DNA from: an uncultured bacterium
GTDB taxonomy: Bacteria; CAZSTA01
Reading direction: 5' to 3'
Length of the DNA: 62,714 nucleotides
NCBI GenBank assembly: GCA_964609495.1
Contig: CAZSTA010000001.1
Coordinates: forward strand, 1-62,714
Numbering within the stretch: position 1 is the first letter of the stretch; the number at the start of each line of letters is the position of its first letter. Made by a program: the position numbers and the translations under genes. The notes beneath the pieces were generated by a model. It searched no databases, was not told where the DNA came from, and saw only the letters and a list, made by a program, of their open reading frames with translations. Positions 1 to 62,714 of the stretch are shown here, one piece after another.

Positions 1-107
1 CGGTTCAGAAGCAGGTAGGACATAAGTGTCTAACCACTACTCAAATATACTCTAACTTTGCGCCAGAGCAGGTTAGGGAGGCTTATGATAAGGCTGGATT
101 CGAATAA
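1..107 (+). CDS. 3' end of a tyrosine recombinase/integrase (XerC/D-like), truncated by the window start
   Basis: Frame from nt 3 reads VQKQVGHKCLTTTQIYSNFAPEQVREAYDKAGFE*, matching the box II GH...TTxIY signature with the catalytic Tyr. Not in the ORF track. Confidence 0.75.
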   Translation, partial: VQKQVGHKCLTTTQIYSNFAPEQVREAYDKAGFE

Positions 108-173
108 ACTTACTATTAGCGTACTGTATAACAGTTCACAAATATACTGGTGAAATAGGAAAAAGAGCATTTA

Positions 174-544
174 GGAGCATATAAAATCGGGGATCTACTA
201 GGCGGCTAACCTCCTGTCCCAATGATCATCCCAATCTTCATTGAAGATTTTCACTCTCAATCTAGCAATACTATCTACTCCCTTCCTGCTCCAGATCACT
301 CCCCCTCCTCCAGCTCTATTATTCGCTTATATAACTCCCGCTTTATCTCCTGTCCCAAGCTATCTACATATCTTTCTATCTCATTGGCATTCTTATATTC
401 ATCTTTTAATTCTAGCTTCATCCGAAATTCTACCTCTCTTATTTCTTCTTCTCCTTTTCTTAATTTACTCCCTTCCTATTTCAGATCATTTCTCTCCTCT
501 TGTCCATACCTCTTTTTTTTCAAGATCCCCAATTTATATGCTTC
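174..544 (-). mobile_element. Internally deleted IS (MITE-like), probably ISLre2-family derived
   Basis: Imperfect terminal inverted repeats GGAGCATATAAAATCGGGGATCT (174-196) and the reverse complement of 523-544, GAAGCATATAAATTGGGGATCT. The minus strand holds out-of-frame fragments MKLELKDEYKNANEIERYVDSLGQEIKRELY (from 421) and WSRKGVDSIARLRVKIFNEDWDDHW (ending 198), which resemble transposase N- and C-termini. No target duplication seen. Confidence 0.6.
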
Positions 545-545
545 C

Positions 546-590
546 ACTTTATCCATTTCATACTGTAACTATATCTGCGATTAATTATGA
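546..590 (-). repeat. 45-bp repeat, left copy, inverted relative to 2509-2553
   Basis: Reverse complement TCATAATTAATCGCAGATATAGTTACAGTATGAAATGGATAAAGT matches 2509-2553 at 42/45 positions. Confidence 0.9.
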
Positions 591-692
591 CCACCCTCTC
601 ATTTAATTCAGCTTATGATATCTTATCCCAAAAATTATTTTTCTAATTATAACCTAAATTTTATTTTTTTACTAAAATTTTATATTTTCTTC

Positions 693-721
693 TTGACTCT
701 TTCTTGAAGATGTTGTAAAAT
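693..721 (+). promoter_or_regulatory. Sigma70-type promoter of the parA operon
   Basis: TTGACT-17 bp-TAAAAT, about 37 bp upstream of the TTG at 758. Confidence 0.6.
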
Positions 722-757
722 TGAAGATAATTAACTCTTTTTCGGAGTGTTGAAGAT

Positions 758-1735
758 TTGACCTTAATGATTAAGAAAATCTATAGACCTAAAGATTTAG
801 CTCAATTCTTAAATGTTACCCCCAGAACAATAATTAACTACGAAAAAGAAGGCAAGATAGAGAAAGCTCAGCGAGATAAGAACAACTGGCGCTACTATAC
901 TTATGAACAGATGAAACGCATCCTTATTCAGTTCGAAAAATGGGAAGAGGAAGCGGCTATCAAGGAGACCAGGGTAATAACTATCGCCAACCTGAAGGGC
1001 GGAACAGCAAAGACCACTACCGCTGTGAACTTAGCAGCTGGGTTGGCCATGATTGGAAACAAAGCTCTCCTAATAGATTTTGATCCCCAAGGCAACGCCA
1101 CCGAGTGCCTAGGTTTTGATCCTCTTTCATTTGAAAAGACTATTAAAGATATTATAGACGATTACGTAACTCTATTTCCTGAAGTTATTATAGATACTGA
1201 TATAGATAATCTGAGCCTGGTACCTGCCAATCTGAACTTCGCTATCGCAGAGGTAATCCTTCCCTCAAGGCATGGCGCAGATTTAGTGCTCAGGCAAAGG
1301 ATTAAACCCCTTCTTGGTGTCTACGATTTCATAGTCATCGACTGTTCACCGCATTTGGGCAAGCTCACGGTGAATGCTATCGTAGCCGCAACTGAGATAA
1401 TAATACCGGTAGAGATGAGCTATCTCTCTGTCAGAGGAATCCAACTTATGATGAACACTATCACCAGTATCAGTGCTGCCCTAGAACTCCGTCTCAGAAA
1501 GATAAGCATCCTTCCCACAAAATTTGATATACGTAATGCTAAAGATAATCAGATGCTGGAATTGCTCAGAAACACCTACAAGGATTCGGTGATGGAAACA
1601 ATAATCCACCAGAACGTTTCCCTCTCAGACAGCCAATCCGAGGGGAAGGTCATCTATCATTCCGTCCCGAACAGTAAAGGAGCAAAGGATTATAGCAAAC
1701 TTGTGGAGGAAGTGATGAAGAATGATAAGAGATAG
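758..1735 (+). CDS. parA: ParA/Soj-family ATPase with N-terminal MerR-type HTH
   Basis: MerR-like YRPKDLAQFLNVTPRTIINYEKEG..RDKNNWRYY, deviant Walker A KGGTAKTT, DFDPQGN, and YDFIVIDCSP. Confidence 0.9.
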   Translation: MTLMIKKIYRPKDLAQFLNVTPRTIINYEKEGKIEKAQRDKNNWRYYTYEQMKRILIQFEKWEEEAAIKETRVITIANLKGGTAKTTTAVNLAAGLAMIGNKALLIDFDPQGNATECLGFDPLSFEKTIKDIIDDYVTLFPEVIIDTDIDNLSLVPANLNFAIAEVILPSRHGADLVLRQRIKPLLGVYDFIVIDCSPHLGKLTVNAIVAATEIIIPVEMSYLSVRGIQLMMNTITSISAALELRLRKISILPTKFDIRNAKDNQMLELLRNTYKDSVMETIIHQNVSLSDSQSEGKVIYHSVPNSKGAKDYSKLVEEVMKNDKR

Positions 1736-2354
1736 AACAGGAAGGGCACAAAGCATAATGAAGAAGGGAAGCGAAGCAATGAAGAAGCTAACACTGGCTT
1801 CTCAGCAATTGCTTACCAAAGAGCTTCCGCCCTGGTATGAACTTACTGAAGGCGAAAAGAAGCTGTGCGAGTTCTTCACCTGCGATCCAGTCCCAGGCTT
1901 ACCAGTTGAGATATTCTCCGATATCGCACCAAGACAGACCAGGATGGAACATATCATCTATTGCCAGCTTTATAGCCTATCCTACCCTTATGGCTACAAG
2001 ATATGTAAAATCGGCTACGGCACTTTGCAGAAGAGATTGCCTTGGTATGATAACTTTATCAAAGGGGAGGCCACGCCCACTTCGCTAAATGGTATTAAGA
2101 AAGCTATACGCCTTCTTCAAAGGAATAATTATATTTTTCGCCTTACCGACAGAATAGGCAATACAGGTAGCTGGTATAGGGTGCTCTCAGTTCACGAGGT
2201 TCTCTCGGAGCGAGGACTTAAAAATAGTTTACTCCAAGACCTTAGTAGTATGCCATTAAGTGGTATACCACTAAGTAGCATGCCACTAAAGGAAATACCC
2301 GAAAAAACAAGAAAAGCGGTAGCTGAATTGTTGGAAGGTTCGACTCTTCCTTAG
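1722..2354 (+). CDS. Hypothetical winged-helix-like DNA-binding protein coupled to parA (partition or replication candidate)
   Basis: Overlaps the parA stop. The segment EHIIYCQLYSLSY..CKIGYGTLQKRL..SLNGIKKAIRLLQRNNYI..GSWYRV resembles Rep-type HTH proteins. No ParB CTPase motif seen. Confidence 0.55.
   Translation: MIRDRTGRAQSIMKKGSEAMKKLTLASQQLLTKELPPWYELTEGEKKLCEFFTCDPVPGLPVEIFSDIAPRQTRMEHIIYCQLYSLSYPYGYKICKIGYGTLQKRLPWYDNFIKGEATPTSLNGIKKAIRLLQRNNYIFRLTDRIGNTGSWYRVLSVHEVLSERGLKNSLLQDLSSMPLSGIPLSSMPLKEIPEKTRKAVAELLEGSTLP
2244..2288 (+). repeat. Three tandem 15-bp palindromic units inside the wHTH gene (iteron or parS-like)
   Basis: AGTAGTATGCCATTA / AGTGGTATACCACTA / AGTAGCATGCCACTA. The central AGTGGTATACCACT is a perfect 14-bp palindrome. 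Confidence 0.85.
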
Positions 2355-2508
2355 CCAACTAGGGATTTTATCACTGGCAAATGATTGCTGAAAAAGGGAG
2401 AAAGCTTAATCAAGGTAACATACTGCCGATCCAAAGCCGAATATAATTCCGGCAATTTACATAATCCAGAAGAACAGACTAAAAAGAAGATAGTTAATTG
2501 AGGGATGA

Positions 2509-2553
2509 TCATAATTAATCGCAGATACAGTTATAGTATGAAGTGGATAAAGT
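2509..2553 (+). repeat. 45-bp repeat, right copy
   Basis: TCATAATTAATCGCAGATACAGTTATAGTATGAAGTGGATAAAGT, an inverted copy of 546-590. Confidence 0.9.
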
Positions 2554-2691
2554 TGTAATTATTTAAAAGTGTAGTCTTAGGGCAGGTTCTCGAGGATTTA
2601 TGTCCACTCCTCACTAGGAGATAAGAGATCCCACAGACCAAAAAGGGAGGTGATAGTTTTTATATAGCAGAGAAGAGCCAAGTCTAGTGGT

Positions 2692-2711
2692 GTGGTTGAC
2701 ATCTTAACCAC
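2692..2711 (+). promoter_or_regulatory. Palindrome upstream of binding-protein gene 1 (operator or hairpin candidate)
   Basis: GTGGTTGACATCTTAACCAC has GTGGTT/AACCAC arms and contains TTGACA. It is conserved upstream of the paralog at 4825-4847. Confidence 0.4.
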
Positions 2712-2748
2712 GCGAATCTCAAAAAATTATAAAGGAGGCTTTAAAGTT

Positions 2749-4656
2749 ATGAGGAGATCATTACTTCTAATAGTCCTGTGTGTAAGCTTAATGTTGGTTA
2801 TTATCCCTACTTCCTTTGCTCAGAAGTATAACGAGGCACCTATGCTGGCAGAATTGGTAAAGGAAGGTAAGCTCCTCCCGGTGGAGGAGAGACTTCCAGA
2901 GGAACCATTCGTGGTAGAGCCGATAGAAGAAGTTGGACGCTACGGAGGAACGTTGCGGTTAGGTATGGTATCGGCTTCTTCTTGGGCTGAAGCTTCACAA
3001 TTTACGATGGAGTATATAATTATGAGGGATCAAAGGGATATGACCAAGTTAGTTCCCAGTATATGTGAGAGCTGGGAATTCTCCAATGAGGGGAAAACCT
3101 TTACTTTGCACTTTAGAAAAGGATTAAAGTGGTCCGATGGCCATCCCTTTACCGCCGATGACATACTCTTCTGGTGGGAAGATGTTATTATGAACGATGA
3201 GCTTAATCCAGTAAAGCCCACCAAATGGAGACCTGGGGGAGAATTGATGAATGTGGAAAAGGTGGATGACTGTACTGTCAATTACCACTTTGCGGTGCCT
3301 TACTATGCGGCGGTTTATCTCTTTGCTCAGGTAGCTGGGCATGGAAGTCAGGGGCAATGTTATATGCCAAAACATGCCCTAACCCAATATCACATAAAAT
3401 ATAACCCCGAAGCTCAGAAACTGGCCGAGGAGGCAGGATATGATACCTGGTGGCAACTATTTCAATATAAAGCACAACCTACAAGCACTGATAGTCAGCA
3501 ACATCCTGACATTCCTGTTATGGGAGCTTGGGCAATAAAGGAACTGCTTCCTGACGGAGCCATATGGGAACGTAACCCCTACTACTTTAAGGTAGATACC
3601 GCAGGAAATCAGCTACCTTATGTCGATCGTCTTAGAGGAGTTATGTTTAGGGATGCTCCTACCCTCCTTATGCTTATGACTACTGGTCAGATAGATTTCA
3701 GTAATGGTTGGGGGACTGGCATAGTTGATTATCCTACCCTTGTAAAAGGTGCGGAAGCGGGGGGATATCAATATCGGTTAGCCAAGGATCTATGGCCTTC
3801 AGCAGGTGTATATCACTTTAACCATAACTATAAGGAGAATCCAGCTTTAACAGAGTTTCTCAGAAACAAGAAATTCAGGCAAGCTCTATCTCTCGCTATC
3901 GATCGAGAGGAGATCGTAAAAGTAGTGGGTCTGGGAAATGGAGTTCCCTATCAAGCTACTTGTAATCCTGATTGCAGTTTCTATGAGGAGCGTTGGTCTA
4001 AAGCCTATACTGAGTATGATCCTGAGAGAGCCAACGCGATGTTGGATGAGATAGGCTTAACCGAGCGGGATGCTGAAGGATATCGCTTATTGCCCAACGG
4101 AGAACCTCTATCGTTAATCGTAGAGCAAACCGAGGATATGGCTTATTGGGTTCCCATAAATGAGCTGGTGAAGGAATACTGGGCAGACGTTGGGATCCGA
4201 GTGATTCCCAAGGTAGTAGAGCGTAGCCTTTACTGGACTCGCCTCGGTGCAGGAGAGATGCAGATTAATCTCTGGGTTTTAGATGCTTTTACGGAATACT
4301 GCCTTATCCCTAACCAAATGTCCAATCTACGAGCTTGGTGGTGGGCTCCCGAATGGTGGGCCTGGTGGGATACAGGAGGAGAATCAGGAGAAGAGCCTCC
4401 AGAAAAAATAAAGGAGATGCTCTCCTTATGTGATCAGATCCCCTCTCTTCCTCCCGAGGAGATGAGGAAGGTAGCCAAGCAGATACTTGATATGGAGGCT
4501 GAGGAGCTTTGGATGGTTGGAACCATAGGCTTCATAGGAAAACCCGCCATAGCGAAGATTGGCCTGGGAAATGTCAACAACGAAGCTCCTGGTGATGCCT
4601 GGGATGTTTGTGGCTCAAGAGCCGCGTGGGTAGAGCAAATATTCTGGAAGGAGTAA
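2749..4656 (+). CDS. ABC transporter substrate-binding protein, family 5 (peptide/oligosaccharide type), copy 1
   Basis: Signal peptide MRRSLLLIVLCVSLMLVIIPTSFA, YNEAPMLAELV..GKLLPVEERLP, and LRKGLKWSDGHPFTADD-like motif. ATG at 2749 follows GGAGG and gives the same length as copy 2. Confidence 0.9.
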   Translation: MRRSLLLIVLCVSLMLVIIPTSFAQKYNEAPMLAELVKEGKLLPVEERLPEEPFVVEPIEEVGRYGGTLRLGMVSASSWAEASQFTMEYIIMRDQRDMTKLVPSICESWEFSNEGKTFTLHFRKGLKWSDGHPFTADDILFWWEDVIMNDELNPVKPTKWRPGGELMNVEKVDDCTVNYHFAVPYYAAVYLFAQVAGHGSQGQCYMPKHALTQYHIKYNPEAQKLAEEAGYDTWWQLFQYKAQPTSTDSQQHPDIPVMGAWAIKELLPDGAIWERNPYYFKVDTAGNQLPYVDRLRGVMFRDAPTLLMLMTTGQIDFSNGWGTGIVDYPTLVKGAEAGGYQYRLAKDLWPSAGVYHFNHNYKENPALTEFLRNKKFRQALSLAIDREEIVKVVGLGNGVPYQATCNPDCSFYEERWSKAYTEYDPERANAMLDEIGLTERDAEGYRLLPNGEPLSLIVEQTEDMAYWVPINELVKEYWADVGIRVIPKVVERSLYWTRLGAGEMQINLWVLDAFTEYCLIPNQMSNLRAWWWAPEWWAWWDTGGESGEEPPEKIKEMLSLCDQIPSLPPEEMRKVAKQILDMEAEELWMVGTIGFIGKPAIAKIGLGNVNNEAPGDAWDVCGSRAAWVEQIFWKE

Positions 4657-4668
4657 GATAACTACTGA

Positions 4669-4695
4669 GGGAGATACTAGTTCTTAGTATCTCCC
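4669..4695 (+). terminator. Stem-loop after SBP copy 1
   Basis: GGGAGATACTA-gttct-TAGTATCTCCC, 11-bp stem. Confidence 0.65.
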
Positions 4696-4824
4696 GAATA
4701 GCTCCTAATTACTAACTATCAAAATTGAAGTAAGAGATATTACAGGCCAAAAAAGGAGGTGATGTAGATAAGATAAATAGTTTTCATATAGCAGAGAAGA
4801 GACTAGTCTAGCAAGCCTTTCTAG

Positions 4825-4847
4825 TGTGGTTGACATCTTAAACCACA
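4825..4847 (+). promoter_or_regulatory. Palindrome upstream of binding-protein gene 2
   Basis: TGTGGTT-gacatctta-AACCACA within a duplicated upstream region. Confidence 0.4.
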
Positions 4848-4884
4848 CAAATCTCAAAAAAATTATGAAGGAGGTTTTAAAATT

Positions 4885-6792
4885 ATGAGGAGATCATTAC
4901 CTCTAGTAGTCTTGTGTGTAAGCTTAATGTTGGTTGTTATACCCACTTCCTTTGCTCAGAAGTATAACGAGGCACCTATGCTGGCAGAATTGGTAAAGGA
5001 AGGTAAGCTCCCCCCGGTGGAGGAGAGGCTTCCAGAGGAGCCATTCGTATTAGAGCCGATAGAAATGATTGGACGATATGGAGGAACGGTGCGGGCTGCT
5101 ATGGTATCTGCTGCTACATGGTGCGAACCCTCACAATATACGATGGAGTGTATGATTATGAGGGATCAAAGGGATATAACTAAGTTGATCCCCAATATAT
5201 GCAAGAGCTGGGAATTCTCTAACGAAGGGAAGACCTTTACCTTGCATCTGAGGAAGGGATTGAAGTGGTCCGATGGTCATCTATTTACAACAGATGACAT
5301 ACTTTTCTGGTGGGAAGATTATATCCTGAACGATGAGATTGTTCCCGTAAAGCCCTCCCAGTGGAGACCTGGGGGAGAATTAATGAAGGTGGAAAAGGTG
5401 GATGACTATACCGTCAATTTCCATTTTGGGGTGCCTTACTATGCATCGCTCTATTTCTTTGCCCAAGTAGCTGGGTGGGGAGTTCAGGGACAATGTTATA
5501 TGCCGAAACATGCCCTAACCCAATATCACATAAAATATAACCCCGAAGCTCAGGAACTGGCCGAAGAGGAAGGATATGATTATTGGTGGCAGCTATTTCT
5601 ATATAAAGCACTACCTAGGAGCCGTGATGATCAGCAACATCCTGACATTCCTGTTCTGGGGGCTTGGGCAGTGAAGGAAGTGCTTCCTGACGGAGTTATA
5701 TGGGAACGTAATCCCTACTACTTCAAGGTAGATACCGCAGGCAATCAGCTGCCTTATGTCGATCGTCTTAGAGGGGTTATATTCAGAGATGCGGCTACCC
5801 TCATTATGCTTATGACTACTGGTCAGATAGATCTCAATTATGGTTGGGGAACTGGTATAATTGATTATCCTACCCTTGTGAAAAATGCGGAAGTGGGGGG
5901 ATATGAATACTGGTTAGCCAAGGATATATGGCCTTCAGCAGGTGTATATCACTTTAACCATAACTATAAGGATAATCCAGCTTTAACAGAGTTTCTCAGA
6001 AACAAAACGTTTAGACAAGCTCTATCCCTTGCCATTAATCGAGAGGAGATCATAAAAGTAGTGGGGATGGGAAATGGAGTTGCCTATCAGGCTACCTGTA
6101 ATCCTGATTGCAGTTTCTATGAGGAGCGTTGGTCTAAAGCCTATATTGAGTATGATCCTGAGAGAGCCAACGCGATGTTGGATGAGATAGGCTTAACCGA
6201 GCGGGATGCTGAAGGATATCGCTTATTGCCCAACGGAGAACCTCTATCGTTAATCGTAGAGCAAACCGAGGATATGGCTTATTGGGTTCCCATAAATGAG
6301 CTGGTGAAGGAATACTGGGCAGACGTTGGGATCCGAGTGATTCCCAAGGTAGTAGAGCGTAGCCTTTACTGGACTCGCCTCGGTGCAGGAGAGATGCAGA
6401 TTAATCTCTGGGTTTTAGATGGTTTCACGGAATACTGCCTTATCCCTAACCGAATGTCCAATCTACGAGCTTGGTGGTGGGCTCCTGAATGGTGGACCTG
6501 GTGGGATACAGGAGGAGAAGCAGGGGAAGAGCCTCCAGAAAAAATAAAGGAGATGCTCTCCTTATGTGATAAAAGTCCCTATCTTTCTCCAGAAGAAGTG
6601 AGAGAAGTAGCCAAGCAGGTATTTGACTTGCAAGCTGAGGAGCTTTGGATGGTTGGAACCATAGGCTTCATAGGAAAACCTGCGATAGCGAAGGTTGGCC
6701 TAGGAAATATCAACAAGACCGCTCCTGGTGATAGCCATGATGTCGGTGGCTCAAGAGCCGGGTGGCCAGAGCAAGTATTCTGGAAGGAATAA
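4885..6792 (+). CDS. ABC transporter substrate-binding protein, family 5, copy 2
   Basis: Close paralog of 2749-4656 with the same motifs and length (635 aa). Confidence 0.9.
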   Translation: MRRSLPLVVLCVSLMLVVIPTSFAQKYNEAPMLAELVKEGKLPPVEERLPEEPFVLEPIEMIGRYGGTVRAAMVSAATWCEPSQYTMECMIMRDQRDITKLIPNICKSWEFSNEGKTFTLHLRKGLKWSDGHLFTTDDILFWWEDYILNDEIVPVKPSQWRPGGELMKVEKVDDYTVNFHFGVPYYASLYFFAQVAGWGVQGQCYMPKHALTQYHIKYNPEAQELAEEEGYDYWWQLFLYKALPRSRDDQQHPDIPVLGAWAVKEVLPDGVIWERNPYYFKVDTAGNQLPYVDRLRGVIFRDAATLIMLMTTGQIDLNYGWGTGIIDYPTLVKNAEVGGYEYWLAKDIWPSAGVYHFNHNYKDNPALTEFLRNKTFRQALSLAINREEIIKVVGMGNGVAYQATCNPDCSFYEERWSKAYIEYDPERANAMLDEIGLTERDAEGYRLLPNGEPLSLIVEQTEDMAYWVPINELVKEYWADVGIRVIPKVVERSLYWTRLGAGEMQINLWVLDGFTEYCLIPNRMSNLRAWWWAPEWWTWWDTGGEAGEEPPEKIKEMLSLCDKSPYLSPEEVREVAKQVFDLQAEELWMVGTIGFIGKPAIAKVGLGNINKTAPGDSHDVGGSRAGWPEQVFWKE

Positions 6793-6802
6793 GATAATTA
6801 CT

Positions 6803-6833
6803 GAGGGAGATACTAGTTTTTAGTATCTCCCTC
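6803..6833 (+). terminator. Stem-loop after SBP copy 2 (attenuator or mRNA stabiliser before the permeases)
   Basis: GAGGGAGATACTA-gtttt-TAGTATCTCCCTC, 13-bp stem. Confidence 0.65.
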
Positions 6834-6852
6834 TCTCCATATAGGAGGAAAA

Positions 6853-7851
6853 ATGTCAGTTAAATTGTATATTATCCGGAGACTCTTTTATATGATTGTT
6901 CTCCTTTTTGTGATATCTATTGTAAGCTTTATCATCATTCAACTCCCCCCTGGGGATTATTTGAGCGCTTACATAGCCCAACTAAGGATGAGTGGCCAAA
7001 GGCTTGACGAAGCTCAGATCGCGTCCTTAACAAGACAATACGGTCTTGATTTACCAATTTATCAGCAGTATTTTAAATGGATATGGAACATACTCCGGGG
7101 AAATCTGGGCCGTTCTTTCCAGTGGAACAGACCGGTAGATGAGCTATTAGCTGAACGATTACCGATTACGTTGATTATTTCCTCACTTACCCTGATTTTT
7201 ACCTATGTTATGGCTGTTCCTATCGGGATCTACTCCGCTATACGACAATATTCTATATTTGACTATGCTTTTATCGTTATCGGTTTTATTGGGTTGGCAG
7301 TGCCCAATTTTCTTCTTGCTCTAGTGCTAATGTATCTTTTTTATCGATTTTTTGGAATTAGTCCTATGGGTCTCTTCTCACCTGCTTATGTAGATGCTTC
7401 CTGGAGTATGGCTAAATTTCTAGATATGCTGAGTCATATATGGGTTCCGATAATCGTTATCGGAACTGCTGGGACAGCGGGCATAATCCGGGTTATGAGA
7501 GGCTGTTTATTGGATGAGCTTAATAGACAGTATGTTATAACAGCTAGAGCTAAAGGGGTTTCAGAAAGGAGATTGCTCTTTAAATATCCAGTTAGAATGG
7601 CTATAAACCCTATAATAAGTACCGTAGGTTGGATACTACCGGGGATATTTTCTGGAGGAGCAATCACCGCTATAGTATTACGCTTGCCTACAATAGGGCC
7701 TTTGCTTTTGGATGCATTAATAGTGCAAGATATGTATCTAGCAGGAAGTATCGTACTAATATTATGTTTCTTGACAATAGTAGGAACTTTTATCTCCGAT
7801 ATTCTTTTGGCTTTAGCAGATCCTAGAATTAGATATGAGGCGAGGGAATAA
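6853..7851 (+). CDS. ABC permease, DppB/OppB-like
   Basis: YIIRRL..IIQLPPGDY, YGLDLP..QY.KW, and EAA-like YVITARAKGVSE. Confidence 0.9.
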   Translation: MSVKLYIIRRLFYMIVLLFVISIVSFIIIQLPPGDYLSAYIAQLRMSGQRLDEAQIASLTRQYGLDLPIYQQYFKWIWNILRGNLGRSFQWNRPVDELLAERLPITLIISSLTLIFTYVMAVPIGIYSAIRQYSIFDYAFIVIGFIGLAVPNFLLALVLMYLFYRFFGISPMGLFSPAYVDASWSMAKFLDMLSHIWVPIIVIGTAGTAGIIRVMRGCLLDELNRQYVITARAKGVSERRLLFKYPVRMAINPIISTVGWILPGIFSGGAITAIVLRLPTIGPLLLDALIVQDMYLAGSIVLILCFLTIVGTFISDILLALADPRIRYEARE

Positions 7852-8960
7852 TGGCAACAGGGACGATAGAAATTACCGCGGAAGAGAGAATGTATTTAGC
7901 TTCCCAGTGGGAGCTAATGTGGCGGAAATTTAAGAAGCATAAGTTAGCTATTATAAGTGGAGCGATATTGATTGTCCTCTATATAGTAGCTATCTTCTGT
8001 GAGTTTTTCTCTCCTTATAATCCATATAGACGCTTCGATTATACATACTGTCCCCCCCGAAAACTCCATTTCTTTGATAAGGGAAAGTTTAGTCTTAGAC
8101 CATTTGTCTATGGAATAAAAGAGGAACGGGATAAAGTTAGTTTTCAGATGCTCTATACTGAAGATGAAGATAAAAAGTATCCAATACATTTCTTCGTTCG
8201 AGGTGACAAATATAAGCTTTGGAGTTTATTCAAGATGGATATTCACCTATTTGGGGTAGATGAGGGGGGTTTTATTTCCCTGCTTGGAACGGATAAGTTA
8301 GGAAGAGACCTATTCACCAGGATTCTCACTGGAGCCCGAATATCTCTATCTATAGGATTGGTAGGTGTGTTCTTCAGCTTTATACTAGGTAGCATATTAG
8401 GAGGGATTTCAGGATATTTTGGGGGATCCATCGATATGGTTGTTCAAAGGATCATAGAATTCTTATTATCGATTCCAACGATTCCCTTGTGGATGGCTTT
8501 AAGTGCGGCTTTGCCCCCCGATTGGTCACCTCTTAAGACCTATTTTGGAATCACTATTGTCCTTTCTATTGTGGGTTGGTGCGGTTTAGCTCGGGTAGTT
8601 AGAGGAAAATTTTTGCAAATACGAGTAGAAGATTTTGTTATGGCCGCAAGACTCGGAGGATCGAGTGAGTTCAGGGTAATAATGAGGCATATCCTCCCCA
8701 GTTGTCTGAGTTATCTAATAGTAAGCATTACTTTATCCATCCCTGGGATGATATTAGGAGAAACAAGTTTAAGTTTTCTCGGGCTTGGACTTCGTCCTCC
8801 GGTGGTTAGCTGGGGCGTTCTACTAAAGGATGCCCAAAATCCCCACTCATTATATGTTTATCCCTGGTTGCTCATTCCTGCAATCTTTGTAATTGTTACA
8901 GTATTAGCCTTCAATGGTGTAGGTGATGGCTTACGTGATGCCGCTGATCCTTATAGGTAG
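7851..8960 (+). CDS. ABC permease, DppC/OppC-like
   Basis: LGTDKLGRDLFTRI, FVMAARLGG, RHILP, FLGLGLRPPVVSWG and GDGLRDAADP. Confidence 0.9.
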   Translation: MATGTIEITAEERMYLASQWELMWRKFKKHKLAIISGAILIVLYIVAIFCEFFSPYNPYRRFDYTYCPPRKLHFFDKGKFSLRPFVYGIKEERDKVSFQMLYTEDEDKKYPIHFFVRGDKYKLWSLFKMDIHLFGVDEGGFISLLGTDKLGRDLFTRILTGARISLSIGLVGVFFSFILGSILGGISGYFGGSIDMVVQRIIEFLLSIPTIPLWMALSAALPPDWSPLKTYFGITIVLSIVGWCGLARVVRGKFLQIRVEDFVMAARLGGSSEFRVIMRHILPSCLSYLIVSITLSIPGMILGETSLSFLGLGLRPPVVSWGVLLKDAQNPHSLYVYPWLLIPAIFVIVTVLAFNGVGDGLRDAADPYR

Positions 8961-8996
8961 AAGCAGAGAAGAAAGAAGCATACTTATTATGTTCGA

Positions 8997-9032
8997 GGCT
9001 ATCTGCCAGGGCTTATCCTCTGGCAGATAGCC
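8997..9032 (+). terminator. Stem-loop between permease and first hydrolase
   Basis: GGCTATCTGCCAG-10 nt-CTGGCAGATAGCC, 13-bp stem. Confidence 0.6.
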
Positions 9033-9067
9033 ATAATTACTAACTGTCAATATTAAAAGGGGGTTTT

Positions 9068-11107
9068 TTGATGAATAAGAAATGGTTTCAAAGGAGTTAT
9101 AGGCGTAATTTGGTAGATATGCATATTGCTGATTGGGATGAGAAGTTCCTTTCAAGGTTTGATCCTAAAACCTATGTAGATCTCCTAGAGTTAGCTCAGG
9201 TGAGTGCGGCTATGGTATATGCCAATTCCGCGGTAGGCAATTGTTATTGGCCTACAAAGGTAGGGCATATGCACAAGGGACTAAGGGGGAGAGATATCCT
9301 GAGTGAGATCATCGAACTATGTCATCAGAGAGAGATAGATGTGATAATTTATTATGTTTTGATCTATAACAACTGGGCGTATGAGAATAATCCCCAGTGG
9401 AGGATAATCAAAGCAGATGGGAAGGAAGCGACAGCAGATGGTCGGTTTGGAGTTTGTTGTCCCAACTCTGGATATCGAGATTTTGCGGTAGCCGAGATAG
9501 AGGATTTCTGCAGTAACTATGATTTTGAAGGCATATTCTTCGATATGACTTTCTGGCCTCACATCTGCTATTGCTCATCTTGTCAAGAGAGATACAAGAA
9601 GGAGGTAGGAAAGGAACTTCCTCAGATCGTCGATTGGGAGGATCCTGATTGGGTGAAGTTCCAGAGGAAACGGGAGGAATGGATAACGGAATTTGCTAAT
9701 CTAGCTACCTCTACCGCAAAGAGGATAAAGTCTGAAGTTACGGTAGATCACCAATTCTCTACCTGTATAGGGGACTTTAGACAGGGAGTAACTGCAGAAA
9801 TAGCTAAGGCATGTGATTATACTGGAGGAGATTTCTACGGAGGGCTATTGCAGGAATCTTTCATCTGCAAGTTATTCTATAACCTTACACCTAATAAGCC
9901 CTTTGAATTTCATACCTCTAGGTGTCCTAACCTAAAAGATCATATTACGATGAGGTCTGAGGAGCTAATGGAAGCTCATGTATATTCAGCATTAGCCAAT
10001 AACGGTGCTTTTCTCTTCATTGATGCTATTGATCCCATAGGGACCTTGAATAAAGATGTCTATGAGATGATGGGAAGGGTCTTTGGTGAAACGAGGGCTT
10101 ATGAGAAATATCTGGGAGGTGAGCTTTGTCAAGACATTGGGATATATTTCAGTTTCGCTTCGAAGCTTCTAACCCTTCAAGGCTTATCCCACTTAGAAGC
10201 TTCAATAAATGTAGCTAAGTCTCTTCTGAATGAGAATATCCCCTTCGGAGTGATCACTAAGGATGATCTAAAGGATCTATCTAACTATCAGGTAATCGTT
10301 CTTCCCAAGGTCTTAATGATGGATGAAGAAGAAGTGAAGGCTCTTAGAGAATATGTAGCCTCTGGTGGCAGTCTCTATGTAAGTGGTTCTGCTTCTCTCC
10401 TTGATAAGGATGGAAACAAACATAAGGACTTTATGCTTGCTGATGTCTTAGGGGTATCATATCTGGGAGAGACGAAGGAGAGATTAACCTATATCGCTCC
10501 CACTTCAAGAGCTTCGGAGCTCTTCCCGAATATCTCCTCGGAATATCCCCTTACCATATTCGGACCTCAGATAAAAGCAAAACCAGCTAATGAGGACGAA
10601 GTATTAGCTACCATTACTCTCCCCTATACTGATCCCGCTGATCATACTAAGTTCGCTTCTATCCATTCTAATCCCCCTGGCATTCCTACTGAATATCCTG
10701 CTATTGTTATGAGGAGCTTTGGCAAGGGTAAGGTAGTATGGGTTGCTGGGGATTTAGAGCTGATGAAGTATGATCCCCAGAGGAAGGTATTCACCAATCT
10801 GATTAAATCACTAGCTCAAAAACCTTTCTCCTTTGAGTCAGATGCTCCTAAGTCGGTAGAGATAACTCTATTTCATCAGGGGGAGAGTAAGAGGTATATC
10901 ATCAACTTCCTCAATTTTCAGGAGGAGTTACCCAATATTCCTATCTCAGGGATTACTTGTAGGATTAAGCTAGAGGGGAAGAAAGCAACTAAGTTGGTAA
11001 AGTTACCAGAGGAGGAAGAGATTCCTTTTGAGCTGAAGGGGAATTACGTTGAATTTAAGACTCCTCAACTAGAAACATTCTTGATGTTAGCATTAAATTA
11101 CGAATAA
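9068..11107 (+). CDS. GHL6/GH151-like glycoside hydrolase with class I GATase-like trimerisation domain, copy 1
   Basis: YWPTKVGHMH..L.GRDIL.E.IELCH, CCPNSGY, GIFFDM, ICYCSSC and YQVIVLP..LMM....ALREYV.SGG. Substrate not determinable. The start may be the ATG at 9071. Confidence 0.7.
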   Translation: MMNKKWFQRSYRRNLVDMHIADWDEKFLSRFDPKTYVDLLELAQVSAAMVYANSAVGNCYWPTKVGHMHKGLRGRDILSEIIELCHQREIDVIIYYVLIYNNWAYENNPQWRIIKADGKEATADGRFGVCCPNSGYRDFAVAEIEDFCSNYDFEGIFFDMTFWPHICYCSSCQERYKKEVGKELPQIVDWEDPDWVKFQRKREEWITEFANLATSTAKRIKSEVTVDHQFSTCIGDFRQGVTAEIAKACDYTGGDFYGGLLQESFICKLFYNLTPNKPFEFHTSRCPNLKDHITMRSEELMEAHVYSALANNGAFLFIDAIDPIGTLNKDVYEMMGRVFGETRAYEKYLGGELCQDIGIYFSFASKLLTLQGLSHLEASINVAKSLLNENIPFGVITKDDLKDLSNYQVIVLPKVLMMDEEEVKALREYVASGGSLYVSGSASLLDKDGNKHKDFMLADVLGVSYLGETKERLTYIAPTSRASELFPNISSEYPLTIFGPQIKAKPANEDEVLATITLPYTDPADHTKFASIHSNPPGIPTEYPAIVMRSFGKGKVVWVAGDLELMKYDPQRKVFTNLIKSLAQKPFSFESDAPKSVEITLFHQGESKRYIINFLNFQEELPNIPISGITCRIKLEGKKATKLVKLPEEEEIPFELKGNYVEFKTPQLETFLMLALNYE

Positions 11108-11215
11108 TAAAAGGGGGTGTTGATTTCTCTATTGCTCAAAGCCGACAGATTTTCTTCTATGGCGAAGGAACAATAAACGATAGGTGATAAATTAATATAA
11201 TTAAAGGGAGGCTTT

Positions 11216-13297
11216 GTGATGGATAAGAAGTGGTTTCAAAGGAGTTATAGGCGTAATTTAGTAGATATGCATATTACTGATTGGGATGAGAAGTTTCTTT
11301 CAGAGTTTGATCCTAAGGCTTATGTGGATCTCCTGGAGTTAGCTCAGGTAAGCGCAGCTATGGTTTATGCTAATTCCCATGTAGGTAATTGCTATTGGCC
11401 TACGAAGGTGGGACATATGCACGAGGGACTAAAGAGGAGAGATATCCTAGGTGAGATCATAGAGCTATGTCACCAAAGAGGGATGGATTTTATAGTCTAT
11501 TATAGTTTGATCTATAACAACTGGGCGTATGAGAATAATCCCCAGTGGAGGATAATCAAAGCAGATGGGAAGGAAGCGGCAGCAAGTAGCCGTTATGGAG
11601 TTTGTTGTCCCAACTCTGGATATCGAGATTTTGCGGTAGCTCAAATAGAGGAGTTCTGCAGTAACTATGATTTTGAGGGAATATTCTTTGATATGACCTT
11701 CTGGCCTCATATCTGCTATTGCTCGTCTTGTCAAGAGAGATACAAGAAGGAGGTAGAAAAGGAGCTTCCTCGGATCGTCGATTGGGAGGATCCTGATTGG
11801 GTGAAGTTCCAGAGGAAACGGGAAGAGTGGTTAACAGAATTTGCCAATCTAGCTACTTCTACCGCAAAGAGGATAAAACCTGAAGTTACGGTAGATCACC
11901 AATTCTCTACCTCTATAGCGGGCTCTGGACGTGGAGTAACTGCAGGGATAGCTAAGGCATGCGATTATACTGGTGGGGATTTCTATGGAGGGCTATTACA
12001 GCAATCCTTCATCTGTAAGTTATTCTATAACCTTACCCCTAACAAGCCCTTTGAATTTCATACCTCTAGATGTCCTAACCTAAGGGATCATACTACAATG
12101 AAATCTGAAGAGCTAATGGAAGCTCATGTATATTCAGGATTAGCAAATAATGGCGCTTTTCTCTTCATTGATGCCATTGATCCCATAGGGACCTTGAATA
12201 AGGATGTCTATGAGATGATGGGGAGGGTCTATGGCGAAACGAAGGCTTATGAGGAATATCTAGGAGGTGAGCTTTGCCAAGACGTAGGGATATATTTCAG
12301 TTTTGCTTCAAAGTTCAACCCCCTAGATAATGGAAAAAATATCTCAGAACTGAAACGTGGCTACTTTAGAGAGCAACCTCATTTAGAAACTTCAGTAAAT
12401 GTAGTTAAGTCTCTTCTGAACGAGAATATTCCCTTCGGAGTGATCACTAAGGAGGATCTAAAGGATCTGTCTAACTATCAGGTAATCGTTCTTCCCAAGG
12501 TCTTAATGATGGATGAAGAGGAAGTGAAGGCTCTTAGAGAATATGTCGCTTCTGGTGGCAGTCTCTATGTAAGTGGATCGGCTTCTCTTCTTGATAAAGA
12601 CGGAAACAAGCAGAAAGATTTTATGCTGGCTGATGTCTTGGGAGTATCATATCTGGGAGAGACGAAGGAGAGATTAACCTATATCGCTCCCACTTCGAAA
12701 GTTGCTGAGCTATTTCCCAATGTCTCCTCCGAGTATCCCCTTACCATCTTCGGACCTCAGATAAAAGCAAAACCAGCTAATGAAGATGAGGTATTAGCTA
12801 CTATCACTCTACCCTATACCGATCCTGTTGATCATACTAAGTTCGCCTCTATTCACTCCAATCCTCCTGGCATTCCTACGGAATATCCTGCTATTGTTAT
12901 GAGGAGCTTCGGTAAGGGTAAGGCGGTATGGGTTGCGGAGGATTTAGAACTGATGAAGTATGATTCCCAGAGGGAGGTATTCACCAACCTGATCAAGTCC
13001 TTAGCTCAGAAACCTTTCTCCTTCGAGTCGGATGCTCCTAAGTCGGTAGAGATAACTCTATTCCATCAGGGGGAGAATAAGAGATATATCATTAACTTCC
13101 TCAACTTTCAGGAGGAGTTGCCCAATATTCCTGTCTCAGGGATTACTTGTAGGGTTAAATTGGAGGGGAGGAAAGCAACTAGGTTAGTGAAGTTACCAGA
13201 GGAGGAAGAGATTCCTTTCGAAGTGAAGGGAAATTACGTTGAGTTTGAGACTCCAGAGCTAGAGACATTCCTGATGTTAGCCTTAAATTATGAATAA
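11216..13297 (+). CDS. GHL6/GH151-like glycoside hydrolase, copy 2
   Basis: Close tandem paralog with ANSHVGNCYWPT. Confidence 0.7.
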   Translation: MMDKKWFQRSYRRNLVDMHITDWDEKFLSEFDPKAYVDLLELAQVSAAMVYANSHVGNCYWPTKVGHMHEGLKRRDILGEIIELCHQRGMDFIVYYSLIYNNWAYENNPQWRIIKADGKEAAASSRYGVCCPNSGYRDFAVAQIEEFCSNYDFEGIFFDMTFWPHICYCSSCQERYKKEVEKELPRIVDWEDPDWVKFQRKREEWLTEFANLATSTAKRIKPEVTVDHQFSTSIAGSGRGVTAGIAKACDYTGGDFYGGLLQQSFICKLFYNLTPNKPFEFHTSRCPNLRDHTTMKSEELMEAHVYSGLANNGAFLFIDAIDPIGTLNKDVYEMMGRVYGETKAYEEYLGGELCQDVGIYFSFASKFNPLDNGKNISELKRGYFREQPHLETSVNVVKSLLNENIPFGVITKEDLKDLSNYQVIVLPKVLMMDEEEVKALREYVASGGSLYVSGSASLLDKDGNKQKDFMLADVLGVSYLGETKERLTYIAPTSKVAELFPNVSSEYPLTIFGPQIKAKPANEDEVLATITLPYTDPVDHTKFASIHSNPPGIPTEYPAIVMRSFGKGKAVWVAEDLELMKYDSQREVFTNLIKSLAQKPFSFESDAPKSVEITLFHQGENKRYIINFLNFQEELPNIPVSGITCRVKLEGRKATRLVKLPEEEEIPFEVKGNYVEFETPELETFLMLALNYE

Positions 13298-13406
13298 TAA
13301 AGGGGGTGTTGATTTCTTTATTGCTCAAAGCCGATAGATTTTCTTCTATGGCGAAGGGACAATATGAGCGATAGGTGATAAATTAACATAATTAAAAGGA
13401 GGCTTT

Positions 13407-15491
13407 TTGATGGATAAGAAGTGGTTTCAGAAGAGTTATAGGCGTAATTTGACGGATATGCATATTACTGACTGGAATGAGGAGTTCCTTTCAAAGTTTG
13501 ATCCTAAGACCTATGTGGATCTCCTAGAGTTAGCTCAGGTGAAGTCAGCTATGGTTTATGCCAATTCCCACGTGGGTAACTGCTATTGGCCTACGAAGGT
13601 GGGACATATGCACGAGGGATTAAAGGGTAGGGATATCCTGGGTGAGATGATTGAGCAATGCCACCAGAGGGGGATGGATTTCATAGTCTATTACAGTCTG
13701 ATCTTTAACAACTGGGCGTATGAGAATAATCCCTCGTGGAGGATAATTAGAGCAGATGGGAAGGAAGCAGCCGCAGATAGACGCTATGGAGTTTGTTGTC
13801 CCAATTCCGGATATCGAGATTTTGCTGTAGCTGAGATAGAGGATTTCTGCAGTAACTATGATTTTGAGGGAATATTCTTCGATATGACTTTCTGGCCTCA
13901 TATCTGCTATTGCTCGTCTTGTCAAGAGAGATACAGGAAGGAGGTAGGAAAGGAACTTCCTCGGATCGTCAATTGGGAGGATCCAGAGTGGGTGAAGTTC
14001 CAGAGGAAGCGGGAGGAATGGTTAACAGAATTTACCAAGCTAGCTACCTTTACGGCAAAAAGGGTAAAGCCTGGAGTTGCAGTAGAAAATCAATTCTCTA
14101 CCTCCATAGCTAACTTTGGACAGGGAGTAACTGCAGAAATAGGTAAGACAAGTGATTATGCTGGTGGGGATTTCTATGGAGGGCTATTGCAGGAATCCTT
14201 CATCTGCAAGTTATACTATAACCTTACCCCTAATAAGCCCTTTGAGTTTATGACTTCTAGGTGCATTCATCTAAGTGATCATACCACAAGGAAGTCTGAG
14301 GAGCTAATGAAAGTTCATGCCTATTCGGCATTAGCTAATGATGGTGCATTTCTCTTTATTGATGCCATTGATCCCGTAGGGACCATGAATAGGGATGTCT
14401 ATGAGATTATGGGGAGGGTCTTTGGCGAAACGAAGGCTTATGAGAAATATCTAGGAGGTGATCTTTGCCAAGACGTAGCGATATATTTCAGTTTTGCCTC
14501 GAAGTTTAATCCCGCAGATAACGGGAAGAATATCTCAGAACTGAAACGTGGCTTCTTTAGTGATCAACCTCACTTAGAAACTTCAGTAAATGCAGTTAAG
14601 TCCCTTCTGAACGAGAATATCCCCTTCGGAGTGATCACTAAGGATGATCTCAAGGATCTATCCGATTATCAAGTCATCGTTCTTCCCAAGGTCTTGATGA
14701 TGGATGAAGAGGAAGTGAAGGCTCTCAGAGAATTTGTGGCTTCCGGTGGCAGTCTCTATGCAAGCGGTTCTGCTTCACTTCTCGATAAAGACGGGAACAA
14801 ACAGAAAGATTTTATGCTCGCTGATGTCTTAGGGGTATCATATCTAGGAGAGACAAAGGAGAGATTAACCTATATCGCTCCCACTTCAAAAGCTGCTGAG
14901 CTCTTCCCGAATATCTCCTCCGAATATCCCCTGACCATCTTCGGGCCTCAAATAAAAGCAAAGCCAGTTAACCAGGAGGAGGTATTAGCCACCATTACCC
15001 TCCCCTATACTGATCCAGCTGATCATACTAAGTTCTCCTCTATACATTCCAATCCCCCTGGTATCCCTACTGAATATCCTGCTGTTATCTTGAGAGACTT
15101 TGGCAAAGGTAAGGTAGTATGGGTTGCGGGAGATTTGGAGATGATGAAGTATGATCCCCAGAGGAAGGTATTCATCAATTTGATTAAGTCACTAGCTCAA
15201 AAACCTTTCTCCTTCGAAGCAGATGCTCCTAAGTCAGTAGAGATAACTTTATTTCATCAGGAAGAGAATAAGAGATATATCATTAATTTCCTCAACTTTC
15301 AGGAAGAGTTACCCAATATCCCCATCTCAGGGATTACTTGTAGGGTTAAGCTAGAGGGGAAGAAACCAACTAAGTTAATGAAGTTACCAGGGGAGGAAGA
15401 AATTCCCTTTGAACTGAAGGGAAATTACGTTGAATTTAGGACTCCCGAGCTGGAGACATTCCTGATGTTAGCATTAAATTATGAACAGTGA
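13407..15491 (+). CDS. GHL6/GH151-like glycoside hydrolase, copy 3
   Basis: Close tandem paralog. The upstream intergenic region is a near copy of the one before copy 2. Confidence 0.7.
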   Translation: MMDKKWFQKSYRRNLTDMHITDWNEEFLSKFDPKTYVDLLELAQVKSAMVYANSHVGNCYWPTKVGHMHEGLKGRDILGEMIEQCHQRGMDFIVYYSLIFNNWAYENNPSWRIIRADGKEAAADRRYGVCCPNSGYRDFAVAEIEDFCSNYDFEGIFFDMTFWPHICYCSSCQERYRKEVGKELPRIVNWEDPEWVKFQRKREEWLTEFTKLATFTAKRVKPGVAVENQFSTSIANFGQGVTAEIGKTSDYAGGDFYGGLLQESFICKLYYNLTPNKPFEFMTSRCIHLSDHTTRKSEELMKVHAYSALANDGAFLFIDAIDPVGTMNRDVYEIMGRVFGETKAYEKYLGGDLCQDVAIYFSFASKFNPADNGKNISELKRGFFSDQPHLETSVNAVKSLLNENIPFGVITKDDLKDLSDYQVIVLPKVLMMDEEEVKALREFVASGGSLYASGSASLLDKDGNKQKDFMLADVLGVSYLGETKERLTYIAPTSKAAELFPNISSEYPLTIFGPQIKAKPVNQEEVLATITLPYTDPADHTKFSSIHSNPPGIPTEYPAVILRDFGKGKVVWVAGDLEMMKYDPQRKVFINLIKSLAQKPFSFEADAPKSVEITLFHQEENKRYIINFLNFQEELPNIPISGITCRVKLEGKKPTKLMKLPGEEEIPFELKGNYVEFRTPELETFLMLALNYEQ

Positions 15492-15690
15492 AGGGAGGAT
15501 ATGGATTTCTCTATTGCTCGAGGTCAATAGAGAGTCATCAGGATTATGAATATCTTGGAGAAAAAGAATCGCTCATATTAGAATAGCATGCACAGCCAAA
15601 GTAGCCTGAACTTCTATCGATCGTGACTAGATCTCATCTAGGAGACAGATGAACGACGAACTTCAAGTGAATAGAATTCGCATCAGTCAA

Positions 15691-15719
15691 TCTAGCGCAC
15701 TTTATGCGAATATGAGCGA
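15691..15719 (+). repeat. 29-bp direct repeat copy 1 (possible IS end after CTAG)
   Basis: TCTAGCGCACTTTATGCGAATATGAGCGA versus 15903-15931, 2 mismatches. Confidence 0.75.
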
Positions 15720-15775
15720 CTTTATTGCTCATATTGGATTCTGCGTGTTTAGCTAAAAATGTTTTTATTTTGTAA

Positions 15776-15874
15776 TCACCCCCTAACCCCTCCCATCTAG
15801 GGAGTGGGAAATAGAAAGATCAGTCTATCTGGATGTCCCCTCTCCCCTGGTGGGAGAGGGATAGGGTGAGGGGG
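15776..15874. repeat. Pair of BoxC-like GC-rich hairpin repeats in inverted orientation
   Basis: TCACCCCCTAACCCCTCCCATCTAGGGAGTGGG ... CCCCTCTCCCCTGGTGGGAGAGGGATAGGGTGAGGGG. A related copy lies at 54369-54399. Confidence 0.65.
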
Positions 15875-15902
15875 AAATTATTTCTTTCGCTTATTAGATT
15901 AG

Positions 15903-15931
15903 TCTAGTGCACCTTATGCGAATATGAGCGA
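15903..15931 (+). repeat. 29-bp direct repeat copy 2
   Basis: TCTAGTGCACCTTATGCGAATATGAGCGA, adjacent to the transposase remnant. Confidence 0.75.
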
Positions 15932-15974
15932 ACTTTATACCCAAGGTGTTGCTTAGGAAAGCCGATTTTGTGGT

Positions 15975-16285
15975 CTAGTTTTCCGATGACAGTACACCTC
16001 GATATGTTTTCCTAGTATGATTTAATAGAGTATCATCTATTACCACAAAACCCCTCTTAGCATTCACTCCTCTAGGGAGATGTTCCCTCTCTAGCTTTAT
16101 CCTCCTATTATTCACTTTCCTCCCACTTAGCTAGGGAGTTCATCTCTTCAATATTTGCTCTCCGCTACTATCAATCCCCTGATATATTCTTGGAAATACT
16201 TAAATTGTTCCTTGCTAGAGAAGATATCTTTGAAGAGAGGAGCTGCTTTTGTCGCCACTGAGGGAAATTCTACTATGGGTATCAT
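15975..16285 (-). pseudogene. IS701-like DDE transposase N-terminal remnant (frameshifted)
   Basis: MIPIVEFPSVATKAAPLFKDIFSSKEQFKYFQEYIRGLIVAESK* behind a GGAGG RBS, then in another frame KRGFVVIDDTLLNHT containing the first-Asp motif. Confidence 0.65.
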
Positions 16286-16393
16286 TTCTTAAACCTCCGT
16301 TCGCTCACTTTCTCTTCCTTATATCATATCTACTTCCCTTTGTCAAATCGCAAAAGTTAATCAATTATTTACTCGATCCTATTTAAAATTCTC

Positions 16394-16422
16394 TTGACTT
16401 CCTTTCTATTTTATGGTATGAT
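16394..16422 (+). promoter_or_regulatory. Sigma70 promoter of the ROK operon
   Basis: TTGACT-17 bp-TATGAT with extended -10 TG. Confidence 0.7.
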
Positions 16423-16423
16423 T

Positions 16424-16462
16424 ATCTCAAGATATGAGATTTATTATCCCACATCTTGAGAT
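16424..16462. promoter_or_regulatory. Double operator candidate downstream of the -10
   Basis: ATCTCAAGATATGAGAT-ttatt-ATCCCACATCTTGAGAT: two 17-bp sites, inverted to each other with 2 mismatches. Confidence 0.55.
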
Positions 16463-16516
16463 TTGTTTATATGGTGAATTTATAAGCAGATCCTGTTTAC
16501 ATAATGGAGAATAAAA

Positions 16517-17737
16517 TTGAATAAAAAAATTAGTCATGAAGTTATGAAATTAAGTAATTTACTAAGTATTTTAAGAACTATCAGAGATTTAGGACCTGTC
16601 TCTCGAGTGCAGATACAAAGGAAGACTAAATTAAGCTGGGGCACTATAACCACTTCTATTAAAGAGTTGCTGGAAAGAGATATAGTTAAGGAGATTGGAG
16701 CAGTGAATACTGGCGTGGGAAGACGCCCTGTGGAGCTAGATATCAACATAGAGAGAAATTTTGCTTTAGGAGTCCGCTTGGGATCTACTCTTCTGCGATC
16801 AGTATTGCTTAATGCTAAAAGGGAAGTAATCGGGTACCTGAAAGCTCCAGTTGATTCCCTCGGATCTAAGGAGGCTATATTAAAACAATTATATGATATT
16901 ACCGAGAAAACTATGAAGGAGTTCTCTATCACTATAGATAAAGTCGCGGGTATTGGCATTGCCGCTCCTGGAGCCGTGAATGCAGAGGAAGGTATCTGCC
17001 TTTATGCTCCTCACCATCCGGCGTGGAAAAACGTTCCACTTAAATCGCTTCTTGAAGATAGATTTGGAGTTCCCTGTCTTGTGGAACATGTAAATAACTG
17101 TTTTGCTCTCTCTGAAAAGTGGTTTGGGTTAGGAAAGGGTAGTAATAATTTCCTATGTGTTCTCTTGGGAACAGGGATAAGTGTAGGGATAATAATAAAT
17201 GGTGAGGTCTATCGGGGAGCTGATGGCACAGCTGGAGAGTTTGGACATATTATCATAGATCCAGCAGGACCGAAATGCGTATGTGGTAATAATGGATGCT
17301 TAGAGGTTTACGCCTCAGGAGTAGCTATCAGTAAACAAGCAGCTGAAATGGTCTCAAAATATGGGGATCCTAAGATTCTAGAGATAGCTGAGGGGAAGAT
17401 AGAAAATATCACTGGAGAGACTGTATTTCTAGCTGCAAAAGAGGGAGATAAGTTAGCACTTCAGCTCTTCGAGAAAGTCGGGCATTTTCTGGGTATAGGG
17501 ATCAGCAACTTGATAAATCTCTTTAATCCAGAATATATCGTCTTAGGAGGTAGAATATCGATTGCCAGTGAATTCTTTCTGCCGAAGATGAAGGAGACGA
17601 TAGAGGAAAGAGCGTGGCATGCCTCACGGAGGGATTTAAAAATATCTGATCTATTAGTTGGTAAAGGAGGAGCGTTGGGAGCAGCAGGTATGATTCTGAA
17701 TAAAATTTATAACAGCGATCTACTTTTTCAGCAATAG
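16517..17737 (+). CDS. ROK-family transcriptional regulator (NagC/XylR-like)
   Basis: N-terminal HTH with GRRP, GIGIAAPG, GTGISVGIIINGEVYRG..G.AGEFGH and CVCGNNGCLE. Confidence 0.92.
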   Translation: MNKKISHEVMKLSNLLSILRTIRDLGPVSRVQIQRKTKLSWGTITTSIKELLERDIVKEIGAVNTGVGRRPVELDINIERNFALGVRLGSTLLRSVLLNAKREVIGYLKAPVDSLGSKEAILKQLYDITEKTMKEFSITIDKVAGIGIAAPGAVNAEEGICLYAPHHPAWKNVPLKSLLEDRFGVPCLVEHVNNCFALSEKWFGLGKGSNNFLCVLLGTGISVGIIINGEVYRGADGTAGEFGHIIIDPAGPKCVCGNNGCLEVYASGVAISKQAAEMVSKYGDPKILEIAEGKIENITGETVFLAAKEGDKLALQLFEKVGHFLGIGISNLINLFNPEYIVLGGRISIASEFFLPKMKETIEERAWHASRRDLKISDLLVGKGGALGAAGMILNKIYNSDLLFQQ

Positions 17738-17893
17738 CAAGATAGCTCCAAAATGTGAGGTAATGTAATAATTACAAGGATGAGGTAATCTGGTGCAGAA
17801 AGGAGGGGAGAGATAAAGCACTGCCTCTTAATATAAAGATTTTAACCGAAAGGATGTCAAATAACACCTAAAAATAAAAAGGAGGGAAATTAA

Positions 17894-19171
17894 GTGAAAA
17901 GGTTGACTATATGTTTGGCGATTGGTTTAGCATTAGCTTTGGTGATCTCTTTCTCGGCGATAGCGCAGGAGGAAGAGGTCAAGAAGGAGGAGATCCTCTT
18001 CTGGACGTGGGCTGGTGGCCGAGAGATCACTATGTTAGAGTCTAAGATCACGAGATTCGAGTTCATCTATCCAGACATCAAGGTGAAGATGCAGCCACTT
18101 CCCTTCGTGGAGTACCAGACAAAGCTTTTATCAGGCCATGCCTCTGGAACTGCTCCCGATGTAGCTTACTATAGCCAAGTTATGCATAAGATGTTCTATG
18201 ACCGAGGACTCCTAGAGGATCTATGGCCCTATGTGAAGGATGATAAGGTCTGGTTAGCTGATTATCGTCCTTTCCTGCTCGATGTCCATACCTTCGATAG
18301 TCACTATGTAGGCACTGGTCTCGGTGGTTGGGGAACAGCGATGATCTTCTACAACGTGGATATGTTCGAGGAGAATGGAATCGAAGGACCACCTAAGACT
18401 TGGGAAGAGTATCTGGATATCGCTAAGAGGCTCACTAAGGATACCAATGGAGATGGAAAGACCAATATCTTTGGCTGCCAAAACGATGGTTCTTTTGAAA
18501 CCTATCTCGTCCTCTTGGAGTCCTTCGGAGGGGGGGTATTCAACGAGGATAGGTCGGAAACTATCATTGATAGCCCAGAGTCTATAGAGGCGATGCAGTT
18601 CTGGGGAGAGCTGATCAACGAGGAGAAGGTTCATACTCCTTGGGTTGGAACTCCAGGCGGTGTTGGCTTCACCTATAACAACGTTGCTATGGGAGTCTAT
18701 GGTATCTGGTCGAATGGTTTCTGGACGACTATAATCGGGGACAAATTCAAATTCGATATTGCTCCTAACCCGGTTAAGGTGGCGAAATCTGCTCCCCTAT
18801 CCTCCAGCGCTTATGGCGTTGCTATAGGGAGCAAGCATAAGGATGCCGCGGTAAAGTTAGCCAAGTATATGGCAAGTGCTGCTGGGCAGATCGAAAATGC
18901 CTTCATGGGCTTTGCGGCTTCGAGTAACCCCTCGCTCGACTTTATGTATGCAAACTCCCCTGTGTGGGCGGGCAAGGATTACCAAGCTTTAGCTGAGACA
19001 GCAGATTACGGCAAGCTCATGCCTCTTGATGTTCCCCGCTGGGAGGAAGTTCTTAGAGTTCTTACGAAGCAGAGGGACTTAGTATTAATCGGCCAAGAGA
19101 CTGCTGAAAAGGCTATGGAGGATGCCGCTAAGACTATCAGGGATATAATGGCTGGTAAGGAAGTGTATTAG
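17894..19171 (+). CDS. Sugar ABC substrate-binding protein (family 1)
   Basis: Signal peptide, FWTW, EYQTKL...ASGTAPDV, IFYNVDMFEENGI, and DTNGDGK. Confidence 0.9.
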   Translation: MKRLTICLAIGLALALVISFSAIAQEEEVKKEEILFWTWAGGREITMLESKITRFEFIYPDIKVKMQPLPFVEYQTKLLSGHASGTAPDVAYYSQVMHKMFYDRGLLEDLWPYVKDDKVWLADYRPFLLDVHTFDSHYVGTGLGGWGTAMIFYNVDMFEENGIEGPPKTWEEYLDIAKRLTKDTNGDGKTNIFGCQNDGSFETYLVLLESFGGGVFNEDRSETIIDSPESIEAMQFWGELINEEKVHTPWVGTPGGVGFTYNNVAMGVYGIWSNGFWTTIIGDKFKFDIAPNPVKVAKSAPLSSSAYGVAIGSKHKDAAVKLAKYMASAAGQIENAFMGFAASSNPSLDFMYANSPVWAGKDYQALAETADYGKLMPLDVPRWEEVLRVLTKQRDLVLIGQETAEKAMEDAAKTIRDIMAGKEVY

Positions 19172-19203
19172 AGCAGAGTTAGACAGTATGGATAAGTTCA
19201 GGG

Positions 19204-19239
19204 CTGTCGTAGCAGTATGCTTATCGACTGCTACGACAG
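19204..19239 (+). terminator. Stem-loop after SBP
   Basis: CTGTCGTAGCAGT-10 nt-ACTGCTACGACAG, 13-bp stem. Confidence 0.65.
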
Positions 19240-19270
19240 TCACTTATTTATGAAATAGGAGAGGATTAAT

Positions 19271-20188
19271 ATGCATGATAACAAAAGGAAGAGAAGAAAG
19301 ATCAGGGGATTCAGCAAGGTTGGCTCGATCGAGGCCAGATGGGGATATTTTTTCCTCCTGCCAAATATTATCGGCTTTCTAACCTTTACTTTAATTCCCG
19401 TTGCTGTTTCCCTCTTCCTGAGCTTGTGTCGTTACGATATCCTAACTCCCGCGAGATTCGTCGGTTTATTAAACTATTCTAGACTGCTGAGAGATTCTTA
19501 TAATTTGAATGCGCTGAAGAATACCCTATATTATACCCTGGGGGTTATACCATCAGGGATAATTATCTCTTTATTTCTAGCCATATTAGTAAATCAAAAA
19601 TTGAAGGAGATCGTCCTTTATCGCGCCCTTTTCTTTCTACCAGTTATAACTTCTATGGTAGCGGTAAGCGTCGTCTGGGCTTGGTTATACGATCCGGTCA
19701 ACGGCTACATCAACTATATCCTCAGATGGTTCGGGATAGATGGCCCAAACTGGTTGGGATCTACTACATGGGCAATGCCGGCGATCATCATTATGAGTGT
19801 TTGGAAGGGACTAGGCTTCAATATGGTGATTTATTTAGCCGCTCTACAAGGGATTCCTGAACAACTGTATGAAGCGGCTAGGATAGACGGAGCTGGCTGG
19901 TGGGCTCAATTTCGCCATATAACTCTGCCGATGGTCAGTCCGACCACCTTTTTCGTTCTGATAATGTCCGTTATAGGATCCTTCCAGGTTTTTGATCAAG
20001 CCTATATTATGACCAGAGGAGGGCCAGCGGAAGCGACAACGACTATGGTTTATCAAATTTACGTCAATGCATTCCAATACTTCCGGATGGGATATGCCTC
20101 GGCAATAGCTTGGCTTCTGTTCTTCATTATCTTAGGAGCTAGTCTATTTCAGATAAAATTTCAAAAGAGGTGGGTGTTCTATGAATAA
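19271..20188 (+). CDS. Carbohydrate ABC permease
   Basis: WKGLGFNMVIYLAALQGIPEQLYEAARIDGA. Confidence 0.92.
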   Translation: MHDNKRKRRKIRGFSKVGSIEARWGYFFLLPNIIGFLTFTLIPVAVSLFLSLCRYDILTPARFVGLLNYSRLLRDSYNLNALKNTLYYTLGVIPSGIIISLFLAILVNQKLKEIVLYRALFFLPVITSMVAVSVVWAWLYDPVNGYINYILRWFGIDGPNWLGSTTWAMPAIIIMSVWKGLGFNMVIYLAALQGIPEQLYEAARIDGAGWWAQFRHITLPMVSPTTFFVLIMSVIGSFQVFDQAYIMTRGGPAEATTTMVYQIYVNAFQYFRMGYASAIAWLLFFIILGASLFQIKFQKRWVFYE

Positions 20189-21014
20189 AAAGACCAAAGA
20201 CTTCATCCTCAGGTCGATTCTACGCATATTTCTTATAATCATCAGCTTAATGATGGTTGTGCCATTTCTCTGGATGATAACCACCTCGCTGAAGACCTCG
20301 GATCAGATCTTTACCTGGCCTCCAGAATGGATACCAAAGCCGGTTATATGGAGTAATTATATAGATGCTACCACTTTCTTTCCCTTCTTTCGCTATCTCT
20401 TAAATACCGCTTTCATTACTATCTGTATCGTTATTGGACAATTGATCACCTGCTCGATGGGGGGCTATGCCTTTGCTAGAGTGAGATTTCCTGGTCGAGA
20501 TACGCTTTTCATCTTGTATATAGCTACAATGATGATCCCTGGTCAGGTAACCATCATTCCAGTATATATCCTATTCAAGTGGCTTCATTGGATCGATACC
20601 TACTACGCGGTGATTGTCCCAGGATTATTCAGCGCTTTTGGGACCTTTCTTCTGCGTCAGTTCTTCCTGACTATTCCTAGAGAGTTAGAGGAAGCAGCTA
20701 TCATCGATGGCTGTTCCATCTTCGGCATCTATCATAGGATAATCCTACCACTTTCCAAGCCAGCTTTAGCCACTTTAGGAATATTCACCTTTATGGGAGC
20801 TTGGAATAGCTTCTTTTGGCCCCTGATCGTCTTGAATAGCCAGGAACGAATGACCCTATCCGTTGGACTCGCTCTTTTCGTAGGTCCTTTTGATACCACC
20901 TTCAACACCCTTATGGCGGCCTCAACTCTAGTTCTCCTTCCTGTAATTCTAGCTTATGTCTTCGCCCAAGGGTATTTCGTTAGAGGGATAACTCTATCGG
21001 GGTTGAAGGGATAG
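20181..21014 (+). CDS. Carbohydrate ABC permease
   Basis: RQFFLTIPRELEEAAIIDG and WNSFFWPL. Confidence 0.92.
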   Translation: MNKKTKDFILRSILRIFLIIISLMMVVPFLWMITTSLKTSDQIFTWPPEWIPKPVIWSNYIDATTFFPFFRYLLNTAFITICIVIGQLITCSMGGYAFARVRFPGRDTLFILYIATMMIPGQVTIIPVYILFKWLHWIDTYYAVIVPGLFSAFGTFLLRQFFLTIPRELEEAAIIDGCSIFGIYHRIILPLSKPALATLGIFTFMGAWNSFFWPLIVLNSQERMTLSVGLALFVGPFDTTFNTLMAASTLVLLPVILAYVFAQGYFVRGITLSGLKG

Positions 21015-21063
21015 AGATTATTTAATGCGAAGTATAGACTCAATGAATTAAGGAGATGATCCA

Positions 21064-23361
21064 GTGACAACTTATAAGATCGACACTGAGAATCTATGCG
21101 TTGAATATGACTCGGGCAGAGGCATTTTTAATTCTTGGATAGGAGAGAAACCCCTATTTACAGAAGCCGTTATTGGTTTTGCTGATGGGGAGGGAGTGTT
21201 TATTAGCGGTAGCGATCCTTCTTATCGGAGAGAAGTTATAGTCGATAAACTACCCAATCCCTGGACTGAGGCTCAAGTTATGAAAGTGATCTATCGTTCG
21301 GCTAACCTTCCAACATTAGCTCACACTATCTATATCTTCGAGGATAAGCTCGCTTTGGGGTTCGATATAGAGATCATAAATGAGAGCGAGGAGGATATAT
21401 ATATCCGAGAGTTATATCCCTTAAGGTTGATGGAGGGAGGAAATCTCCTTATTTTCTCCGATCCCAAAAGCTTAAGAGTTTTGCAAGGTCATTATTGGAT
21501 GACAGCGGAGGAAAATTATCGCCTGAGAAGTTTAGAAGATGGGAAACCAGTTAGAAATTGGTGGACAACAGCGATCGCTTCTCCCTCCTCGAAAGAGGGA
21601 TTAGTAGCAGGGATACTATCCGCGGCTAATACCGAGGCCGCGATAATAACCAGATATTCGTCTGAAAGTAATAGTCTCGAACTTGTATTTAGTGGGGGCT
21701 GCTATTTGGATATAAATAAGCGTCACTATGAAACAGAAGAAATCTCTCCTGATATGGAAAGAAGGCCCCTCAGGATTCCTCCGGGAAATTTGTTTAAGAT
21801 GTCGCCGGTTATTTTGATATGGAATAGCGATATATTTCAGGGGTTAAAAGAATATTCAGAGACGATAAAAACTTATAATAACATAAAGCTTCCACCCCAT
21901 CCACCAGCAGGATTATTTACTGGGTATAGCATCGATAAGAAAAATGAGAGGGCTATAAACCTCAACGAGAGGGCAATCGAGGAATGGCTTGAATTTCTCC
22001 AAGAGACGAGTCTTCGGAGATATGGAATAGAGTATATTAAGATAGAGTTTGGTTTTGAAGGCTCTCCAACCATCTTTAACCCCTATGAGATGAATCGTCT
22101 TGGATTGCGCGGTTATAAAGTTGAGAAATATTTTCCCAAGGGTATAAAAGCATTGGTTGATGAGATTCACAGAAGGGGATTTAAGGCTGCGTGGCAATCT
22201 CGAACCTTTCTATATGTCAAGGGCGGGAGTCAAGATGAGGATGAGCGGACACGGGGAATATATAAAAGGGCAGTAGAGGAATGGGGTTTTGACTATTTGA
22301 TGTTGGACTTTAATTACACAGATCTAACTAACTCCTGTTGGGAACGATCAGCAATGGATTTGATTCGTCATCGCTTCGAAGTTATCAGGGAGGCTGTAGG
22401 AGATGATATCTTTATTGAAGCATGTATGATCCCCTTTGGGCCAATAATGGAGGTAGCCGATGGCTTTCGCCCCTCAAGCGATTTTCGCGCGGGGTTGGAT
22501 GATTATCTACTCAAGGGCTTTAAATCACGTTATTATCTAAACGGATATTGCTTCTATAACGATGCGGAATTCTTCGATGTCTCGGAGAGGCCCTTTCCTC
22601 CTCAGCGCCGGGGAACTGTGGAGGATGGTTGGGTGGGAGCGAGCGAATTCATTATCTATCCTATGGAACGGACTAAGGCTTGGTTATCGCTCATTGGAAT
22701 CGCTGGGTTAAGCCTCTTTTGCGGAGGATATCTTCCTGCTTCTACTGCGGAGAGATGGAATCTATACAAGAAATTCCTGCCGGTCTATCCTATAGGAGGG
22801 CGACCGGTAGATCTATTTGAGAACGAATTGCCTCGAATATGGGATCTGAAGATGGAGAAGAAATTCGGAAGTTGGAACGTTGTAGGTCTATTTAACTGGA
22901 GTGATGAGGAGGAGCAAGAGATAAGTATAGATTTCAAAGAGTTGTACTTGGATAGTTCAGAGAAGTATCTCCTCTTCGATTTCTGGAGGAGCAAGTTTCT
23001 AGGGGAGTTTCAAGGTTCGTTCTCGGCTACCTTACAACCAAGAAGCTGTCTTGTGTTAGCGCTACACAGAAAGAGTGAAGTTCCCAAAGTCATCTCAACC
23101 GATAGACATATAACCCAAGGAGGGATAGAACTTATCGATGTTAAATGGGATGAAGCAAATAATACTTTGAGAGGTATCTCAAAGAGTCCGAAGAATACCT
23201 CTCATAATATCTTTATTTATTTGCCTAAAGGATATGAGGTGGGTAATCTTTCAGGTTGCGAGATGATCGAGGTGGAGAAGGATATCTTGAAGGTAGCAGT
23301 TGGGTTTGATGCCTCTAAGAGAAGGGAGTGGATGATAGTATTTAATAGAGAAGAGAGATAG
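21064..23361 (+). CDS. GH36/GH27 (clan D)-like glycoside hydrolase, divergent
   Basis: EIHRRGFKAAW, WGFDYLMLDF, DGFRPSSD, and C-terminal VVGLFNWSD, ISTDRHITQGG. Confidence 0.6.
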   Translation: MTTYKIDTENLCVEYDSGRGIFNSWIGEKPLFTEAVIGFADGEGVFISGSDPSYRREVIVDKLPNPWTEAQVMKVIYRSANLPTLAHTIYIFEDKLALGFDIEIINESEEDIYIRELYPLRLMEGGNLLIFSDPKSLRVLQGHYWMTAEENYRLRSLEDGKPVRNWWTTAIASPSSKEGLVAGILSAANTEAAIITRYSSESNSLELVFSGGCYLDINKRHYETEEISPDMERRPLRIPPGNLFKMSPVILIWNSDIFQGLKEYSETIKTYNNIKLPPHPPAGLFTGYSIDKKNERAINLNERAIEEWLEFLQETSLRRYGIEYIKIEFGFEGSPTIFNPYEMNRLGLRGYKVEKYFPKGIKALVDEIHRRGFKAAWQSRTFLYVKGGSQDEDERTRGIYKRAVEEWGFDYLMLDFNYTDLTNSCWERSAMDLIRHRFEVIREAVGDDIFIEACMIPFGPIMEVADGFRPSSDFRAGLDDYLLKGFKSRYYLNGYCFYNDAEFFDVSERPFPPQRRGTVEDGWVGASEFIIYPMERTKAWLSLIGIAGLSLFCGGYLPASTAERWNLYKKFLPVYPIGGRPVDLFENELPRIWDLKMEKKFGSWNVVGLFNWSDEEEQEISIDFKELYLDSSEKYLLFDFWRSKFLGEFQGSFSATLQPRSCLVLALHRKSEVPKVISTDRHITQGGIELIDVKWDEANNTLRGISKSPKNTSHNIFIYLPKGYEVGNLSGCEMIEVEKDILKVAVGFDASKRREWMIVFNREER

Positions 23362-23401
23362 TGATGAAATATAACCTCAAGTTAAGGGAGTAAATAGGAG
23401 A

Positions 23402-25900
23402 ATGACGCGATGTTTACTGATGATAACTATTATGAGCTTGGCTATGGTAGCATTTATGATGCCGCAGGTCAATGGTTTCAATCCCGAATTAAATTCGGAA
23501 AACTCCAGAAAGGTGGAGAATCTCGCTATGAAAATTATGGGGATAGATATATCCACAGAGCATCTCAAATATATTCTAGATAAAACTGCTGAGAAACCCT
23601 ATGCCTATATCCTACACCCTTATGATGTAGGGGAACGAATAGACTTCGAACAGGATTATGTCTGGCATTCTCTTAAGAAGGAGAGAGGATATGATATCAG
23701 TGAGCGCGGAAAGCTTGGAGTGATCAATATAAATTCCGATATAAATTGCTTGATAGGATTCGGAGCTCCAGATTCCGCTCCTGTCTTTGATATGGAGAGC
23801 AAAATCGAGCTTCATATAATGAATGTTCTAGTAGAGAAAGTCGATTCTTATAATTGGCTGGAGGCAGAAGTATGTTTCACCCCTTACAATTCTTCTACTC
23901 TTCTGATCGTTTTGAAGTTGAAAAATAAGGGCGATGAGGAGAGGAAATTATCCTGTTATCACTTGATAGGAAGGAGTAGGGGATTGCCCGATAGATATCG
24001 CAGTGAAATAGTTTATACTAAGGAGATGTTAGGAACTGAATGGAGTTGGAATGCGGAGAAGGAACGGAATGAGGCTATGCAAGTTATCTATAGCGAGGGG
24101 GAGTGTAGCAATCTCCTTTGCACTTTAGGAGCTAGCGAGATAGCAAAACAGGCTGATGTTGAGGAATTAAATTTAGATAATGAATATCTGATAGGGCAGG
24201 TAGTTGAGGTAACTTTGGGTGCGGAGGAGGAGAGGACGATTATTTTCTCTCTAAATATGCATTCTTTCGATAAAGGAAGGGATGAGATCTCCAAATTTTA
24301 TGGAACGCGAATCACAAAGCTGGCTTTGCGTTATGATTGGCAGAAGCATATCAAGACCAGCTTAAAGAAGTATGAGAGGTATCCAGTAGTCGAGCTGCCG
24401 GAGGAGAGTTGGGAGAGCTATTTCTACTCAGCTTTGGAGCTTCCTCAAGCGGAGACCTTCAACCCCCAGCGAAATATGAAATTCCCATTCTATACTCTAT
24501 GTCGAGCGCAAGGACAAGCTCATAAGAATCGACAGTGGTTTGAGGGAGGATGGACAGGATCAGGAGATTGCAGCCTATCGCTCTTTGCGACCCTGCCTGT
24601 GGATCCCTATCTTCCGATGGACCACTTCCGAAATAACATTGATCATCAAGCGGAGAGCGGATTATTGCCGAGCCTCTCAGTTGATGAGCTTTGGGTTGAG
24701 GGATCTCCTCCCATTATGATTTGGGAGGCTTGGAATACCTACCTATGGACAGGGGATAGAGAGTTTCTGGAAGAGACATTTGAAGCGGGTAAGAAGGATC
24801 TCGAGGGTTGGTATAACGAGCGAGATAGAACAGGAGATGGACTGTGCTATTTCAAGGACGTAATTGAGAATCTGAGGGATACCGGATTTTCGGGATGGAA
24901 TGTGCAGGATGGCCATAATCCTAATAAGGTGCCAACTTTTCTTGTAGTTCCAATCTATGAGCAGGAGAACCTAGACCTGAATTGCTATCTCCTTAGCGAG
25001 GAGAGGGCTATGGCTCAGATAGCTGAACTGCTCGGTTATCAAGATGAAGCGAAGAAGTATAGAGAACTAGCGGATAGGAGAATACAATTTATGAATTGGT
25101 ATATGTGGAATGAGGAAGATAAATGCTATTATGGAATAAGTGAGTATAATGGAACTATGGCTAATGTGAAGGATGTCGCGATCTTCTTCCCCTTATTCGC
25201 TGGTTTAGCTCCTCAAGAGCGAGCAGAGGAGTTAGTTAAACATCTAGATGATCCCGAGGAGTTTAAAACTGCTTATCCAGTTCCGACTTTAGCAATGGAC
25301 GAGCCCACTTTCAAGTCTGATTGGCACTGGCATGGTCCAACTTGGATTCAGATGAATTGGCTGATTATGTTGGGATTGCGAGATTATGGCTACTATTCGA
25401 AAGCCTCGGAACTAGCCTATATAAATACCAAGATGATGTTCGATGGGCTTGAGGAGACATCTCACTTCAGCGAATATTACGATTCCATAACTGGAAAAGG
25501 TATCGGGCTTTATGACTATATCTGGGATGCTCTTCCGGCTGCATATATTACTCGGATATTCTTCGGGATAGAGCCTCATGCGGAGGGATTAGCTATACTT
25601 CCAGCTTTACCAGGAGACTGGAAGCAAATAAGGATCAGGGAGCTTCATATAAGGGGTAGCCTTATCGATCTAGAGGTTAAGAGGAGTCAAGAGGTAAAGC
25701 AGACATCAGTAACAGTTAATGGCGAATCTAAATCTGTTCTGGATAATAGGGGAATATTTATCTCTTGGAATGACATGCCAAGTAAGCTGAGTATAGTGAT
25801 AGCTCATCCCTTAAATATTACCGAAGTGCACAAGCCACCGGAGGAGATGCCAAAATTGACTGGAGTGGAGATACCTCCTAAGCGATTTGCTAAATTTTAA
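23402..25900 (+). CDS. GH63/MGH1-like (alpha/alpha)6 glycoside hydrolase with signal peptide
   Basis: PPIMIWEAWNTYL.TGDREFL, DLNCYL..E..MAQIA..LG, FFPLFAG, WHGPTW, EYYDSITGKG. Hydrophobic N-terminus. Confidence 0.65.
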   Translation: MTRCLLMITIMSLAMVAFMMPQVNGFNPELNSENSRKVENLAMKIMGIDISTEHLKYILDKTAEKPYAYILHPYDVGERIDFEQDYVWHSLKKERGYDISERGKLGVININSDINCLIGFGAPDSAPVFDMESKIELHIMNVLVEKVDSYNWLEAEVCFTPYNSSTLLIVLKLKNKGDEERKLSCYHLIGRSRGLPDRYRSEIVYTKEMLGTEWSWNAEKERNEAMQVIYSEGECSNLLCTLGASEIAKQADVEELNLDNEYLIGQVVEVTLGAEEERTIIFSLNMHSFDKGRDEISKFYGTRITKLALRYDWQKHIKTSLKKYERYPVVELPEESWESYFYSALELPQAETFNPQRNMKFPFYTLCRAQGQAHKNRQWFEGGWTGSGDCSLSLFATLPVDPYLPMDHFRNNIDHQAESGLLPSLSVDELWVEGSPPIMIWEAWNTYLWTGDREFLEETFEAGKKDLEGWYNERDRTGDGLCYFKDVIENLRDTGFSGWNVQDGHNPNKVPTFLVVPIYEQENLDLNCYLLSEERAMAQIAELLGYQDEAKKYRELADRRIQFMNWYMWNEEDKCYYGISEYNGTMANVKDVAIFFPLFAGLAPQERAEELVKHLDDPEEFKTAYPVPTLAMDEPTFKSDWHWHGPTWIQMNWLIMLGLRDYGYYSKASELAYINTKMMFDGLEETSHFSEYYDSITGKGIGLYDYIWDALPAAYITRIFFGIEPHAEGLAILPALPGDWKQIRIRELHIRGSLIDLEVKRSQEVKQTSVTVNGESKSVLDNRGIFISWNDMPSKLSIVIAHPLNITEVHKPPEEMPKLTGVEIPPKRFAKF

Positions 25901-25915
25901 AGAGGAGGAAGAATT

Positions 25916-26956
25916 ATGTTAGCCGCGGTATTAGAAGGCGTAGGGAAGATGGTACTGAAGGAGATGGAGAAGCCAAAAACGGGTTTTGGAGAGGTTGTAG
26001 TAAAGGTCATGGCTTGTGGGATATGCCAAACAGATTATTCTGCCTATACTGGGAGGAGAACTAATTTCACCCCCGGGGTGATTGTGGGGCATGAGATATC
26101 AGGAGTTGTGGATGAGATCGGAGAGGGAGTTACCACAGTTAAACCTCAAGATGAAGTTGTCATCCTACCTGCGGTGCAATGCGGCCATTGTAAATATTGT
26201 AGGACTGGGTTTGATAATTACTGTCCTAACGGATTGGCTATTGGAGGAGAGGGATATGACAATGTCCTAAATGGAGGATTCGCGGAGTATGTATTAGTTC
26301 CAGAGAAGACCTTGTATGAGAAGCCGAAGAATGTGTCCTTTCCAGCAGCAGCTTTGACCGAGCCTCTAGCAGGATCATATAAGGGACTGATAGAATTTAC
26401 TCAATTGAGAATAGGGGAGGATGTTGTTATAATTGGAGCTGGAGGGATGGGATTGCTGTTGACTCAGATAGCGGCTGCAGCTGGAGCCGGAAATCTGATC
26501 GTCATCGATATCGAGGATTTTAAGCAGGAATATGCTTTGAGGTGTGGAGCTAAACACTTCATAAACGCTCGTAAGGAGGATGCGAAGAAGAGGGTCTATG
26601 AAATCTTAGAGGATGGCCCTGATATCGTCTTCGAGGCGGCTGGCGCTTTAGAGGCAGCTAAGTTGACCTTTGACCTTACCAGAAGAGGAACAAGGATAAA
26701 TATGTTTGGAGTTATCATTCCGGGGGAGATCCCGGTCTCCCCAGCGAAGATCCACTTTCAGGAGACAAGGATGGATGCTTCCTTCTCCGTTACCCCCCGA
26801 GTTATGATAAAAGCTTTAGAACTGCTGAAGAAAGAACTCGTAGATCCAATGAAAATGATAACTCACCAGATCCCCTTGAAGGAGATCGATAAAGCCCTGG
26901 AGGTAATGGGTTCTCCGAATAGGGTGAAAGTAGTAGTTATTCCTAGTGAGAAGTAG
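25916..26956 (+). CDS. Zn-dependent sugar/polyol dehydrogenase (MDR family)
   Basis: CGIC..D, GHE, CGHCKYC...C and GAGGMG. Confidence 0.9.
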   Translation: MLAAVLEGVGKMVLKEMEKPKTGFGEVVVKVMACGICQTDYSAYTGRRTNFTPGVIVGHEISGVVDEIGEGVTTVKPQDEVVILPAVQCGHCKYCRTGFDNYCPNGLAIGGEGYDNVLNGGFAEYVLVPEKTLYEKPKNVSFPAAALTEPLAGSYKGLIEFTQLRIGEDVVIIGAGGMGLLLTQIAAAAGAGNLIVIDIEDFKQEYALRCGAKHFINARKEDAKKRVYEILEDGPDIVFEAAGALEAAKLTFDLTRRGTRINMFGVIIPGEIPVSPAKIHFQETRMDASFSVTPRVMIKALELLKKELVDPMKMITHQIPLKEIDKALEVMGSPNRVKVVVIPSEK

Positions 26957-26970
26957 AGAGGGAGATAGGA

Positions 26971-27996
26971 GTGAAAGCGATAGTCGTCGAGAAGCCTAAT
27001 AGAGTGGTCTACAAGGAGGTGGATATACCAACTTTATCCTCGGGAGAGGTGCTGATTAAATTAAAGTACACTGCGATCTGTGCTACAGATTTCGGGGTTA
27101 TAGAGGGTCGAGTTCCGAAGGCGAGATATCCCATAATTCCGGGGCACGAGTGGAGTGGCATCGTGGAGGAAGTCTACGATAAGAGGGACGAGTATCTTTT
27201 AGGTAAAAGGGTAGTGGCAGAGAATCACATCACCTGTATGAGATGTCCAGCCTGTAGACAGGGCAAGTGGAATCAGTGCGTGAACTATGATGAGATCGGG
27301 TTCTCCAAAAATGGTGGTTATGCCGAATATCTTAAGACTATCGCAAATAATATACACCTACTTCCAGATGAAATATCCGATATCGAAGCCTCTCTTATCG
27401 AACCAACTGCAGTAGCAGTTTATACAATGCTCAGAACAGGGGTGCAGATTGGGGATAATGTTACGATATTGGGCGATGGCCCGATTGGCTTGCTCTGTAT
27501 GCAGATCGCGAAGAATATGGGGGGACAGAAGATATTAGTCTCTGGAGGACATGACAGCAGACTAAAGCTTGCTAGAAAATTTGGGGCTTATGAAACATTC
27601 AATAGGCATACTGATCCAATATCGATCGTTGAGAGAGTAAGGGAGATCCATGAAGGTGGCTCAGATGTTGTTATAGAGGCAGCAGGATCCCCAAAAGCAT
27701 TTAGAGACGCTCTAGATATTGCTCATCAAGAGGCGATAATCGGCATCACTGGTTTTTGTGAATGGAAAGAGGCGATAATCCAGCCAGATAAAATCTTAAC
27801 GAAGAATCTCACAGTGAGAGGGGCAGATGCAAGTCCTGGGACCTGGGATATCGCAATAAGATTAGTGGCAAATGGAAAGATCAATCTGAGAGAGCTAATA
27901 TCTCATACTTTCCAATTAGAGGAATGTGAGAAAGCTTTAATGATAGTTAAGAATAAGGAAGATGATCTTGTGAAAGGCGTATTCAAAATTAACTGA
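26971..27996 (+). CDS. Zn-dependent sugar/polyol dehydrogenase (MDR family)
   Basis: ICATD, PGHEWSG, CMRCPAC...C and GDGPIG. Confidence 0.9.
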   Translation: MKAIVVEKPNRVVYKEVDIPTLSSGEVLIKLKYTAICATDFGVIEGRVPKARYPIIPGHEWSGIVEEVYDKRDEYLLGKRVVAENHITCMRCPACRQGKWNQCVNYDEIGFSKNGGYAEYLKTIANNIHLLPDEISDIEASLIEPTAVAVYTMLRTGVQIGDNVTILGDGPIGLLCMQIAKNMGGQKILVSGGHDSRLKLARKFGAYETFNRHTDPISIVERVREIHEGGSDVVIEAAGSPKAFRDALDIAHQEAIIGITGFCEWKEAIIQPDKILTKNLTVRGADASPGTWDIAIRLVANGKINLRELISHTFQLEECEKALMIVKNKEDDLVKGVFKIN

Positions 27997-28359
27997 AGGT
28001 GGAAAATAATTCTACAAAGAATCTCTCTATAAACGTCTTTTAAACTATAGCCTTATCAGCTTTGTCTGATTCGAATCTGCTCTACGACAGCGATTAGAAA
28101 TATTTATGCCCCACTTTCAAATAATTCTTTGATAGTCCGAATATAAATCTGTCAGCATATTATATAACAATTCTTGTTATAATCAACACTGTTGAGAGAG
28201 ACCATCCAAATTGTTAAGATCTCAAAACTTTTTCTCTTTTTTACCCAAAGAGAGAATTATTGGTGAATCAGAGAATTAAAAGAAGCTAGGGATCGGAAGC
28301 AGATGGAGGAGTTAATACTTCTAATCCCTAAACCACCTCACAGAGGTAAAAAGAAGGGT

Positions 28360-28598
28360 GTCAACGACCCCGCCCATAAAGGGCGAGGCTTGAAGGACAA
28401 GCCTACGTTGACTAGGGGGCTAACGCTAGTTAGCAAGTAGTTAAGGAGGAGAGATACATACACACCTTGAGATGCTCCTTAAGTCTCAAGCTCTGTGGCT
28501 TGGTGGTTAAACAGTTCTGTGAGGTAGAAACAGTGCTGCCAGGCTTAAAAAACCCTTCTTAACCTCCCCGATGAGGACTAACCCACCGCAAGGTGGAG
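28360..28598 (+). ncRNA. IscB-associated omegaRNA (HEARO-type) scaffold
   Basis: GTCAACGACCCCGCCCATAAAGGGCGAGGCTTG...GTTGACTAG...ACACCTTGAGATGCTCCTTAAGTCTCAAGCTCTGTGG...GGTTAAACAGTTCTG...AACAGTGC follows the order of conserved HEARO/omegaRNA blocks as I recall them. Confidence 0.8.
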
Positions 28599-28699
28599 TA
28601 AAGAAGGCTCTATGTTAGCCTTCGTTAAACCCTGGGGGATGGAACACCTATATTTACTAGGCGTTTCATCCCCTACCACAAGAGTAGGGTTTTCACGCC
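28360..28699 (+). mobile_element. Non-autonomous IS200/IS605-type element (omegaRNA plus right end, iscB deleted)
   Basis: Right-end-like hairpin TTTCATCCCCTACCACAAGAGTAGGGTTTTCACGCC lies about 70 bp after the RNA. Only a 34-aa ORF from the ATG at 28612 (MLAFV...) lies between. Confidence 0.7.
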
Positions 28700-28898
28700 A
28701 GTTTTTTATAAAATAGGGACTGGAGATATAGCTATCATAGCACTCCGACCCCTAATGATTATCACTTATCTATCTATATTATACCAGATGTGAAGCGGTT
28801 ATCAAGATCATTGGAGAGTAGATTAGGAGGGATTGAATCTATAAGCTAAATTCCACTTAGAGCTAATTATATTAACTTAAAGAAATGATTAAGGAGCA

Positions 28899-29111
28899 CT
28901 ACACTACAGGATGATAATCTAAGTATTCTAGGGGATGAAGGTAATACTCCTCTTGTCCCCAGGCAGGAAGACGACAGACACATTTCACTAACCTTATCCC
29001 CGTCTCGTTCCCCTCGGAAACTTCTAACCAACCACTATCTTGACAAATAGGACACTTAAAATCCTTATGCCCTTCAATCTCAGAAGTTAAAGCTAAATTT
29101 CCCTTAATCAT
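28899..29111 (-). CDS. Small Zn-ribbon protein (CPIC.DSGW...KCVC), divergent from rep
   Basis: GAGGTG RBS. Four cysteines arranged as in the N-terminal Zn finger of phage DnaC/IstB-like loaders, but with no ATPase domain. Confidence 0.55.
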   Translation of the reverse strand: MIKGNLALTSEIEGHKDFKCPICQDSGWLEVSEGNETGIRLVKCVCRLPAWGQEEYYLHPLEYLDYHPVV

Positions 29112-29398
29112 TTTTGGTCACCTCTTAATTTCATTATACCTAATTAATCCTATTTGTTCAAATCCGCTAGGTTGATATAGGAGAAGATTAGAAACCTAAA
29201 AGATCGCTGAACATCTTTTTTCATCCAAAATCTTATAAATCGCTCATTTTAATCGAACAAATGTTCAGTTATATTAACTTCGGTAGACTCCTGGTGAGTG
29301 TGAAGGGGAAAAAGATAATTGGAAGGGAATGAAAAAATCATCACAAGGGGCGATATCATCTTATCCTCAGCGATGTTATCTAAGTTTATAGATAAGTA

Positions 29399-29427
29399 TT
29401 GACAATTATATCCTAGAGTGATATAAT
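29399..29427 (+). promoter_or_regulatory. Consensus sigma70 promoter of the rep-like gene
   Basis: TTGACA-17 bp-TATAAT with extended TG, giving a leader of about 200 nt to the ATG at 29640. Confidence 0.8.
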
Positions 29428-29448
29428 AAAGCAAACAAATGAACCTTT

Positions 29449-29563
29449 AAAAAGAAAGAGAGAAGTGCTCGTTAATTCACGAGCACTACCCCCTCTAAGA
29501 GTGACGAAGCAACTTTTGCCCTAAAATTGCAATGACAGTTTACCGCTGCCATTACAAGAAGCT
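29449..29563 (-). ncRNA. Candidate counter-transcribed antisense RNA in the rep leader
   Basis: Lies between a minus-strand promoter (29570-29598) and a hairpin AGTGCTCGT-taattc-ACGAGCACT (29464-29487) that is followed on the minus strand by TCTCTCTTTCTTTTT. Confidence 0.55.
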
Positions 29564-29569
29564 ACATAC

Positions 29570-29598
29570 ATTTTACCATAAAAAGGTTGCAAAGTCAA
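29570..29598 (-). promoter_or_regulatory. Antisense promoter within the rep leader
   Basis: Minus strand TTGACT-ttgcaacctttttatgg-TAAAAT, 17-bp spacer with extended -10 TG. Confidence 0.65.
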
Positions 29599-29639
29599 GT
29601 TTTTTTAGAGGAGGTGATAAATAGAAAGGAGAGATTCTA

Positions 29640-31838
29640 ATGTCTAAGAAGAGAGATAAAGAGAGGAAACAAGAGATAAAAGATAAGCTGACAGACGGAC
29701 AAATCGAGATACAGCCATTTTATCATGATTTGAGAAATGAGATAGTTCAGCCCAGAAATATAATTGTTGAAACCAAATATTTCTGGGACAAATGGAAGCC
29801 TCGCTTAGGACCAACCTTGACGGTAATAATAATGGAACTAAGAAGAAGATGCTATTACAATCCTGAGACTGGTGAGAGGAGAGATTACTGCTGGCCATCC
29901 TTGCAGACTATAGCCGATGCTTGTGGAATTAGTGTTAGCACATTACAGCGGGAGTTGAAGAGACCAGAAGCAAAGCTGTTCATCAGGATAGAACCAAGAT
30001 ATATCTATAATGAGAAGATTAGTCGCATGAGCAGAACCAGTAACATTTATTATGTGGCAATGGACGATCCACTACTTCCAGAGGACAAGGATAGATTGAA
30101 GGATGAGATAGCTGAACAGATAATCGAAAAGGAAGGACTGCAAAGAGATTTTGAACTAGACACAAAAGATCAGTCAGAGAAAGACTCTGGACATAAAGGT
30201 CAATTTGATGATCATATAGCCTGGTCAATTTGCACAAGTAAGAGATCCTTAGAAGAGATCCCAGAATCGTTAAACGATGCAGGATCATCCAACGCTGATA
30301 AGAGTCAAGAAAGGAATAAAGGAAGGGAACATCCCTACTCAGATAACAATAGGATAAGTGATATCTCTACCCAGACTCTAAATAAGGAGAATGAAGAATC
30401 TAGCAGAACAAAAGACATAGATCCATTAGTAGATATAGTGGCCCATGAAATAGCTGAGGAGCTAAGAGATATTGAGAGTATCAACTTCTACCGATTAGTT
30501 GTGTTAAAATGCCCAACCGGTATGATATATAAGATATTAGCACAGGTGAAAGATGCTGAGAGAGTAGGGGCAATAAAGACTACCCCAGCAAGACTGTTCA
30601 CAGCAGCTATCAAGAATGCAGCAAAAGAAGCTGGTATTGATCTAACAAGTAAGATAAAGTTTAAGAGACGAAGGGAATGGGGACCTAAGGCTAAGAAACC
30701 ATGGAGATTGGCCAGTGAGCTAGCAGAGGAATTAGACGACATAAAGGGAATGGCATATTACAATAAAGTAGCGAAGGAATGTCCAGTAAGAATGCTCCGA
30801 TGGTGTTTAGAGGAGGTAAAGAGACAAGGCAGGACAGTAGAGAATAAGGGAGCATTATTCAACTTCCTAGTTAAGAGGGAAATGAATGCTTTAGAGAGTA
30901 AGAAACAAGAAGAGGGAAAGATGATTAGCCCAGAGGATTTACATATAAGGATAGTTGAGTTAAAGAAACAATTAGGAAAAGAAGATGTGATAACAATAGA
31001 AAAGCCGAGAGCAATAGATAAAGTTGAGCAAGAAGAACAGAGAAGGGATGTGAAGCCGAGGCTAGGAGTGGATAACCCGGAAGATGATGATCCCGAAACC
31101 GTTGCCCAACTAGTGAGGGAAAGCTTAGGGCTGAGCGAGGAAGAATACGAAGCCGAAAAGGCGAAGGCTTTGGCAGGAAAGAGTTTAGCAGTTGAGGAGA
31201 TTACTGAAATTTGTGAAGGAGATTGTGATGAGGGGGCTTTTCTCACTGCTAAGGAAGAGATGATAGCTGAAGATATAGCCAAGACGTTAGGTGATTATCA
31301 TTCGTGGGGTTTCTTTCATTTGGTAGTAAGATACTGCCCTTCCGATATGATATATCGCAATTTGGGACTGGTTAAGGAAGAGCAGAATATCAAGCGAAAT
31401 AGGGGGGCAATGTTCACCTATCTGATAAAGAAGGATGCGGCAGAGTTGGGCATTGATCTATCAGGAAAGGACAATCCCGAACCCAGAGAGTGGGGCGAGC
31501 CTGTAGATGAACCGAAGGAGATAGCAAGAATATTGGCGAAGAAGCTTGATGATCCAGAGGCCCTCGCTTTCTATCACAAAGCCGCAAAGTTGTGTCCTCT
31601 AAAGATGCTACGCTGGGCTTACTTTGAGACGATGCAGTGTGGAAGAAGAGTCAAAAACAAGGCTGCCTATTTCAACCGCCTACTTCTGTTCAAGATGAAA
31701 CAGGCTGGAGCTGACTTTGTGGGCGGTGTGACTATCAAGGAGGCAGAAAAACGGAGACGGGAAGGAGAGAAGCCACCTAGCGACAAGGCTTTGGTGGCTT
31801 TCTTGGAAGAACTGAGAAAGGTTTCTGGGAAAATTTAG
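29640..31838 (+). CDS. Putative replication initiator: N-terminal wHTH plus four repeats of a ~65-aa helical domain
   Basis: YCWPSLQTIADACGISVSTLQRELK..FI..RTSNIYY is typical of Rep HTH domains. Repeated units A..lA..L.D....fy..v...CP..M......vk......n.ga.F. GGAGGTG RBS region. Confidence 0.65.
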   Translation: MSKKRDKERKQEIKDKLTDGQIEIQPFYHDLRNEIVQPRNIIVETKYFWDKWKPRLGPTLTVIIMELRRRCYYNPETGERRDYCWPSLQTIADACGISVSTLQRELKRPEAKLFIRIEPRYIYNEKISRMSRTSNIYYVAMDDPLLPEDKDRLKDEIAEQIIEKEGLQRDFELDTKDQSEKDSGHKGQFDDHIAWSICTSKRSLEEIPESLNDAGSSNADKSQERNKGREHPYSDNNRISDISTQTLNKENEESSRTKDIDPLVDIVAHEIAEELRDIESINFYRLVVLKCPTGMIYKILAQVKDAERVGAIKTTPARLFTAAIKNAAKEAGIDLTSKIKFKRRREWGPKAKKPWRLASELAEELDDIKGMAYYNKVAKECPVRMLRWCLEEVKRQGRTVENKGALFNFLVKREMNALESKKQEEGKMISPEDLHIRIVELKKQLGKEDVITIEKPRAIDKVEQEEQRRDVKPRLGVDNPEDDDPETVAQLVRESLGLSEEEYEAEKAKALAGKSLAVEEITEICEGDCDEGAFLTAKEEMIAEDIAKTLGDYHSWGFFHLVVRYCPSDMIYRNLGLVKEEQNIKRNRGAMFTYLIKKDAAELGIDLSGKDNPEPREWGEPVDEPKEIARILAKKLDDPEALAFYHKAAKLCPLKMLRWAYFETMQCGRRVKNKAAYFNRLLLFKMKQAGADFVGGVTIKEAEKRRREGEKPPSDKALVAFLEELRKVSGKI

Positions 31839-31865
31839 AATTTTTGTAGGACGCAATGGAGATTT

Positions 31866-31937
31866 TTATCTATTTGGCTTCTTAGGTCCTCCACCAGGTT
31901 CACCATCTTCTTTTAGTCCTATGTACTTAATAATCAT
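31866..31937 (-). CDS. Candidate 23-aa micropeptide MIIKYIGLKEDGEPGGGPKKPNR
   Basis: ATG preceded by GGGGAGGG at 10 nt and a TAA stop. Below the ORF-track cutoff. Confidence 0.35.
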   Translation of the reverse strand: MIIKYIGLKEDGEPGGGPKKPNR

Positions 31938-32158
31938 TTGACTGTATCCCTCCCCCCAGTAGTAATTATTATATAAAGCAAAATAGGGTTAATGATAGGC
32001 GAATAGAGCGTAATGTTTAAAAAAATAAACTATGAGCGAAGTGTAATCCTGCAATACTCTTTGATTCCCTCTAAGATATATATGGTAAGAAATTGTTGTA
32101 TCAAAAGTGAAGAGGAACCAGGATAAGATCCGAGCTCGATCTTGATTTATACACCTAT

Positions 32159-32187
32159 ATTTTAACCTATTATGATAGGTTTGTCAA
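32159..32187 (-). promoter_or_regulatory. Leftward sigma70 promoter with a palindromic operator in its spacer
   Basis: Minus strand TTGACA-17 bp-TAAAAT. The region 32164-32181 is AACCTAT-tatg-ATAGGTT. Confidence 0.65.
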
Positions 32188-32296
32188 GCAATTTAAAAAT
32201 TTTTTTGATCTCTTAAAAAAGGTCTTAAATTATTTGAGGAAATATGTTATAATATATACATAGTGAATATATTATTGGGAACGTTAGGGAGGAGAT

Positions 32297-32890
32297 ATGC
32301 TCCATTCAGAAGGACCTTTCGGAAGCAGAATTAGGCAGCTTCGGATAGCTAGAGGGCTCTCTCAGAGAAGTGCGGCTGAGAGGTTAGGTATCTCAAGCGG
32401 TTATATGAGTCAGTTGGAAGCTGATCTTTATAGACCCTCCTATGATATAATTAGAAAAATAGCTTCTTTTTACTATGTTCCAATTGAGGAACTTCTATCT
32501 CTCGCTGGCTATGAGATAGACGAGGTGCAGCTTAAGGAGGCTCAAGGTAGATTTTACTCTTATCCTCAAGATGTGGATCTTGATTATATGATCGAGACCT
32601 TAAGATATATCTCTGATGATAAACTCTCTTCTCACAACAAGAAGATGCTAGAGGATTTTCTATTGGTAATGAGAGAGAAACAAAAGATGGAAAGTTCTCT
32701 AGAGCATCATGGAGAGAGAGACACATTATACACTTATAAGCGGTCTCCGTCGAATATTATCGAGAGAGGGATAAACTTGATCTTGAGTTCGTTGCCTGAG
32801 GAAGGACGAAAGATGGCTGAAGTGACTATAAAAGCTTTAGTAGAAGGATTAAAAGAGGAGAAAGGAGGCGGGCTTCTTAGCCAAAGCTAG
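32297..32890 (+). CDS. XRE-family HTH transcriptional regulator
   Basis: FGSRIRQLRIARGLSQRSAAERLGISSGYMSQLE. Confidence 0.88.
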   Translation: MLHSEGPFGSRIRQLRIARGLSQRSAAERLGISSGYMSQLEADLYRPSYDIIRKIASFYYVPIEELLSLAGYEIDEVQLKEAQGRFYSYPQDVDLDYMIETLRYISDDKLSSHNKKMLEDFLLVMREKQKMESSLEHHGERDTLYTYKRSPSNIIERGINLILSSLPEEGRKMAEVTIKALVEGLKEEKGGGLLSQS

Positions 32891-33051
32891 AAGCCATTTT
32901 GTCTCTGCTTTCTGTGCCATCGATCTCCCAGCGGAGTGGTAAGAGAGATATAGTAAAGGAGGGGAGATGAGTAAGAGATCATATACAGTCTAGCTTTAGC
33001 TTCAATTTAGAGGGTTAATTTTTGACAGAGCCTGAATTAGAGGAAGGGAAA

Positions 33052-33939
33052 ATGCAAAGAAATATTTCTCTATTATTAATTCTAATAGCTTTTCTCAGTT
33101 TTGTAAGTCTCACTCATGGAGAATCGTCCGCTGAGATCAAGGTAGTCGCTACCATATTTCCTTTAGCAGATCTCGCTAAAAATGTGGGAGGATATAGAGT
33201 TGAGGTAATAACCTTACTTCCGCCTGGAGCGAGTCCTCATACCTTCGATCCCACTCCTAAACAAGTGGAAAAGTTAGCGGAAGCTCATCTCTTAGTCCAA
33301 ATTGGGGCTGGATTAGATGATTGGGCGGCGAAACTGGTCAAAACTGCGGCTAATCCCGATTTAGTTATAATTAAGACTTCAGAGAAAATAGAGCTTATAG
33401 AAGATGAAGAACATCACACTCACACTGGAGGAAATCCGCATATCTGGTTAGACCCTATCATTGCAAAGAAGATAGTATCCAATATCGGTGAAGCATTAAA
33501 GAAGATCGATCCTCAATATACTTCCTATTACGGGGAGAATACGGAGAAATATCTAGCCGAGTTGGATAGATTAGATCAAGAGATAAAAGAAGGGATATCC
33601 AAATTCAAGATAGAGGATTTCGTCTCCTTTCATTCCGCTTTCATTTACTTTGCTAAACGCTATGGATTGAATCAAGCTGCGGTTATTGAGGAATTTCCAG
33701 GCAAAGAGCCGACTCCTAAGTACCTTGCTGAGATATTAAATGTTATAAGGGATACCGGGGTTAAGGCGGTTTTTGCTGAACCACAGCTAAATTCTAAAGT
33801 TGCCGAGGTTGTGGCAAACGAGAGTGGAGTCGAGCTACTCTTCCTAGACCCTCTAGGTGAGCCCGAAACCCCAGAGAGAAATACATATCTAAAGTTGATA
33901 CGCTATAATGTCAGTGTAATGGAGCAGGCTATGAAGTAA
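33052..33939 (+). CDS. znuA: Zn/Mn ABC substrate-binding protein
   Basis: LPPGASPHTFDP, NPHIWLDP, FHSAF.YF and EP. ATG at 33052 gives a signal peptide. Confidence 0.88.
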   Translation: MQRNISLLLILIAFLSFVSLTHGESSAEIKVVATIFPLADLAKNVGGYRVEVITLLPPGASPHTFDPTPKQVEKLAEAHLLVQIGAGLDDWAAKLVKTAANPDLVIIKTSEKIELIEDEEHHTHTGGNPHIWLDPIIAKKIVSNIGEALKKIDPQYTSYYGENTEKYLAELDRLDQEIKEGISKFKIEDFVSFHSAFIYFAKRYGLNQAAVIEEFPGKEPTPKYLAEILNVIRDTGVKAVFAEPQLNSKVAEVVANESGVELLFLDPLGEPETPERNTYLKLIRYNVSVMEQAMK

Positions 33940-34028
33940 CCTTATACTCTTCCTAAAACTAATCCCCAGCTCCTTTCCTCTTAACTTCGATTGATATCTC
34001 GAAGATCATTAAAGTGAGAGAATGAATT

Positions 34029-34823
34029 ATGAATAATTCAAATTTAATATTAGAGCTAAAAGATATATGGGTATACTTCGACAGTAAAGTTATTCTCAAG
34101 GATATAAATTTAGAGCTAGAAAGAGGTAAATTTCTGGGCATTATCGGCCCAAATGGAGCAGGTAAGACCACCCTCCTAAAGACTATATTAGGGATAATTA
34201 ATCCAGATAGAGGGATAGTTAAGTTATTCTCTTGCCCGGATCTCTCTGATAAAGATCCCCATCATCTAATAGGATATGTCCCCCAAAATTCCTTGATTGA
34301 CCAAAATTTCCCTCTCTCGGTTTTCGATGTAGTTATGATGGGACGCTACGGAAGGATGGGGTTTTTCCATTATCCAGATAAGAGAGACAGAGAATTAGTG
34401 TGGCAAAGTTTAGAGAGAGTAAGTATGCAAGATTACGCTAGTCGACAGATAGGACAACTCTCGGGAGGGCAACAGCAAAGGATCTTTATCGCCAGAGCCC
34501 TAGCTGGCGAACCGTGCTTACTGATCCTAGATGAACCTACTGCAGGAATTGATACAGTTGCTCAGGATCAATTTTATAAATTGCTTCGTACCCTTAAAGA
34601 GGAGCTTTCCCTAAGTGTGATAATGGTTTCCCATGACATAGTAGTTCTCCCCTCCTACGCTGATGAGTTAGCCTGCCTTAATCAAACTATCTGCTTGCAT
34701 GGTAAACCCCAAGATGTTGTAAGGGAAGATATGCTGAGAGATCTGTATGGTTCTCAAGTAGATATGATAATCCACAAAGGAAAACCCCCTTATATAAAAG
34801 TAGTAGATGGGCATAATGTTTGA
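34029..34823 (+). CDS. znuC: Zn/Mn ABC ATP-binding protein
   Basis: GPNGAGKTT, GYVPQ, LSGGQQQR and LDEPT. Confidence 0.88.
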   Translation: MNNSNLILELKDIWVYFDSKVILKDINLELERGKFLGIIGPNGAGKTTLLKTILGIINPDRGIVKLFSCPDLSDKDPHHLIGYVPQNSLIDQNFPLSVFDVVMMGRYGRMGFFHYPDKRDRELVWQSLERVSMQDYASRQIGQLSGGQQQRIFIARALAGEPCLLILDEPTAGIDTVAQDQFYKLLRTLKEELSLSVIMVSHDIVVLPSYADELACLNQTICLHGKPQDVVREDMLRDLYGSQVDMIIHKGKPPYIKVVDGHNV

Positions 34824-35652
34824 GATGTTATCCTTAGGCTTTATGCAAAGGGCTTTAGCCGCTGGAATAATCATAAGTATAACATGTGCGGTTATCTCTG
34901 TCTTTGTCATCCTCAAGAGGTTAGCCTTCATAGGTCAAGGGATATCTCACTCCGCGCTGGGCGGAGTTGCCCTCGGGGTCCTATTAGGGATAAACTTGAC
35001 TTTATCAGCCGCTTTCTTCTCCATAGCGGTGGCTTGGGGAATTGGCATGGTAAGCAGAAGGGGAAGAATCAGTGAGGATACAACTATCGGGATATTTATG
35101 ACCACTGCTATGGCTCTAGGAGTAATGCTAATAAATCTATACAAGGGATATAGCGTCGATTTGATGACCTATCTCTTCGGGAACATTTTAGCTGTAACCT
35201 CCGTTGATCTTTGGTCCATCGGAATATTAGGATTAGGGGTGATAACCACGATAGTCCTTTTCTTCAAGGAATTTCTCCTCATCAGCTTTGACGAAGAATT
35301 GGCTCAAGTAAATGGATTACCAGTTCCTTTCTTATACTACTTAATGCTTACCTTAATGGCTATAACCATAATCATTTCTATCAAGATCGTGGGTATTGTC
35401 TTATTATCTGCCCTCCTAGTAATCCCCGGGGCTACTGGCTATCAACTCACTTATAACTATCGACCTATGCTCTTCATCTCGCTAGCGGTTGGAATTACAT
35501 CATCCATCTTAGGATTGGTTCTCTCCTATCAACTTGATCTCCCTTCTGGAGCTACTATAGTATTGCTAGCTGCTGCTATATTTACCTTCTCTCTTATCCT
35601 CTCCCCCAAGAGAAGAAGAATGAAAAGAGATAAAATTTCCTCTGGCAATTAA
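34816..35652 (+). CDS. znuB: Zn/Mn ABC permease
   Basis: MQRALAAG, ISHSALGGVA, YLFGNIL and LPSGATIV. The start is 34807 or 34816. Confidence 0.88.
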   Translation: MFEMLSLGFMQRALAAGIIISITCAVISVFVILKRLAFIGQGISHSALGGVALGVLLGINLTLSAAFFSIAVAWGIGMVSRRGRISEDTTIGIFMTTAMALGVMLINLYKGYSVDLMTYLFGNILAVTSVDLWSIGILGLGVITTIVLFFKEFLLISFDEELAQVNGLPVPFLYYLMLTLMAITIIISIKIVGIVLLSALLVIPGATGYQLTYNYRPMLFISLAVGITSSILGLVLSYQLDLPSGATIVLLAAAIFTFSLILSPKRRRMKRDKISSGN

Positions 35653-35766
35653 TTTCATCGGCTCGGTGGAAGATAGAGTTATAACTGAAGCTTTCTTTGT
35701 TTTAGGAGCCTGATAGCATCAAAACACCGAACCCGTACCTCCTATAGTTTGGATGCCTTATCCTAT

Positions 35767-35810
35767 AGTAGTAGGCCACTTAGTAGTATACCACTTAGTG
35801 GTACACTACT
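35767..35810. repeat. Three 14-bp palindromic units with 15-bp period, intergenic, same family as 2244-2288
   Basis: AGTAGTAGGCCACT-T-AGTAGTATACCACT-T-AGTGGTACACTACT. Confidence 0.85.
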
Positions 35811-36070
35811 ATAACTTCTTATCCTATTCCTCCCAGAATCTCTATTTCCTACTTCTCTCAATCCTTCTATCCCAAGGCCACTGATTACCTCTTTTCCTTA
35901 CAGTACCTAAGTTTAAGCCGTTATTCCGTGATTAGTCCTATAGCCTAATGATCTTTGTCTTATTAATATGGCTATCGAAGATTTTTCCTCTGCTTCCTAA
36001 CTGTAGAGGATGAGGCATGATACTCCGATTAGAAGTTCAGAAACCATCAGGAGATTAGGAGCAGATCACT

Positions 36071-37966
36071 CTAACCGAGTGTTGGGAACTCTGTAACACG
36101 CAGATTTGTGCAGCCATAGGGGATAAGCATCGGCTCCTCTAGTGGCTCTGAGGAGCTTACCGGACTTTTCGGTAGTGGACCCGCGGCATTGTGTTCGAGA
36201 GTCCACTCAGGTACACGTCGCCCCATTACTCTTGCCAGCACAGGTGCACCATCGGGAGAGAATGGACAATCACCGATCGGCTGTGTCTCAAACTTGATTG
36301 ATTCATCAGGATGATCGCTGTCGATTTGCAATGCATAGTTCCAGGCGGTTGTCGGATAGACCTCCCAATCCCCATGAGGTGGTTCGCCTCTAATTAATCT
36401 CCAATCCTCTCCGATCTTCAAAGAGTATACAAGCGGCCCGCGCTCGATGGAGACGCTGTTATGATAACGTTTCTGAGCCCTGACTCGCATCGGTAGGCGT
36501 AGGGTCACAGCCGTGCTTCCGCTCCATTCTCGCTCGATACAATGAAATGTTCCTGCCTTTGCTGAAACAGGATCGGTATTTTCTATTCTCACTTCTGCCG
36601 CCTCTGTCCAAGCGGGAATGCGCAAGCGGAGAGGAAATCTAATGGGGTGATCTGCTTTTACCGTAAATTGCAGGGTATCATCGAACGGGTAGTCGGTCTT
36701 CAAATCAATTCGAACGGGTTTGCCTGCGATCTCAGTAATCGCCGTACATGGGGCATACGCGACTGCAACAAGACCTTCGTCAGATGTCCTCATCCACAGG
36801 TGTGAGGCGAATTTTGGCCAGCCCTGATGCATATTTGCTGTGCAACATCCATAGTTCGGTTCTAAGCCAAAGATGTTAGCGTCTGGGCCATTATTCGTAT
36901 AGATCCTATCCTCCGCGACCTTACAGATGACCTGGTTCGCCTGCTGATCATACTGGTGAGCCCACATGTCGGGTTTGAACGTTGCGGGCAGAGCATTGAA
37001 CGCGATACGCTCAAGCCGATCTGCGAGTTGGGCCTCACCCAAAATGCTGATGAGGGTCTCCAGAGAGAACATATATTCGACTATGGCACACAGTTCCGTG
37101 CCCTGCGAGGGATTCTTTCCCGCGTAGTGCTCATCACCTGTGAAGAGGCCCGTTGCTTGTCCATGATAAGTATCAAGGGTTTCAATGATCTGGAAGACAG
37201 CCTCGCGATCACCCTCATCTGCCGATTGGCGAAACCAGACTCCTGGCTGTTTGACTGCCATAGCGTTATTCACGACGTGCGTGGTCTGGTTGCATTCCTC
37301 TGCCTTCATCTTATTTTTGTAGCGAAACTCAGCGAAGTGACGTCGCCAATCGTATCCTTGCTTATGTACTTTGGCAGCTAGATCGAGAAGCCAACTCTCC
37401 TCAGTACGGTCATAGAGCCAATGAATGCTTAATACCAAATCAGCCCATCGAGACCTTCCCCAGTCGAACAGCGGATTCTCATCGAGCAAACTTTTCAGTT
37501 TATGGAAAAATTTCTTCATAGCGAGAATAACCTGTCCGTCTCCCGTCGCTTCCTGGTATTGCGTCATCGCCTTAAGGGTTATAAAGACAGGCCACGGGTC
37601 ATATGCCTGATATATATTTCCCCTTGATGTATCTCGAATGGGTCCCAGCCAACCGTCCTCTTGCTGATGACTCAGGATGTAGTCCATCCATCGCTGGACT
37701 TTCCTTTTCAAGTTCTCATCGTCGAGGAGAAAAGCCAGAGGGACAATGCCGTCCAGCCAATATGGTCCGCGCTCCCACCCCTCAGCGGTGCCACCAATCC
37801 ATCCACTTTCCGCGACATCCGGCCAGAATTCGTCCAGATGTCCGCTGAGTCCGCCCGCTTGAATGCGGAGCTGGTTAAGCAGCCATCCACCGGGACGAAT
37901 ATTTCCCAGCGGTAATGGCTGAAAGGCCCGGGCAATCAGTTCAGAGCTATTTCTCATGTCATTCAT
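36071..37966 (-). CDS. GH127/GH146-like glycoside hydrolase (beta-L-arabinofuranosidase family)
   Basis: WERGPYWLDG, HVVN, GTELCAIVEYM, ERIAFNALP, YGCCTANMHQGWPK, TDYPF and RGPLVY. Confidence 0.82.
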   Translation of the reverse strand: MNDMRNSSELIARAFQPLPLGNIRPGGWLLNQLRIQAGGLSGHLDEFWPDVAESGWIGGTAEGWERGPYWLDGIVPLAFLLDDENLKRKVQRWMDYILSHQQEDGWLGPIRDTSRGNIYQAYDPWPVFITLKAMTQYQEATGDGQVILAMKKFFHKLKSLLDENPLFDWGRSRWADLVLSIHWLYDRTEESWLLDLAAKVHKQGYDWRRHFAEFRYKNKMKAEECNQTTHVVNNAMAVKQPGVWFRQSADEGDREAVFQIIETLDTYHGQATGLFTGDEHYAGKNPSQGTELCAIVEYMFSLETLISILGEAQLADRLERIAFNALPATFKPDMWAHQYDQQANQVICKVAEDRIYTNNGPDANIFGLEPNYGCCTANMHQGWPKFASHLWMRTSDEGLVAVAYAPCTAITEIAGKPVRIDLKTDYPFDDTLQFTVKADHPIRFPLRLRIPAWTEAAEVRIENTDPVSAKAGTFHCIEREWSGSTAVTLRLPMRVRAQKRYHNSVSIERGPLVYSLKIGEDWRLIRGEPPHGDWEVYPTTAWNYALQIDSDHPDESIKFETQPIGDCPFSPDGAPVLARVMGRRVPEWTLEHNAAGPLPKSPVSSSEPLEEPMLIPYGCTNLRVTEFPTLG

Positions 37967-38002
37967 TAAACTTCCCTCCTGTGTGTGTATGTTTTGTATA
38001 AT

Positions 38003-38025
38003 TTAAAATAACCGAACTACTTCGT
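38003..38025. repeat. 23-bp direct repeat, upstream of the GH127-like gene
   Basis: TTAAAATAACCGAACTACTTCGT, identical to 39380-39402. Confidence 0.85.
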
Positions 38026-38206
38026 CTATCCAAATTGGCATATTTTGCGAAATAATTCGTTTATGCACAATTGATATACTCCCATGACTACAGTCGTTGG
38101 CTTTCTGGTTAGGAGATCGTAAAATCTCAACAGATATACAATTTTTCTATATTATATCAAAATTTTTTTACTATCTATAATCTCCTTTTGAAATCCCACT
38201 ATATAT

Positions 38207-38272
38207 CGCCTATCGTTTCCGCGATTTGCGAAGTGTGAGCGGCAGCGAGCATTTTAGTGAACGCGATAAGCT
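38207..38272. other. Imperfect palindrome resembling a degenerate attC site
   Basis: CGCCTATCG...CGCGATTTGCGAAGTG...CATTTTAGTGAACGCGATAAGCT. Outer boxes are GCCTATC and GATAAGC instead of RYYYAAC/GTTRRRY. Confidence 0.3.
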
Positions 38273-38319
38273 ACAAATCCTATATTATCTACCATTTTGC
38301 CACTTCTGCAACTGCCTAC

Positions 38320-39333
38320 TTATTTAAGAAACCATTCAAGTATAACTCCCATCGCCAGCGAACGGTCCTCTAACAACATCTGATAGAGCCGGCAAGCCTC
38401 GGTGTAGGGTTCACGATGACTGATGAGAGGATCTATAACCAGTTCTCCATCAGCAACCAAGTCAAAGAAAAGCTCCGCATGCCGCTGATTCGTCCATGGA
38501 TTGTCTAGGGTCTCATTCTGAGGATGCGATAAATTGTGCGCTCCAATGATTGTGAAACTCGGCGAATTGCAAAGGTCGTGAAAATCAAACCATGTCTTTC
38601 CACGGGGACTACTGAGCACAATCAACCGACCTTGTTGCCTCAAGACTTTAAACTCCTCAAGGATCAACTCAGGGTCACCTGTCACTTCAAACACCACATC
38701 AGCCATTCGTCGCTTTGTAACCTTTTCTACTAAGGAAACAACATTATCTCTTCTTGCATTTACCGGAACGATGGCTACATCACTCGGCAGCTGTTGCAAC
38801 CGACTCTCAGCTACATCAACAGCAAGGACCGGCCTTGCTCCACATAGCCGGCAGAAACGCACCGTTAACTGACCAAGTAGCCCTAAACCATAAACCACTA
38901 CAGCTTCGCCCCACTGCACATTTGCCCGTCGTATGCCATTCATAACAATCTCTGCGATTGTGAAAAATACGGCATGCTCATCCAAAATGTCTTGACAAAT
39001 CAATCGTGCGGATTGGATATTTGTGGTCACATATAGAGCATGAGATCCATAAGTGGCAATTCTTTGTCCAATCCAGTTCTGGTCGATATCCGGGCCAACA
39101 TCGATGACTTCACCAACATTATTATAGCCCGGCACAAAAGGAAATTTTCCATAGCGTGCCCATGCTGAATCGGAGGGGAAGTCGCCACTGAGAATTGTCA
39201 GCTCGGTGCCAGTGCTGATAAGAGTGCATCGGGTCTTGATCAAAAGTTCTCCGGTTTTAGGAGAAGGCTTCTCACGATTCTCGATAACTACTTCTCCTGG
39301 TCTCACGAATACAACGGTTGGATTATTGTCCAT
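38320..39333 (-). CDS. Zinc-binding dehydrogenase family oxidoreductase (MDR, YcjQ/BchC-like)
   Basis: LISTGTE, PFVPGY.NVGEV, GLGLLG and DVVFEVTG. Confidence 0.8.
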   Translation of the reverse strand: MDNNPTVVFVRPGEVVIENREKPSPKTGELLIKTRCTLISTGTELTILSGDFPSDSAWARYGKFPFVPGYNNVGEVIDVGPDIDQNWIGQRIATYGSHALYVTTNIQSARLICQDILDEHAVFFTIAEIVMNGIRRANVQWGEAVVVYGLGLLGQLTVRFCRLCGARPVLAVDVAESRLQQLPSDVAIVPVNARRDNVVSLVEKVTKRRMADVVFEVTGDPELILEEFKVLRQQGRLIVLSSPRGKTWFDFHDLCNSPSFTIIGAHNLSHPQNETLDNPWTNQRHAELFFDLVADGELVIDPLISHREPYTEACRLYQMLLEDRSLAMGVILEWFLK

Positions 39334-39379
39334 TATGACTTCTCCTGAATTCTATGGTTCTGGCAAAATAGGGACTAGG

Positions 39380-39402
39380 TTAAAATAACCGAACTACTTC
39401 GT
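39380..39402. repeat. 23-bp direct repeat, upstream of the dehydrogenase
   Basis: Identical to 38003-38025. Confidence 0.85.
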
Positions 39403-39698
39403 TTATGTAGCGAAAAAGAGCTTAAGATAATTAAGAATACTACTCACATAGTTAGTGACTGTTTCTTATTAGCTCTATACAGTCTATAAGTTACTGTCTA
39501 CGGACTATAGGCTTACTGCCTCCACCTGGAAGGATATTTAGTTATCTGTTTATAGTATACTCGAGTTAAAGTTCAGTGTCAAGTGTCTAACCGTTTTATG
39601 ATAAGGCATCTTTCTCGAACATATTGACAAAGTGCTTGGCTAAACGCGATAATCAGAGTAACAGATCTTCGGAGAAAATAAGGATCAGTATATAGAAG

Positions 39699-42101
39699 AT
39701 GAGGATAAATTCATCACGGTTTCTAAATCCCCTTTTTAGCTACATATCGGAGGGGATATCTATAAGGAGAAGCTTGCTATTCGCCTTCTTCCTTATGGGC
39801 TTTACCTCGATTAATATCCAGATACTCCTGGTCAGGGAATTCATAGTAACTTTCTATGGAAATGAGATCTCGATAGGGATCATCATAGCTAATTGGATAA
39901 TTCTAGAGGCTGTAGGAAGCTCTTTATTGGGAAGGACTGGGGAGAGAGTAAAAAGAAGAATAGAGGCTTTCGCTTCTCTACAACTAATTGTCAGTGTCTT
40001 CTTTCCCCTAGCTCTATATGGAGCTCGAATCGTTAAGAATATAATCGGGGTATCTCCAGGAGAAGGAGTAAGCTTGCCGATCATCTTCTTCTCCTCATTT
40101 CTTCTCCTTCTCCCCTTGGGATTAGGTGACGGCGCTCAATTCTCCTATGGAAGTAAGATCTACTCCGATCTTCACCAAAAAGGAGCTCAATCGGTTGGGA
40201 AAGTATATATCTATGAGGCTATCGGTTCGATGACAGGAGGAATCATCTTTACCTATATCTTTCTCAGCTATCTTAATTCTATGCAGATAACTTTACTCAT
40301 AGGCACTTTAAATCTCAGCTCTGCTCTCCTTTTGCTTGCCACCTCGGCGAGAGAGAAAATACCGAGATTAAGAAGGAGAAAGTTTATATCATTTCCCAGA
40401 GGTGGTTTGATATTTACGCTTATAATGAGCCTATTATTGATGACGAATTTATATCTATTGCTCTCCCCAAGAGCAGATGAGCTTCAGAGAGCTTCTTTGC
40501 AAAGGCAGTGGAAAGAGCAGACCTTGAAACGCTATGAGAACTCGATATATGGTAATATCGCGATGACACAGCGGGGTGAGCAATTGACCCTCTTCGTTGA
40601 TGGTCTTGCGGTATGTAACATCCCCGTCTATGATATAGTCTCTATCGAGGAATTAGTTCATCTCTCGCTGTTATCCCATCCCTTGCCGATAAGAGTGCTT
40701 TTGATCGGAGGAGGAGCGGGAGGGGTTATAAATGAGGTGCTTAAACATCCGATAGAGGAGGTTTACTATGCCGAGCTCGATCCTCTTATAATCCAGATAA
40801 TAGAAGAATCTGGTATACCTCTAATCCATAAGGAGTTAAGCGATCCGAGAGTCCATATCGAATATCTCGATAGCAGACTCTTGGTGAAGAGGAGTTCAAA
40901 ACGGTATGATGTTTTGATCGTCAACTTGCCTTCGCCCTCTACCCTCTTGCTAAACAGATCGTATACCTTAGAGTTCTTTCGGGAAGTCTCCCGCATTCTG
41001 AATCCCAAAGGGATACTCGTCCTTAGTTTGCCTGGATATTTAGCTTATATGAGCGATGAGCTTAGAGATCTCAACGCAGATATTTACATCACCCTAAAGG
41101 AAGCTTTCCCTTATGTCCGCCCTATCCCAGGTGATTATAATCTATTTTTAGCCTCACCTGATTTGAATGTTGAGAATATCTCTCCTGAGATGCTCCATCA
41201 AAGACTCAAAAAGCGTTCTCTGAAGACCAGTATCTTAAGCGAATTTTATCTTGAATATAAGCTAAATCTCAGACAATTGAATATATTCTTAGAATCTCTT
41301 GATAGGGCTAGGGGAATAAGGGATAATAGAGATCTTCGTCCTTCAGGGCTCTTCTATAGTCTAGCCCTCTGGAACGCTCTTTTTTCTCCCCGTTTAAGCA
41401 AAGCCTTCAATTTAGTGAGCAGGATAAAACTATGGATGTTTATACTCCCTCTCGGCATACTATCCCTAATTTTCCTCATATTGAGGAGGAGATCCTCTGA
41501 ACTTCCTCGCAGATCGATCTGGATAGCGATCGCCACTACTGGATTTGCTGGGATGGTGGTTGATATGGTATTGATCTTCGCCTTTCAGTCCCTATACGGA
41601 TACGTATATTATAAGATAGGGCTCATCTTCACCGCCTTTATGATCGGGCTAGCCTTGGGTGGTTCGCTTATGAATCGCGCTCTTGATAGGATGAAGAACC
41701 ATCTACGAATCTTCACCAAGATCGAACTTGGGCTCGTCCTATATTCCCTATCCCTTCCCTTGATCTTAATGCTCTTCTATCTTTATGTCGGTAACCCCTT
41801 TATCTACAGCTTGGTTCAAGCGATATTTCTAATATTGAGCTTTATTTCGGGAGTACTAACTGGTTCAGAGTTTCCTCTAGCTAACGAGATATATCTTAAG
41901 GGAACAAAACGAGTTGGTCGGGTAGCAGGAACGCTCTATGCCTCTGATCTCTTTGGTTCTTGGTTTGGCACCCTTGCCGCCGCTGTGATATTGATCCCCG
42001 TGTTGGGAATATACGAGATCTGCTTTCTCACCCTTCTCCTCAAATTAGTCAGTTTTGCCCTCGTCTATATCCCCTCTAGATTTCATAGCCTTTCAACTTG
42101 A
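39699..42101 (+). CDS. Membrane protein with central spermidine-synthase-like SAM-binding domain, copy 1
   Basis: Multi-TM N- and C-termini, YENSIYGNI, VLLIGGGAGG..EVLKHP...YAELDP and EFF..V..ILNPKG. Confidence 0.8.
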   Translation: MRINSSRFLNPLFSYISEGISIRRSLLFAFFLMGFTSINIQILLVREFIVTFYGNEISIGIIIANWIILEAVGSSLLGRTGERVKRRIEAFASLQLIVSVFFPLALYGARIVKNIIGVSPGEGVSLPIIFFSSFLLLLPLGLGDGAQFSYGSKIYSDLHQKGAQSVGKVYIYEAIGSMTGGIIFTYIFLSYLNSMQITLLIGTLNLSSALLLLATSAREKIPRLRRRKFISFPRGGLIFTLIMSLLLMTNLYLLLSPRADELQRASLQRQWKEQTLKRYENSIYGNIAMTQRGEQLTLFVDGLAVCNIPVYDIVSIEELVHLSLLSHPLPIRVLLIGGGAGGVINEVLKHPIEEVYYAELDPLIIQIIEESGIPLIHKELSDPRVHIEYLDSRLLVKRSSKRYDVLIVNLPSPSTLLLNRSYTLEFFREVSRILNPKGILVLSLPGYLAYMSDELRDLNADIYITLKEAFPYVRPIPGDYNLFLASPDLNVENISPEMLHQRLKKRSLKTSILSEFYLEYKLNLRQLNIFLESLDRARGIRDNRDLRPSGLFYSLALWNALFSPRLSKAFNLVSRIKLWMFILPLGILSLIFLILRRRSSELPRRSIWIAIATTGFAGMVVDMVLIFAFQSLYGYVYYKIGLIFTAFMIGLALGGSLMNRALDRMKNHLRIFTKIELGLVLYSLSLPLILMLFYLYVGNPFIYSLVQAIFLILSFISGVLTGSEFPLANEIYLKGTKRVGRVAGTLYASDLFGSWFGTLAAAVILIPVLGIYEICFLTLLLKLVSFALVYIPSRFHSLST

Positions 42102-43288
42102 GGATGAACAACATAAGGAGGTCTAGTTCTCTGCCAGTCGAGATGAGATCTGGGGAGTCCATCCTTCCATATCCCAGGAATCTTGTGTCCACAGAACTTG
42201 CACTTTCCCTCCACAACGTTAAGCTCAGTTACGGTGAAATGGATTCTCCCAATCAGTAATTCTCCACATTTAGGGCAGTAGGTGCAATTAGCTTCGTGTC
42301 CGGGGACATTCCCTATATAAACATATTCGATCCCTTCTTCCAGAGCTATCTCTCGGGCTTGCTCCAAAGTTCTAACAGGAGTAGGAGACAATCCCGTAAG
42401 TTTGTAGGCAGGGAAGAATCTGCTAAAGTGCAATGGAGTCTCAGAGCCTAAGTTATCTTTGATCCAGATAACCATCTCTCTGATATTCCCCATATCATCG
42501 TTGAGGGTGGGGACGATTAAATTAACCACCTCTAGGTGATTACCATTCTCTCTGATATTCCTCAAAGTTTTTAAGACTGGTTGCAGACTAGAGGAACAGA
42601 CCTTTTGATAGAATTCCTCAGTGAAGCCTTTTAGATCAACTGTTACAGAATCCATATATTGTAGAAGATCGAGGAGAGGCTCTTTATTGATCAACCCATT
42701 AGTGTGATACATAACCAGAAATCCCTTCTCCTTGGCGAGTTTAGCGATGTCATACATATACTCATAGAAGACAGTCGGCTCGCTGTAGGTGAAGGAGAGG
42801 ATATTACACCCATATTCCTTAGCCAGCATCAATATATCTCTGGGACGAAGATAGTAGTTGTATGTCTCCTCAACGCTCTTCTGAGAGAGATGCCAGTTTT
42901 GGCAGAATTTACACCTATTGTTACAACTAGCGGTAGCGGTGCAGAACATAATATGCCCTGGCCAAACGTGAAAAGCTGGCTCCTTCTCAACTGGATCGAT
43001 CTGAAGGGCACAGGGACGGGAATAAACTAGGGTATAATATTTTCCCCCTTGATTCTCTCTATTCCTGCAAAAACCCCTCTTCCCCTCCGAAACTACACAT
43101 CTTCTGAAGCAGAGTTGACAGTTAACCTTTTCGTTATCTAACTGCTTATAGTATCTGGCCTCCTCATATTCGGGGTTGACATAAGCTATTTCCCCCAATT
43201 GAGAGAAACCTAAACCTACTCCCAAGATGATCCCTTTCCTCAAAAATTCTCTTCTGCTTATATTCATTTCAGAATTGCTCTCCTTCAT
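42083..43288 (-). CDS. AmmeMemoRadiSam-system radical SAM enzyme, copy 1, with twin-arginine-like leader
   Basis: CQLCFRRC, DPVEKEP, CNNRCKFCQNW, FTYSEP, PLHFSRF.P and YVYIGNVPG..TYCPKCG. The N-terminus has SRREFL. Start 43288 follows GGAGGTG. Confidence 0.88.
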   Translation of the reverse strand: MKESNSEMNISRREFLRKGIILGVGLGFSQLGEIAYVNPEYEEARYYKQLDNEKVNCQLCFRRCVVSEGKRGFCRNRENQGGKYYTLVYSRPCALQIDPVEKEPAFHVWPGHIMFCTATASCNNRCKFCQNWHLSQKSVEETYNYYLRPRDILMLAKEYGCNILSFTYSEPTVFYEYMYDIAKLAKEKGFLVMYHTNGLINKEPLLDLLQYMDSVTVDLKGFTEEFYQKVCSSSLQPVLKTLRNIRENGNHLEVVNLIVPTLNDDMGNIREMVIWIKDNLGSETPLHFSRFFPAYKLTGLSPTPVRTLEQAREIALEEGIEYVYIGNVPGHEANCTYCPKCGELLIGRIHFTVTELNVVEGKCKFCGHKIPGIWKDGLPRSHLDWQRTRPPYVVHPQVERL

Positions 43289-43379
43289 TCTAAACACCTC
43301 CAATATCAGCCTTGCCAAATTAATCAGGCTATTGAAGTTTTCCCTGTCCTCTAGCTGTCTCTCTCCTCTAAAGGGATGG

Positions 43380-44057
43380 TTAGAGTATCTGACTCGCTAT
43401 AAGTCTGATCCCAAAGAAGATCAATAATGCTCCGCAGAAGCGACCGAAGAGATCGTATAACCTCATATCCTTTAACATCGCTCTAGGGAGAAAACTGGCT
43501 AAGGTCCCCAGTGGTATTAGAGGTGAGATAACAGTGCCTATACCAAAGCATAGAGTATAATACATCCCCAAAAGAGGAGAGGGGGAAAGGACAATGATAT
43601 AGGTGAGAATACCCAAAAGTGGTGCGCAAGGGGTTAATCCTATCATAAATCCTAGGAGCATTATGCTTCCAGCATCGTTATCGACCGCGTATCTCCTCAT
43701 AACGCGACATAGAGAGGAACTCGGACTCTTACCCAATAGAGTTAAGAAGCCTAGAAAGGTTATGAGTATACCACTGGCTATCATTATATAAAAGGGGAAG
43801 TTGCCGAAGTGAAATAACCTATTTATCAATTCGCCAGATAAACCGGCTATAAATCCTAATACAAGATAGGCGAGGATACGGGAGAGGGAGAAGAATAAGG
43901 TAATCTTGAGCCCCTCTCTCCAGTCTCCTTTAGTTCCAGCTATGTAAGGTAGAAGCAGGGGAAGGCAAAAGGATAGACAGGGACCTAAACCTAAAGCTAG
44001 ACCTATGGTAAATAACTCAAGGGATATTTTGAACAACTTTGTGAACTCCTCTCTCAA
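43380..44057 (-). CDS. DsbD_2/TauE-like membrane protein
   Basis: GLGPCLSFCLP, FSLSRILAY..LG, GFMIGLTPCAPL and FGIGT. The true start may be a few codons downstream. Confidence 0.75.
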   Translation of the reverse strand: MREEFTKLFKISLELFTIGLALGLGPCLSFCLPLLLPYIAGTKGDWREGLKITLFFSLSRILAYLVLGFIAGLSGELINRLFHFGNFPFYIMIASGILITFLGFLTLLGKSPSSSLCRVMRRYAVDNDAGSIMLLGFMIGLTPCAPLLGILTYIIVLSPSPLLGMYYTLCFGIGTVISPLIPLGTLASFLPRAMLKDMRLYDLFGRFCGALLIFFGIRLIASQIL

Positions 44058-44154
44058 CTCCTAATTAGCAAGAGTGACTCGATAACCGGTTTTAATTCCC
44101 TTCGAATTATGTTAAAATATAAATGGCTGATATAGAGAGCAAAGGTGAGAGAAG

Positions 44155-46452
44155 ATGAGGCGAACATTGGCATTGGCTTTGGGATTAATTGGTTTCACCT
44201 CTTTGATCGGACAAGTGATGCTTCTCCGAGAAGCGTTAATTGCCTTCTATGGCAACGAACTCTCCTGGGGAGCGATATTAGCTATATGGCTAATCTGGGG
44301 AGCAACGGGAAGTTGGTTATTGGGAAGATATACAGATCGAATCAAGAGAAGAGCTTCTCTATTCATCTTCCTCTTGCTGTTAGCTCCTTTAATTCTACTA
44401 GGCGAGATCATCCTACTTCGGATAATTAAGAATCTGCTTGGTATAAGTTATGGAGAGGTGATTGGCTTCTTTCCTGCTCTTCTTTGGTCCTTCCTCCTTC
44501 TCGCTCCCTTATGTCTAGTTCAAGGCTTCCAATTCACTTCGGGTTGTAAACTTTATTCTCTAGCCGATAGTGAGACGACTTCCTCTCGTTCTCGTTTAGC
44601 CCCTCTCATTGGACAAGCTTATGTATGCGAATCCCTAGGAGCTATAAGCGGAGGATTGCTCTACAATTACTATCTGCTCTTGCATATAAATCCCATTCGC
44701 ATAGCTTCTCTAATCGGGATACTAAACTCCCTTATCGCCCTTATATTGCTTAGGAAGATAAGAGGATCTTCAAAATTACTGATCTCTTCAGCTTTGATCT
44801 TGCTGGGATTAAACATCTATACAACTGGATTCTATGGCGACATCGTCCAATCCTACTTTATTCGTTGGCAATGGAGGGGTTATAACTTGGTGGAAGCTGC
44901 AGATTCGATCTATGGAAATCTGGTCGTTACCCGAAGTAAGGACCAGTACTCCTTCTATGAAAATGGATTGTTGATGTATACCACTGGTGATTTCTTCTAT
45001 AATGAGACTATAACTCACCTTCCCCTTCTTCTGCATCCAGCACCACGTCGAGTACTTTTGATCGGAGGTGGAGTCAGCGGTGCTTTAACCGAGATCCTTA
45101 AACATCCAGTAGGGGAAGTCAACTACGTGGAGCTAGATCCTCTCCTTATCAAATTAGGAAGCAGATATTCTTATCCTCCCGATAGGGAGGCGATAGACGA
45201 TCCCAGGGTCAACATTAGATATGGAGATGGTAGGCTCTTCGTTAAACAATCCGAGAAGAAATATGATCTCATCATTCTTAACCTACCCGATCCCTTTACT
45301 GCCCAACTGAATAGATTCTATACTCTGGAATTCTTCCTTGAGATCAGGCGCATTCTTCGAAGGGGAGGAATATTCTCCTTAGGACTCCCCTCCTCGGAGG
45401 AATATATCGGACCAGAGATGAAGAACCTGAACGGCTCTATATATAAGACCTTCAAGAGGGCTTTTCCTGATTGTATGATCGTCCCTACCTATACTGTTCT
45501 GTTTCTAGGCTCCGACGAAGCTGGAGTGCTCTCCTATGATCCCGAAGTTCTCCTCGACAGATTTCAAAAACGCGCCTTCAGGACAAGAGTTCTTGATCCA
45601 TTCTACCTCAAGTATATGCTGTTTCCATACAGAATATCTTATACATTAGATCGCCTCGAGGATAACAAGGAGCTCCCTCTCAATCGGGATTTTCATCCGA
45701 TCGCTATCTATTACGATATAGCCCTATGGAATATCTCCTATTATCCCCATCTGAAGAAGCTATTTCACTTCCCGTATCGTTTAAGCCTGAGCTATTTGAT
45801 CCCGCTTCCCCTACTGGCTCTTCTCTTCGTTCTTATCGCTAGGAGGAAAACACACCCCTATAGCGCTAGACCCTTCGTTCCCTTAGTCATATTTACTACT
45901 GGCTTTACTGAGATGTTGTTAGAAGTAGTACTACTCTTCTCCTTCCAAGTATTATACGGCTATGTCTATTCTAAAGTGGCGATTATAGTAACCTCCTTTA
46001 TGATCGGCTTGGCTTTGGGAAGTTGGAATATGAATCGCTGGATCTCCTCCCCGGCAGGGAGAGGCGAAACGAGGGATATCAGGATGTTAGTTAAGATACA
46101 GATAGCGATAATCCTATATTCGCTGGTCGTTCCTCTGATCTGCGCCTCTATTTCTTATATTACTGCCAAAGCATTTCTCTTCCTGGCGATAGAATTGGGC
46201 TTTCCCCTTCTGACAATTATCATCGGGTTCCTAGGGGGGTCGGAATTCCCCTTAGCGAATAAGATATATCTGAGAGATCCAGAGCTAGTTGGACATACTG
46301 CTGGAACGATGTATGGTTCCGATCTGGTAGGGTCTTGTTTAGGGGCGATCTCAGCAGGGGCGCTTCTGATCCCCATCCTAGGAATTTTCAGCACTTGTGC
46401 AACCGCAGCTATGCTCAGTCTAACTACCCTTATCCTAATTTTGGGCAGGTGA
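44155..46452 (+). CDS. Membrane protein with spermidine-synthase-like domain, copy 2
   Basis: GFTSLIGQVMLLRE, DSIYGNL, VLLIGGGVSG, VELDP, GDGRLFV, and DLIILNLPDP. Confidence 0.8.
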   Translation: MRRTLALALGLIGFTSLIGQVMLLREALIAFYGNELSWGAILAIWLIWGATGSWLLGRYTDRIKRRASLFIFLLLLAPLILLGEIILLRIIKNLLGISYGEVIGFFPALLWSFLLLAPLCLVQGFQFTSGCKLYSLADSETTSSRSRLAPLIGQAYVCESLGAISGGLLYNYYLLLHINPIRIASLIGILNSLIALILLRKIRGSSKLLISSALILLGLNIYTTGFYGDIVQSYFIRWQWRGYNLVEAADSIYGNLVVTRSKDQYSFYENGLLMYTTGDFFYNETITHLPLLLHPAPRRVLLIGGGVSGALTEILKHPVGEVNYVELDPLLIKLGSRYSYPPDREAIDDPRVNIRYGDGRLFVKQSEKKYDLIILNLPDPFTAQLNRFYTLEFFLEIRRILRRGGIFSLGLPSSEEYIGPEMKNLNGSIYKTFKRAFPDCMIVPTYTVLFLGSDEAGVLSYDPEVLLDRFQKRAFRTRVLDPFYLKYMLFPYRISYTLDRLEDNKELPLNRDFHPIAIYYDIALWNISYYPHLKKLFHFPYRLSLSYLIPLPLLALLFVLIARRKTHPYSARPFVPLVIFTTGFTEMLLEVVLLFSFQVLYGYVYSKVAIIVTSFMIGLALGSWNMNRWISSPAGRGETRDIRMLVKIQIAIILYSLVVPLICASISYITAKAFLFLAIELGFPLLTIIIGFLGGSEFPLANKIYLRDPELVGHTAGTMYGSDLVGSCLGAISAGALLIPILGIFSTCATAAMLSLTTLILILGR

Positions 46453-47349
46453 TCTATAGATGACCACTGCGCCATAGCCTACTACCAGCCCTTTTTCTCC
46501 TGTTATATCGCCTGAATTAGCATATCTTAGGATCTCTATTCGATCTGCTCCTAACTCCTTTACCGCCGATATCACCGCGATCACAGGCCCAGCACCACAT
46601 AACTCACATCTGCCGGCTTTGACATTATCGTTAAGTACCTTAGGATCGAGCTTCTCTATGGAATCTAGAGCTACTTTATCTAACTCTTTAGCTTCCTCAT
46701 AGGAGTGATAGTGCGATAGATCAGTGCTGGCAATAAGGAGGACTTTCTCATCTCCAATGGTTTCCACCAATGCTTTACTGAGGATCTCACATAGCTCCTC
46801 TGATTGATCGCCCATAAGGATAGGAACGATCTGGAAATCCTCAAGAGTCCTTTGGAGGAAAGGGAGTTGCACCTCCAGCGAATGTTCTCTAATGTGAGCT
46901 GAGGGACGGAAGGAGATCTTATCATCGTTTTCGATCAGGTGTTCTGCTAAGGAGGAGTTTATTCCTATCGACCCTAGGGGAGTCTGGTAATAGCCTCGCT
47001 TATATACCGAGATGCCATCGAATAGGGTGTAGTGGCTGGGGCCAACTAAGATCACTGTGTCGAATTTTAGCCCTTCCAACACCTTGTAGGCATAAGCGGC
47101 TACAGGACCGGAATACATATAGCCAGCGTGAGGAGCAATTAAGGCTATCAACTCTCCCTCTATCCTCCTCTCATCGGCTTTGCTTAGGAGATCATCAACC
47201 GTCATCCTCAGCTCCTCAGGGGAATCTGGGTAGAACATACCACTGACTGCAGGTATTCGCATCCCCTGAGAATATACTCTGCTTTCTCCTGTAGAGAGGA
47301 TGAACATTACAAAAGCCAGAGATATGAGTAGGGCGAGTTCTCTTCCCAT
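46435..47349 (-). CDS. AmmeMemoRadiSam-system protein B (MEMO1 family) with hydrophobic N-terminus
   Basis: RIPAVSGMFYP, IAPHAGYMYSG, GPSH, EHSLEVQLPFLQ, IASTDLSHY, CGAGP, YANSGD and VGYGA. Confidence 0.9.
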   Translation of the reverse strand: MGRELALLISLAFVMFILSTGESRVYSQGMRIPAVSGMFYPDSPEELRMTVDDLLSKADERRIEGELIALIAPHAGYMYSGPVAAYAYKVLEGLKFDTVILVGPSHYTLFDGISVYKRGYYQTPLGSIGINSSLAEHLIENDDKISFRPSAHIREHSLEVQLPFLQRTLEDFQIVPILMGDQSEELCEILSKALVETIGDEKVLLIASTDLSHYHSYEEAKELDKVALDSIEKLDPKVLNDNVKAGRCELCGAGPVIAVISAVKELGADRIEILRYANSGDITGEKGLVVGYGAVVIYRSPAQN

Positions 47350-47369
47350 TTCGACACCTCCTTAACGGG

Positions 47370-48572
47370 TTAAGGGCCAATTAGCACTCGCTCAAAACTT
47401 TGTTTGATAGCAAAGGGATACTTCGAGATAGATTGAGTATCCTCTGTCTTCCACCATACCCCTGAGATCTCCTGACCACAATATTCACATTTTCCATTAT
47501 TAATGTGATTTTCAAGGATACTGAACCCGAATCGTCGAATCAAGAGCTTTCCGCAATCGGGGCAGTAAGTATTTTCCCCTTCGTGGCCCGGTACATTACC
47601 GATATAGACATAATGTAAACCCGTCTCCAGGGCGATCTCCCTTGCTTTCTCCAGAGTCTTTATTGGAGTAGGAGGAAGATTCTTAAGCTTATACATCGGA
47701 TAAAAGCGAGAGAAGTGAAGGGGAACATCTGGACCCAAGTTATCTTTGATCCATTGACACATTGCCTTTATTTCCTCGGGATCATCGTTGAGGGTAGGAA
47801 CAACCAAGTTAGTTATCTCTAGCCATACACCTTGCTCTTTGAGAATTTTTAGAGTCTCTAGCACTGGATTCAATTTTCCAAAGCAGATATCCTCATAATA
47901 TTCATTAGTGAAGCTTTTTAGATCTATATTAGCGGCTTCAAGATATTGGCATAATTCTCTCAAGGGTTCTGGATTGATGAAGCCGTTGGAGTGATATACA
48001 GGCATTATATCCCTTTCTTTAGCTAACTTAGCAATCTCCAGCATATATTCATAGAAGATCGTGGGCTCGCTATAGGTGAAAGCGATGCTTTGGCATCCGT
48101 ATCGCTCCGCCATAGCTACGACATCTTCAGGTGACATATCATAATTTATAGTCTCCTCTGGTTTAACCTGGGAGATCTCCCAATTCTGGCAGAATTTACA
48201 CTTAAGGTTACATCCTGCGGTAGCAATAGAGAAAGTACCACTGGAGGGTAGAACGTGAAAGAACGGTTTTTTCTCTATAGGATCGATCTGAACCGCGCAA
48301 GGTGCTCCATATATAAGAGTGTAGTAAGTTCCGCCTCGATTCTCTCTGACTCTACATAATCCCCTGCCTCCCTCAGGAACAACGCATCTTCTCGGACACA
48401 ATTGACATTGGATCTTATTATCCGAGAGCTTCTCGTAATACATCGCTTCTCTAGGTTTCTTAGAGCTTAAAGAGATTGGATTGTTTAGCAAGATTAATGA
48501 GGCAAAAGCCAGACATAGGATTATAAAAGCTATTAGATTAGATTTAGATTTTAACTTTCTCAAGATGGCCAT
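47370..48572 (-). CDS. AmmeMemoRadiSam-system radical SAM enzyme, copy 2, with N-terminal TM or signal
   Basis: CQLCPRRC, DPIEKKPFFH, GCNLKCKFCQNWEISQ and TYCPDCG. Confidence 0.9.
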   Translation of the reverse strand: MAILRKLKSKSNLIAFIILCLAFASLILLNNPISLSSKKPREAMYYEKLSDNKIQCQLCPRRCVVPEGGRGLCRVRENRGGTYYTLIYGAPCAVQIDPIEKKPFFHVLPSSGTFSIATAGCNLKCKFCQNWEISQVKPEETINYDMSPEDVVAMAERYGCQSIAFTYSEPTIFYEYMLEIAKLAKERDIMPVYHSNGFINPEPLRELCQYLEAANIDLKSFTNEYYEDICFGKLNPVLETLKILKEQGVWLEITNLVVPTLNDDPEEIKAMCQWIKDNLGPDVPLHFSRFYPMYKLKNLPPTPIKTLEKAREIALETGLHYVYIGNVPGHEGENTYCPDCGKLLIRRFGFSILENHINNGKCEYCGQEISGVWWKTEDTQSISKYPFAIKQSFERVLIGP

Positions 48573-48783
48573 AATTGCACCTCCTTTCTGACGAAAAAAC
48601 AGTCATCCTATCCCAACTAATGGATAATTGTTATTGGCTTTATATATTCTGAGTTAATCCTAGAAATCATAAGTTATTACTCCTAACTATGAATTTCATT
48701 TACCCCTATTTCAAATATTATGTTTCGTTCTGCGTGTTCGCGAAGTTGTGGCAACTAGTTGTAGCAGAGTTATATATCCGCTG

Positions 48784-50562
48784 TCATATATCGTTTTGGG
48801 CTCCTTCCTTGAAGAGCGCTTTCTTGATATGTTCAACCGTCTCGCGAATAAATCTCTCGTCTAACTCGCTGACGAGCGAAGGAGTCTCGAAAATTCGCTT
48901 GGGTAAGCGGAATTTGTCGAGAGAAAAACCCTCTCGAGTCTTGAACCTGTATTTTCCCTGGTGTATCTCTTCTCCGATACGATTGAGATCCTCTGGAGCA
49001 AGATCAAAACCTGCTAAATGGAGCGCTTTTGAGGCGATATCTGGCTTATATATCCCTCTGGCAAAGAAACAAATTACAAGACTTGACAGGATCTGACGCC
49101 AGCGTTCCTCAGCTAGCAGGGTTTCAGCAAGTTCCTCAGGACTGAGTTGTCCTTCAGCGAGAACCTTCTGATCAACACTATAGCCAGCATTGTCCAGATG
49201 ACTGTGTCTCGCACCAATCAAAAAACCTATATGCGCTGCGGGTCCGGTGTGATATCCTGGCATTTCGTTTCCGCCAAAAGCCAGAGCATAATCTTCTCCC
49301 CCATAAAGAGAAGAGACATATTCAACTCCCTGCGCAAGTGCCTTGTAGAATTCATTCGGCTGCTCGATGATCAATCGGACTGTGTCTATGTAGGTGGTAT
49401 AATCCCCCCAACTAAGATTGATACCCACTGTTTCCTTCTCCGAGATGAGACCTCGTTCTTGGGCTTCCGTTGCCCATGCTAAGATCACCCCGGTACTCAT
49501 CACATCCAGACCCCATGCTTCTACTCGATCCATCAACTTTAAGAAGCCCTTGGCATCGGACCCGCCCAGCATAGAACCCAAGGCATAGATAGGTTCGTAA
49601 TCATAAGAAATCATAGAAGTTTTATAAAAATATGCTTCATCTGCATAAGGCTCTCTCAGAGCAGCAATATGTATGCATCCCACAGGACAATGGGAGCAAG
49701 CAAGCCGCCTGCCCAAATACTGTTCGGCGAATGTTTCACCAGAAATCTCGGATGCAGATTCGAATCTCGCTTCCTTAAGATTTCTCGTGGGTAGTCCACC
49801 AAGTTCATTCAAAGGTAGAACGTTCTCAGCCGTTCCAAGATCATGATATTTCTTCATTACCGGGGAGGCCACAGCCATCTGGTAGATCTCGTCATATACC
49901 TTCCGATACTGCTTCCTGTCACTTACAGGGAGCGAACGTTTACCTGAGATCACAACAGCCTTGAGCTTCTTACTTCCAAAAACCGCTCCCATTCCCAGCC
50001 TACCGAAATGTCTATAAGTCTCTGTAATTACGCATGCGTAGGAGATAAGTTTCTCCCCGGCTTTGCCGATGCGCATAATTGTTCTCAATCCTGCTCCCGG
50101 TTCGTTTTCTCTTATAATACGCCCTACTGTTAAACTGCTTTCCATCCCCCACAAGGAGGAAGCATCTCGAAAATAAACCTGATTACCATGAATAGCGAGG
50201 TAGAGAGGAATATCACTGATACCCTTTATTACAATAGCGCCATATCCTGCCATGCGAATAGCAATAGCGTTTCGTCCACCACAATGACTCTCACCAAGAT
50301 TATTGGTGTGAGGTGATTTAAACATAGCCACTGTTTTCGAGGCGAGAGGAAACAATGCTGTCAGGGGACCTACTGCGAATATAATCGGATTTTCCGCACC
50401 GAAAGCATCACAACCTTCAGGACACTCCTCCTGGAGAAGCTGAATGGCAGCTCCAGCACCACCTAGGTGCTTCTCAAAAAGATCTTGTCTTTCCTCTATC
50501 CAGAAATGTTTCTTCGAAAGATCGATATAAAGGACATTGGCAAGGGTGTCATCCCTAAGCAT
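48784..50562 (-). CDS. Aldehyde:ferredoxin oxidoreductase family (tungstopterin) protein
   Basis: LGGAG, FKSPHT..LGES.CGG, GRLGMGAVFGSKKLKA, GGLPTRN, CSHCPVGC and GLDVMSTG. Confidence 0.88.
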   Translation of the reverse strand: MLRDDTLANVLYIDLSKKHFWIEERQDLFEKHLGGAGAAIQLLQEECPEGCDAFGAENPIIFAVGPLTALFPLASKTVAMFKSPHTNNLGESHCGGRNAIAIRMAGYGAIVIKGISDIPLYLAIHGNQVYFRDASSLWGMESSLTVGRIIRENEPGAGLRTIMRIGKAGEKLISYACVITETYRHFGRLGMGAVFGSKKLKAVVISGKRSLPVSDRKQYRKVYDEIYQMAVASPVMKKYHDLGTAENVLPLNELGGLPTRNLKEARFESASEISGETFAEQYLGRRLACSHCPVGCIHIAALREPYADEAYFYKTSMISYDYEPIYALGSMLGGSDAKGFLKLMDRVEAWGLDVMSTGVILAWATEAQERGLISEKETVGINLSWGDYTTYIDTVRLIIEQPNEFYKALAQGVEYVSSLYGGEDYALAFGGNEMPGYHTGPAAHIGFLIGARHSHLDNAGYSVDQKVLAEGQLSPEELAETLLAEERWRQILSSLVICFFARGIYKPDIASKALHLAGFDLAPEDLNRIGEEIHQGKYRFKTREGFSLDKFRLPKRIFETPSLVSELDERFIRETVEHIKKALFKEGAQNDI

Positions 50563-50968
50563 ATTCGAGTGCCTCCTTCTTTTCTAATCTCAGCACTCCA
50601 TGAGGACAGAATTTAACACAATAACCACAATGAACACAAATCATCGGTTTATTAATCTCATCATCCCAGAAAATTGCACCTATAAGGCAAGCATCACAAC
50701 AATTGCCACATCCTATGCATTTGGTAGTATTAAGATGAACTCCGCCTCCATCTCTAATTCTCAGCGCGCCTGTAGGGCATACCTTCGCACAGGGCGGATC
50801 GTCACAAGCTCTACAAACGATTACAGTAAAACCTCGTTCCATGCCTCCGATAGACCTCACACCTATACAGGTTTTAGCTAGTCCTGCCTCACCTTGCCTC
50901 CTGGAGCATGCAAACATACAACTCTGACAACCAACACATCTTTCTGGGTCTGCTACGGCTAACCTCAC
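50555..50968 (-). CDS. 4Fe-4S dicluster subunit of the oxidoreductase
   Basis: CVGCQSC..AC, CRACDDPPCAKVCP, CIGCGNC..AC and CVHCGYC..FCP. Confidence 0.9.
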   Translation of the reverse strand: MRLAVADPERCVGCQSCMFACSRRQGEAGLAKTCIGVRSIGGMERGFTVIVCRACDDPPCAKVCPTGALRIRDGGGVHLNTTKCIGCGNCCDACLIGAIFWDDEINKPMICVHCGYCVKFCPHGVLRLEKKEALEYA

Positions 50969-51019
50969 AGTTTTTCCTCCTTGTGCGATTGTAACTTTTG
51001 TGTCTTATTCCTCCAGCTT

Positions 51020-52675
51020 TCATTTTTCACGTTCCAATACGAGTACCCAATCCTGCATAATAGTCGGGACAGGGACCTGCCAATTCTCTCCGGCTGTAGT
51101 TTTCACCTTGCCGAGGGGATACTCTCGACCATTCTTGGGATCGAAGAGAAACACTCTGTAACTAATATCTGATTCTATTCCCTTGATGATTGTCGGAGGA
51201 GACCAGGGAGCAATTGGTAGCGGGAAGTAAAATACCCGAACTTCTCCTGGGATCCCTGCGCCAAAGGGTCTAACGTAATCATCCTCTTCAGCGCATGGCT
51301 CAACCCAATCCTGATGAGGCTCAAACCGCCACCAGTCATAACGTTCAAGCAATCGCTTACCAATACCTATATGACTTGAGCCTGGTAACCGATAGGCGTC
51401 TTTCCAGGGCGTATCACCCCAGGAGGCGCCATGCGGGGATGCCCCAAAGGGAGCTTCTCTAATGTTAACCTGCCAAATTCCATTTGCGCCATACGTATAT
51501 CCGGCTTCCCCAGAAAGCATACAGCTCCAGAATAGAAAGCGCTGAATCTCCTCTCTACTGCCTTCCATTATCCCTTCATAGCAAGCCTCACCGTTTATGA
51601 CCGGCATTTTTGGCGAGCGATTCACCGCTTCAATCACCTGCTTAACTGTATTGGGTATATCTCTATAACCGCCGTGACCCGTTTGAAGCATATCAAAATC
51701 TAATACCGTATCGTCCTCAACCTGATCACGTGCGCTCCTAGTCGGATGAATTGTGATCGGATGATGGTAAGGATCAAGCTTACGCACGAACCTGGCGATC
51801 TCAGTCCAGCCACTCCTCTGGATATTCTTATCCTTCTCCTTATCCTCGGAGAGGTAATAAGGCATCACTCCCTCACCTGCTAGACACCATATTACGGGAT
51901 AGGCGCCGTATCTTGCGATCAGATTCCGCCAATGCTTTTTAAGCCTGTCCACTCCCATCCACGGGAGGTAGTAGCCCCAACAGCTCACAATACAGGGAAC
52001 CAGACCTGACTTAATTAACCAGTGGATTCGGAGATCAGCCATATCGAAATATGCGGGATTGATCCGTGTATATCCCTCCTCCCATGGGTATCCGGCTTCA
52101 TTGGCACCTCTTTTGTCGAAAGCTGGCATATCGGGATAAAGCCCGGCAACTAACTGAATAACAGTGAAGCCCTTGGCTTTGCGGTCGGCGGTTAGCAATT
52201 GGAAATCGTCGGGCCAAGCCAGGCGTTTGCACAGACCCATCCACCAGGTATCGCCAAGCCAGAAAAAAGGTGTCCCATCGAGGTGCTCTAGGTGAAGGCG
52301 ATTCTGACTGACGCGTAACGGACCATGCCTGATCAATTGATTTTCTCCCTCGTAAGGGCTCACGTAGAGCGTTCCTTTCTGATTATGCAGGTCGCTGTTA
52401 GCTTCATCTGAGCATATCGTTCGATATCGATAGGTGCCGGGATAGCGTGGAGCGAAACGCACTCGCCATTCATTACCACCAGCCCAGAATGTTGGAACTT
52501 TCCACTCTTTCCCCTCGGGGTCTGTAAATACAACATCGAGTTCTATGTCATTGAATGGATCGGCATAAGTTTTTCCAGATAAATAAGACCACTCCATAGC
52601 TTGATTTTGGATCCCACATCTTTCTTGGGGCATTGGTTTTCTCCTTTCTAAAGACTTTACTTCTGCGGGAGTCAT
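51020..52675 (-). CDS. DUF5060/DUF4038 glycoside hydrolase (apiosidase/GH140-like)
   Basis: EWSY..ADPF, FWAGGNEWRVRFAP, DGTPFFWLGDTWW, INPAYF, ITIHP, MLQTGH, KMPVINGE..YEG, and G.TYGANGIWQ. The start may be the downstream MPQER. Confidence 0.75.
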   Translation of the reverse strand: MTPAEVKSLERRKPMPQERCGIQNQAMEWSYLSGKTYADPFNDIELDVVFTDPEGKEWKVPTFWAGGNEWRVRFAPRYPGTYRYRTICSDEANSDLHNQKGTLYVSPYEGENQLIRHGPLRVSQNRLHLEHLDGTPFFWLGDTWWMGLCKRLAWPDDFQLLTADRKAKGFTVIQLVAGLYPDMPAFDKRGANEAGYPWEEGYTRINPAYFDMADLRIHWLIKSGLVPCIVSCWGYYLPWMGVDRLKKHWRNLIARYGAYPVIWCLAGEGVMPYYLSEDKEKDKNIQRSGWTEIARFVRKLDPYHHPITIHPTRSARDQVEDDTVLDFDMLQTGHGGYRDIPNTVKQVIEAVNRSPKMPVINGEACYEGIMEGSREEIQRFLFWSCMLSGEAGYTYGANGIWQVNIREAPFGASPHGASWGDTPWKDAYRLPGSSHIGIGKRLLERYDWWRFEPHQDWVEPCAEEDDYVRPFGAGIPGEVRVFYFPLPIAPWSPPTIIKGIESDISYRVFLFDPKNGREYPLGKVKTTAGENWQVPVPTIMQDWVLVLEREK

Positions 52676-53073
52676 CGCAGAGTTTCAGTCGTTCTTCTAC
52701 AATAGTTACCTAGCTCAGTCAAAGTCAACATTTCCGGGACTTGAGCCTTTTAGGTTTATCGAATTGTTCTTGTTCCTTTACTTTCAAATATCAATTGCAT
52801 CTTAACTCTAATTTTATAACAAAATTTACCTATTGTCAAAGTATTTATAGGTAGCTAAGCATATAAAATCGTATTAGCAGAATTTGGGGGATTCACAATA
52901 GGTTATAAAATAGTTTCAAAGAAGTTTATTGGTGTTTTATCTAAGACTTTTGAGGGTAAATTATATCTTGAACTCACTACCGAAGAACTAAGAGTAACCG
53001 ATCGCTCACTTGAAGCTACTTAACCTATCCCAGCACATGAAACTTTGTATGCTTAGAAGTAACGCTCAGATAC

Positions 53074-53102
53074 TTGACACTGATCCATAATTTGATTATA
53101 CT
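53074..53102 (+). promoter_or_regulatory. Sigma70 promoter upstream of the CAP-domain gene
   Basis: TTGACA-17 bp-TATACT. Confidence 0.55.
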
Positions 53103-53391
53103 ATAAACACTATACTTTCGCAGATTTTTCAAAAATTTACTATTAATAAGGGTTTTTGGAGGGTTTGCATCATACATACTCTCTATCCAAAAATCCCTTT
53201 GGAAACTGCGTTTTTAGTTTAGCATCTTCAAAAATGTGAAACTATAAATTTGAAACTACTTAGTATATTAAGAGGAGAATTACAGTCTTTGGATGTGAGT
53301 TCCTATCTGCCTGTAGCCTTTAGACTACAGGAGTAATTAATCTCTATAAGAATGCTCATCTTTGCCGTAGAGAGAAAGGAGGTGAAATCTA

Positions 53392-53970
53392 ATGGTTAAG
53401 AGGATTAATAGGATATCCAGGAGGCAGTTCCTAAAGATAGTCGGTACAGGAGCGTTGACTTTTGGATTGTCCTCTCTGTTCTTGGAGGGTTGTGATGATT
53501 TGGATGAAATTGTGGAGGGCTTGCTTACCACTCTTATCAATGACTACCGGGAGCAACATGGGCTTCCGAGGATCCCGGTTTCCTCGAAGCTAACGACCGT
53601 GGCATTAAAGCACGTCACGGATCTTGATCAATACCATCCCGAGAACAATTGTGGGGGAAACTTGCATAGCTGGTCAAGTCATGGGAACTGGACAGGCGGC
53701 TGCTATGATAGCAGCAATTCCTCGACTTGGAGCATTATGTGGGACAAGCCTAAAGAGATCACCGGCTATCCGACTAACGGCTACGAGATTGCCTATTGGT
53801 CCAGCGGTAGTGCGACCCCGCAAGACGCATTGGACACGTGGAAAAGTAGTCCTGCTCATAACGATGTTATCCTCAATCAAGGTGTATGGGCGAACTATCC
53901 GTGGAAGGCGCTAGGCGCATGGGTTTTAGGAAATTACGCTTGTGCGTGGTTCGGTGAGACCCCGGATTGA
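53392..53970 (+). CDS. CAP (SCP) domain protein with Tat-like lipoprotein leader
   Basis: SRRQFL..LEGC leader, INDYREQHGLP, L...A..H and W..SPAHN.VIL. Confidence 0.75.
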   Translation: MVKRINRISRRQFLKIVGTGALTFGLSSLFLEGCDDLDEIVEGLLTTLINDYREQHGLPRIPVSSKLTTVALKHVTDLDQYHPENNCGGNLHSWSSHGNWTGGCYDSSNSSTWSIMWDKPKEITGYPTNGYEIAYWSSGSATPQDALDTWKSSPAHNDVILNQGVWANYPWKALGAWVLGNYACAWFGETPD

Positions 53971-54217
53971 TTGCTCGTTTGCCGAACGTATGAGAAATAT
54001 GGCGGTAATATGAAGATTATGAAGGCCTTCTCGTTCCCCGGGCCGGTAATAGTTTTCCTGATGATCAGATCCACTCCAGCCCTCCGGATGTTGGCTAAAG
54101 TCTTGGTAAATGGGGTGCGGATGGACTCCTCGCGAAGGTAGGCAGGCGCGTCTGACATCATATGAGGTGCAGATTAATCTGTCCACTTCCTTTGCCAGGG
54201 TGAAGACCTGATAGCAG

Positions 54218-54430
54218 TTGGAAGGACTAATAGTTATGCTGGTGGCTTTTCTTTACTGGCTCCTCCCAGATTTGATGCTTGGTAATCCTATAGATGATGT
54301 AATAGTGTCCTTAATTGCTGCATTAAGTAGATTCAAGAAAGTTTCAGAGGGGGGATTGTTAAATCACACTCTCCTAACCCCTCCCATCGAGGGAGAGGGA
54401 AACCAAAGAGGCAATCCTATTATCGGATAA
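54218..54430 (+). CDS. Small DUF1232/YkvA-like membrane protein, possibly truncated
   Basis: LYWLLPDLMLGNPIDD. The 3' end runs through a BoxC-like repeat. Confidence 0.4.
   Translation: MEGLIVMLVAFLYWLLPDLMLGNPIDDVIVSLIAALSRFKKVSEGGLLNHTLLTPPIEGEGNQRGNPIIG
54369..54399 (+). repeat. BoxC-like hairpin repeat
   Basis: Shares CCTAACCCCTCCCATC with 15776-15808. Confidence 0.6.
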
Positions 54431-54445
54431 TTTCCTTATGTTAAG

Positions 54446-55339
54446 TTAAGCAGTTTCAAAAATAGATCTCTCAGAGGTGCTAATATCTGCTTTTCCATCG
54501 CTACCAACTAATCTGATCATCTCTTTGACCACTTCCTTCATCTTCTGACGAGCGCTTCCTAATACTCTTTGCAGGTTAAGTTCATCTCTATTCTCTATAA
54601 GAAAATCTCGCAATTGGCCGATGTAGGCTGCTCTCAATCCTGTGCTGAAGTTAACTTTTCTTATCCCTAAGCTTATTGCTTTCTTTATATCTAAATCCGG
54701 AATACCTGTTCCACCGTGTAAAACGATTGGAACTTCTATCAATTCTCTAATTCTCTTCAATCTAGAAAAATCTAACTTCGGTTCAAATCTATATAGCCCA
54801 TGCAGACTGCCAATTGATACAGCTAGAGCATCTACTTTTGTCTCCTGAACGAAGGTTGCCGCGACATCAGGATCGGTCAGAAACTTCTCCCAATCCTCCT
54901 CAAGTATCTCATCCTCTGTCCTTCCTACTTGTCCTAGCTCAGCCTCTACTGATACCCCAACTGCTTTGGCTGCTTCCACAATTTTCTTAGTGATAGAAAT
55001 ATTATCCTCCAGAGGCATAGTTGATCCATCAAACATCACCGATGTAAAACCATAGCGAATACATTTCATAGCTAAGGAGAAACTATCGCCGTGATCAAGA
55101 TGAAGAGCGATAGGAATAGTAGCCTTGTCTATCAAAGCTTTAGCCATAGCGGTTAAGCATTCTATTCCTCCATGTTCGATCTCCACACGTGCTGCTTGTA
55201 ATATAAGTGGTGATTTCTCCTCCTCTCCAGCCTTAATAACAGCTTGAATAGTCTCTACATTACTTATATTAAACGCCCCTATAGCGTAATTACCTTCCTC
55301 TGCTTTTTTCAAAAGCAATGTCATAGGAACTAAGGACAT
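54446..55339 (-). CDS. fba: Class II fructose/tagatose-bisphosphate aldolase
   Basis: YAIGAFN, LHLDHG, TSVMFDGS, VEAELG, IGSLHG, VLHGGTG and KVN. Confidence 0.9.
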   Translation of the reverse strand: MSLVPMTLLLKKAEEGNYAIGAFNISNVETIQAVIKAGEEEKSPLILQAARVEIEHGGIECLTAMAKALIDKATIPIALHLDHGDSFSLAMKCIRYGFTSVMFDGSTMPLEDNISITKKIVEAAKAVGVSVEAELGQVGRTEDEILEEDWEKFLTDPDVAATFVQETKVDALAVSIGSLHGLYRFEPKLDFSRLKRIRELIEVPIVLHGGTGIPDLDIKKAISLGIRKVNFSTGLRAAYIGQLRDFLIENRDELNLQRVLGSARQKMKEVVKEMIRLVGSDGKADISTSERSIFETA

Positions 55340-55364
55340 CGTAATATAATCCCCCTATTCTTTT

Positions 55365-56711
55365 TCAGAGAACAGCCAAGGTGCCGGCAAGAAAGGTATC
55401 TCCCAGGCCTACTGTATATTGAGGCTGTTCCACAGATTTAGTAACTGCCAGAACTGTATTAAAATCCTCTTCTTCAACTATTCCTTCCTTCAGATTTAGA
55501 AGAGAAGATAGTTCTCCCCCTACCTTCTCACCTAAATAATTGAGCGATGATCTTTCATTAACTCCTCTAAGATCATCCCAATCTCCATATTCACCAGTTA
55601 TAGCTCTATAGGCAGCGCTCAACGCTCCTATCAACAGAGCTCTTTGCTCCCTCTCGGGGTCACCCTGAGTTAAAGTAAAGGCGAAATCTCGAGTATGAAC
55701 GCATAATCTCTTCAATTTGAGCTCTCGATAGATGAATCTAGCAGCTTCATAAAGCTCCTTTACGTTATTAGAGAGAATATCATAATCGAATAAGATCAGA
55801 ATATCAACTAACTCGTTCTCATTCATCCCCAGGCTGTCCACATTTGGATATAGTTCCTCTATTAAATATCTCCTCATCTTTATATTTTCTAGTCCTGCCG
55901 TCTCGGCATGGACAAGCATCTTGGGATTCCTATCCTTCCAATCTCTTATCTGAGCCACGCTATCTACGATTCGATTGTGACACATCTCCTCATCATAAAG
56001 GGCATTATATCCCGAAACAATGGCTTTGTCCACCTGGTCGGCGTATTCTCTGGTCCACTTTCGGAAATTCTCATCGATAGTGAAATTAGCGTTGGCTAAA
56101 TCATAAGGCACGATGAAACGATCGTCCTTCTTGGTGATTATCACCTTTGTCCCCAGATCTATTTTGGTTCCTTGGCGAAATTCGAATATATAATGCCACA
56201 TCAGCAGATCGTCTCTTCGAGCGGCTTCCTCTGCTCTCTGCAACCCTTGTGGGTAGGGGATCATAATCTTTCCTTCCCCTGGGAGAAGCTCTGCCTGTTC
56301 TGGAGGGAAGCTGGTGATATGGAGGATGGTAGGTATTCCTAGCTTAGCTAAAGCACAAGCCGCCTGAGCCCCAGTGCCTCCTACTTTGCGTCCACCTTGA
56401 AAGTGTTCGCTTAGCCAATGAGATACCTCCTCATTTTCTACCATCCACTCCCCACCTCTCCCTTTATCCATAAGGTATAACAATCCAGAGAGAAAATCGA
56501 TCGGAGTCTCAATCCTACCCTTGGGATTATCCATAGCTTTTAGGATATCAATCTCTCTTCCTTGGGCTAACTTCTCAATATGTGAAGCCTCAACTGGAAT
56601 CACCAGGTCTATATTGATCGTATAGCCACAAATTATAAATCTCGATCGATCTATCTCATCTTGAGCGAGTTCGAGAGCCTCCTGATATCTATCCCCCCAA
56701 AATCTCCTCAT
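55365..56711 (-). CDS. ADP-dependent glucokinase/phosphofructokinase family protein
   Basis: GYTINID, GGTGAQ, HYIFEF, DRFI, VDSLGMNENE, VHT and TVGLGD. The real start is ATG 56711 (ATGA overlap with the permease stop), not 56876. Confidence 0.85.
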   Translation of the reverse strand: MRRFWGDRYQEALELAQDEIDRSRFIICGYTINIDLVIPVEASHIEKLAQGREIDILKAMDNPKGRIETPIDFLSGLLYLMDKGRGGEWMVENEEVSHWLSEHFQGGRKVGGTGAQAACALAKLGIPTILHITSFPPEQAELLPGEGKIMIPYPQGLQRAEEAARRDDLLMWHYIFEFRQGTKIDLGTKVIITKKDDRFIVPYDLANANFTIDENFRKWTREYADQVDKAIVSGYNALYDEEMCHNRIVDSVAQIRDWKDRNPKMLVHAETAGLENIKMRRYLIEELYPNVDSLGMNENELVDILILFDYDILSNNVKELYEAARFIYRELKLKRLCVHTRDFAFTLTQGDPEREQRALLIGALSAAYRAITGEYGDWDDLRGVNERSSLNYLGEKVGGELSSLLNLKEGIVEEEDFNTVLAVTKSVEQPQYTVGLGDTFLAGTLAVL

Positions 56712-57544
56712 CCCTTTACTGCTCCTGCTGTTAAACCCTGAATAATGCGTCTTTGGAAGACAAAGACCAAAATGATCAAAGGAATAGTAACGATAACGGA
56801 AGCCGCGGCAATACTTCCCCAGGGAACGTGATACATAACGGGCAGCATTGCGATACCCACTGGAATAGTCTGGCATTTAATTGATCTAGTGAAGGTCAAG
56901 GCAAAGAGGAACTCGTTCCAAGCGAAGATAAAGACCAAGATAGCTGTGGTGAACATACCAGGAGCCGCTAAGGGAACGATAATCCTCATAAAAGCTCCTA
57001 AAGGGCTACAACCATCGATCTTAGCTGCTTCCTCCAATTCTATAGGGATCTCTCGAAAATAGCTGGTCAAGATCCAAAGGGTTAGAGGCATAGCAAAGGT
57101 AGTGTAGGGAAAGATCAGAGCTGGATAGGTATTGATCCATTTGAGCTTGCTAAGAATTAAGAATAGCGGGCTGACGATAGCTATCCCAGGAAACATAGAT
57201 ACAGTCAGAATCAAGAAGAGAATAATGGTCTTGCCCTTCATCTTAAGCCGACCCAAGGCGTAGGCCGCAAAACTGCCGACGAACAAGCAAAAGGAGGTGG
57301 TACAAGTAGCAACAATAAGACTGTTTATGATATAACGTTCAAAAGGACGACCAGTGAAGACCCGCACATAATTTTCCACAGTAGGCTCGGTTGGTAAGAT
57401 AGGTGGCAAAGTGGTTAACTCCCGACCTGGTTTAAGGGAGGTGATGATCTGCCAAAGAAAGGGACTGACACACCATACCACGATAATCCCTGTTACCAAG
57501 TAGAAAAGAACTTTCTGTATAACCTTTTTATAATGTCTTTTCAC
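56708..57544 (-). CDS. Carbohydrate ABC permease
   Basis: IPIELEEAAKIDG and WNEFLFAL. Confidence 0.92.
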   Translation of the reverse strand: MKRHYKKVIQKVLFYLVTGIIVVWCVSPFLWQIITSLKPGRELTTLPPILPTEPTVENYVRVFTGRPFERYIINSLIVATCTTSFCLFVGSFAAYALGRLKMKGKTIILFLILTVSMFPGIAIVSPLFLILSKLKWINTYPALIFPYTTFAMPLTLWILTSYFREIPIELEEAAKIDGCSPLGAFMRIIVPLAAPGMFTTAILVFIFAWNEFLFALTFTRSIKCQTIPVGIAMLPVMYHVPWGSIAAASVIVTIPLIILVFVFQRRIIQGLTAGAVKG

Positions 57545-57548
57545 CTTT

Positions 57549-58442
57549 TCACCCTCTTACCTTTATCTGTCTGCTCAACGCCAAGAGGAAGAAAAAGCTG
57601 ATGATAAGCACACAGATAAACATACTGACTGCTAGAGCTGATCCATATCCAAAGTTAGAGGTAGAGAAGAGCACTTTATAAGCATACGTAGATAGGACCT
57701 CGGTAGAACTGGCTGGTCCCCCACCAGTGAGCACAAAGATCAAGGCGAATACCCGAAAAGCATCGAGAGTCCTCAAAAGTACCGCTACTAACATAATAGG
57801 AAGGAGCAAAGGTAAGGTGATAAATCTGAAGCGTCGCCAACCTCCTGCTCCATCGATAAGTGCCGCCTCATATAATTCGTAGGGAATAGTCTGTAAACCA
57901 GCCAACAGAATAAGAGCTATGAAGGGCGTAGTTTTCCAAACATCAGCTAAGATCGCACAGTTAATAGCTAATCTGACATCTCCCAGCCAATTCTGGTAAT
58001 CGCCGATCAGATGAAGTCTCTTAAGGATGAAGTTGAATAGACCATAATCAGAGTTGAATATCCAGCTCCACATCGTAGAAGTGACAACAGTAGGTATTGC
58101 CCAGGGGACCAAAACGGAAGCTCTCACTATTCCTCTCCCCTTGAAAGATTCGTTAATCACCAAAGCCATGCCCAATCCTATGATCGTCTCCAGGGCAACA
58201 GAGGTGAAGGTAAAATAGAAGGTATTGCCCAAGGCATTCCAAAATTCTGGATCATGAGCCATTTGAACGAAGTTTGAAAAGCCGATGAATTCATTGGTTC
58301 GAAAGATAAGCGACATCTTTCGCAGACTCATCCAAAAAGAGGTGGCGGTGGGATAGAAGGCCATAGCTATTACTACAACCAAGGATGGTATCACCAATAG
58401 GTAGCCAAGCTTAGATTCAGCTATAGATATTCTCCTGTTCAT
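57549..58442 (-). CDS. Carbohydrate ABC permease
   Basis: VLVPWAIP, DVWKTTPF..L.LLAGLQ.IP.ELYEAA.IDGA. Confidence 0.92.
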   Translation of the reverse strand: MNRRISIAESKLGYLLVIPSLVVVIAMAFYPTATSFWMSLRKMSLIFRTNEFIGFSNFVQMAHDPEFWNALGNTFYFTFTSVALETIIGLGMALVINESFKGRGIVRASVLVPWAIPTVVTSTMWSWIFNSDYGLFNFILKRLHLIGDYQNWLGDVRLAINCAILADVWKTTPFIALILLAGLQTIPYELYEAALIDGAGGWRRFRFITLPLLLPIMLVAVLLRTLDAFRVFALIFVLTGGGPASSTEVLSTYAYKVLFSTSNFGYGSALAVSMFICVLIISFFFLLALSRQIKVRG

Positions 58443-58584
58443 CTTTATAAATCCCTCTTACTAATATCAATAAAAGGTGCCAAGCTAAGGTGTAATACGA
58501 AGTATAAACAAAATCTTTACTTGGCACCTCAACTGCGATAATATGCTGGGGATGTGATAAGCTCACATCCTCTCGGAATTAACG

Positions 58585-59865
58585 CTACTCCCCAACTACC
58601 TTTTTGATCTTATCGGCCGCGGTCTTTACGGTTTCCTCAGGCGTCTGCTTGTCGGTCAGAAGTTTGGAGAACTCCGCTTGGAGGATAAGGGAGATCTCAG
58701 GATAGTAAGGCGTAATAGGTCTAGGTGCAGCATAGACGAAGACATCTTTGAGTGAGACTAAGAAGGGTTGCACCTTCGCCAGCTCAGTATCCTCATATAC
58801 CGCGGGACGAGTAGGAGCCCATCCCCTAATAGCGAAGTATAACTGAGACTCAGGGCTAGCGATGAACTTGGTGAATTTAGCCGCTTCATCAGGATGCTTG
58901 GTGTAGTAGTTCACTCCATACTGGTATCCACCTAGACAAGAGGCGCTCTCCGACCCCTCGAAGTGAGGTAGAGGAATGACGGCAACTTTATCCACAACCT
59001 TAGATTCGTTGGGATCCTGAGATATCGCCCAAACATAGGACCAGTTGCGAAGGAATACCGCATTGCCATCGGTGAAGATGCGTCGACTCGGCTCCTCATC
59101 ATAGGTGTTTACCGCCTCGGGCGAGATCTTATGCTTATAGATCAAGTCATACATCAATTGAGCAGTTCGAAGGCCCTCATCGTTATCGATCACTACCTTC
59201 CCTTCCTTATCAAACACTGCTCCATCACCGCCTAAGAAGCTCACTAGATCGCAGACTAGCACCTCGGCTTGTCTCGCCTGGTAGACGAAGCCCTGAAGAT
59301 TGGGATCACCCTCTCCCTCCATTATAGCTTTAGCCTGATCTATTAATTCATCCCAGGTCTCGGGAGGCTCAAAGCCATACTTCTCCAACAAATCCGTCCG
59401 ATAGTAGAGCATCCCTGCATCCAAAAACCAGGGAATGCCGACTAGCTGTCCTTTATAGGAGACGGTTTCGATAGCGCCAGGGAAGTATTCTGCCTTCTCC
59501 TCCTCAGAGACATACTTATCCGTAGGCAAGAGCCAACCAGCTTCAGCAAACTCGGGGAACCATATACAGTCAATAGTGAAGACATCGACATCATCGGTCT
59601 TAGCGGCCAAGGTGGTCACCAAGTACTGGTGGATCTCCGTGCTAAAGTTCGGAGAAGGCATCTCCACGAATTCCACATTGATATCAGGATTTGCTTTCTC
59701 AAATCTCCTGATCAGTAGAGGCATAGTGTCAACCCCGTAGGTCTTCATACTAGCAAAAACTATAGTTGCCTTCTCCTGAGCAAATCCCACCTGAGCGCCC
59801 ACAAACACTATGCTTGTCACCACAAAAACCGCGAGCATAAAAGTTAAGGTTATTTTTCCTCTCAT
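58585..59865 (-). CDS. Sugar ABC substrate-binding protein (trehalose/maltose-like)
   Basis: IDCIWFPEFA, PWFLDAGMLYYRTDLL, PETWDEL, FLRNWSY and RPITPYY. Confidence 0.88.
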   Translation of the reverse strand: MRGKITLTFMLAVFVVTSIVFVGAQVGFAQEKATIVFASMKTYGVDTMPLLIRRFEKANPDINVEFVEMPSPNFSTEIHQYLVTTLAAKTDDVDVFTIDCIWFPEFAEAGWLLPTDKYVSEEEKAEYFPGAIETVSYKGQLVGIPWFLDAGMLYYRTDLLEKYGFEPPETWDELIDQAKAIMEGEGDPNLQGFVYQARQAEVLVCDLVSFLGGDGAVFDKEGKVVIDNDEGLRTAQLMYDLIYKHKISPEAVNTYDEEPSRRIFTDGNAVFLRNWSYVWAISQDPNESKVVDKVAVIPLPHFEGSESASCLGGYQYGVNYYTKHPDEAAKFTKFIASPESQLYFAIRGWAPTRPAVYEDTELAKVQPFLVSLKDVFVYAAPRPITPYYPEISLILQAEFSKLLTDKQTPEETVKTAADKIKKVVGE

Positions 59866-60029
59866 TTTTCTTTTACCTCCTTTTTTATTTGGGAAATAAT
59901 GGGATAAATTTAGAGAATATTCGCTGATCTTACCACCTCCTCTCCTATTAGGCTGATAGAGCTAATTTCCTTGAGATTTATGATTTGGGGAAATTATCTC
60001 TATGTGACTAAAATAAAAAAAGGTGATCC

Positions 60030-60971
60030 TCAGTATTTCCTATCTGGTAGCACCTGTCCAGTTCGCTTAATACTATTTAGAGCCTTCTCAAAACGGCGCA
60101 GAGCCACTCCAACAAATAGGGCATCGACTATCGCTAATTGAGCAATACGAGAGGCCATCGCCTCATCCCGAAAGGTAGTCTCCCTAGAAGTAGTGAAAAG
60201 CTTTATATCGGAGACTTGAATAATGGGCGACTTGGAGTAATTAGTTATACAAATAGTAGTTGCCCCAGCCTCATGAGCTAGACGCATAGCCTCCACCGTG
60301 TCCTTAGAGCTTCCTGAGTGAGAGATACCTAATCCTACATCCCTTTTCCTCATAAGAGAGGCTGACATAGCTTGAGTGCCGGCATCACGATAGACTATGC
60401 AAGGCAAACCTATCCTGATAAATCTATATTCCGCATCCAGAGCGATAGGTAAAGAGTTACCTACTGCGAATAACTCTATACGGCGACAGGAGGAGATAGC
60501 CTCCACTGCCCTCTCCATCTCCTCCGGATCGATGATCCTCTCAGTATCATATAGGGCTTGAATATCAGCCCGAAAAACTTTATCGATAACTTGGACTATG
60601 CTATCACCCTGCTCTATATCCTGATGTATCTGATGCACAGGGGTTACCAGATCGCGAGCCAAAGTTATTTTTAGCTCATGATATCCACTATATCCTAGAT
60701 TCTGGCAGAATCTAACTACGGTAGATTCGCTAACCTCACTTTCTTCCGCTACCTCTGTTATGGAAAGATGAATAATGGCTTCAGGATTATTTAAGATGAA
60801 CTCAGCTACTCGTTGCTCCGCAGGGAATAGAGATGGCAATATCCCCTTAATCCTAGCCAAGCATCCTCTTAGCTCTCGCGGATTCCATAGATTTCTACTA
60901 GCTTTTTCACGTGTATCATCTCTATCCAGAGCTCGTTTAGAGTGATCCTGATTTTCTGTCTTTTCCTTCAT
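60030..60971 (-). CDS. RpiR/MurR-family regulator (HTH + SIS)
   Basis: SITEVAE..VSESTVVRFC..LGYSGY, ISHSGSS and SRIAQLAIVD. Confidence 0.92.
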   Translation of the reverse strand: MKEKTENQDHSKRALDRDDTREKASRNLWNPRELRGCLARIKGILPSLFPAEQRVAEFILNNPEAIIHLSITEVAEESEVSESTVVRFCQNLGYSGYHELKITLARDLVTPVHQIHQDIEQGDSIVQVIDKVFRADIQALYDTERIIDPEEMERAVEAISSCRRIELFAVGNSLPIALDAEYRFIRIGLPCIVYRDAGTQAMSASLMRKRDVGLGISHSGSSKDTVEAMRLAHEAGATTICITNYSKSPIIQVSDIKLFTTSRETTFRDEAMASRIAQLAIVDALFVGVALRRFEKALNSIKRTGQVLPDRKY

Positions 60972-61155
60972 AGAAATAATTTCCTTAATATTTTATATTA
61001 TATGAAGATTATCTCGATAAAATATCAAAAATATAACTAATTAAGCCTTATCTCTAATCTACTGGCTAAATTAGCTTGTCTAGAATATATCATATATTTC
61101 TTGTTTTGTCAAGCTCTAAATTGCCGAATCTGAAGAAATCAGGGATACATCTCCT

Positions 61156-61608
61156 TTAAATGAAAGGATTTATGACATCCAACAATCCATATTTCTCGAA
61201 ATGAGAGGTATCCTCGGTATATACTAACCTTATCCCATTATCCAACATAGTTGCTATAAGATAGACATCGAAGGTGTTTTCTCTCCTCACACCGAAATGT
61301 CTCATTAACTCTACTGTCCTGAATATAGTATTAGCGATAGGATATATTTTAGCTATACCGCGGGAGTTAAGATAGATCTCTACCTCTCTCAACGCCTGCT
61401 GAGGGGTTAAGGGATTCTTCAGCTTCCGAGGATTAGTTACCACCGAATAGAACTCCAAGATGTTCTGAGGAGAGATACAAGCTGGAAGCTCTCCCCTACT
61501 AGCTCTATCTCTTAGTTCTCTCGCTTCATCATAGTGAGGAGAGAGTGTGTCATGAGCATATACTAGAATATTGGTATCTAATAACCCCGCCTCAGATGAG
61601 GTCCTCAT
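61156..61608 (-). CDS. vapC: PIN-domain (VapC-like) toxin
   Basis: LLDTNILVYA, EFY.VVT and FD..L.AT. Confidence 0.85.
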   Translation of the reverse strand: MRTSSEAGLLDTNILVYAHDTLSPHYDEARELRDRASRGELPACISPQNILEFYSVVTNPRKLKNPLTPQQALREVEIYLNSRGIAKIYPIANTIFRTVELMRHFGVRRENTFDVYLIATMLDNGIRLVYTEDTSHFEKYGLLDVINPFI

Positions 61609-61861
61609 ATATCTTCTCCCTAGTTAAAGAACCTTTTACTCCTAGAGAATAAGCTCTGAAGTCGTTCCTTTGAATATCTTCAATGTTACTTCGCTTATCC
61701 TTGTCTAAAGCCTCTAGTCTCTCAAAATCATCTAAGTTGATTATCACTACCATGGGCCTTCCTCTTCGCTCAACAATAATTCGCTCGTGAGCGTAAGCTA
61801 CTCGACCTATGATTTCGGAGAATTTTCTCCTTACCTCTACCACACTTAATGTTCTTTTCAT
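61592..61861 (-). CDS. Phd/YefM-family antitoxin
   Basis: MKRTLSVVEVRRKFSEII..IIVERRGRPMVVII. Overlaps the toxin start. Confidence 0.85.
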   Translation of the reverse strand: MKRTLSVVEVRRKFSEIIGRVAYAHERIIVERRGRPMVVIINLDDFERLEALDKDKRSNIEDIQRNDFRAYSLGVKGSLTREKIYEDLI

Positions 61862-62340
61862 GCTTACACCTCATCAAACTGAGCATAGTGTTCACTTAAT
61901 TATCTCATAACTGCTCATAATTGTCAACCCCTCATATAGAAAAATGTCTAATTCCCTGCTATTCTATTTTGCATATATGGACATATATGCAGTGTCACAT
62001 ATTTTCTCTATTCAACTATGATCTTGACAACCGCTCTATATCAGATATAATATAGATGCGATTGTCTCTATCCGATGGCGACCACAGGGATTGGAATTAT
62101 GGAACTCAGTTTCCACTGCTATCTCATCATAAGTAAACTGAGGTTTCCCCTAATTGTTGGACAGAGATTCAGGGACTTTAAGGTGAACACTATCGAATAT
62201 AACATGCTTATCCCTTTCAGATACTTTCGCCAGATCATCCCCTAGCAAGGCCTCTCTTGGAAATATTACAGCCCCATGTTAGACAGCCTCGTGATAACTG
62301 ACAGTGTTCCTTTAAGGTGGAAACCAGTGCTTTAGCATAC

Positions 62341-62714
62341 TCAGCTCCTATTCATATAGACCTGTAAAGGTGTACGGTATCCAAGGGCTTGGTGAAATCT
62401 CTCAGTGTTGTAGAAACTGAATTAATTGCCTAATCCTCTCATAGCTTCAATCATGTCCTCATAGTCGTTCAGATATACCTCCTCATATTTCACACTGCGC
62501 CATAGGCGCTCAACGAAAATGTTGTCCCACAAACGACCATCCCAACTGATACGAATGCCTGCGCTCTCCAATCGCTCTGTGAAAGCCTGACTGATGAATT
62601 GATTTCCCCGATCGCTATTGAATATCTCTGATTTCTCCTTCCTGAGAGCCTCCTCCAGGGCAGTCAAACAAAAGAACGTGTCCAGGGAATTGGATACCTC
62701 CCAAGAGACAACAT
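62341..62714 (-). pseudogene. IS3-family transposase (integrase core) remnant, running off the window end
   Basis: VVSWEVSNSLDTFFCLTALEEAL..IFNSDRGNQF..DNIFVERLWRSVKYE, then an in-frame TAA at 62422-62424 before FSFYNTERFHQALGYRTP. Confidence 0.85.

Follow-up and report, generated by a model that had tools for sequence, protein, structure and literature searches.

Two arrays of a 15-bp-period palindromic repeat on a circular plasmid from an uncultured bacterium, one of them inside the gene coupled to parA

The parA-orf210 cassette and the two arrays

The stretch of DNA analysed here (62,714 nucleotides, hereafter the window) closes into a circle of 64,286 bp, i.e. a circular plasmid of ~64 kb. 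The genes and features discussed below are as follows; no strand is assigned where none is given.

3–107, + strand: C-terminal end of a tyrosine recombinase (227 aa; Phage_integrase / MrpR_C_cat), the remainder of which lies across the circle junction
546–596: left arm of an inverted repeat (51 nt, 90% complementary) that flanks the parA-orf210 cassette on both sides
692–757, + strand: parA promoter region (TTGACT, 17-nt spacer, TAAAAT; read by eye)
704, 721 and 750, in the parA promoter region: three TTGAAGAT repeats, a candidate operator for the ParA HTH
758–1735, + strand: ParA-type ATPase with a deviant Walker A motif (KGGTAKTT) and an N-terminal MerR-type HTH
1722–2354, + strand: ORF210 (210 aa), comprising an N-terminal helix, a winged helix (~74–154), a disordered linker and a short C-terminal helix
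2244–2288: array 1, three copies of a 14-bp near-palindrome (AGTRGYATRCYACT) plus spacer A, in the 3' coding part of ORF210
2289–2303: degenerate fourth unit (AAGGAAATACCCGAA), encoding KEIPE
2503–2553: right arm of the 51-nt inverted repeat, within the most AT-rich stretch near array 1
29640–31838, + strand: ORF732, with an N-terminal HTH_36 domain, matches to PHROG 'replication initiation protein' families and four internal repeats
35757–35766 and 35818–35827: perfect 10-bp direct repeat (CTTATCCTAT) that brackets array 2
35767–35810: array 2, non-coding, with three copies of the 14-bp palindrome of array 1 spaced at a period of 15 bp

The ParA-type ATPase, the true start of which is likely the ATG at position 767, contains MerR HTH (residues 9–55; E = 2e-11), AAA_31 (9e-48) and CbiA (5e-21) domains. 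It falls short of membership in the SopA, P1 ParA and RepA (repABC) groups, scoring 142 bits with TIGR03453 (cut-off, 348 bits) and 75 with the SopA model (cut-off, 725). Its nearest relatives are Soj-type proteins with 40–45% identity, a ParA-based genome scan yielded generic Soj/ParA proteins only (34–42% identity), and one other HTH-bearing ParA (P0077) was found among the ParA homologues. The tyrosine recombinase gene is located ~650 bp upstream of parA. At its 3' end, parA is directly followed by a small gene for a putative DNA-binding partner, orf210, the start of which is overlapped by the parA stop by 14 nt and which is the sole gene coupled to parA; a repeat-bearing cis site is present at the 3' end of the operon.

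The AlphaFold2 model of ORF210 is only moderately confident (mean pLDDT, 65). Its residues 74–154 adopt the winged-helix topology H-strand-H-H-strand-strand, with pLDDT values of ~54–88 by 10-residue block. Foldseek searches with the model returned generic winged-helix matches only (MarR, PadR, Fur and RTP; E ~1e-2), which cannot tell initiators, regulators and terminators apart. No Pfam family, including RepA_N-type domains, matched ORF210 at E <= 1, and no relevant match was found in NCBIfam or PHROG. With its winged-helix fold and no Pfam match, ORF210 is not a member of the ParB/Spo0J family (ParBc + HTH).

Array 1 consists of the units AGTAGTATGCCATTA, AGTGGTATACCACTA and AGTAGCATGCCACTA. 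A first-pass annotation of this DNA had described three palindromic 15-bp units within the parA partner gene, and this description was confirmed by the sequence, by a repeat search and by TRF. The segment AGTGGTATACCACT (2259–2272) is a perfect 14-bp palindrome, the whole block at 2242–2289 is an imperfect palindrome with 81% complementarity in the repeat search of the window, and TRF assigned the array a period of 15, 3.1 copies and a score of 64, the best for any tandem repeat of the window. Array 1 shares the reading frame of the ORF at 1722–2354 and is translated as SSMPLSGIPLSSMPL. Its dyad-symmetric repeated sites are present in the linker-coding part of ORF210, and the earlier label 'linker' is a fair one: in the AlphaFold2 model, residues 164–190 form a low-confidence, unstructured stretch between the winged-helix domain and the C-terminal helix, and the array-encoded residues 175–189 lie within it. 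Only ~21 residues (one helix) follow the array in ORF210.

Array 2 keeps the 15-bp period without any codon constraint. Its orientation is inverted relative to that of array 1 (spacer T on the + strand), and the block at 35764–35813 around it is a 50-bp imperfect palindrome. The two arrays are the top-scoring tandem repeats of the window, and outside the arrays the two regions are not similar to each other. Array 2 contigs from three other samples were all identical and thus carry no information on how this array evolved. No ORF210 paralogue was found elsewhere in the window, and the possibility that array 2 is the remnant of such a paralogue was ruled out, as its flanks show no homology to orf210. 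When searched with up to two mismatches, the unit pattern gave 7 matches (1.75–1.84 expected), six of which form two triplets at exact 15-bp spacing. Such triplets are expected by chance ~1.5e-9 times per replicon and were seen in 0 of 301 Markov simulations. Because array 1 served to define the search pattern, it is the second triplet (35767–35810) that counts as an independent event.

On the 64,286-bp circle the arrays are separated by 33.5 and 30.8 kb and are thus almost opposite. Array 1 is located near the divergent switch in gene strand and GC skew, within the flat minimum of the cumulative skew (750–2500), and array 2 lies in a convergent gene gap ~0.5 kb from the cumulative maximum (35,241). 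A replication-driven origin of this V-shaped skew was considered and downgraded to a gene-orientation switch, as the skews of individual genes mostly go with the coding strand (a value of +0.165 was obtained for the recombinase gene, which is on the + strand to the left of parA); the V therefore cannot map an origin to within a few kilobases. No DnaA-box cluster was found. The AT content is 73–75% at 2480–2570, which is 200–300 bp downstream of array 1 and outside the gene, and no such stretch is present at array 2.

Conservation of the arrays at the DNA level

The first-pass annotation had proposed that DNA palindromy should be kept in preference to the encoded peptide, and comparisons at three levels bear this out. 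Array 1 is identical in one locus (L001), and it differs in a strain variant with 96% identity (L097/P0128), in which 5 of the 16 substitutions fall inside the 60-bp array (substitution density, 8.3%, against 2.1% over the remainder of the gene). Each of the five is a transition that changes an amino acid and leaves the palindromic consensus intact. In unit 3, AGTAGCATGCCACT is replaced by AGTGGTATACCACT, the paired C..G being changed to T..A at symmetric positions 6 and 9, so that this unit has become a perfect palindrome. The degenerate fourth unit is variable in this strain, too.

Word-indexed homologue searches with ORF210 returned its near-identical cluster only, and a profile search added P0002 and P0005 only. 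Among 1.8 billion representatives, three distant relatives were found, and in each of them the same domain is immediately followed by 15-bp-period arrays. These arrays keep the RGTATA(C) DNA core, whereas the peptide changes from LSGIP to GIPRD, SIPPK or LSIVK. In the arrays of one locus (L083), all 13 Ile codons are ATA, against a background of 23% (P = 4e-9); codon use there is forced. Another locus (L084) has a 6-unit non-coding array upstream of the operon, the unit of which (GAsTATAsTCAAATT) is also present within the gene, and units thus recur in non-coding DNA both there and in the window. Synonymous changes that break the palindrome were not seen in these comparisons. The second array, the strain variant, the distant relatives and the non-coding array of L084 all point to a function at the DNA level: the arrays are constrained as DNA and co-occur with the ORF210 protein family. 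The repeat is most likely a docking site of ORF210, the protein encoded by the same gene, as judged from these sequence comparisons, which support the cognate-site interpretation of the first-pass annotation.

In the library of 1.8 billion proteins, ORF210 matches P0003 and P0004 at E values of ~4e-4 to 9e-4, a weak and transitive link. P0004 passes the Pfam gathering scores of Phage_rep_O (39.1 versus 28.7 bits) and HTH_36, P0003 passes that of HTH_36, both match the PHROG family 'replication initiation O-like', and matches to Phage_rep_O / TIGR01610 are found among the relatives of ORF210. P0005, which bears PF04492, aligns to ORF210 pairwise at E = 2e-5. By this weak and transitive route, ORF210 may be distantly related to the DNA-binding domains of lambda-O-like / HTH_36 initiators, and the analogy with lambda O that the first-pass annotation had drawn would then have homology behind it. 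In P0003 and P0004 the arrays are located mid-gene with an AT-rich island after them, an order also found in ori-lambda; an AT-rich region by the repeats is clear in L082 and L083. A C-terminal helicase- or loader-recruiting domain is absent from ORF210, and P0003 and P0004 are longer by ~180–200 residues. The ATPase upstream of P0003/P0004-type relatives is an ExeA-like AAA_22 protein rather than ParA, and the MerR domains of the window and of L082/L083 share generic similarity only. In L084, no MerR gene was called in ~5 kb of upstream sequence, and a 107-aa ORF lies downstream. The relatives of ORF210 also contain pentapeptide repeats.

A metagenome scan with the two-unit pattern gave L096 only, an unrelated promoter-region repeat; a viral scan with this pattern gave no match, and neither did a scan with the family profile. 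A tblastn search of PLSDB with ORF210 gave nothing meaningful. One phage contig (L086) encodes, beside a DnaC-like loader, a DnaD-like replisome organiser whose linker contains three copies of GGTATACCGAGTART.

Array 1 is a clean natural example of overlapping codes, in which a protein linker and a palindromic DNA site share the same bases, and the strain variant tells which of the two codes is under selection.

Possible functions of the arrays

The arrays are tentatively read as binding sites of ORF210 that act as ParA partition sites (probability, roughly 0.45); we infer both ORF210 as the array binder and partition as the output. Winged-helix dimers of ORF210, presumably the binder of both arrays, would dock with one dimer per 14-bp palindrome and three palindromes per array in a 15-bp register. 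The MerR-ParA ATPase, encoded upstream and translationally coupled, would form a plasmid segregation module together with ORF210 and the arrays. Array-bound ORF210 would then be the partition complex and the arrays the centromeres, nucleoid-bound ParA-ATP would move this complex, and the HTH of ParA would probably autoregulate the promoter. The intragenic position of array 1 may be inherited, with the DNA-binding domain of ORF210 derived from lambda-O-like initiators, whose own genes contain their binding sites in the part that encodes the linker; a period that is a multiple of three would allow such sites to coexist with the reading frame and to change in number inside it. Array 2, in the convergent gap opposite array 1, would be a second loading point for ORF210 on the terminus side.

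A partition role is suggested by several features of the cassette: no gene other than ORF210 is coupled to ParA, the N-terminal HTH of ParA gives it the architecture of ParA proteins that autoregulate, and array 1 occupies the 3' end of the operon, as parS does in P1 and sopC in F. In addition, ORF210 lacks the C-terminal domain of its initiator relatives, and the plasmid carries a separate full-length initiator-like protein, ORF732, which by its predicted domains is the second of this kind on the replicon. Other points weigh against partition. ORF210 has no direct Pfam, NCBIfam or PHROG match, its O-like link rests on an E value of ~4e-4, and its structure model is moderately confident only; its relatives are initiator-like, and their upstream ATPase is not ParA. 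The ATPase domain of the ParA itself is Soj-like and lies outside the SopA / P1 ParA clade, and it is not obvious why a centromere should be placed at the terminus.

A close rival, which we consider possible but doubtful, is that array 1 represents origin iterons inside the gene of their own binder and array 2 a site at which forks stall or terminate, as at the oriR bound by gp38 of phage SPP1; ParA would then be merely co-transcribed or a regulator of initiation. The domain matches of P0003 and P0004 agree with this, and the order of mid-gene arrays and AT-rich island in these relatives favours an origin role for the ancestral arrangement. So do the repeats in the DnaD-like organiser of phage contig L086, the AT-rich stretch downstream of array 1, the two repeat sets of SPP1 and the positions of the arrays at and near the extremes of the cumulative GC skew, although that skew mostly follows the coding strand. 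No iterons were found adjoining ORF732, and the window's top tandem repeats are the two arrays. An origin would, however, lack a DnaA-box cluster here, and its binder would be coupled to ParA rather than to a loader and would have no C-terminal domain for recruiting a helicase loader.

It is improbable that the arrays are bound by another protein of the plasmid, namely ORF732, the MerR HTH of ParA or the MrpR-like tyrosine recombinase (at a site of resolution or inversion). ORF732 falls into the same broad superfamily (HTH_36 / replication initiators), ParA carries an HTH of its own, the recombinase gene lies close by, and recombinase sites at the terminus are known, e.g. dif. Against this, L082, L083 and L084 have the arrays together with the ORF210-type gene, and neither an ORF732 homologue nor a recombinase was called in 7–13 kb per locus; no pairwise similarity between ORF732 and ORF210 was detectable; and the lack of a called MerR gene in L084 argues against MerR as the binder. 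A recombinase core site was ruled out: Xer/dif- or Cre/lox-type core sites have central spacers of 6–8 bp, and the units here have 7-bp arms with a 0-bp or 1-bp spacer. A role as nucleic-acid structure only, in which the ~50-bp palindromes form hairpins or cruciforms (e.g. a bidirectional terminator) with no dedicated protein, appears very unlikely. As single strands, both blocks fold better than shuffled sequences (z ~-2.7 to -2.8) and array 2 sits between convergent genes, but the stems contain mismatches and are of low stability (-8 to -10 kcal/mol), the scanner detected no terminator, T-run or promoter signal at array 2, and the 15-bp register, the palindromy of each unit and the family-wide link to a winged-helix gene would be left unexplained. 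Least probable of all, to a degree that it can hardly be credited, is the absence of any DNA-level function, with a low-complexity pentapeptide linker in ORF210 and a chance match or decayed gene fragment as array 2. Array 1 does encode a disordered linker, and pentapeptide repeats occur in the relatives; the comparative data contradict this explanation nonetheless, given the unrelated flanks of array 2, the chance expectation for triplets, the DNA motif kept while the peptide varies, the non-coding array of L084 and array codon use that departs strongly from the background.

Two wider readings, together rather unlikely, go beyond the partition role. In one, a single initiator-derived winged-helix protein driven by ParA would mark both poles of the plasmid with the same array: array 1 would be near the origin, inside the gene of that protein, array 2 would be at the terminus, and one protein-DNA code would be used for initiation or segregation at the first pole and for fork arrest or positioning of the terminus at the second. 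Paired origin-side and terminus-side arrays would make a simple, testable model for pole organisation in a mid-size plasmid of an uncultured anaerobe. In the other, the relatives may represent an unrecognised O-like family that encodes its binding sites as pentapeptide repeats (G-I-P = GGTATACC) and is combined with a MerR HTH and with ATPases that can replace one another (ParA or ExeA-like AAA_22). If ORF210 does bind the arrays, the adaptor of this ParA would be neither a ParB nor a ribbon-helix-helix protein but a lambda-O-type initiator domain; the borrowed domain would have brought with it the initiators' habit of placing sites inside their own gene, and recognition of replication origins and of centromeres would be linked by descent. 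For annotation, 15-bp-period RGTATA(C) arrays located after a winged helix may be of use in finding the origin or centromere of plasmids and phages that lack annotation.

Comparison with known systems

In the RepA_N initiators (pAD1 and pSK41), oriV is located inside repA. There the N-terminal winged helix is followed by iterons in the variable central portion of the initiator gene, an arrangement similar to that of ORF210; unlike these initiators, ORF210 has no Pfam match at E <= 1 and no C-terminal host-specific domain. In RTP/Ter-like replication terminators, winged-helix dimer sites lie at the terminus of replication; array 2 is in the convergent gap ~0.5 kb from the cumulative-skew maximum, and the skew largely tracks the gene strand.

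Lambda O binds imperfect inverted-repeat sites inside its own gene, after its N-terminal winged helix, and the number of repeats may change (PMC7466680). Array 1 resembles ori-lambda in this location within the gene of its presumed binder, and relatives of ORF210 match Phage_rep_O. The differences are that ORF210 has 210 aa, lacks the C-terminal P/loader-binding domain and has no direct Phage_rep_O match; that it is coupled to a ParA ATPase; that 14-bp palindromes at a 15-bp period take the place of the 19-bp iterons of lambda; and that a second array lies far off in non-coding DNA and the AT-rich stretch lies outside the gene.

In SPP1, gp38 binds oriL repeats within gene 38 and intergenic oriR repeats, and forks have been proposed to stall at gp38-bound oriR (PMC6316719, PMC3485210). 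The plasmid likewise has two repeat sets per genome, one in the gene of the presumed binder and one distant and intergenic. An AT-rich unwinding element is present at each of the two SPP1 sites but not at array 2, and the phage encodes a helicase loader and a helicase beside gene 38, where the plasmid has ParA as the neighbour.

Type Ia ParA proteins autoregulate via their HTH, as covered in PMC8465637. The cassette shares with P1 ParA/ParB/parS and F SopA/SopB/sopC an HTH-bearing Walker-type ParA, a coupled downstream gene for a binder (here a putative one) and a 3' repeat site. It differs in its Soj-like ATPase domain (40–45% identity), which scores far below the SopA / RepA cut-offs, in an O-like winged-helix partner that is not of the ParB/Spo0J family, and in a site inside the coding sequence of the partner with a second copy at the antipode. 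Lin and Grossman are said to have described, in 1998, a parS site of Bacillus subtilis inside spo0J. That site is a single 16-bp palindrome with a ParB-family binder, and its other copies are near the origin rather than the terminus; as array 1 would be, it is a palindromic centromere site within the gene of its binder, with more copies elsewhere on the replicon.

Array 1 and the parA-orf210 cassette

Three tandem 15-nt units (array 1) lie at 2244-2288, in frame within the gene for the 210-aa protein ORF210 (1722-2354, +), where they encode SSMPLSGIPLSSMPL. The middle unit holds a perfect 14-bp palindrome, AGTGGTATACCACT, and the outer units are near-palindromes matching AGTRGYATRCYACT. In a repeat search of the window, 2244-2288 was recovered as a three-copy, 15-nt repeat family overlapped by a palindrome at 2242-2289, and TRF ranked the array as the top tandem repeat of the window (period 15, 3.1 copies, score 64). 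Sequence, repeat search, TRF and translation agree with every element of the first-pass annotation, namely three tandem units and a palindrome, in frame in the gene of a ParA partner.

Repeat features of the window
2244-2288, + strand: array 1, units AGTAGTATGCCATTA AGTGGTATACCACTA AGTAGCATGCCACTA
2289-2303: degenerate fourth unit, directly after array 1
35767/35782/35797: units of array 2, non-coding, AGTAGTAGGCCACT T AGTAGTATACCACT T AGTGGTACACTACT
35757-35766 and 35818-35827: perfect 10-bp direct repeat CTTATCCTAT, bracketing array 2

The upstream gene (758-1735), whose stop and the ORF210 start overlap by 14 nt, encodes a Soj-like ParA-type ATPase (AAA_31, 9e-48; CbiA; Walker A motif KGGTAKTT) fused to an N-terminal MerR-type HTH. 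Its nearest relatives are Soj proteins (40-45% identical), and it scores far under the SopA and RepA cut-offs. As a candidate operator for ParA, the parA promoter contains TTGAAGAT three times (704, 721 and 750). On the + strand of the intergenic region 108-757, C outnumbers G to an extreme degree (skew -0.44); this region also contains 26-nt repeats at 273-298 and 463-488 and an AT-rich 26-nt tandem pair at 624-675. A 51-nt inverted repeat (546-596 and 2503-2553; 90% complementary), present in just two copies in the window, brackets the parA-orf210 cassette exactly, and its right arm is kept in a diverged variant on contig L097. Possible roles for this repeat are as a boundary of the cassette, as an inversion site used by the neighbouring tyrosine recombinase, or as a component of an origin or centromere.

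Array 2 and the layout of the replicon

The array 1 unit, searched with two or fewer mismatches, gave seven matches in the window (1.75 expected), six of which form two triplets with exact 15-bp spacing, at 2244/2259/2274 and 35767/35782/35797. By chance, a replicon should contain about 1.5e-9 such triplets, and none occurred in 301 simulated sequences; array 1 is real and far beyond chance. The second triplet (array 2) is placed in a 418-bp gap between the stops of an ABC-3 permease gene (+, 35652) and a GH127 gene (-, 36071) and is therefore non-coding; the block 35764-35813 is a 50-bp imperfect palindrome. Because similarity between the two regions ends at the array edges (best match 34 nt, 88%, reverse orientation) and the window contains no second ORF210-like coding sequence, array 2 is not a decayed gene copy. 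Array 2 keeps the 15-bp register without any reading frame requiring one, and the period is therefore a property of the DNA site, not of the pentapeptide. The CTTATCCTAT repeats resemble a target-site duplication, as though array 2 had been inserted, or alternatively may be an accessory site. The GH127 gene directly to the right (36071-37966) has a markedly higher GC content (~0.51 vs. 0.43), suggesting that it was acquired separately at the convergent junction.

Contig L094, recovered from a different sample of this project, aligns with 100% identity to window positions 1-615 and 61092-62714 and joins them through 1,572 bp (L094 616-2187). These supply the remainder of an IS3 element together with the 5' part of a tyrosine recombinase gene; the window therefore closes as a 64,286-bp circle. 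A Phd/PIN toxin-antitoxin pair and the recombinase gene flank the inserted IS3-family element. Other genes encode sugar transporters, glycoside hydrolases and redox enzymes, and the replicon has the look of a plasmid from an uncultured anaerobe. Tandem paralogues occur in 2692-6792 and 9068-15491, namely two SBP_bac_5 binding-protein genes (~89% DNA identity) and three consecutive GHL6/GHL10-type glycosidase genes (86-90%).

Maintenance genes of the replicon
758-1735 and 1722-2354 (+): MerR-ParA and ORF210
29640-31838, +: ORF732, 732 aa, HTH_36 / 'replication initiation protein'-like
61156-61860, -: Phd/PIN toxin-antitoxin pair
Circle junction: IS3 element; tyrosine recombinase, 227 aa, Phage_integrase / MrpR_C_cat
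Elsewhere: XRE regulator

Besides an N-terminal HTH_36 domain, ORF732 has matches to PHROG 'replication initiation protein' families and contains four internal repeats of a ~50-aa module (…CP…M…, …N.GA.F..L.K). The N-terminal part of ORF732 finds a match in a hypothetical protein encoded by the Leptolinea sp. HRD-7 plasmid AP024711, where it adjoins an ExeA-like AAA_22 ATPase. Upstream of ORF732, a non-coding, low-GC stretch of 1.6 kb contains a full-length HEARO RNA (28360-28582, +; Rfam RF02033, 126.8 bits). HEARO RNAs are associated with IscB-type HNH nucleases; no IscB-sized ORF was found beside this one.

Genes from the recombinase gene to 35652 are on the + strand, and those from 36071 to the circle junction are mostly on the - strand. 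The cumulative GC skew bottoms out in a plateau at 750-2500, which includes array 1, and peaks at 35,241, ~0.5 kb from array 2 in its convergent gap. On the circle, 33.5 kb separate the arrays in one direction and 30.8 kb in the other, making them almost antipodal. The skew V largely follows the coding strand; gene by gene, the + strand recombinase gene left of parA has a skew of +0.165, and only two of the three + strand genes of the second half have negative skew. The extremes are therefore gene-orientation switch points, not a mapped origin and terminus, which such points usually accompany.

Relatives of ORF210 and conservation of the DNA motif

ORF210 has no match in Pfam, NCBIfam or PHROG, and a search of 5.8 billion clustered proteins recovered nothing beyond its own near-identical cluster. 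Three distant relatives (E = 4e-4 to 9e-4), sharing 33-35% identity over residues 64-195, emerged when 1.8 billion representatives were searched exhaustively with HMMER. One of them, P0004, exceeds the Pfam gathering scores for HTH_36 and Phage_rep_O, the lambda O N-terminal domain; P0003 passes HTH_36 and is right at the Phage_rep_O threshold, and both match the PHROG family 'replication initiation O-like' (7e-11 and 2e-15). The AlphaFold2 model of ORF210 (mean pLDDT 65) consists of an N-terminal helix, a winged helix (74-154), a disordered stretch (164-190), into which the array-encoded residues fall, and one C-terminal helix; Foldseek returned generic winged-helix proteins only. Given these weak O-like relatives and the model, ORF210 is probably a short, divergent member of the O-like/HTH_36 winged-helix group. 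Direct tests for Phage_rep_O, ParB and RepA_N were negative, so it is not to be filed under these families.

Repeats in the distant relatives
L082 (P0003, 502 aa): 10 x GGT ATA CC(G) and three AGT ATA CC units; peptide GIPRD / GIPRN
L083 (P0004, 519 aa, domain in two copies): RGY ATA CCN, three arrays; peptide SIPPK / GIPPQ
L084 (P0002, 149 aa): AGT ATA GTC AAA TTG; peptide LSIVK

In all three relatives, 15-bp-period repeats directly follow the winged-helix domain. The DNA core RGTATA(C) and the period are constant, whereas the peptide differs and even the proline is lost in L084. GGT-ATA-CC is one spelling of Gly-Ile-Pro and an 8-bp palindrome. In the GC-rich L083 gene, all 13 array Ile codons are ATA, compared with 23% in neighbouring genes (P = 4e-9), and the Pro wobble base is free to vary. 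In L084 (4743-4832 and 6346-6435; also in L085), the unit GAsTATAsTCAAATT occurs both in a non-coding array, with six units at a 15-bp period immediately ahead of the operon promoter and of the gene for an ExeA-like AAA_22 ATPase, and in the 3' coding end of the next gene, which encodes the winged-helix protein.

P0128, encoded on L097, is 96% identical to ORF210. The genes differ at 16 nucleotides, five of them in the 60-bp array (8.3% vs. 2.1% elsewhere), and all five are transitions that change amino acids (I182T, S186G, M187I and P193S, the last in the degenerate fourth unit). Those inside the 14-bp units fit the consensus except for a central ATA-to-ACA change, which array 2 shares. Unit 3 has changed from AGTAGCATGCCACT to the perfect palindrome AGTGGTATACCACT, and as part of this change the pair C..G at symmetric positions 6 and 9 was replaced by T..A; whether compensation or inter-unit conversion produced this, it is the DNA symmetry that is under selection, not the peptide. 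The expectation that palindromy is more conserved than the peptide is thus borne out by the L082/L083/L084 core and period and by L097, and a peptide kept while synonymous changes break the palindrome was not found.

L082 (3273-5834) and L083 (4899-7560) share a three-gene cassette of a small MerR_1 protein, an ExeA-like AAA_22 (TIGR03015-like) ATPase, unlike the ParA of the window, and the O-like winged-helix gene with internal arrays, followed by an AT-rich island; the cassette promoters contain MerR-type palindromic operators. The unrelated metagenome contig L096 carries three perfect 15-bp repeats, AAGTAGTAGACTACT, at 1136-1180; the region is promoter-like (TTGACTTGGAGTTAACTC…) and precedes an unannotated ORF running off the contig end. 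No winged-helix gene is present on this 1.5-kb contig.

Function of the arrays and comparison with known systems

Co-occurrence across four independent loci suggests, with a probability of roughly 80%, that the ORF210-type protein has its cognate sites in the arrays, as first proposed; their function is less certain. Binding by another plasmid protein is improbable, and the L084 stretch examined, in which no MerR gene was called, argues against the MerR HTH as the binder. A purely structural role is very improbable. Array 1 is under DNA-level constraint, and arrays devoid of DNA function are barely credible.

A partition role is tentatively predicted, at slightly short of even odds. It is favoured because ORF210 is the translationally coupled partner of ParA and lacks the C-terminal domain of its initiator relatives, because ParA has an N-terminal HTH, typical of ParAs that autoregulate, and the candidate operator TTGAAGAT, because array 1 is at the 3' end of the operon, as are P1 parS and F sopC, and because a full-length initiator-like protein, ORF732, is encoded separately on the plasmid. 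A role as origin plus terminus barrier is predicted to be somewhat less likely. In its favour, the relatives are initiator-like, with AT-rich islands after the arrays in P0003 and P0004, as in ori-lambda; on the phage contig L086, the linker of a DnaD-like replisome organiser, beside a DnaC-like loader, contains 3 x GGTATACCGAGTART; and no iterons were found flanking ORF732. In addition, array 1 is located at the divergent switch and is followed 200-300 bp further on by a stretch of 73-75% AT, and array 2 is located at the convergent switch, without an AT-rich element. The close precedent is SPP1, in which gp38 binds oriL repeats inside gene 38 and intergenic oriR repeats, and fork stalling was proposed at gp38-bound oriR (PMC6316719, PMC3485210).

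The principle of a site in the binder's own gene is already known. The sites of lambda O and SPP1 gp38 lie inside the gene of the binder, as do those of RepA_N plasmids and parS within spo0J of B. subtilis. What appears to be new here is a ParA partner that would be an O-like winged helix instead of a ParB or ribbon-helix-helix protein, and a ParA that is a Soj-like ATPase with a fused MerR HTH. One array type also marks two nearly opposite points on the circle. In the relatives, the partner of the winged-helix-plus-array gene is an ExeA-like AAA_22 ATPase, joined in L082 and L083 by a separate MerR gene, which points to a modular maintenance cassette that has so far gone undescribed.

Follow-up and report, generated by a model that had tools for sequence, protein, structure and literature searches.

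The gene at positions 29,640 to 31,838 of the window (the whole stretch of 62,714 nucleotides that was analysed) encodes a protein built like a plasmid or phage replication initiator, and the domain repeated four times in it is part of the effector end in proteins of this kind. Comparison with its relatives shows that the gene is a fusion of two diverged initiator cassettes, and that it owes its four repeats to the joining of the tails of two related initiator genes into one. We consider it reasonably probable that this Rep-like protein is the replication initiator of a mobile element, whose tail modules recruit a factor of the host replisome; we infer DNA binding by the N-terminal domain and a docking role and a partner for the modules, and this copy may still drive replication. 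The features on which these statements rest are collected in Table 1.

Table 1. Features of the Rep-like gene and of its immediate surroundings, numbered from the first letter of the window
Feature	Positions	Residues (aa)	Strand	Basis or remark
Zinc-ribbon-like ORF, 70 aa, CPxC...CxC	28899-29111		-	Accompanies such rep genes; no Pfam family
Promoter-like site TTGACA-17 nt-TATAAT, upstream TG	29399-29427		+	12/12 consensus matches; pattern match only
Rep-like ORF, 732 aa	29640-31838		+	ORF list
N-terminal winged helix, initiator-type, closing in a long helix	29775-30182	46-181	+	HTH_36, PHROG, AlphaFold2
Linker 1, acidic, disordered	30183-30422	182-261	+	Net charge -6; pLDDT <50 for aa 186-256
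Repeat A, type 1 four-helix module, ends GIDL	30423-30650	262-337	+	84.3 bits, outside profile
Repeat B, type 2 module	30699-30917	354-426	+	62.8 bits, outside profile
Linker 2, part disordered, part helical; holds the fusion junction	30918-31247	427-536	+	Net charge -14
Fusion breakpoint	31062-31070	475-477	+	BLASTP to P0003 and P0039
Repeat C, type 1 module, ends GIDL	31248-31463	537-608	+	82.5 bits, outside profile
Repeat D, type 2 module	31512-31721	625-694	+	43.6 bits, outside profile
Basic helical tail, common to P0039	31722-31835	695-732	+	Alignment; helices 699-707 and 715-729
XRE-type HTH regulator, 197 aa, next gene 3'	32297-32890		+	HTH_31/HTH_3

The 2.2-kb frame runs uninterrupted from an ATG that is preceded, 9 nt upstream, by an AGGAG Shine-Dalgarno sequence, and the promoter-like site sits ~210 nt 5' of this start codon. 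A full-length AlphaFold2 model built on a 98-row alignment lays the protein out as a winged helix, an acidic linker, repeats A and B, a second acidic linker, repeats C and D and a helical tail. An earlier note, made from the letters of the sequence, had called the protein Rep-like and had placed a helix-turn-helix before the first acidic linker, and both readings are borne out by what the domain searches and the model returned. HTH_36 is the sole Pfam match of the protein (aa 82-108; 26.1 bits, where the cut-off is 25), and residues 40-227 match eight PHROG families labelled 'replication initiation protein' or 'O-like' (26369, 270, 8102 and 391 among them), with E-values from 5e-9 to 2.5e-3. 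The N-terminal domain is modelled as a helix-turn-helix with a β-hairpin wing and a long C-terminal helix, with a pLDDT mostly above 90; together with the HTH_36 and PHROG matches, this model identifies it as a winged-helix domain of the initiator type, and the domain is kept in 37 proteins. When the full-length model was compared with known structures by Foldseek, the N-terminal winged helix alone was matched and the E-values were weak (0.15-1). The top matches were archaeal and bacterial winged-helix regulators and TFE/TFIIE, and the same list holds the RepA_N structures 4pt7, 4pql and 5kbj, the DnaD N-terminal domain 2v79 and the RepA of pPS10 (1hkq). A scan of the protein with NCBIfam gave nothing useful, and the Pfam scan gave no match to DnaA_N (PF11638).

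The repeats were confirmed with a profile that owes nothing to the protein itself, an HMM made from 70 proteins that all lie outside its lineage. This outside profile picks out four domains and no more (aa 265-337, 356-422, 537-608 and 626-692), while 500 shuffled versions of the protein score at most 4.3 bits. Repeat C modelled alone by AlphaFold2 from an 80-sequence alignment folds into four helices with a pLDDT of 94.5 and a pTM of 0.84, and the same four-helix pattern recurs four times in the full-length model (A 262-330, B 354-426, C 537-602, D 625-694). By profile and by fold, all four repeats are members of one family of four-helix tail modules. The description in the earlier note proved accurate here, for it had put four repeats at these places, had likened A to C and B to D, and had read both the A-B and the C-D junction as GIDL...REWG. 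Repeats of the same type are indeed closer (A-C 41% and B-D 39% identity) than type 1 is to type 2 (23-29% between the A and the B type, and 20-31% in the unit-by-unit comparison), and both junctions carry the reported sequence. The proposed common motif (lA..L.D....fy..v...CP..M and a closing F) agrees with the eight columns that are invariant across the four repeats, namely A, A, L, D, C, P, M and F. Compared by BLASTP (residues 241-440 against 501-732), the AB pair and the CD pair are 42% identical over 151 aa with an E-value of 1e-35, and the off-register pair A-D is detected at 8e-5.

This likeness between the two pairs had been taken as the sign of an internal duplication of about 150 aa. 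As a statement on the remote history of the module pair this stands, but a recent duplication within the gene does not, because the two halves of the protein come from different relatives. By BLASTP, residues 1-475 match residues 9-516 of P0003 at 66%, and residues 477-731 match residues 265-515 of P0039 at 72%; P0003 carries only the AB pair and P0039 only the CD pair. Repeat by repeat, the identity to P0003 is 67% for A (against its first unit) and 74% for B (against its second), and the identity to P0039 is 78% for C (first unit) and 77% for D (second unit). The AB pair is thus nearer to P0003, and the CD pair nearer to P0039, than the two pairs are to each other, and the breakpoint is clean, so that the gene is a fusion. 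At the DNA level, homology to the P0039 gene begins at position 31,095 and reaches 74.7% over 742 nt. Between the two halves of the Rep-like gene, on the other hand, DNA similarity is no longer recognisable, so the duplication that gave rise to the pair must be old.

The relatives also differ in what they join to the modules. P0003 and P0038 have the N-terminal domain of the Rep-like protein, followed by A and B and by a different tail of 45 aa. P0039 begins with a Phage_rep_O domain with a zinc ribbon, and continues with the linker, C, D and the tail as in the Rep-like protein; in P0040, a pair of the AB type follows an N-terminal region that includes a zinc ribbon and lacks a Pfam match. Moreover, the stretch 28,899-29,265 of the window, which comprises the zinc-ribbon-like ORF and ~150 bp more, is 78.7% identical over 375 nt to positions 11,580-11,953 of contig L005. 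That segment holds a gene of 72 aa directly 3' of the P0039 rep gene, and the gene is also present in contigs L006 and L007. P0039-type DNA thus lies on both sides of the chimera, which is consistent with two related rep loci having recombined. The course of events was this. Long ago, a single module was doubled into a pair of type 1 and type 2, joined by GIDL...REWG; this pair then diverged in two initiator lineages; and much later recombination joined 1.43 kb from the 5' part of one gene (N-terminal domain and AB) to 0.77 kb from the 3' part of the other (linker, CD and tail).

Halves that match different genes from other samples, and that meet at a sharp breakpoint, are also what an assembly chimera of two rep genes would look like. 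The frame is continuous, however, and the independent contig L010 (JGI 3300024433) spans the junction, covering aa 267-732 with a protein identity of 94%; since this contig comes from a different sample, the fusion can hardly be an artefact of assembly, and we regard that explanation as very improbable.

The module itself is widespread. A search of 1.84 billion protein cluster representatives with the repeat profile returned 631 at E<=1e-3. As to repeat number among homologues, which the earlier note had suggested to survey, nearly all of the best 150 of these 631 proteins have a single copy. Their sizes range from 62 to ~430 aa, with the module close to the C-terminus in those that are longer. 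Proteins with several copies amount to a handful of representatives among the matches listed, where the four-module chimera is found in the cluster of this protein only. The consensus of the module reads LAxxLAxxLxDxxSxxFYRxVAxxxPxxxIxxaLsEVKxxxxxgxIkkskGAxFTxLIKrxAkexGIxL. When the 66 module proteins of at least 200 aa were scanned with Pfam, their N-terminal parts matched HTH_36 (32 proteins), RPA (Replication initiator protein A, 13), Phage_rep_O (8), DnaD_N (4), TrfA (3), Rep3_N (3) and RP-C (2), besides generic winged-helix models, and none of the 66 had a Pfam family covering the module. Its position behind so many N-terminal initiator families indicates, on sequence grounds, that the module is a promiscuous tail of replication initiators, which gives further reason to call the protein Rep-like.

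Other searches turned up no characterised relative of the module. Against the PDB, the model of a single repeat had a best Foldseek E-value of 3.4 with TM-scores of at most 0.34, and hmmsearch with the family profile gave chance matches only (E of at least 0.13). In BFVD we found one probable relative, an uncharacterised phage protein of 87 aa (TM 0.69) that is uninformative on function. A word-indexed homology search with the repeat profile gave 10 small unnamed proteins only, and in a cluster look-up of the module proteins one cluster bore a name, 'replication initiator protein A'. A bioRxiv paper on the phylogeny of plasmid initiators mentions neither HTH_36 nor the four-helix module.

The earlier note had offered that the repeats may be DnaD/DnaB_2-like, and this part of it was not upheld. 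The DnaB_2 family (PF07261) has no Pfam match in the Rep-like protein at E-values up to 1, nor in its relatives. The motif YxxxIxxxW, which defines the DDBH2 domain (PMC2978336), is missing from the 80-sequence module alignment, where no conserved W or Y...I...W is seen and the last conserved helix reads GAxFTxLIK. The DnaD C-domain entries 8ojj and 2zc2 are present in the PDB copy that was searched, and neither is in the Foldseek list of the module. Finally, hhalign gave a probability of 1.2% when the module was compared with a DDBH2 alignment (20 aligned out of 44 PF07261 proteins collected); the sensitivity of such profile and fold comparisons is limited for a helical domain of 70 aa. The DnaD/DnaB_2 identity was rejected on these four counts: the module is not detectably DnaD/DnaB_2-like and is not a member of the DDBH2 family.

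What the module does may be read from its position. In the explanation that we favour, the N-terminal winged helix would be the origin-binding part of a plasmid, phage or integrative-element initiator, and the four-helix module would be its effector end, docking onto a conserved host replication factor. The likeliest partners would be the replicative helicase or its loader, primase and DnaA, and four copies may allow multivalent or dual-specificity docking. The joining of one module to many unrelated origin-binding domains in many phyla suggests that the partner is universal, and contact with helicase, loader or ssDNA, or oligomerisation, is plausible, as the earlier note had also proposed. 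A docking role is further suggested by the RepA protein of pSK41, which can be separated into a winged-helix NTD, a linker that is dispensable and a helical CTD to which DnaG binds (PMC5703833). The two end domains are moreover exchangeable: in pPR9 the NTD is swapped for a pfam13730 domain on a CTD of the pSK41 type, and the plasmid still replicates (PMC5703833). More tentatively, the module may be a phylum-spanning adaptor by which HTH_36, RPA, lambda-O-like, TrfA, Rep_3 and DnaD_N initiators all capture the same replisome component. If so, the two-type pair, doubled in this protein, might load two helicases or serve two host specificities.

Alternatively, the modules could be DNA-binding domains, acting for instance on ssDNA at the unwound region, or domains for oligomerisation or origin pairing, with four copies extending the footprint. 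The module alignment is compatible with contact to DNA in that helix 1 is acidic and helices H3-H4 are basic (IKKS+GAxFTxLIK), with a mean net charge of +3.8 in the family, and repeat D has a net charge of +9. The DDBH2 domain of DnaD is likewise acidic first and basic last, occurs in tandem in B. subtilis DnaB and binds DNA (PMC2978336). Repeats A, B and C, however, have net charges of 0, +1 and -1, Foldseek shows no likeness of the module to DNA-binding folds, and homology to DDBH2 is lacking, so that we hold this alternative to be unlikely.

The preferred reading, recruitment of a host factor by the tail, also agrees with a group of chromosomal paralogues in Chloroflexota (P0004-P0037). These resemble the Rep-like protein in the N-terminal domain (42-56% identical), in a low-complexity linker and in small C-terminal domains, but their match to the module is faint at most (E 1e-4 to 1e-2) and many have a DnaA_N-like domain at the C-terminus instead (PF11638; the match is precomputed in several cases and weak in others, and the domain is present in P0005 and P0019). 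Domain I of DnaA binds helicase and adaptors. A DnaA_N-like C-terminus in the place of the module thus fits a recruitment role for that position. Two of the paralogues, P0019 and P0020, sit in conserved housekeeping synteny. The idea that the middle region of these paralogues is DnaD-like was unsupported by Pfam and was dropped.

Several other relatives lie in settings of mobile elements. The genes of P0074 (RPA N-terminal domain) and P0055 (HTH_36) each come right behind a ParA gene and another, small gene, on contigs of 13-17 kb (L012 for the former, L013 and L014 for the latter) with matches to Replic_Relax and to coupling proteins of the TrwB/TraG type. The gene orders of L013 and L014 are circular permutations of each other, as expected of a small circular plasmid. 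On L005, the P0039 gene lies 3 kb from a ParA gene and near a PIN toxin-antitoxin pair. Through a scan of species-representative genomes we found proteins of 313-366 aa that combine an N-terminal domain of the Rep-like type with a single module. They come from MAGs of Thermodesulfobacteriota, Ignavibacteriales and Acidobacteriota and from two more MAGs whose phylum is unassigned. One such gene, on an 854-kb contig (L023), adjoins Replic_Relax, a RuvC-like gene and a subunit of a type I restriction system. Linkage to partition or transfer genes is therefore seen for the relatives on L005, L012, L013/L014 and L023; the flanks in the window are metabolic.

In the window, the Rep-like gene is surrounded by glycoside hydrolase and dehydrogenase genes and by those of a zinc ABC transporter, and the related contig L010 repeats the order rep-XRE-...-ZnuA. 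Immediately beside the Rep-like gene there is no gene for a helicase, primase, relaxase or integrase, and the nearest ParA-type gene (758-1735) is 28 kb away. Between 27.9 and 33.1 kb we found neither iterons nor a family of direct repeats or a tandem array that exceeds chance, in a search that degenerate or distant sites could escape, and no replication origin was found in or beside the gene. The orientation of the genes and the GC skew at 34-36 kb look like a convergence and not like an origin. An orphan HEARO RNA and IS remnants lie near the gene. With tblastn, the protein had no match in phage genomes and, in plasmids, one weak match of its N-terminal domain, to a protein of a Leptolinea plasmid annotated as hypothetical.

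Flanks devoted to sugar metabolism and zinc uptake imply that this copy may be a remnant. The gene would then be what is left of a decaying or domesticated integrated element, encoding at most a winged-helix transcription regulator with a tail that has no current role. The chromosome-like setting with no adjacent partition, transfer or integrase genes and the failure to find iterons point in this direction, as do the HEARO RNA and the IS remnants, which suggest a junkyard region. A remnant would hardly be expected, though, to have kept its 2.2-kb frame intact behind a consensus promoter-like site. The chimera is also kept in the second sample, where the L010 copy has 96.6% DNA identity to the Rep-like ORF, no indels and a dN/dS of 0.30 over 1398 nt. 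We therefore judge a decayed remnant to be quite unlikely, and retain the reading of the protein as a mobile-element initiator with a recruiting tail.

The handover from initiator to replisome is known for a few model plasmid and phage systems. Here we have a compact module with 631 representatives, no Pfam entry or solved structure, at least seven N-terminal families in front of it and hosts in many phyla. Its partner, once found, would explain how helicase or primase is recruited in many uncultured mobile elements and would better the annotation of their rep genes, and with the four-copy chimera nature has itself run an experiment on the dosage and shuffling of modules.

Among known systems, DnaD and B. 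subtilis DnaB (DDBH1-DDBH2 and DDBH1-(DDBH2)2) are similar in that a winged helix is followed by one or two small helical domains, the tail domain being acidic first and basic last as in our module and tandem copies having a precedent there (PMC2978336). They differ in the very features given above, since the module has neither PF07261, nor the YxxxIxxxW motif, nor a Foldseek match to 8ojj or 2zc2, nor an hhalign probability above 1.2%. The RepA_N initiators (RepA of pSK41 and pTZ2162) share with the Rep-like protein a winged-helix NTD, and they have a dispensable linker and a small, all-helical, host-specific effector CTD (PMC5703833). In this group, as pPR9 illustrates, NTDs and CTDs have been shuffled between genes (PMC5703833), and 4pt7, 4pql and 5kbj are among the weak fold matches to the NTD of our protein. 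Unlike them, the Rep-like protein has no RepA_N Pfam match and no origin inside or beside its gene; its module has four helices against the five of the DnaD-like CTD, to which it is unrelated by the tests run, and is present in four copies against one.

The initiators of the Phage_rep_O (lambda O-type), RPA, TrfA and Rep_3 families are closer in their tails, in that members of each bear the four-helix module at the C-terminus, and P0039, the donor of the CD half, has a Phage_rep_O N-terminal domain. In lambda O, the C-terminal part recruits the helicase loader. The N-terminal domain of the Rep-like protein differs from all of these as a separate HTH_36 subfamily (PFYHD...MDDPL), and the tail module is unannotated in every one of these families. 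We agree with the earlier note that the architecture is unlike that of characterised initiators. Winged-helix initiators that are modular and can exchange their tails were known already; what is new is a widespread, unannotated tail module, its pairing as type 1 and type 2, and a chimera that carries four of them.

The 62 kb window contains a putative partition-type gene pair, formed by a ParA-type ATPase gene and the ORF that comes after it. Since we saw no housekeeping genes across its length, the window might be part of a secondary replicon. Among the ORFs of at least 110 aa, leaving out those nested in longer ORFs, all that precede the 35.6 kb point are on the + strand. Past this point the majority of ORFs are on the − strand, so that the ORF strands converge within 2–4 kb of the rep-like gene. 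The cumulative GC skew peaks at about 32000–36000. This polarity fits a terminus or plain gene-strand bias, not an origin.

Coordinates of the features discussed, by sequence
Feature	Sequence	Position	Strand	Remarks
ParA-type ATPase gene	window	758–1735	+	fused N-terminal MerR HTH; shares 39% identity with the ParA next to P0039
210-aa ORF	window	1722–2354	+	no Pfam match
HEARO RNA	window	28360–28582	+	Rfam RF02033, full-length; 126.8 bits (gathering score 83)
RpiR gene	window	60030–60971		50% identical to the RpiR of L005
PIN gene	window	61156–61608		adjoins the RpiR gene
Right-end match	window	62139–62714		92.8% DNA identity to L005
Right-end match	L005	5826–6408		overlaps an rve-type transposase gene
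Primase-like gene	L005	7580–8695		371 aa; DNA_primase_S (E 1.8e-4) and PriCT_1 (E 1.3e-3), both weak
Inserted segment	L010	2743–4138		IS605 OrfB HTH fragment and PIN gene

L005, the contig that carries P0039, a relative of the CD half of the window protein, contains a close match to the right end of the window. The RpiR gene has a PIN neighbor in L005 too, and BLASTP at E ≤ 1e-3 did not match this PIN protein to the one in the window. The primase-like gene of L005 precedes the P0039 rep gene by 1.3 kb, and an HTH_17 gene stands between the two.

A HEARO RNA, the omega RNA associated with IscB, precedes the rep-like gene by about 1 kb. Because no ORF of IscB size adjoins it, this appears to be an orphan copy. 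Downstream, the contig of a related strain with the same chimera (L010) has an inserted segment that separates the XRE gene from znuA and that the window lacks.

In the closest relatives of the window protein the CD unit is replaced by a second small tail module (..KYINDWxYVDxLIQxHxEEEL..), which is found in P0003, P0038 and P0040 (contigs L008 and L011). P0040 carries two copies of it, and this shows further cassette shuffling within this initiator group. A rep gene with one module is present in two contigs, L013 and L014, whose samples are related and which share one gene set in circularly permuted order: ParA, an RHH-like gene, the rep gene, Replic_Relax, a gene with faint TrwB/TraG coupling-protein matches, RadC, an integrase and a methyltransferase. 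They probably represent a plasmid that is circular and about 13 kb long, which would make a simple test system for the four-helix module.

Finally, many of the Chloroflexota paralogues (P0004–P0037) join the N-terminal domain that they share with the window protein to a DnaA_N-like (PF11638) C-terminal end. For two of them, P0019 and P0020, the synteny serS / MerR / paralogue gene / dcd / thyX is conserved on contigs of 170–364 kb (L001–L003), and the paralogue in this setting may serve as an accessory protein in chromosomal replication.
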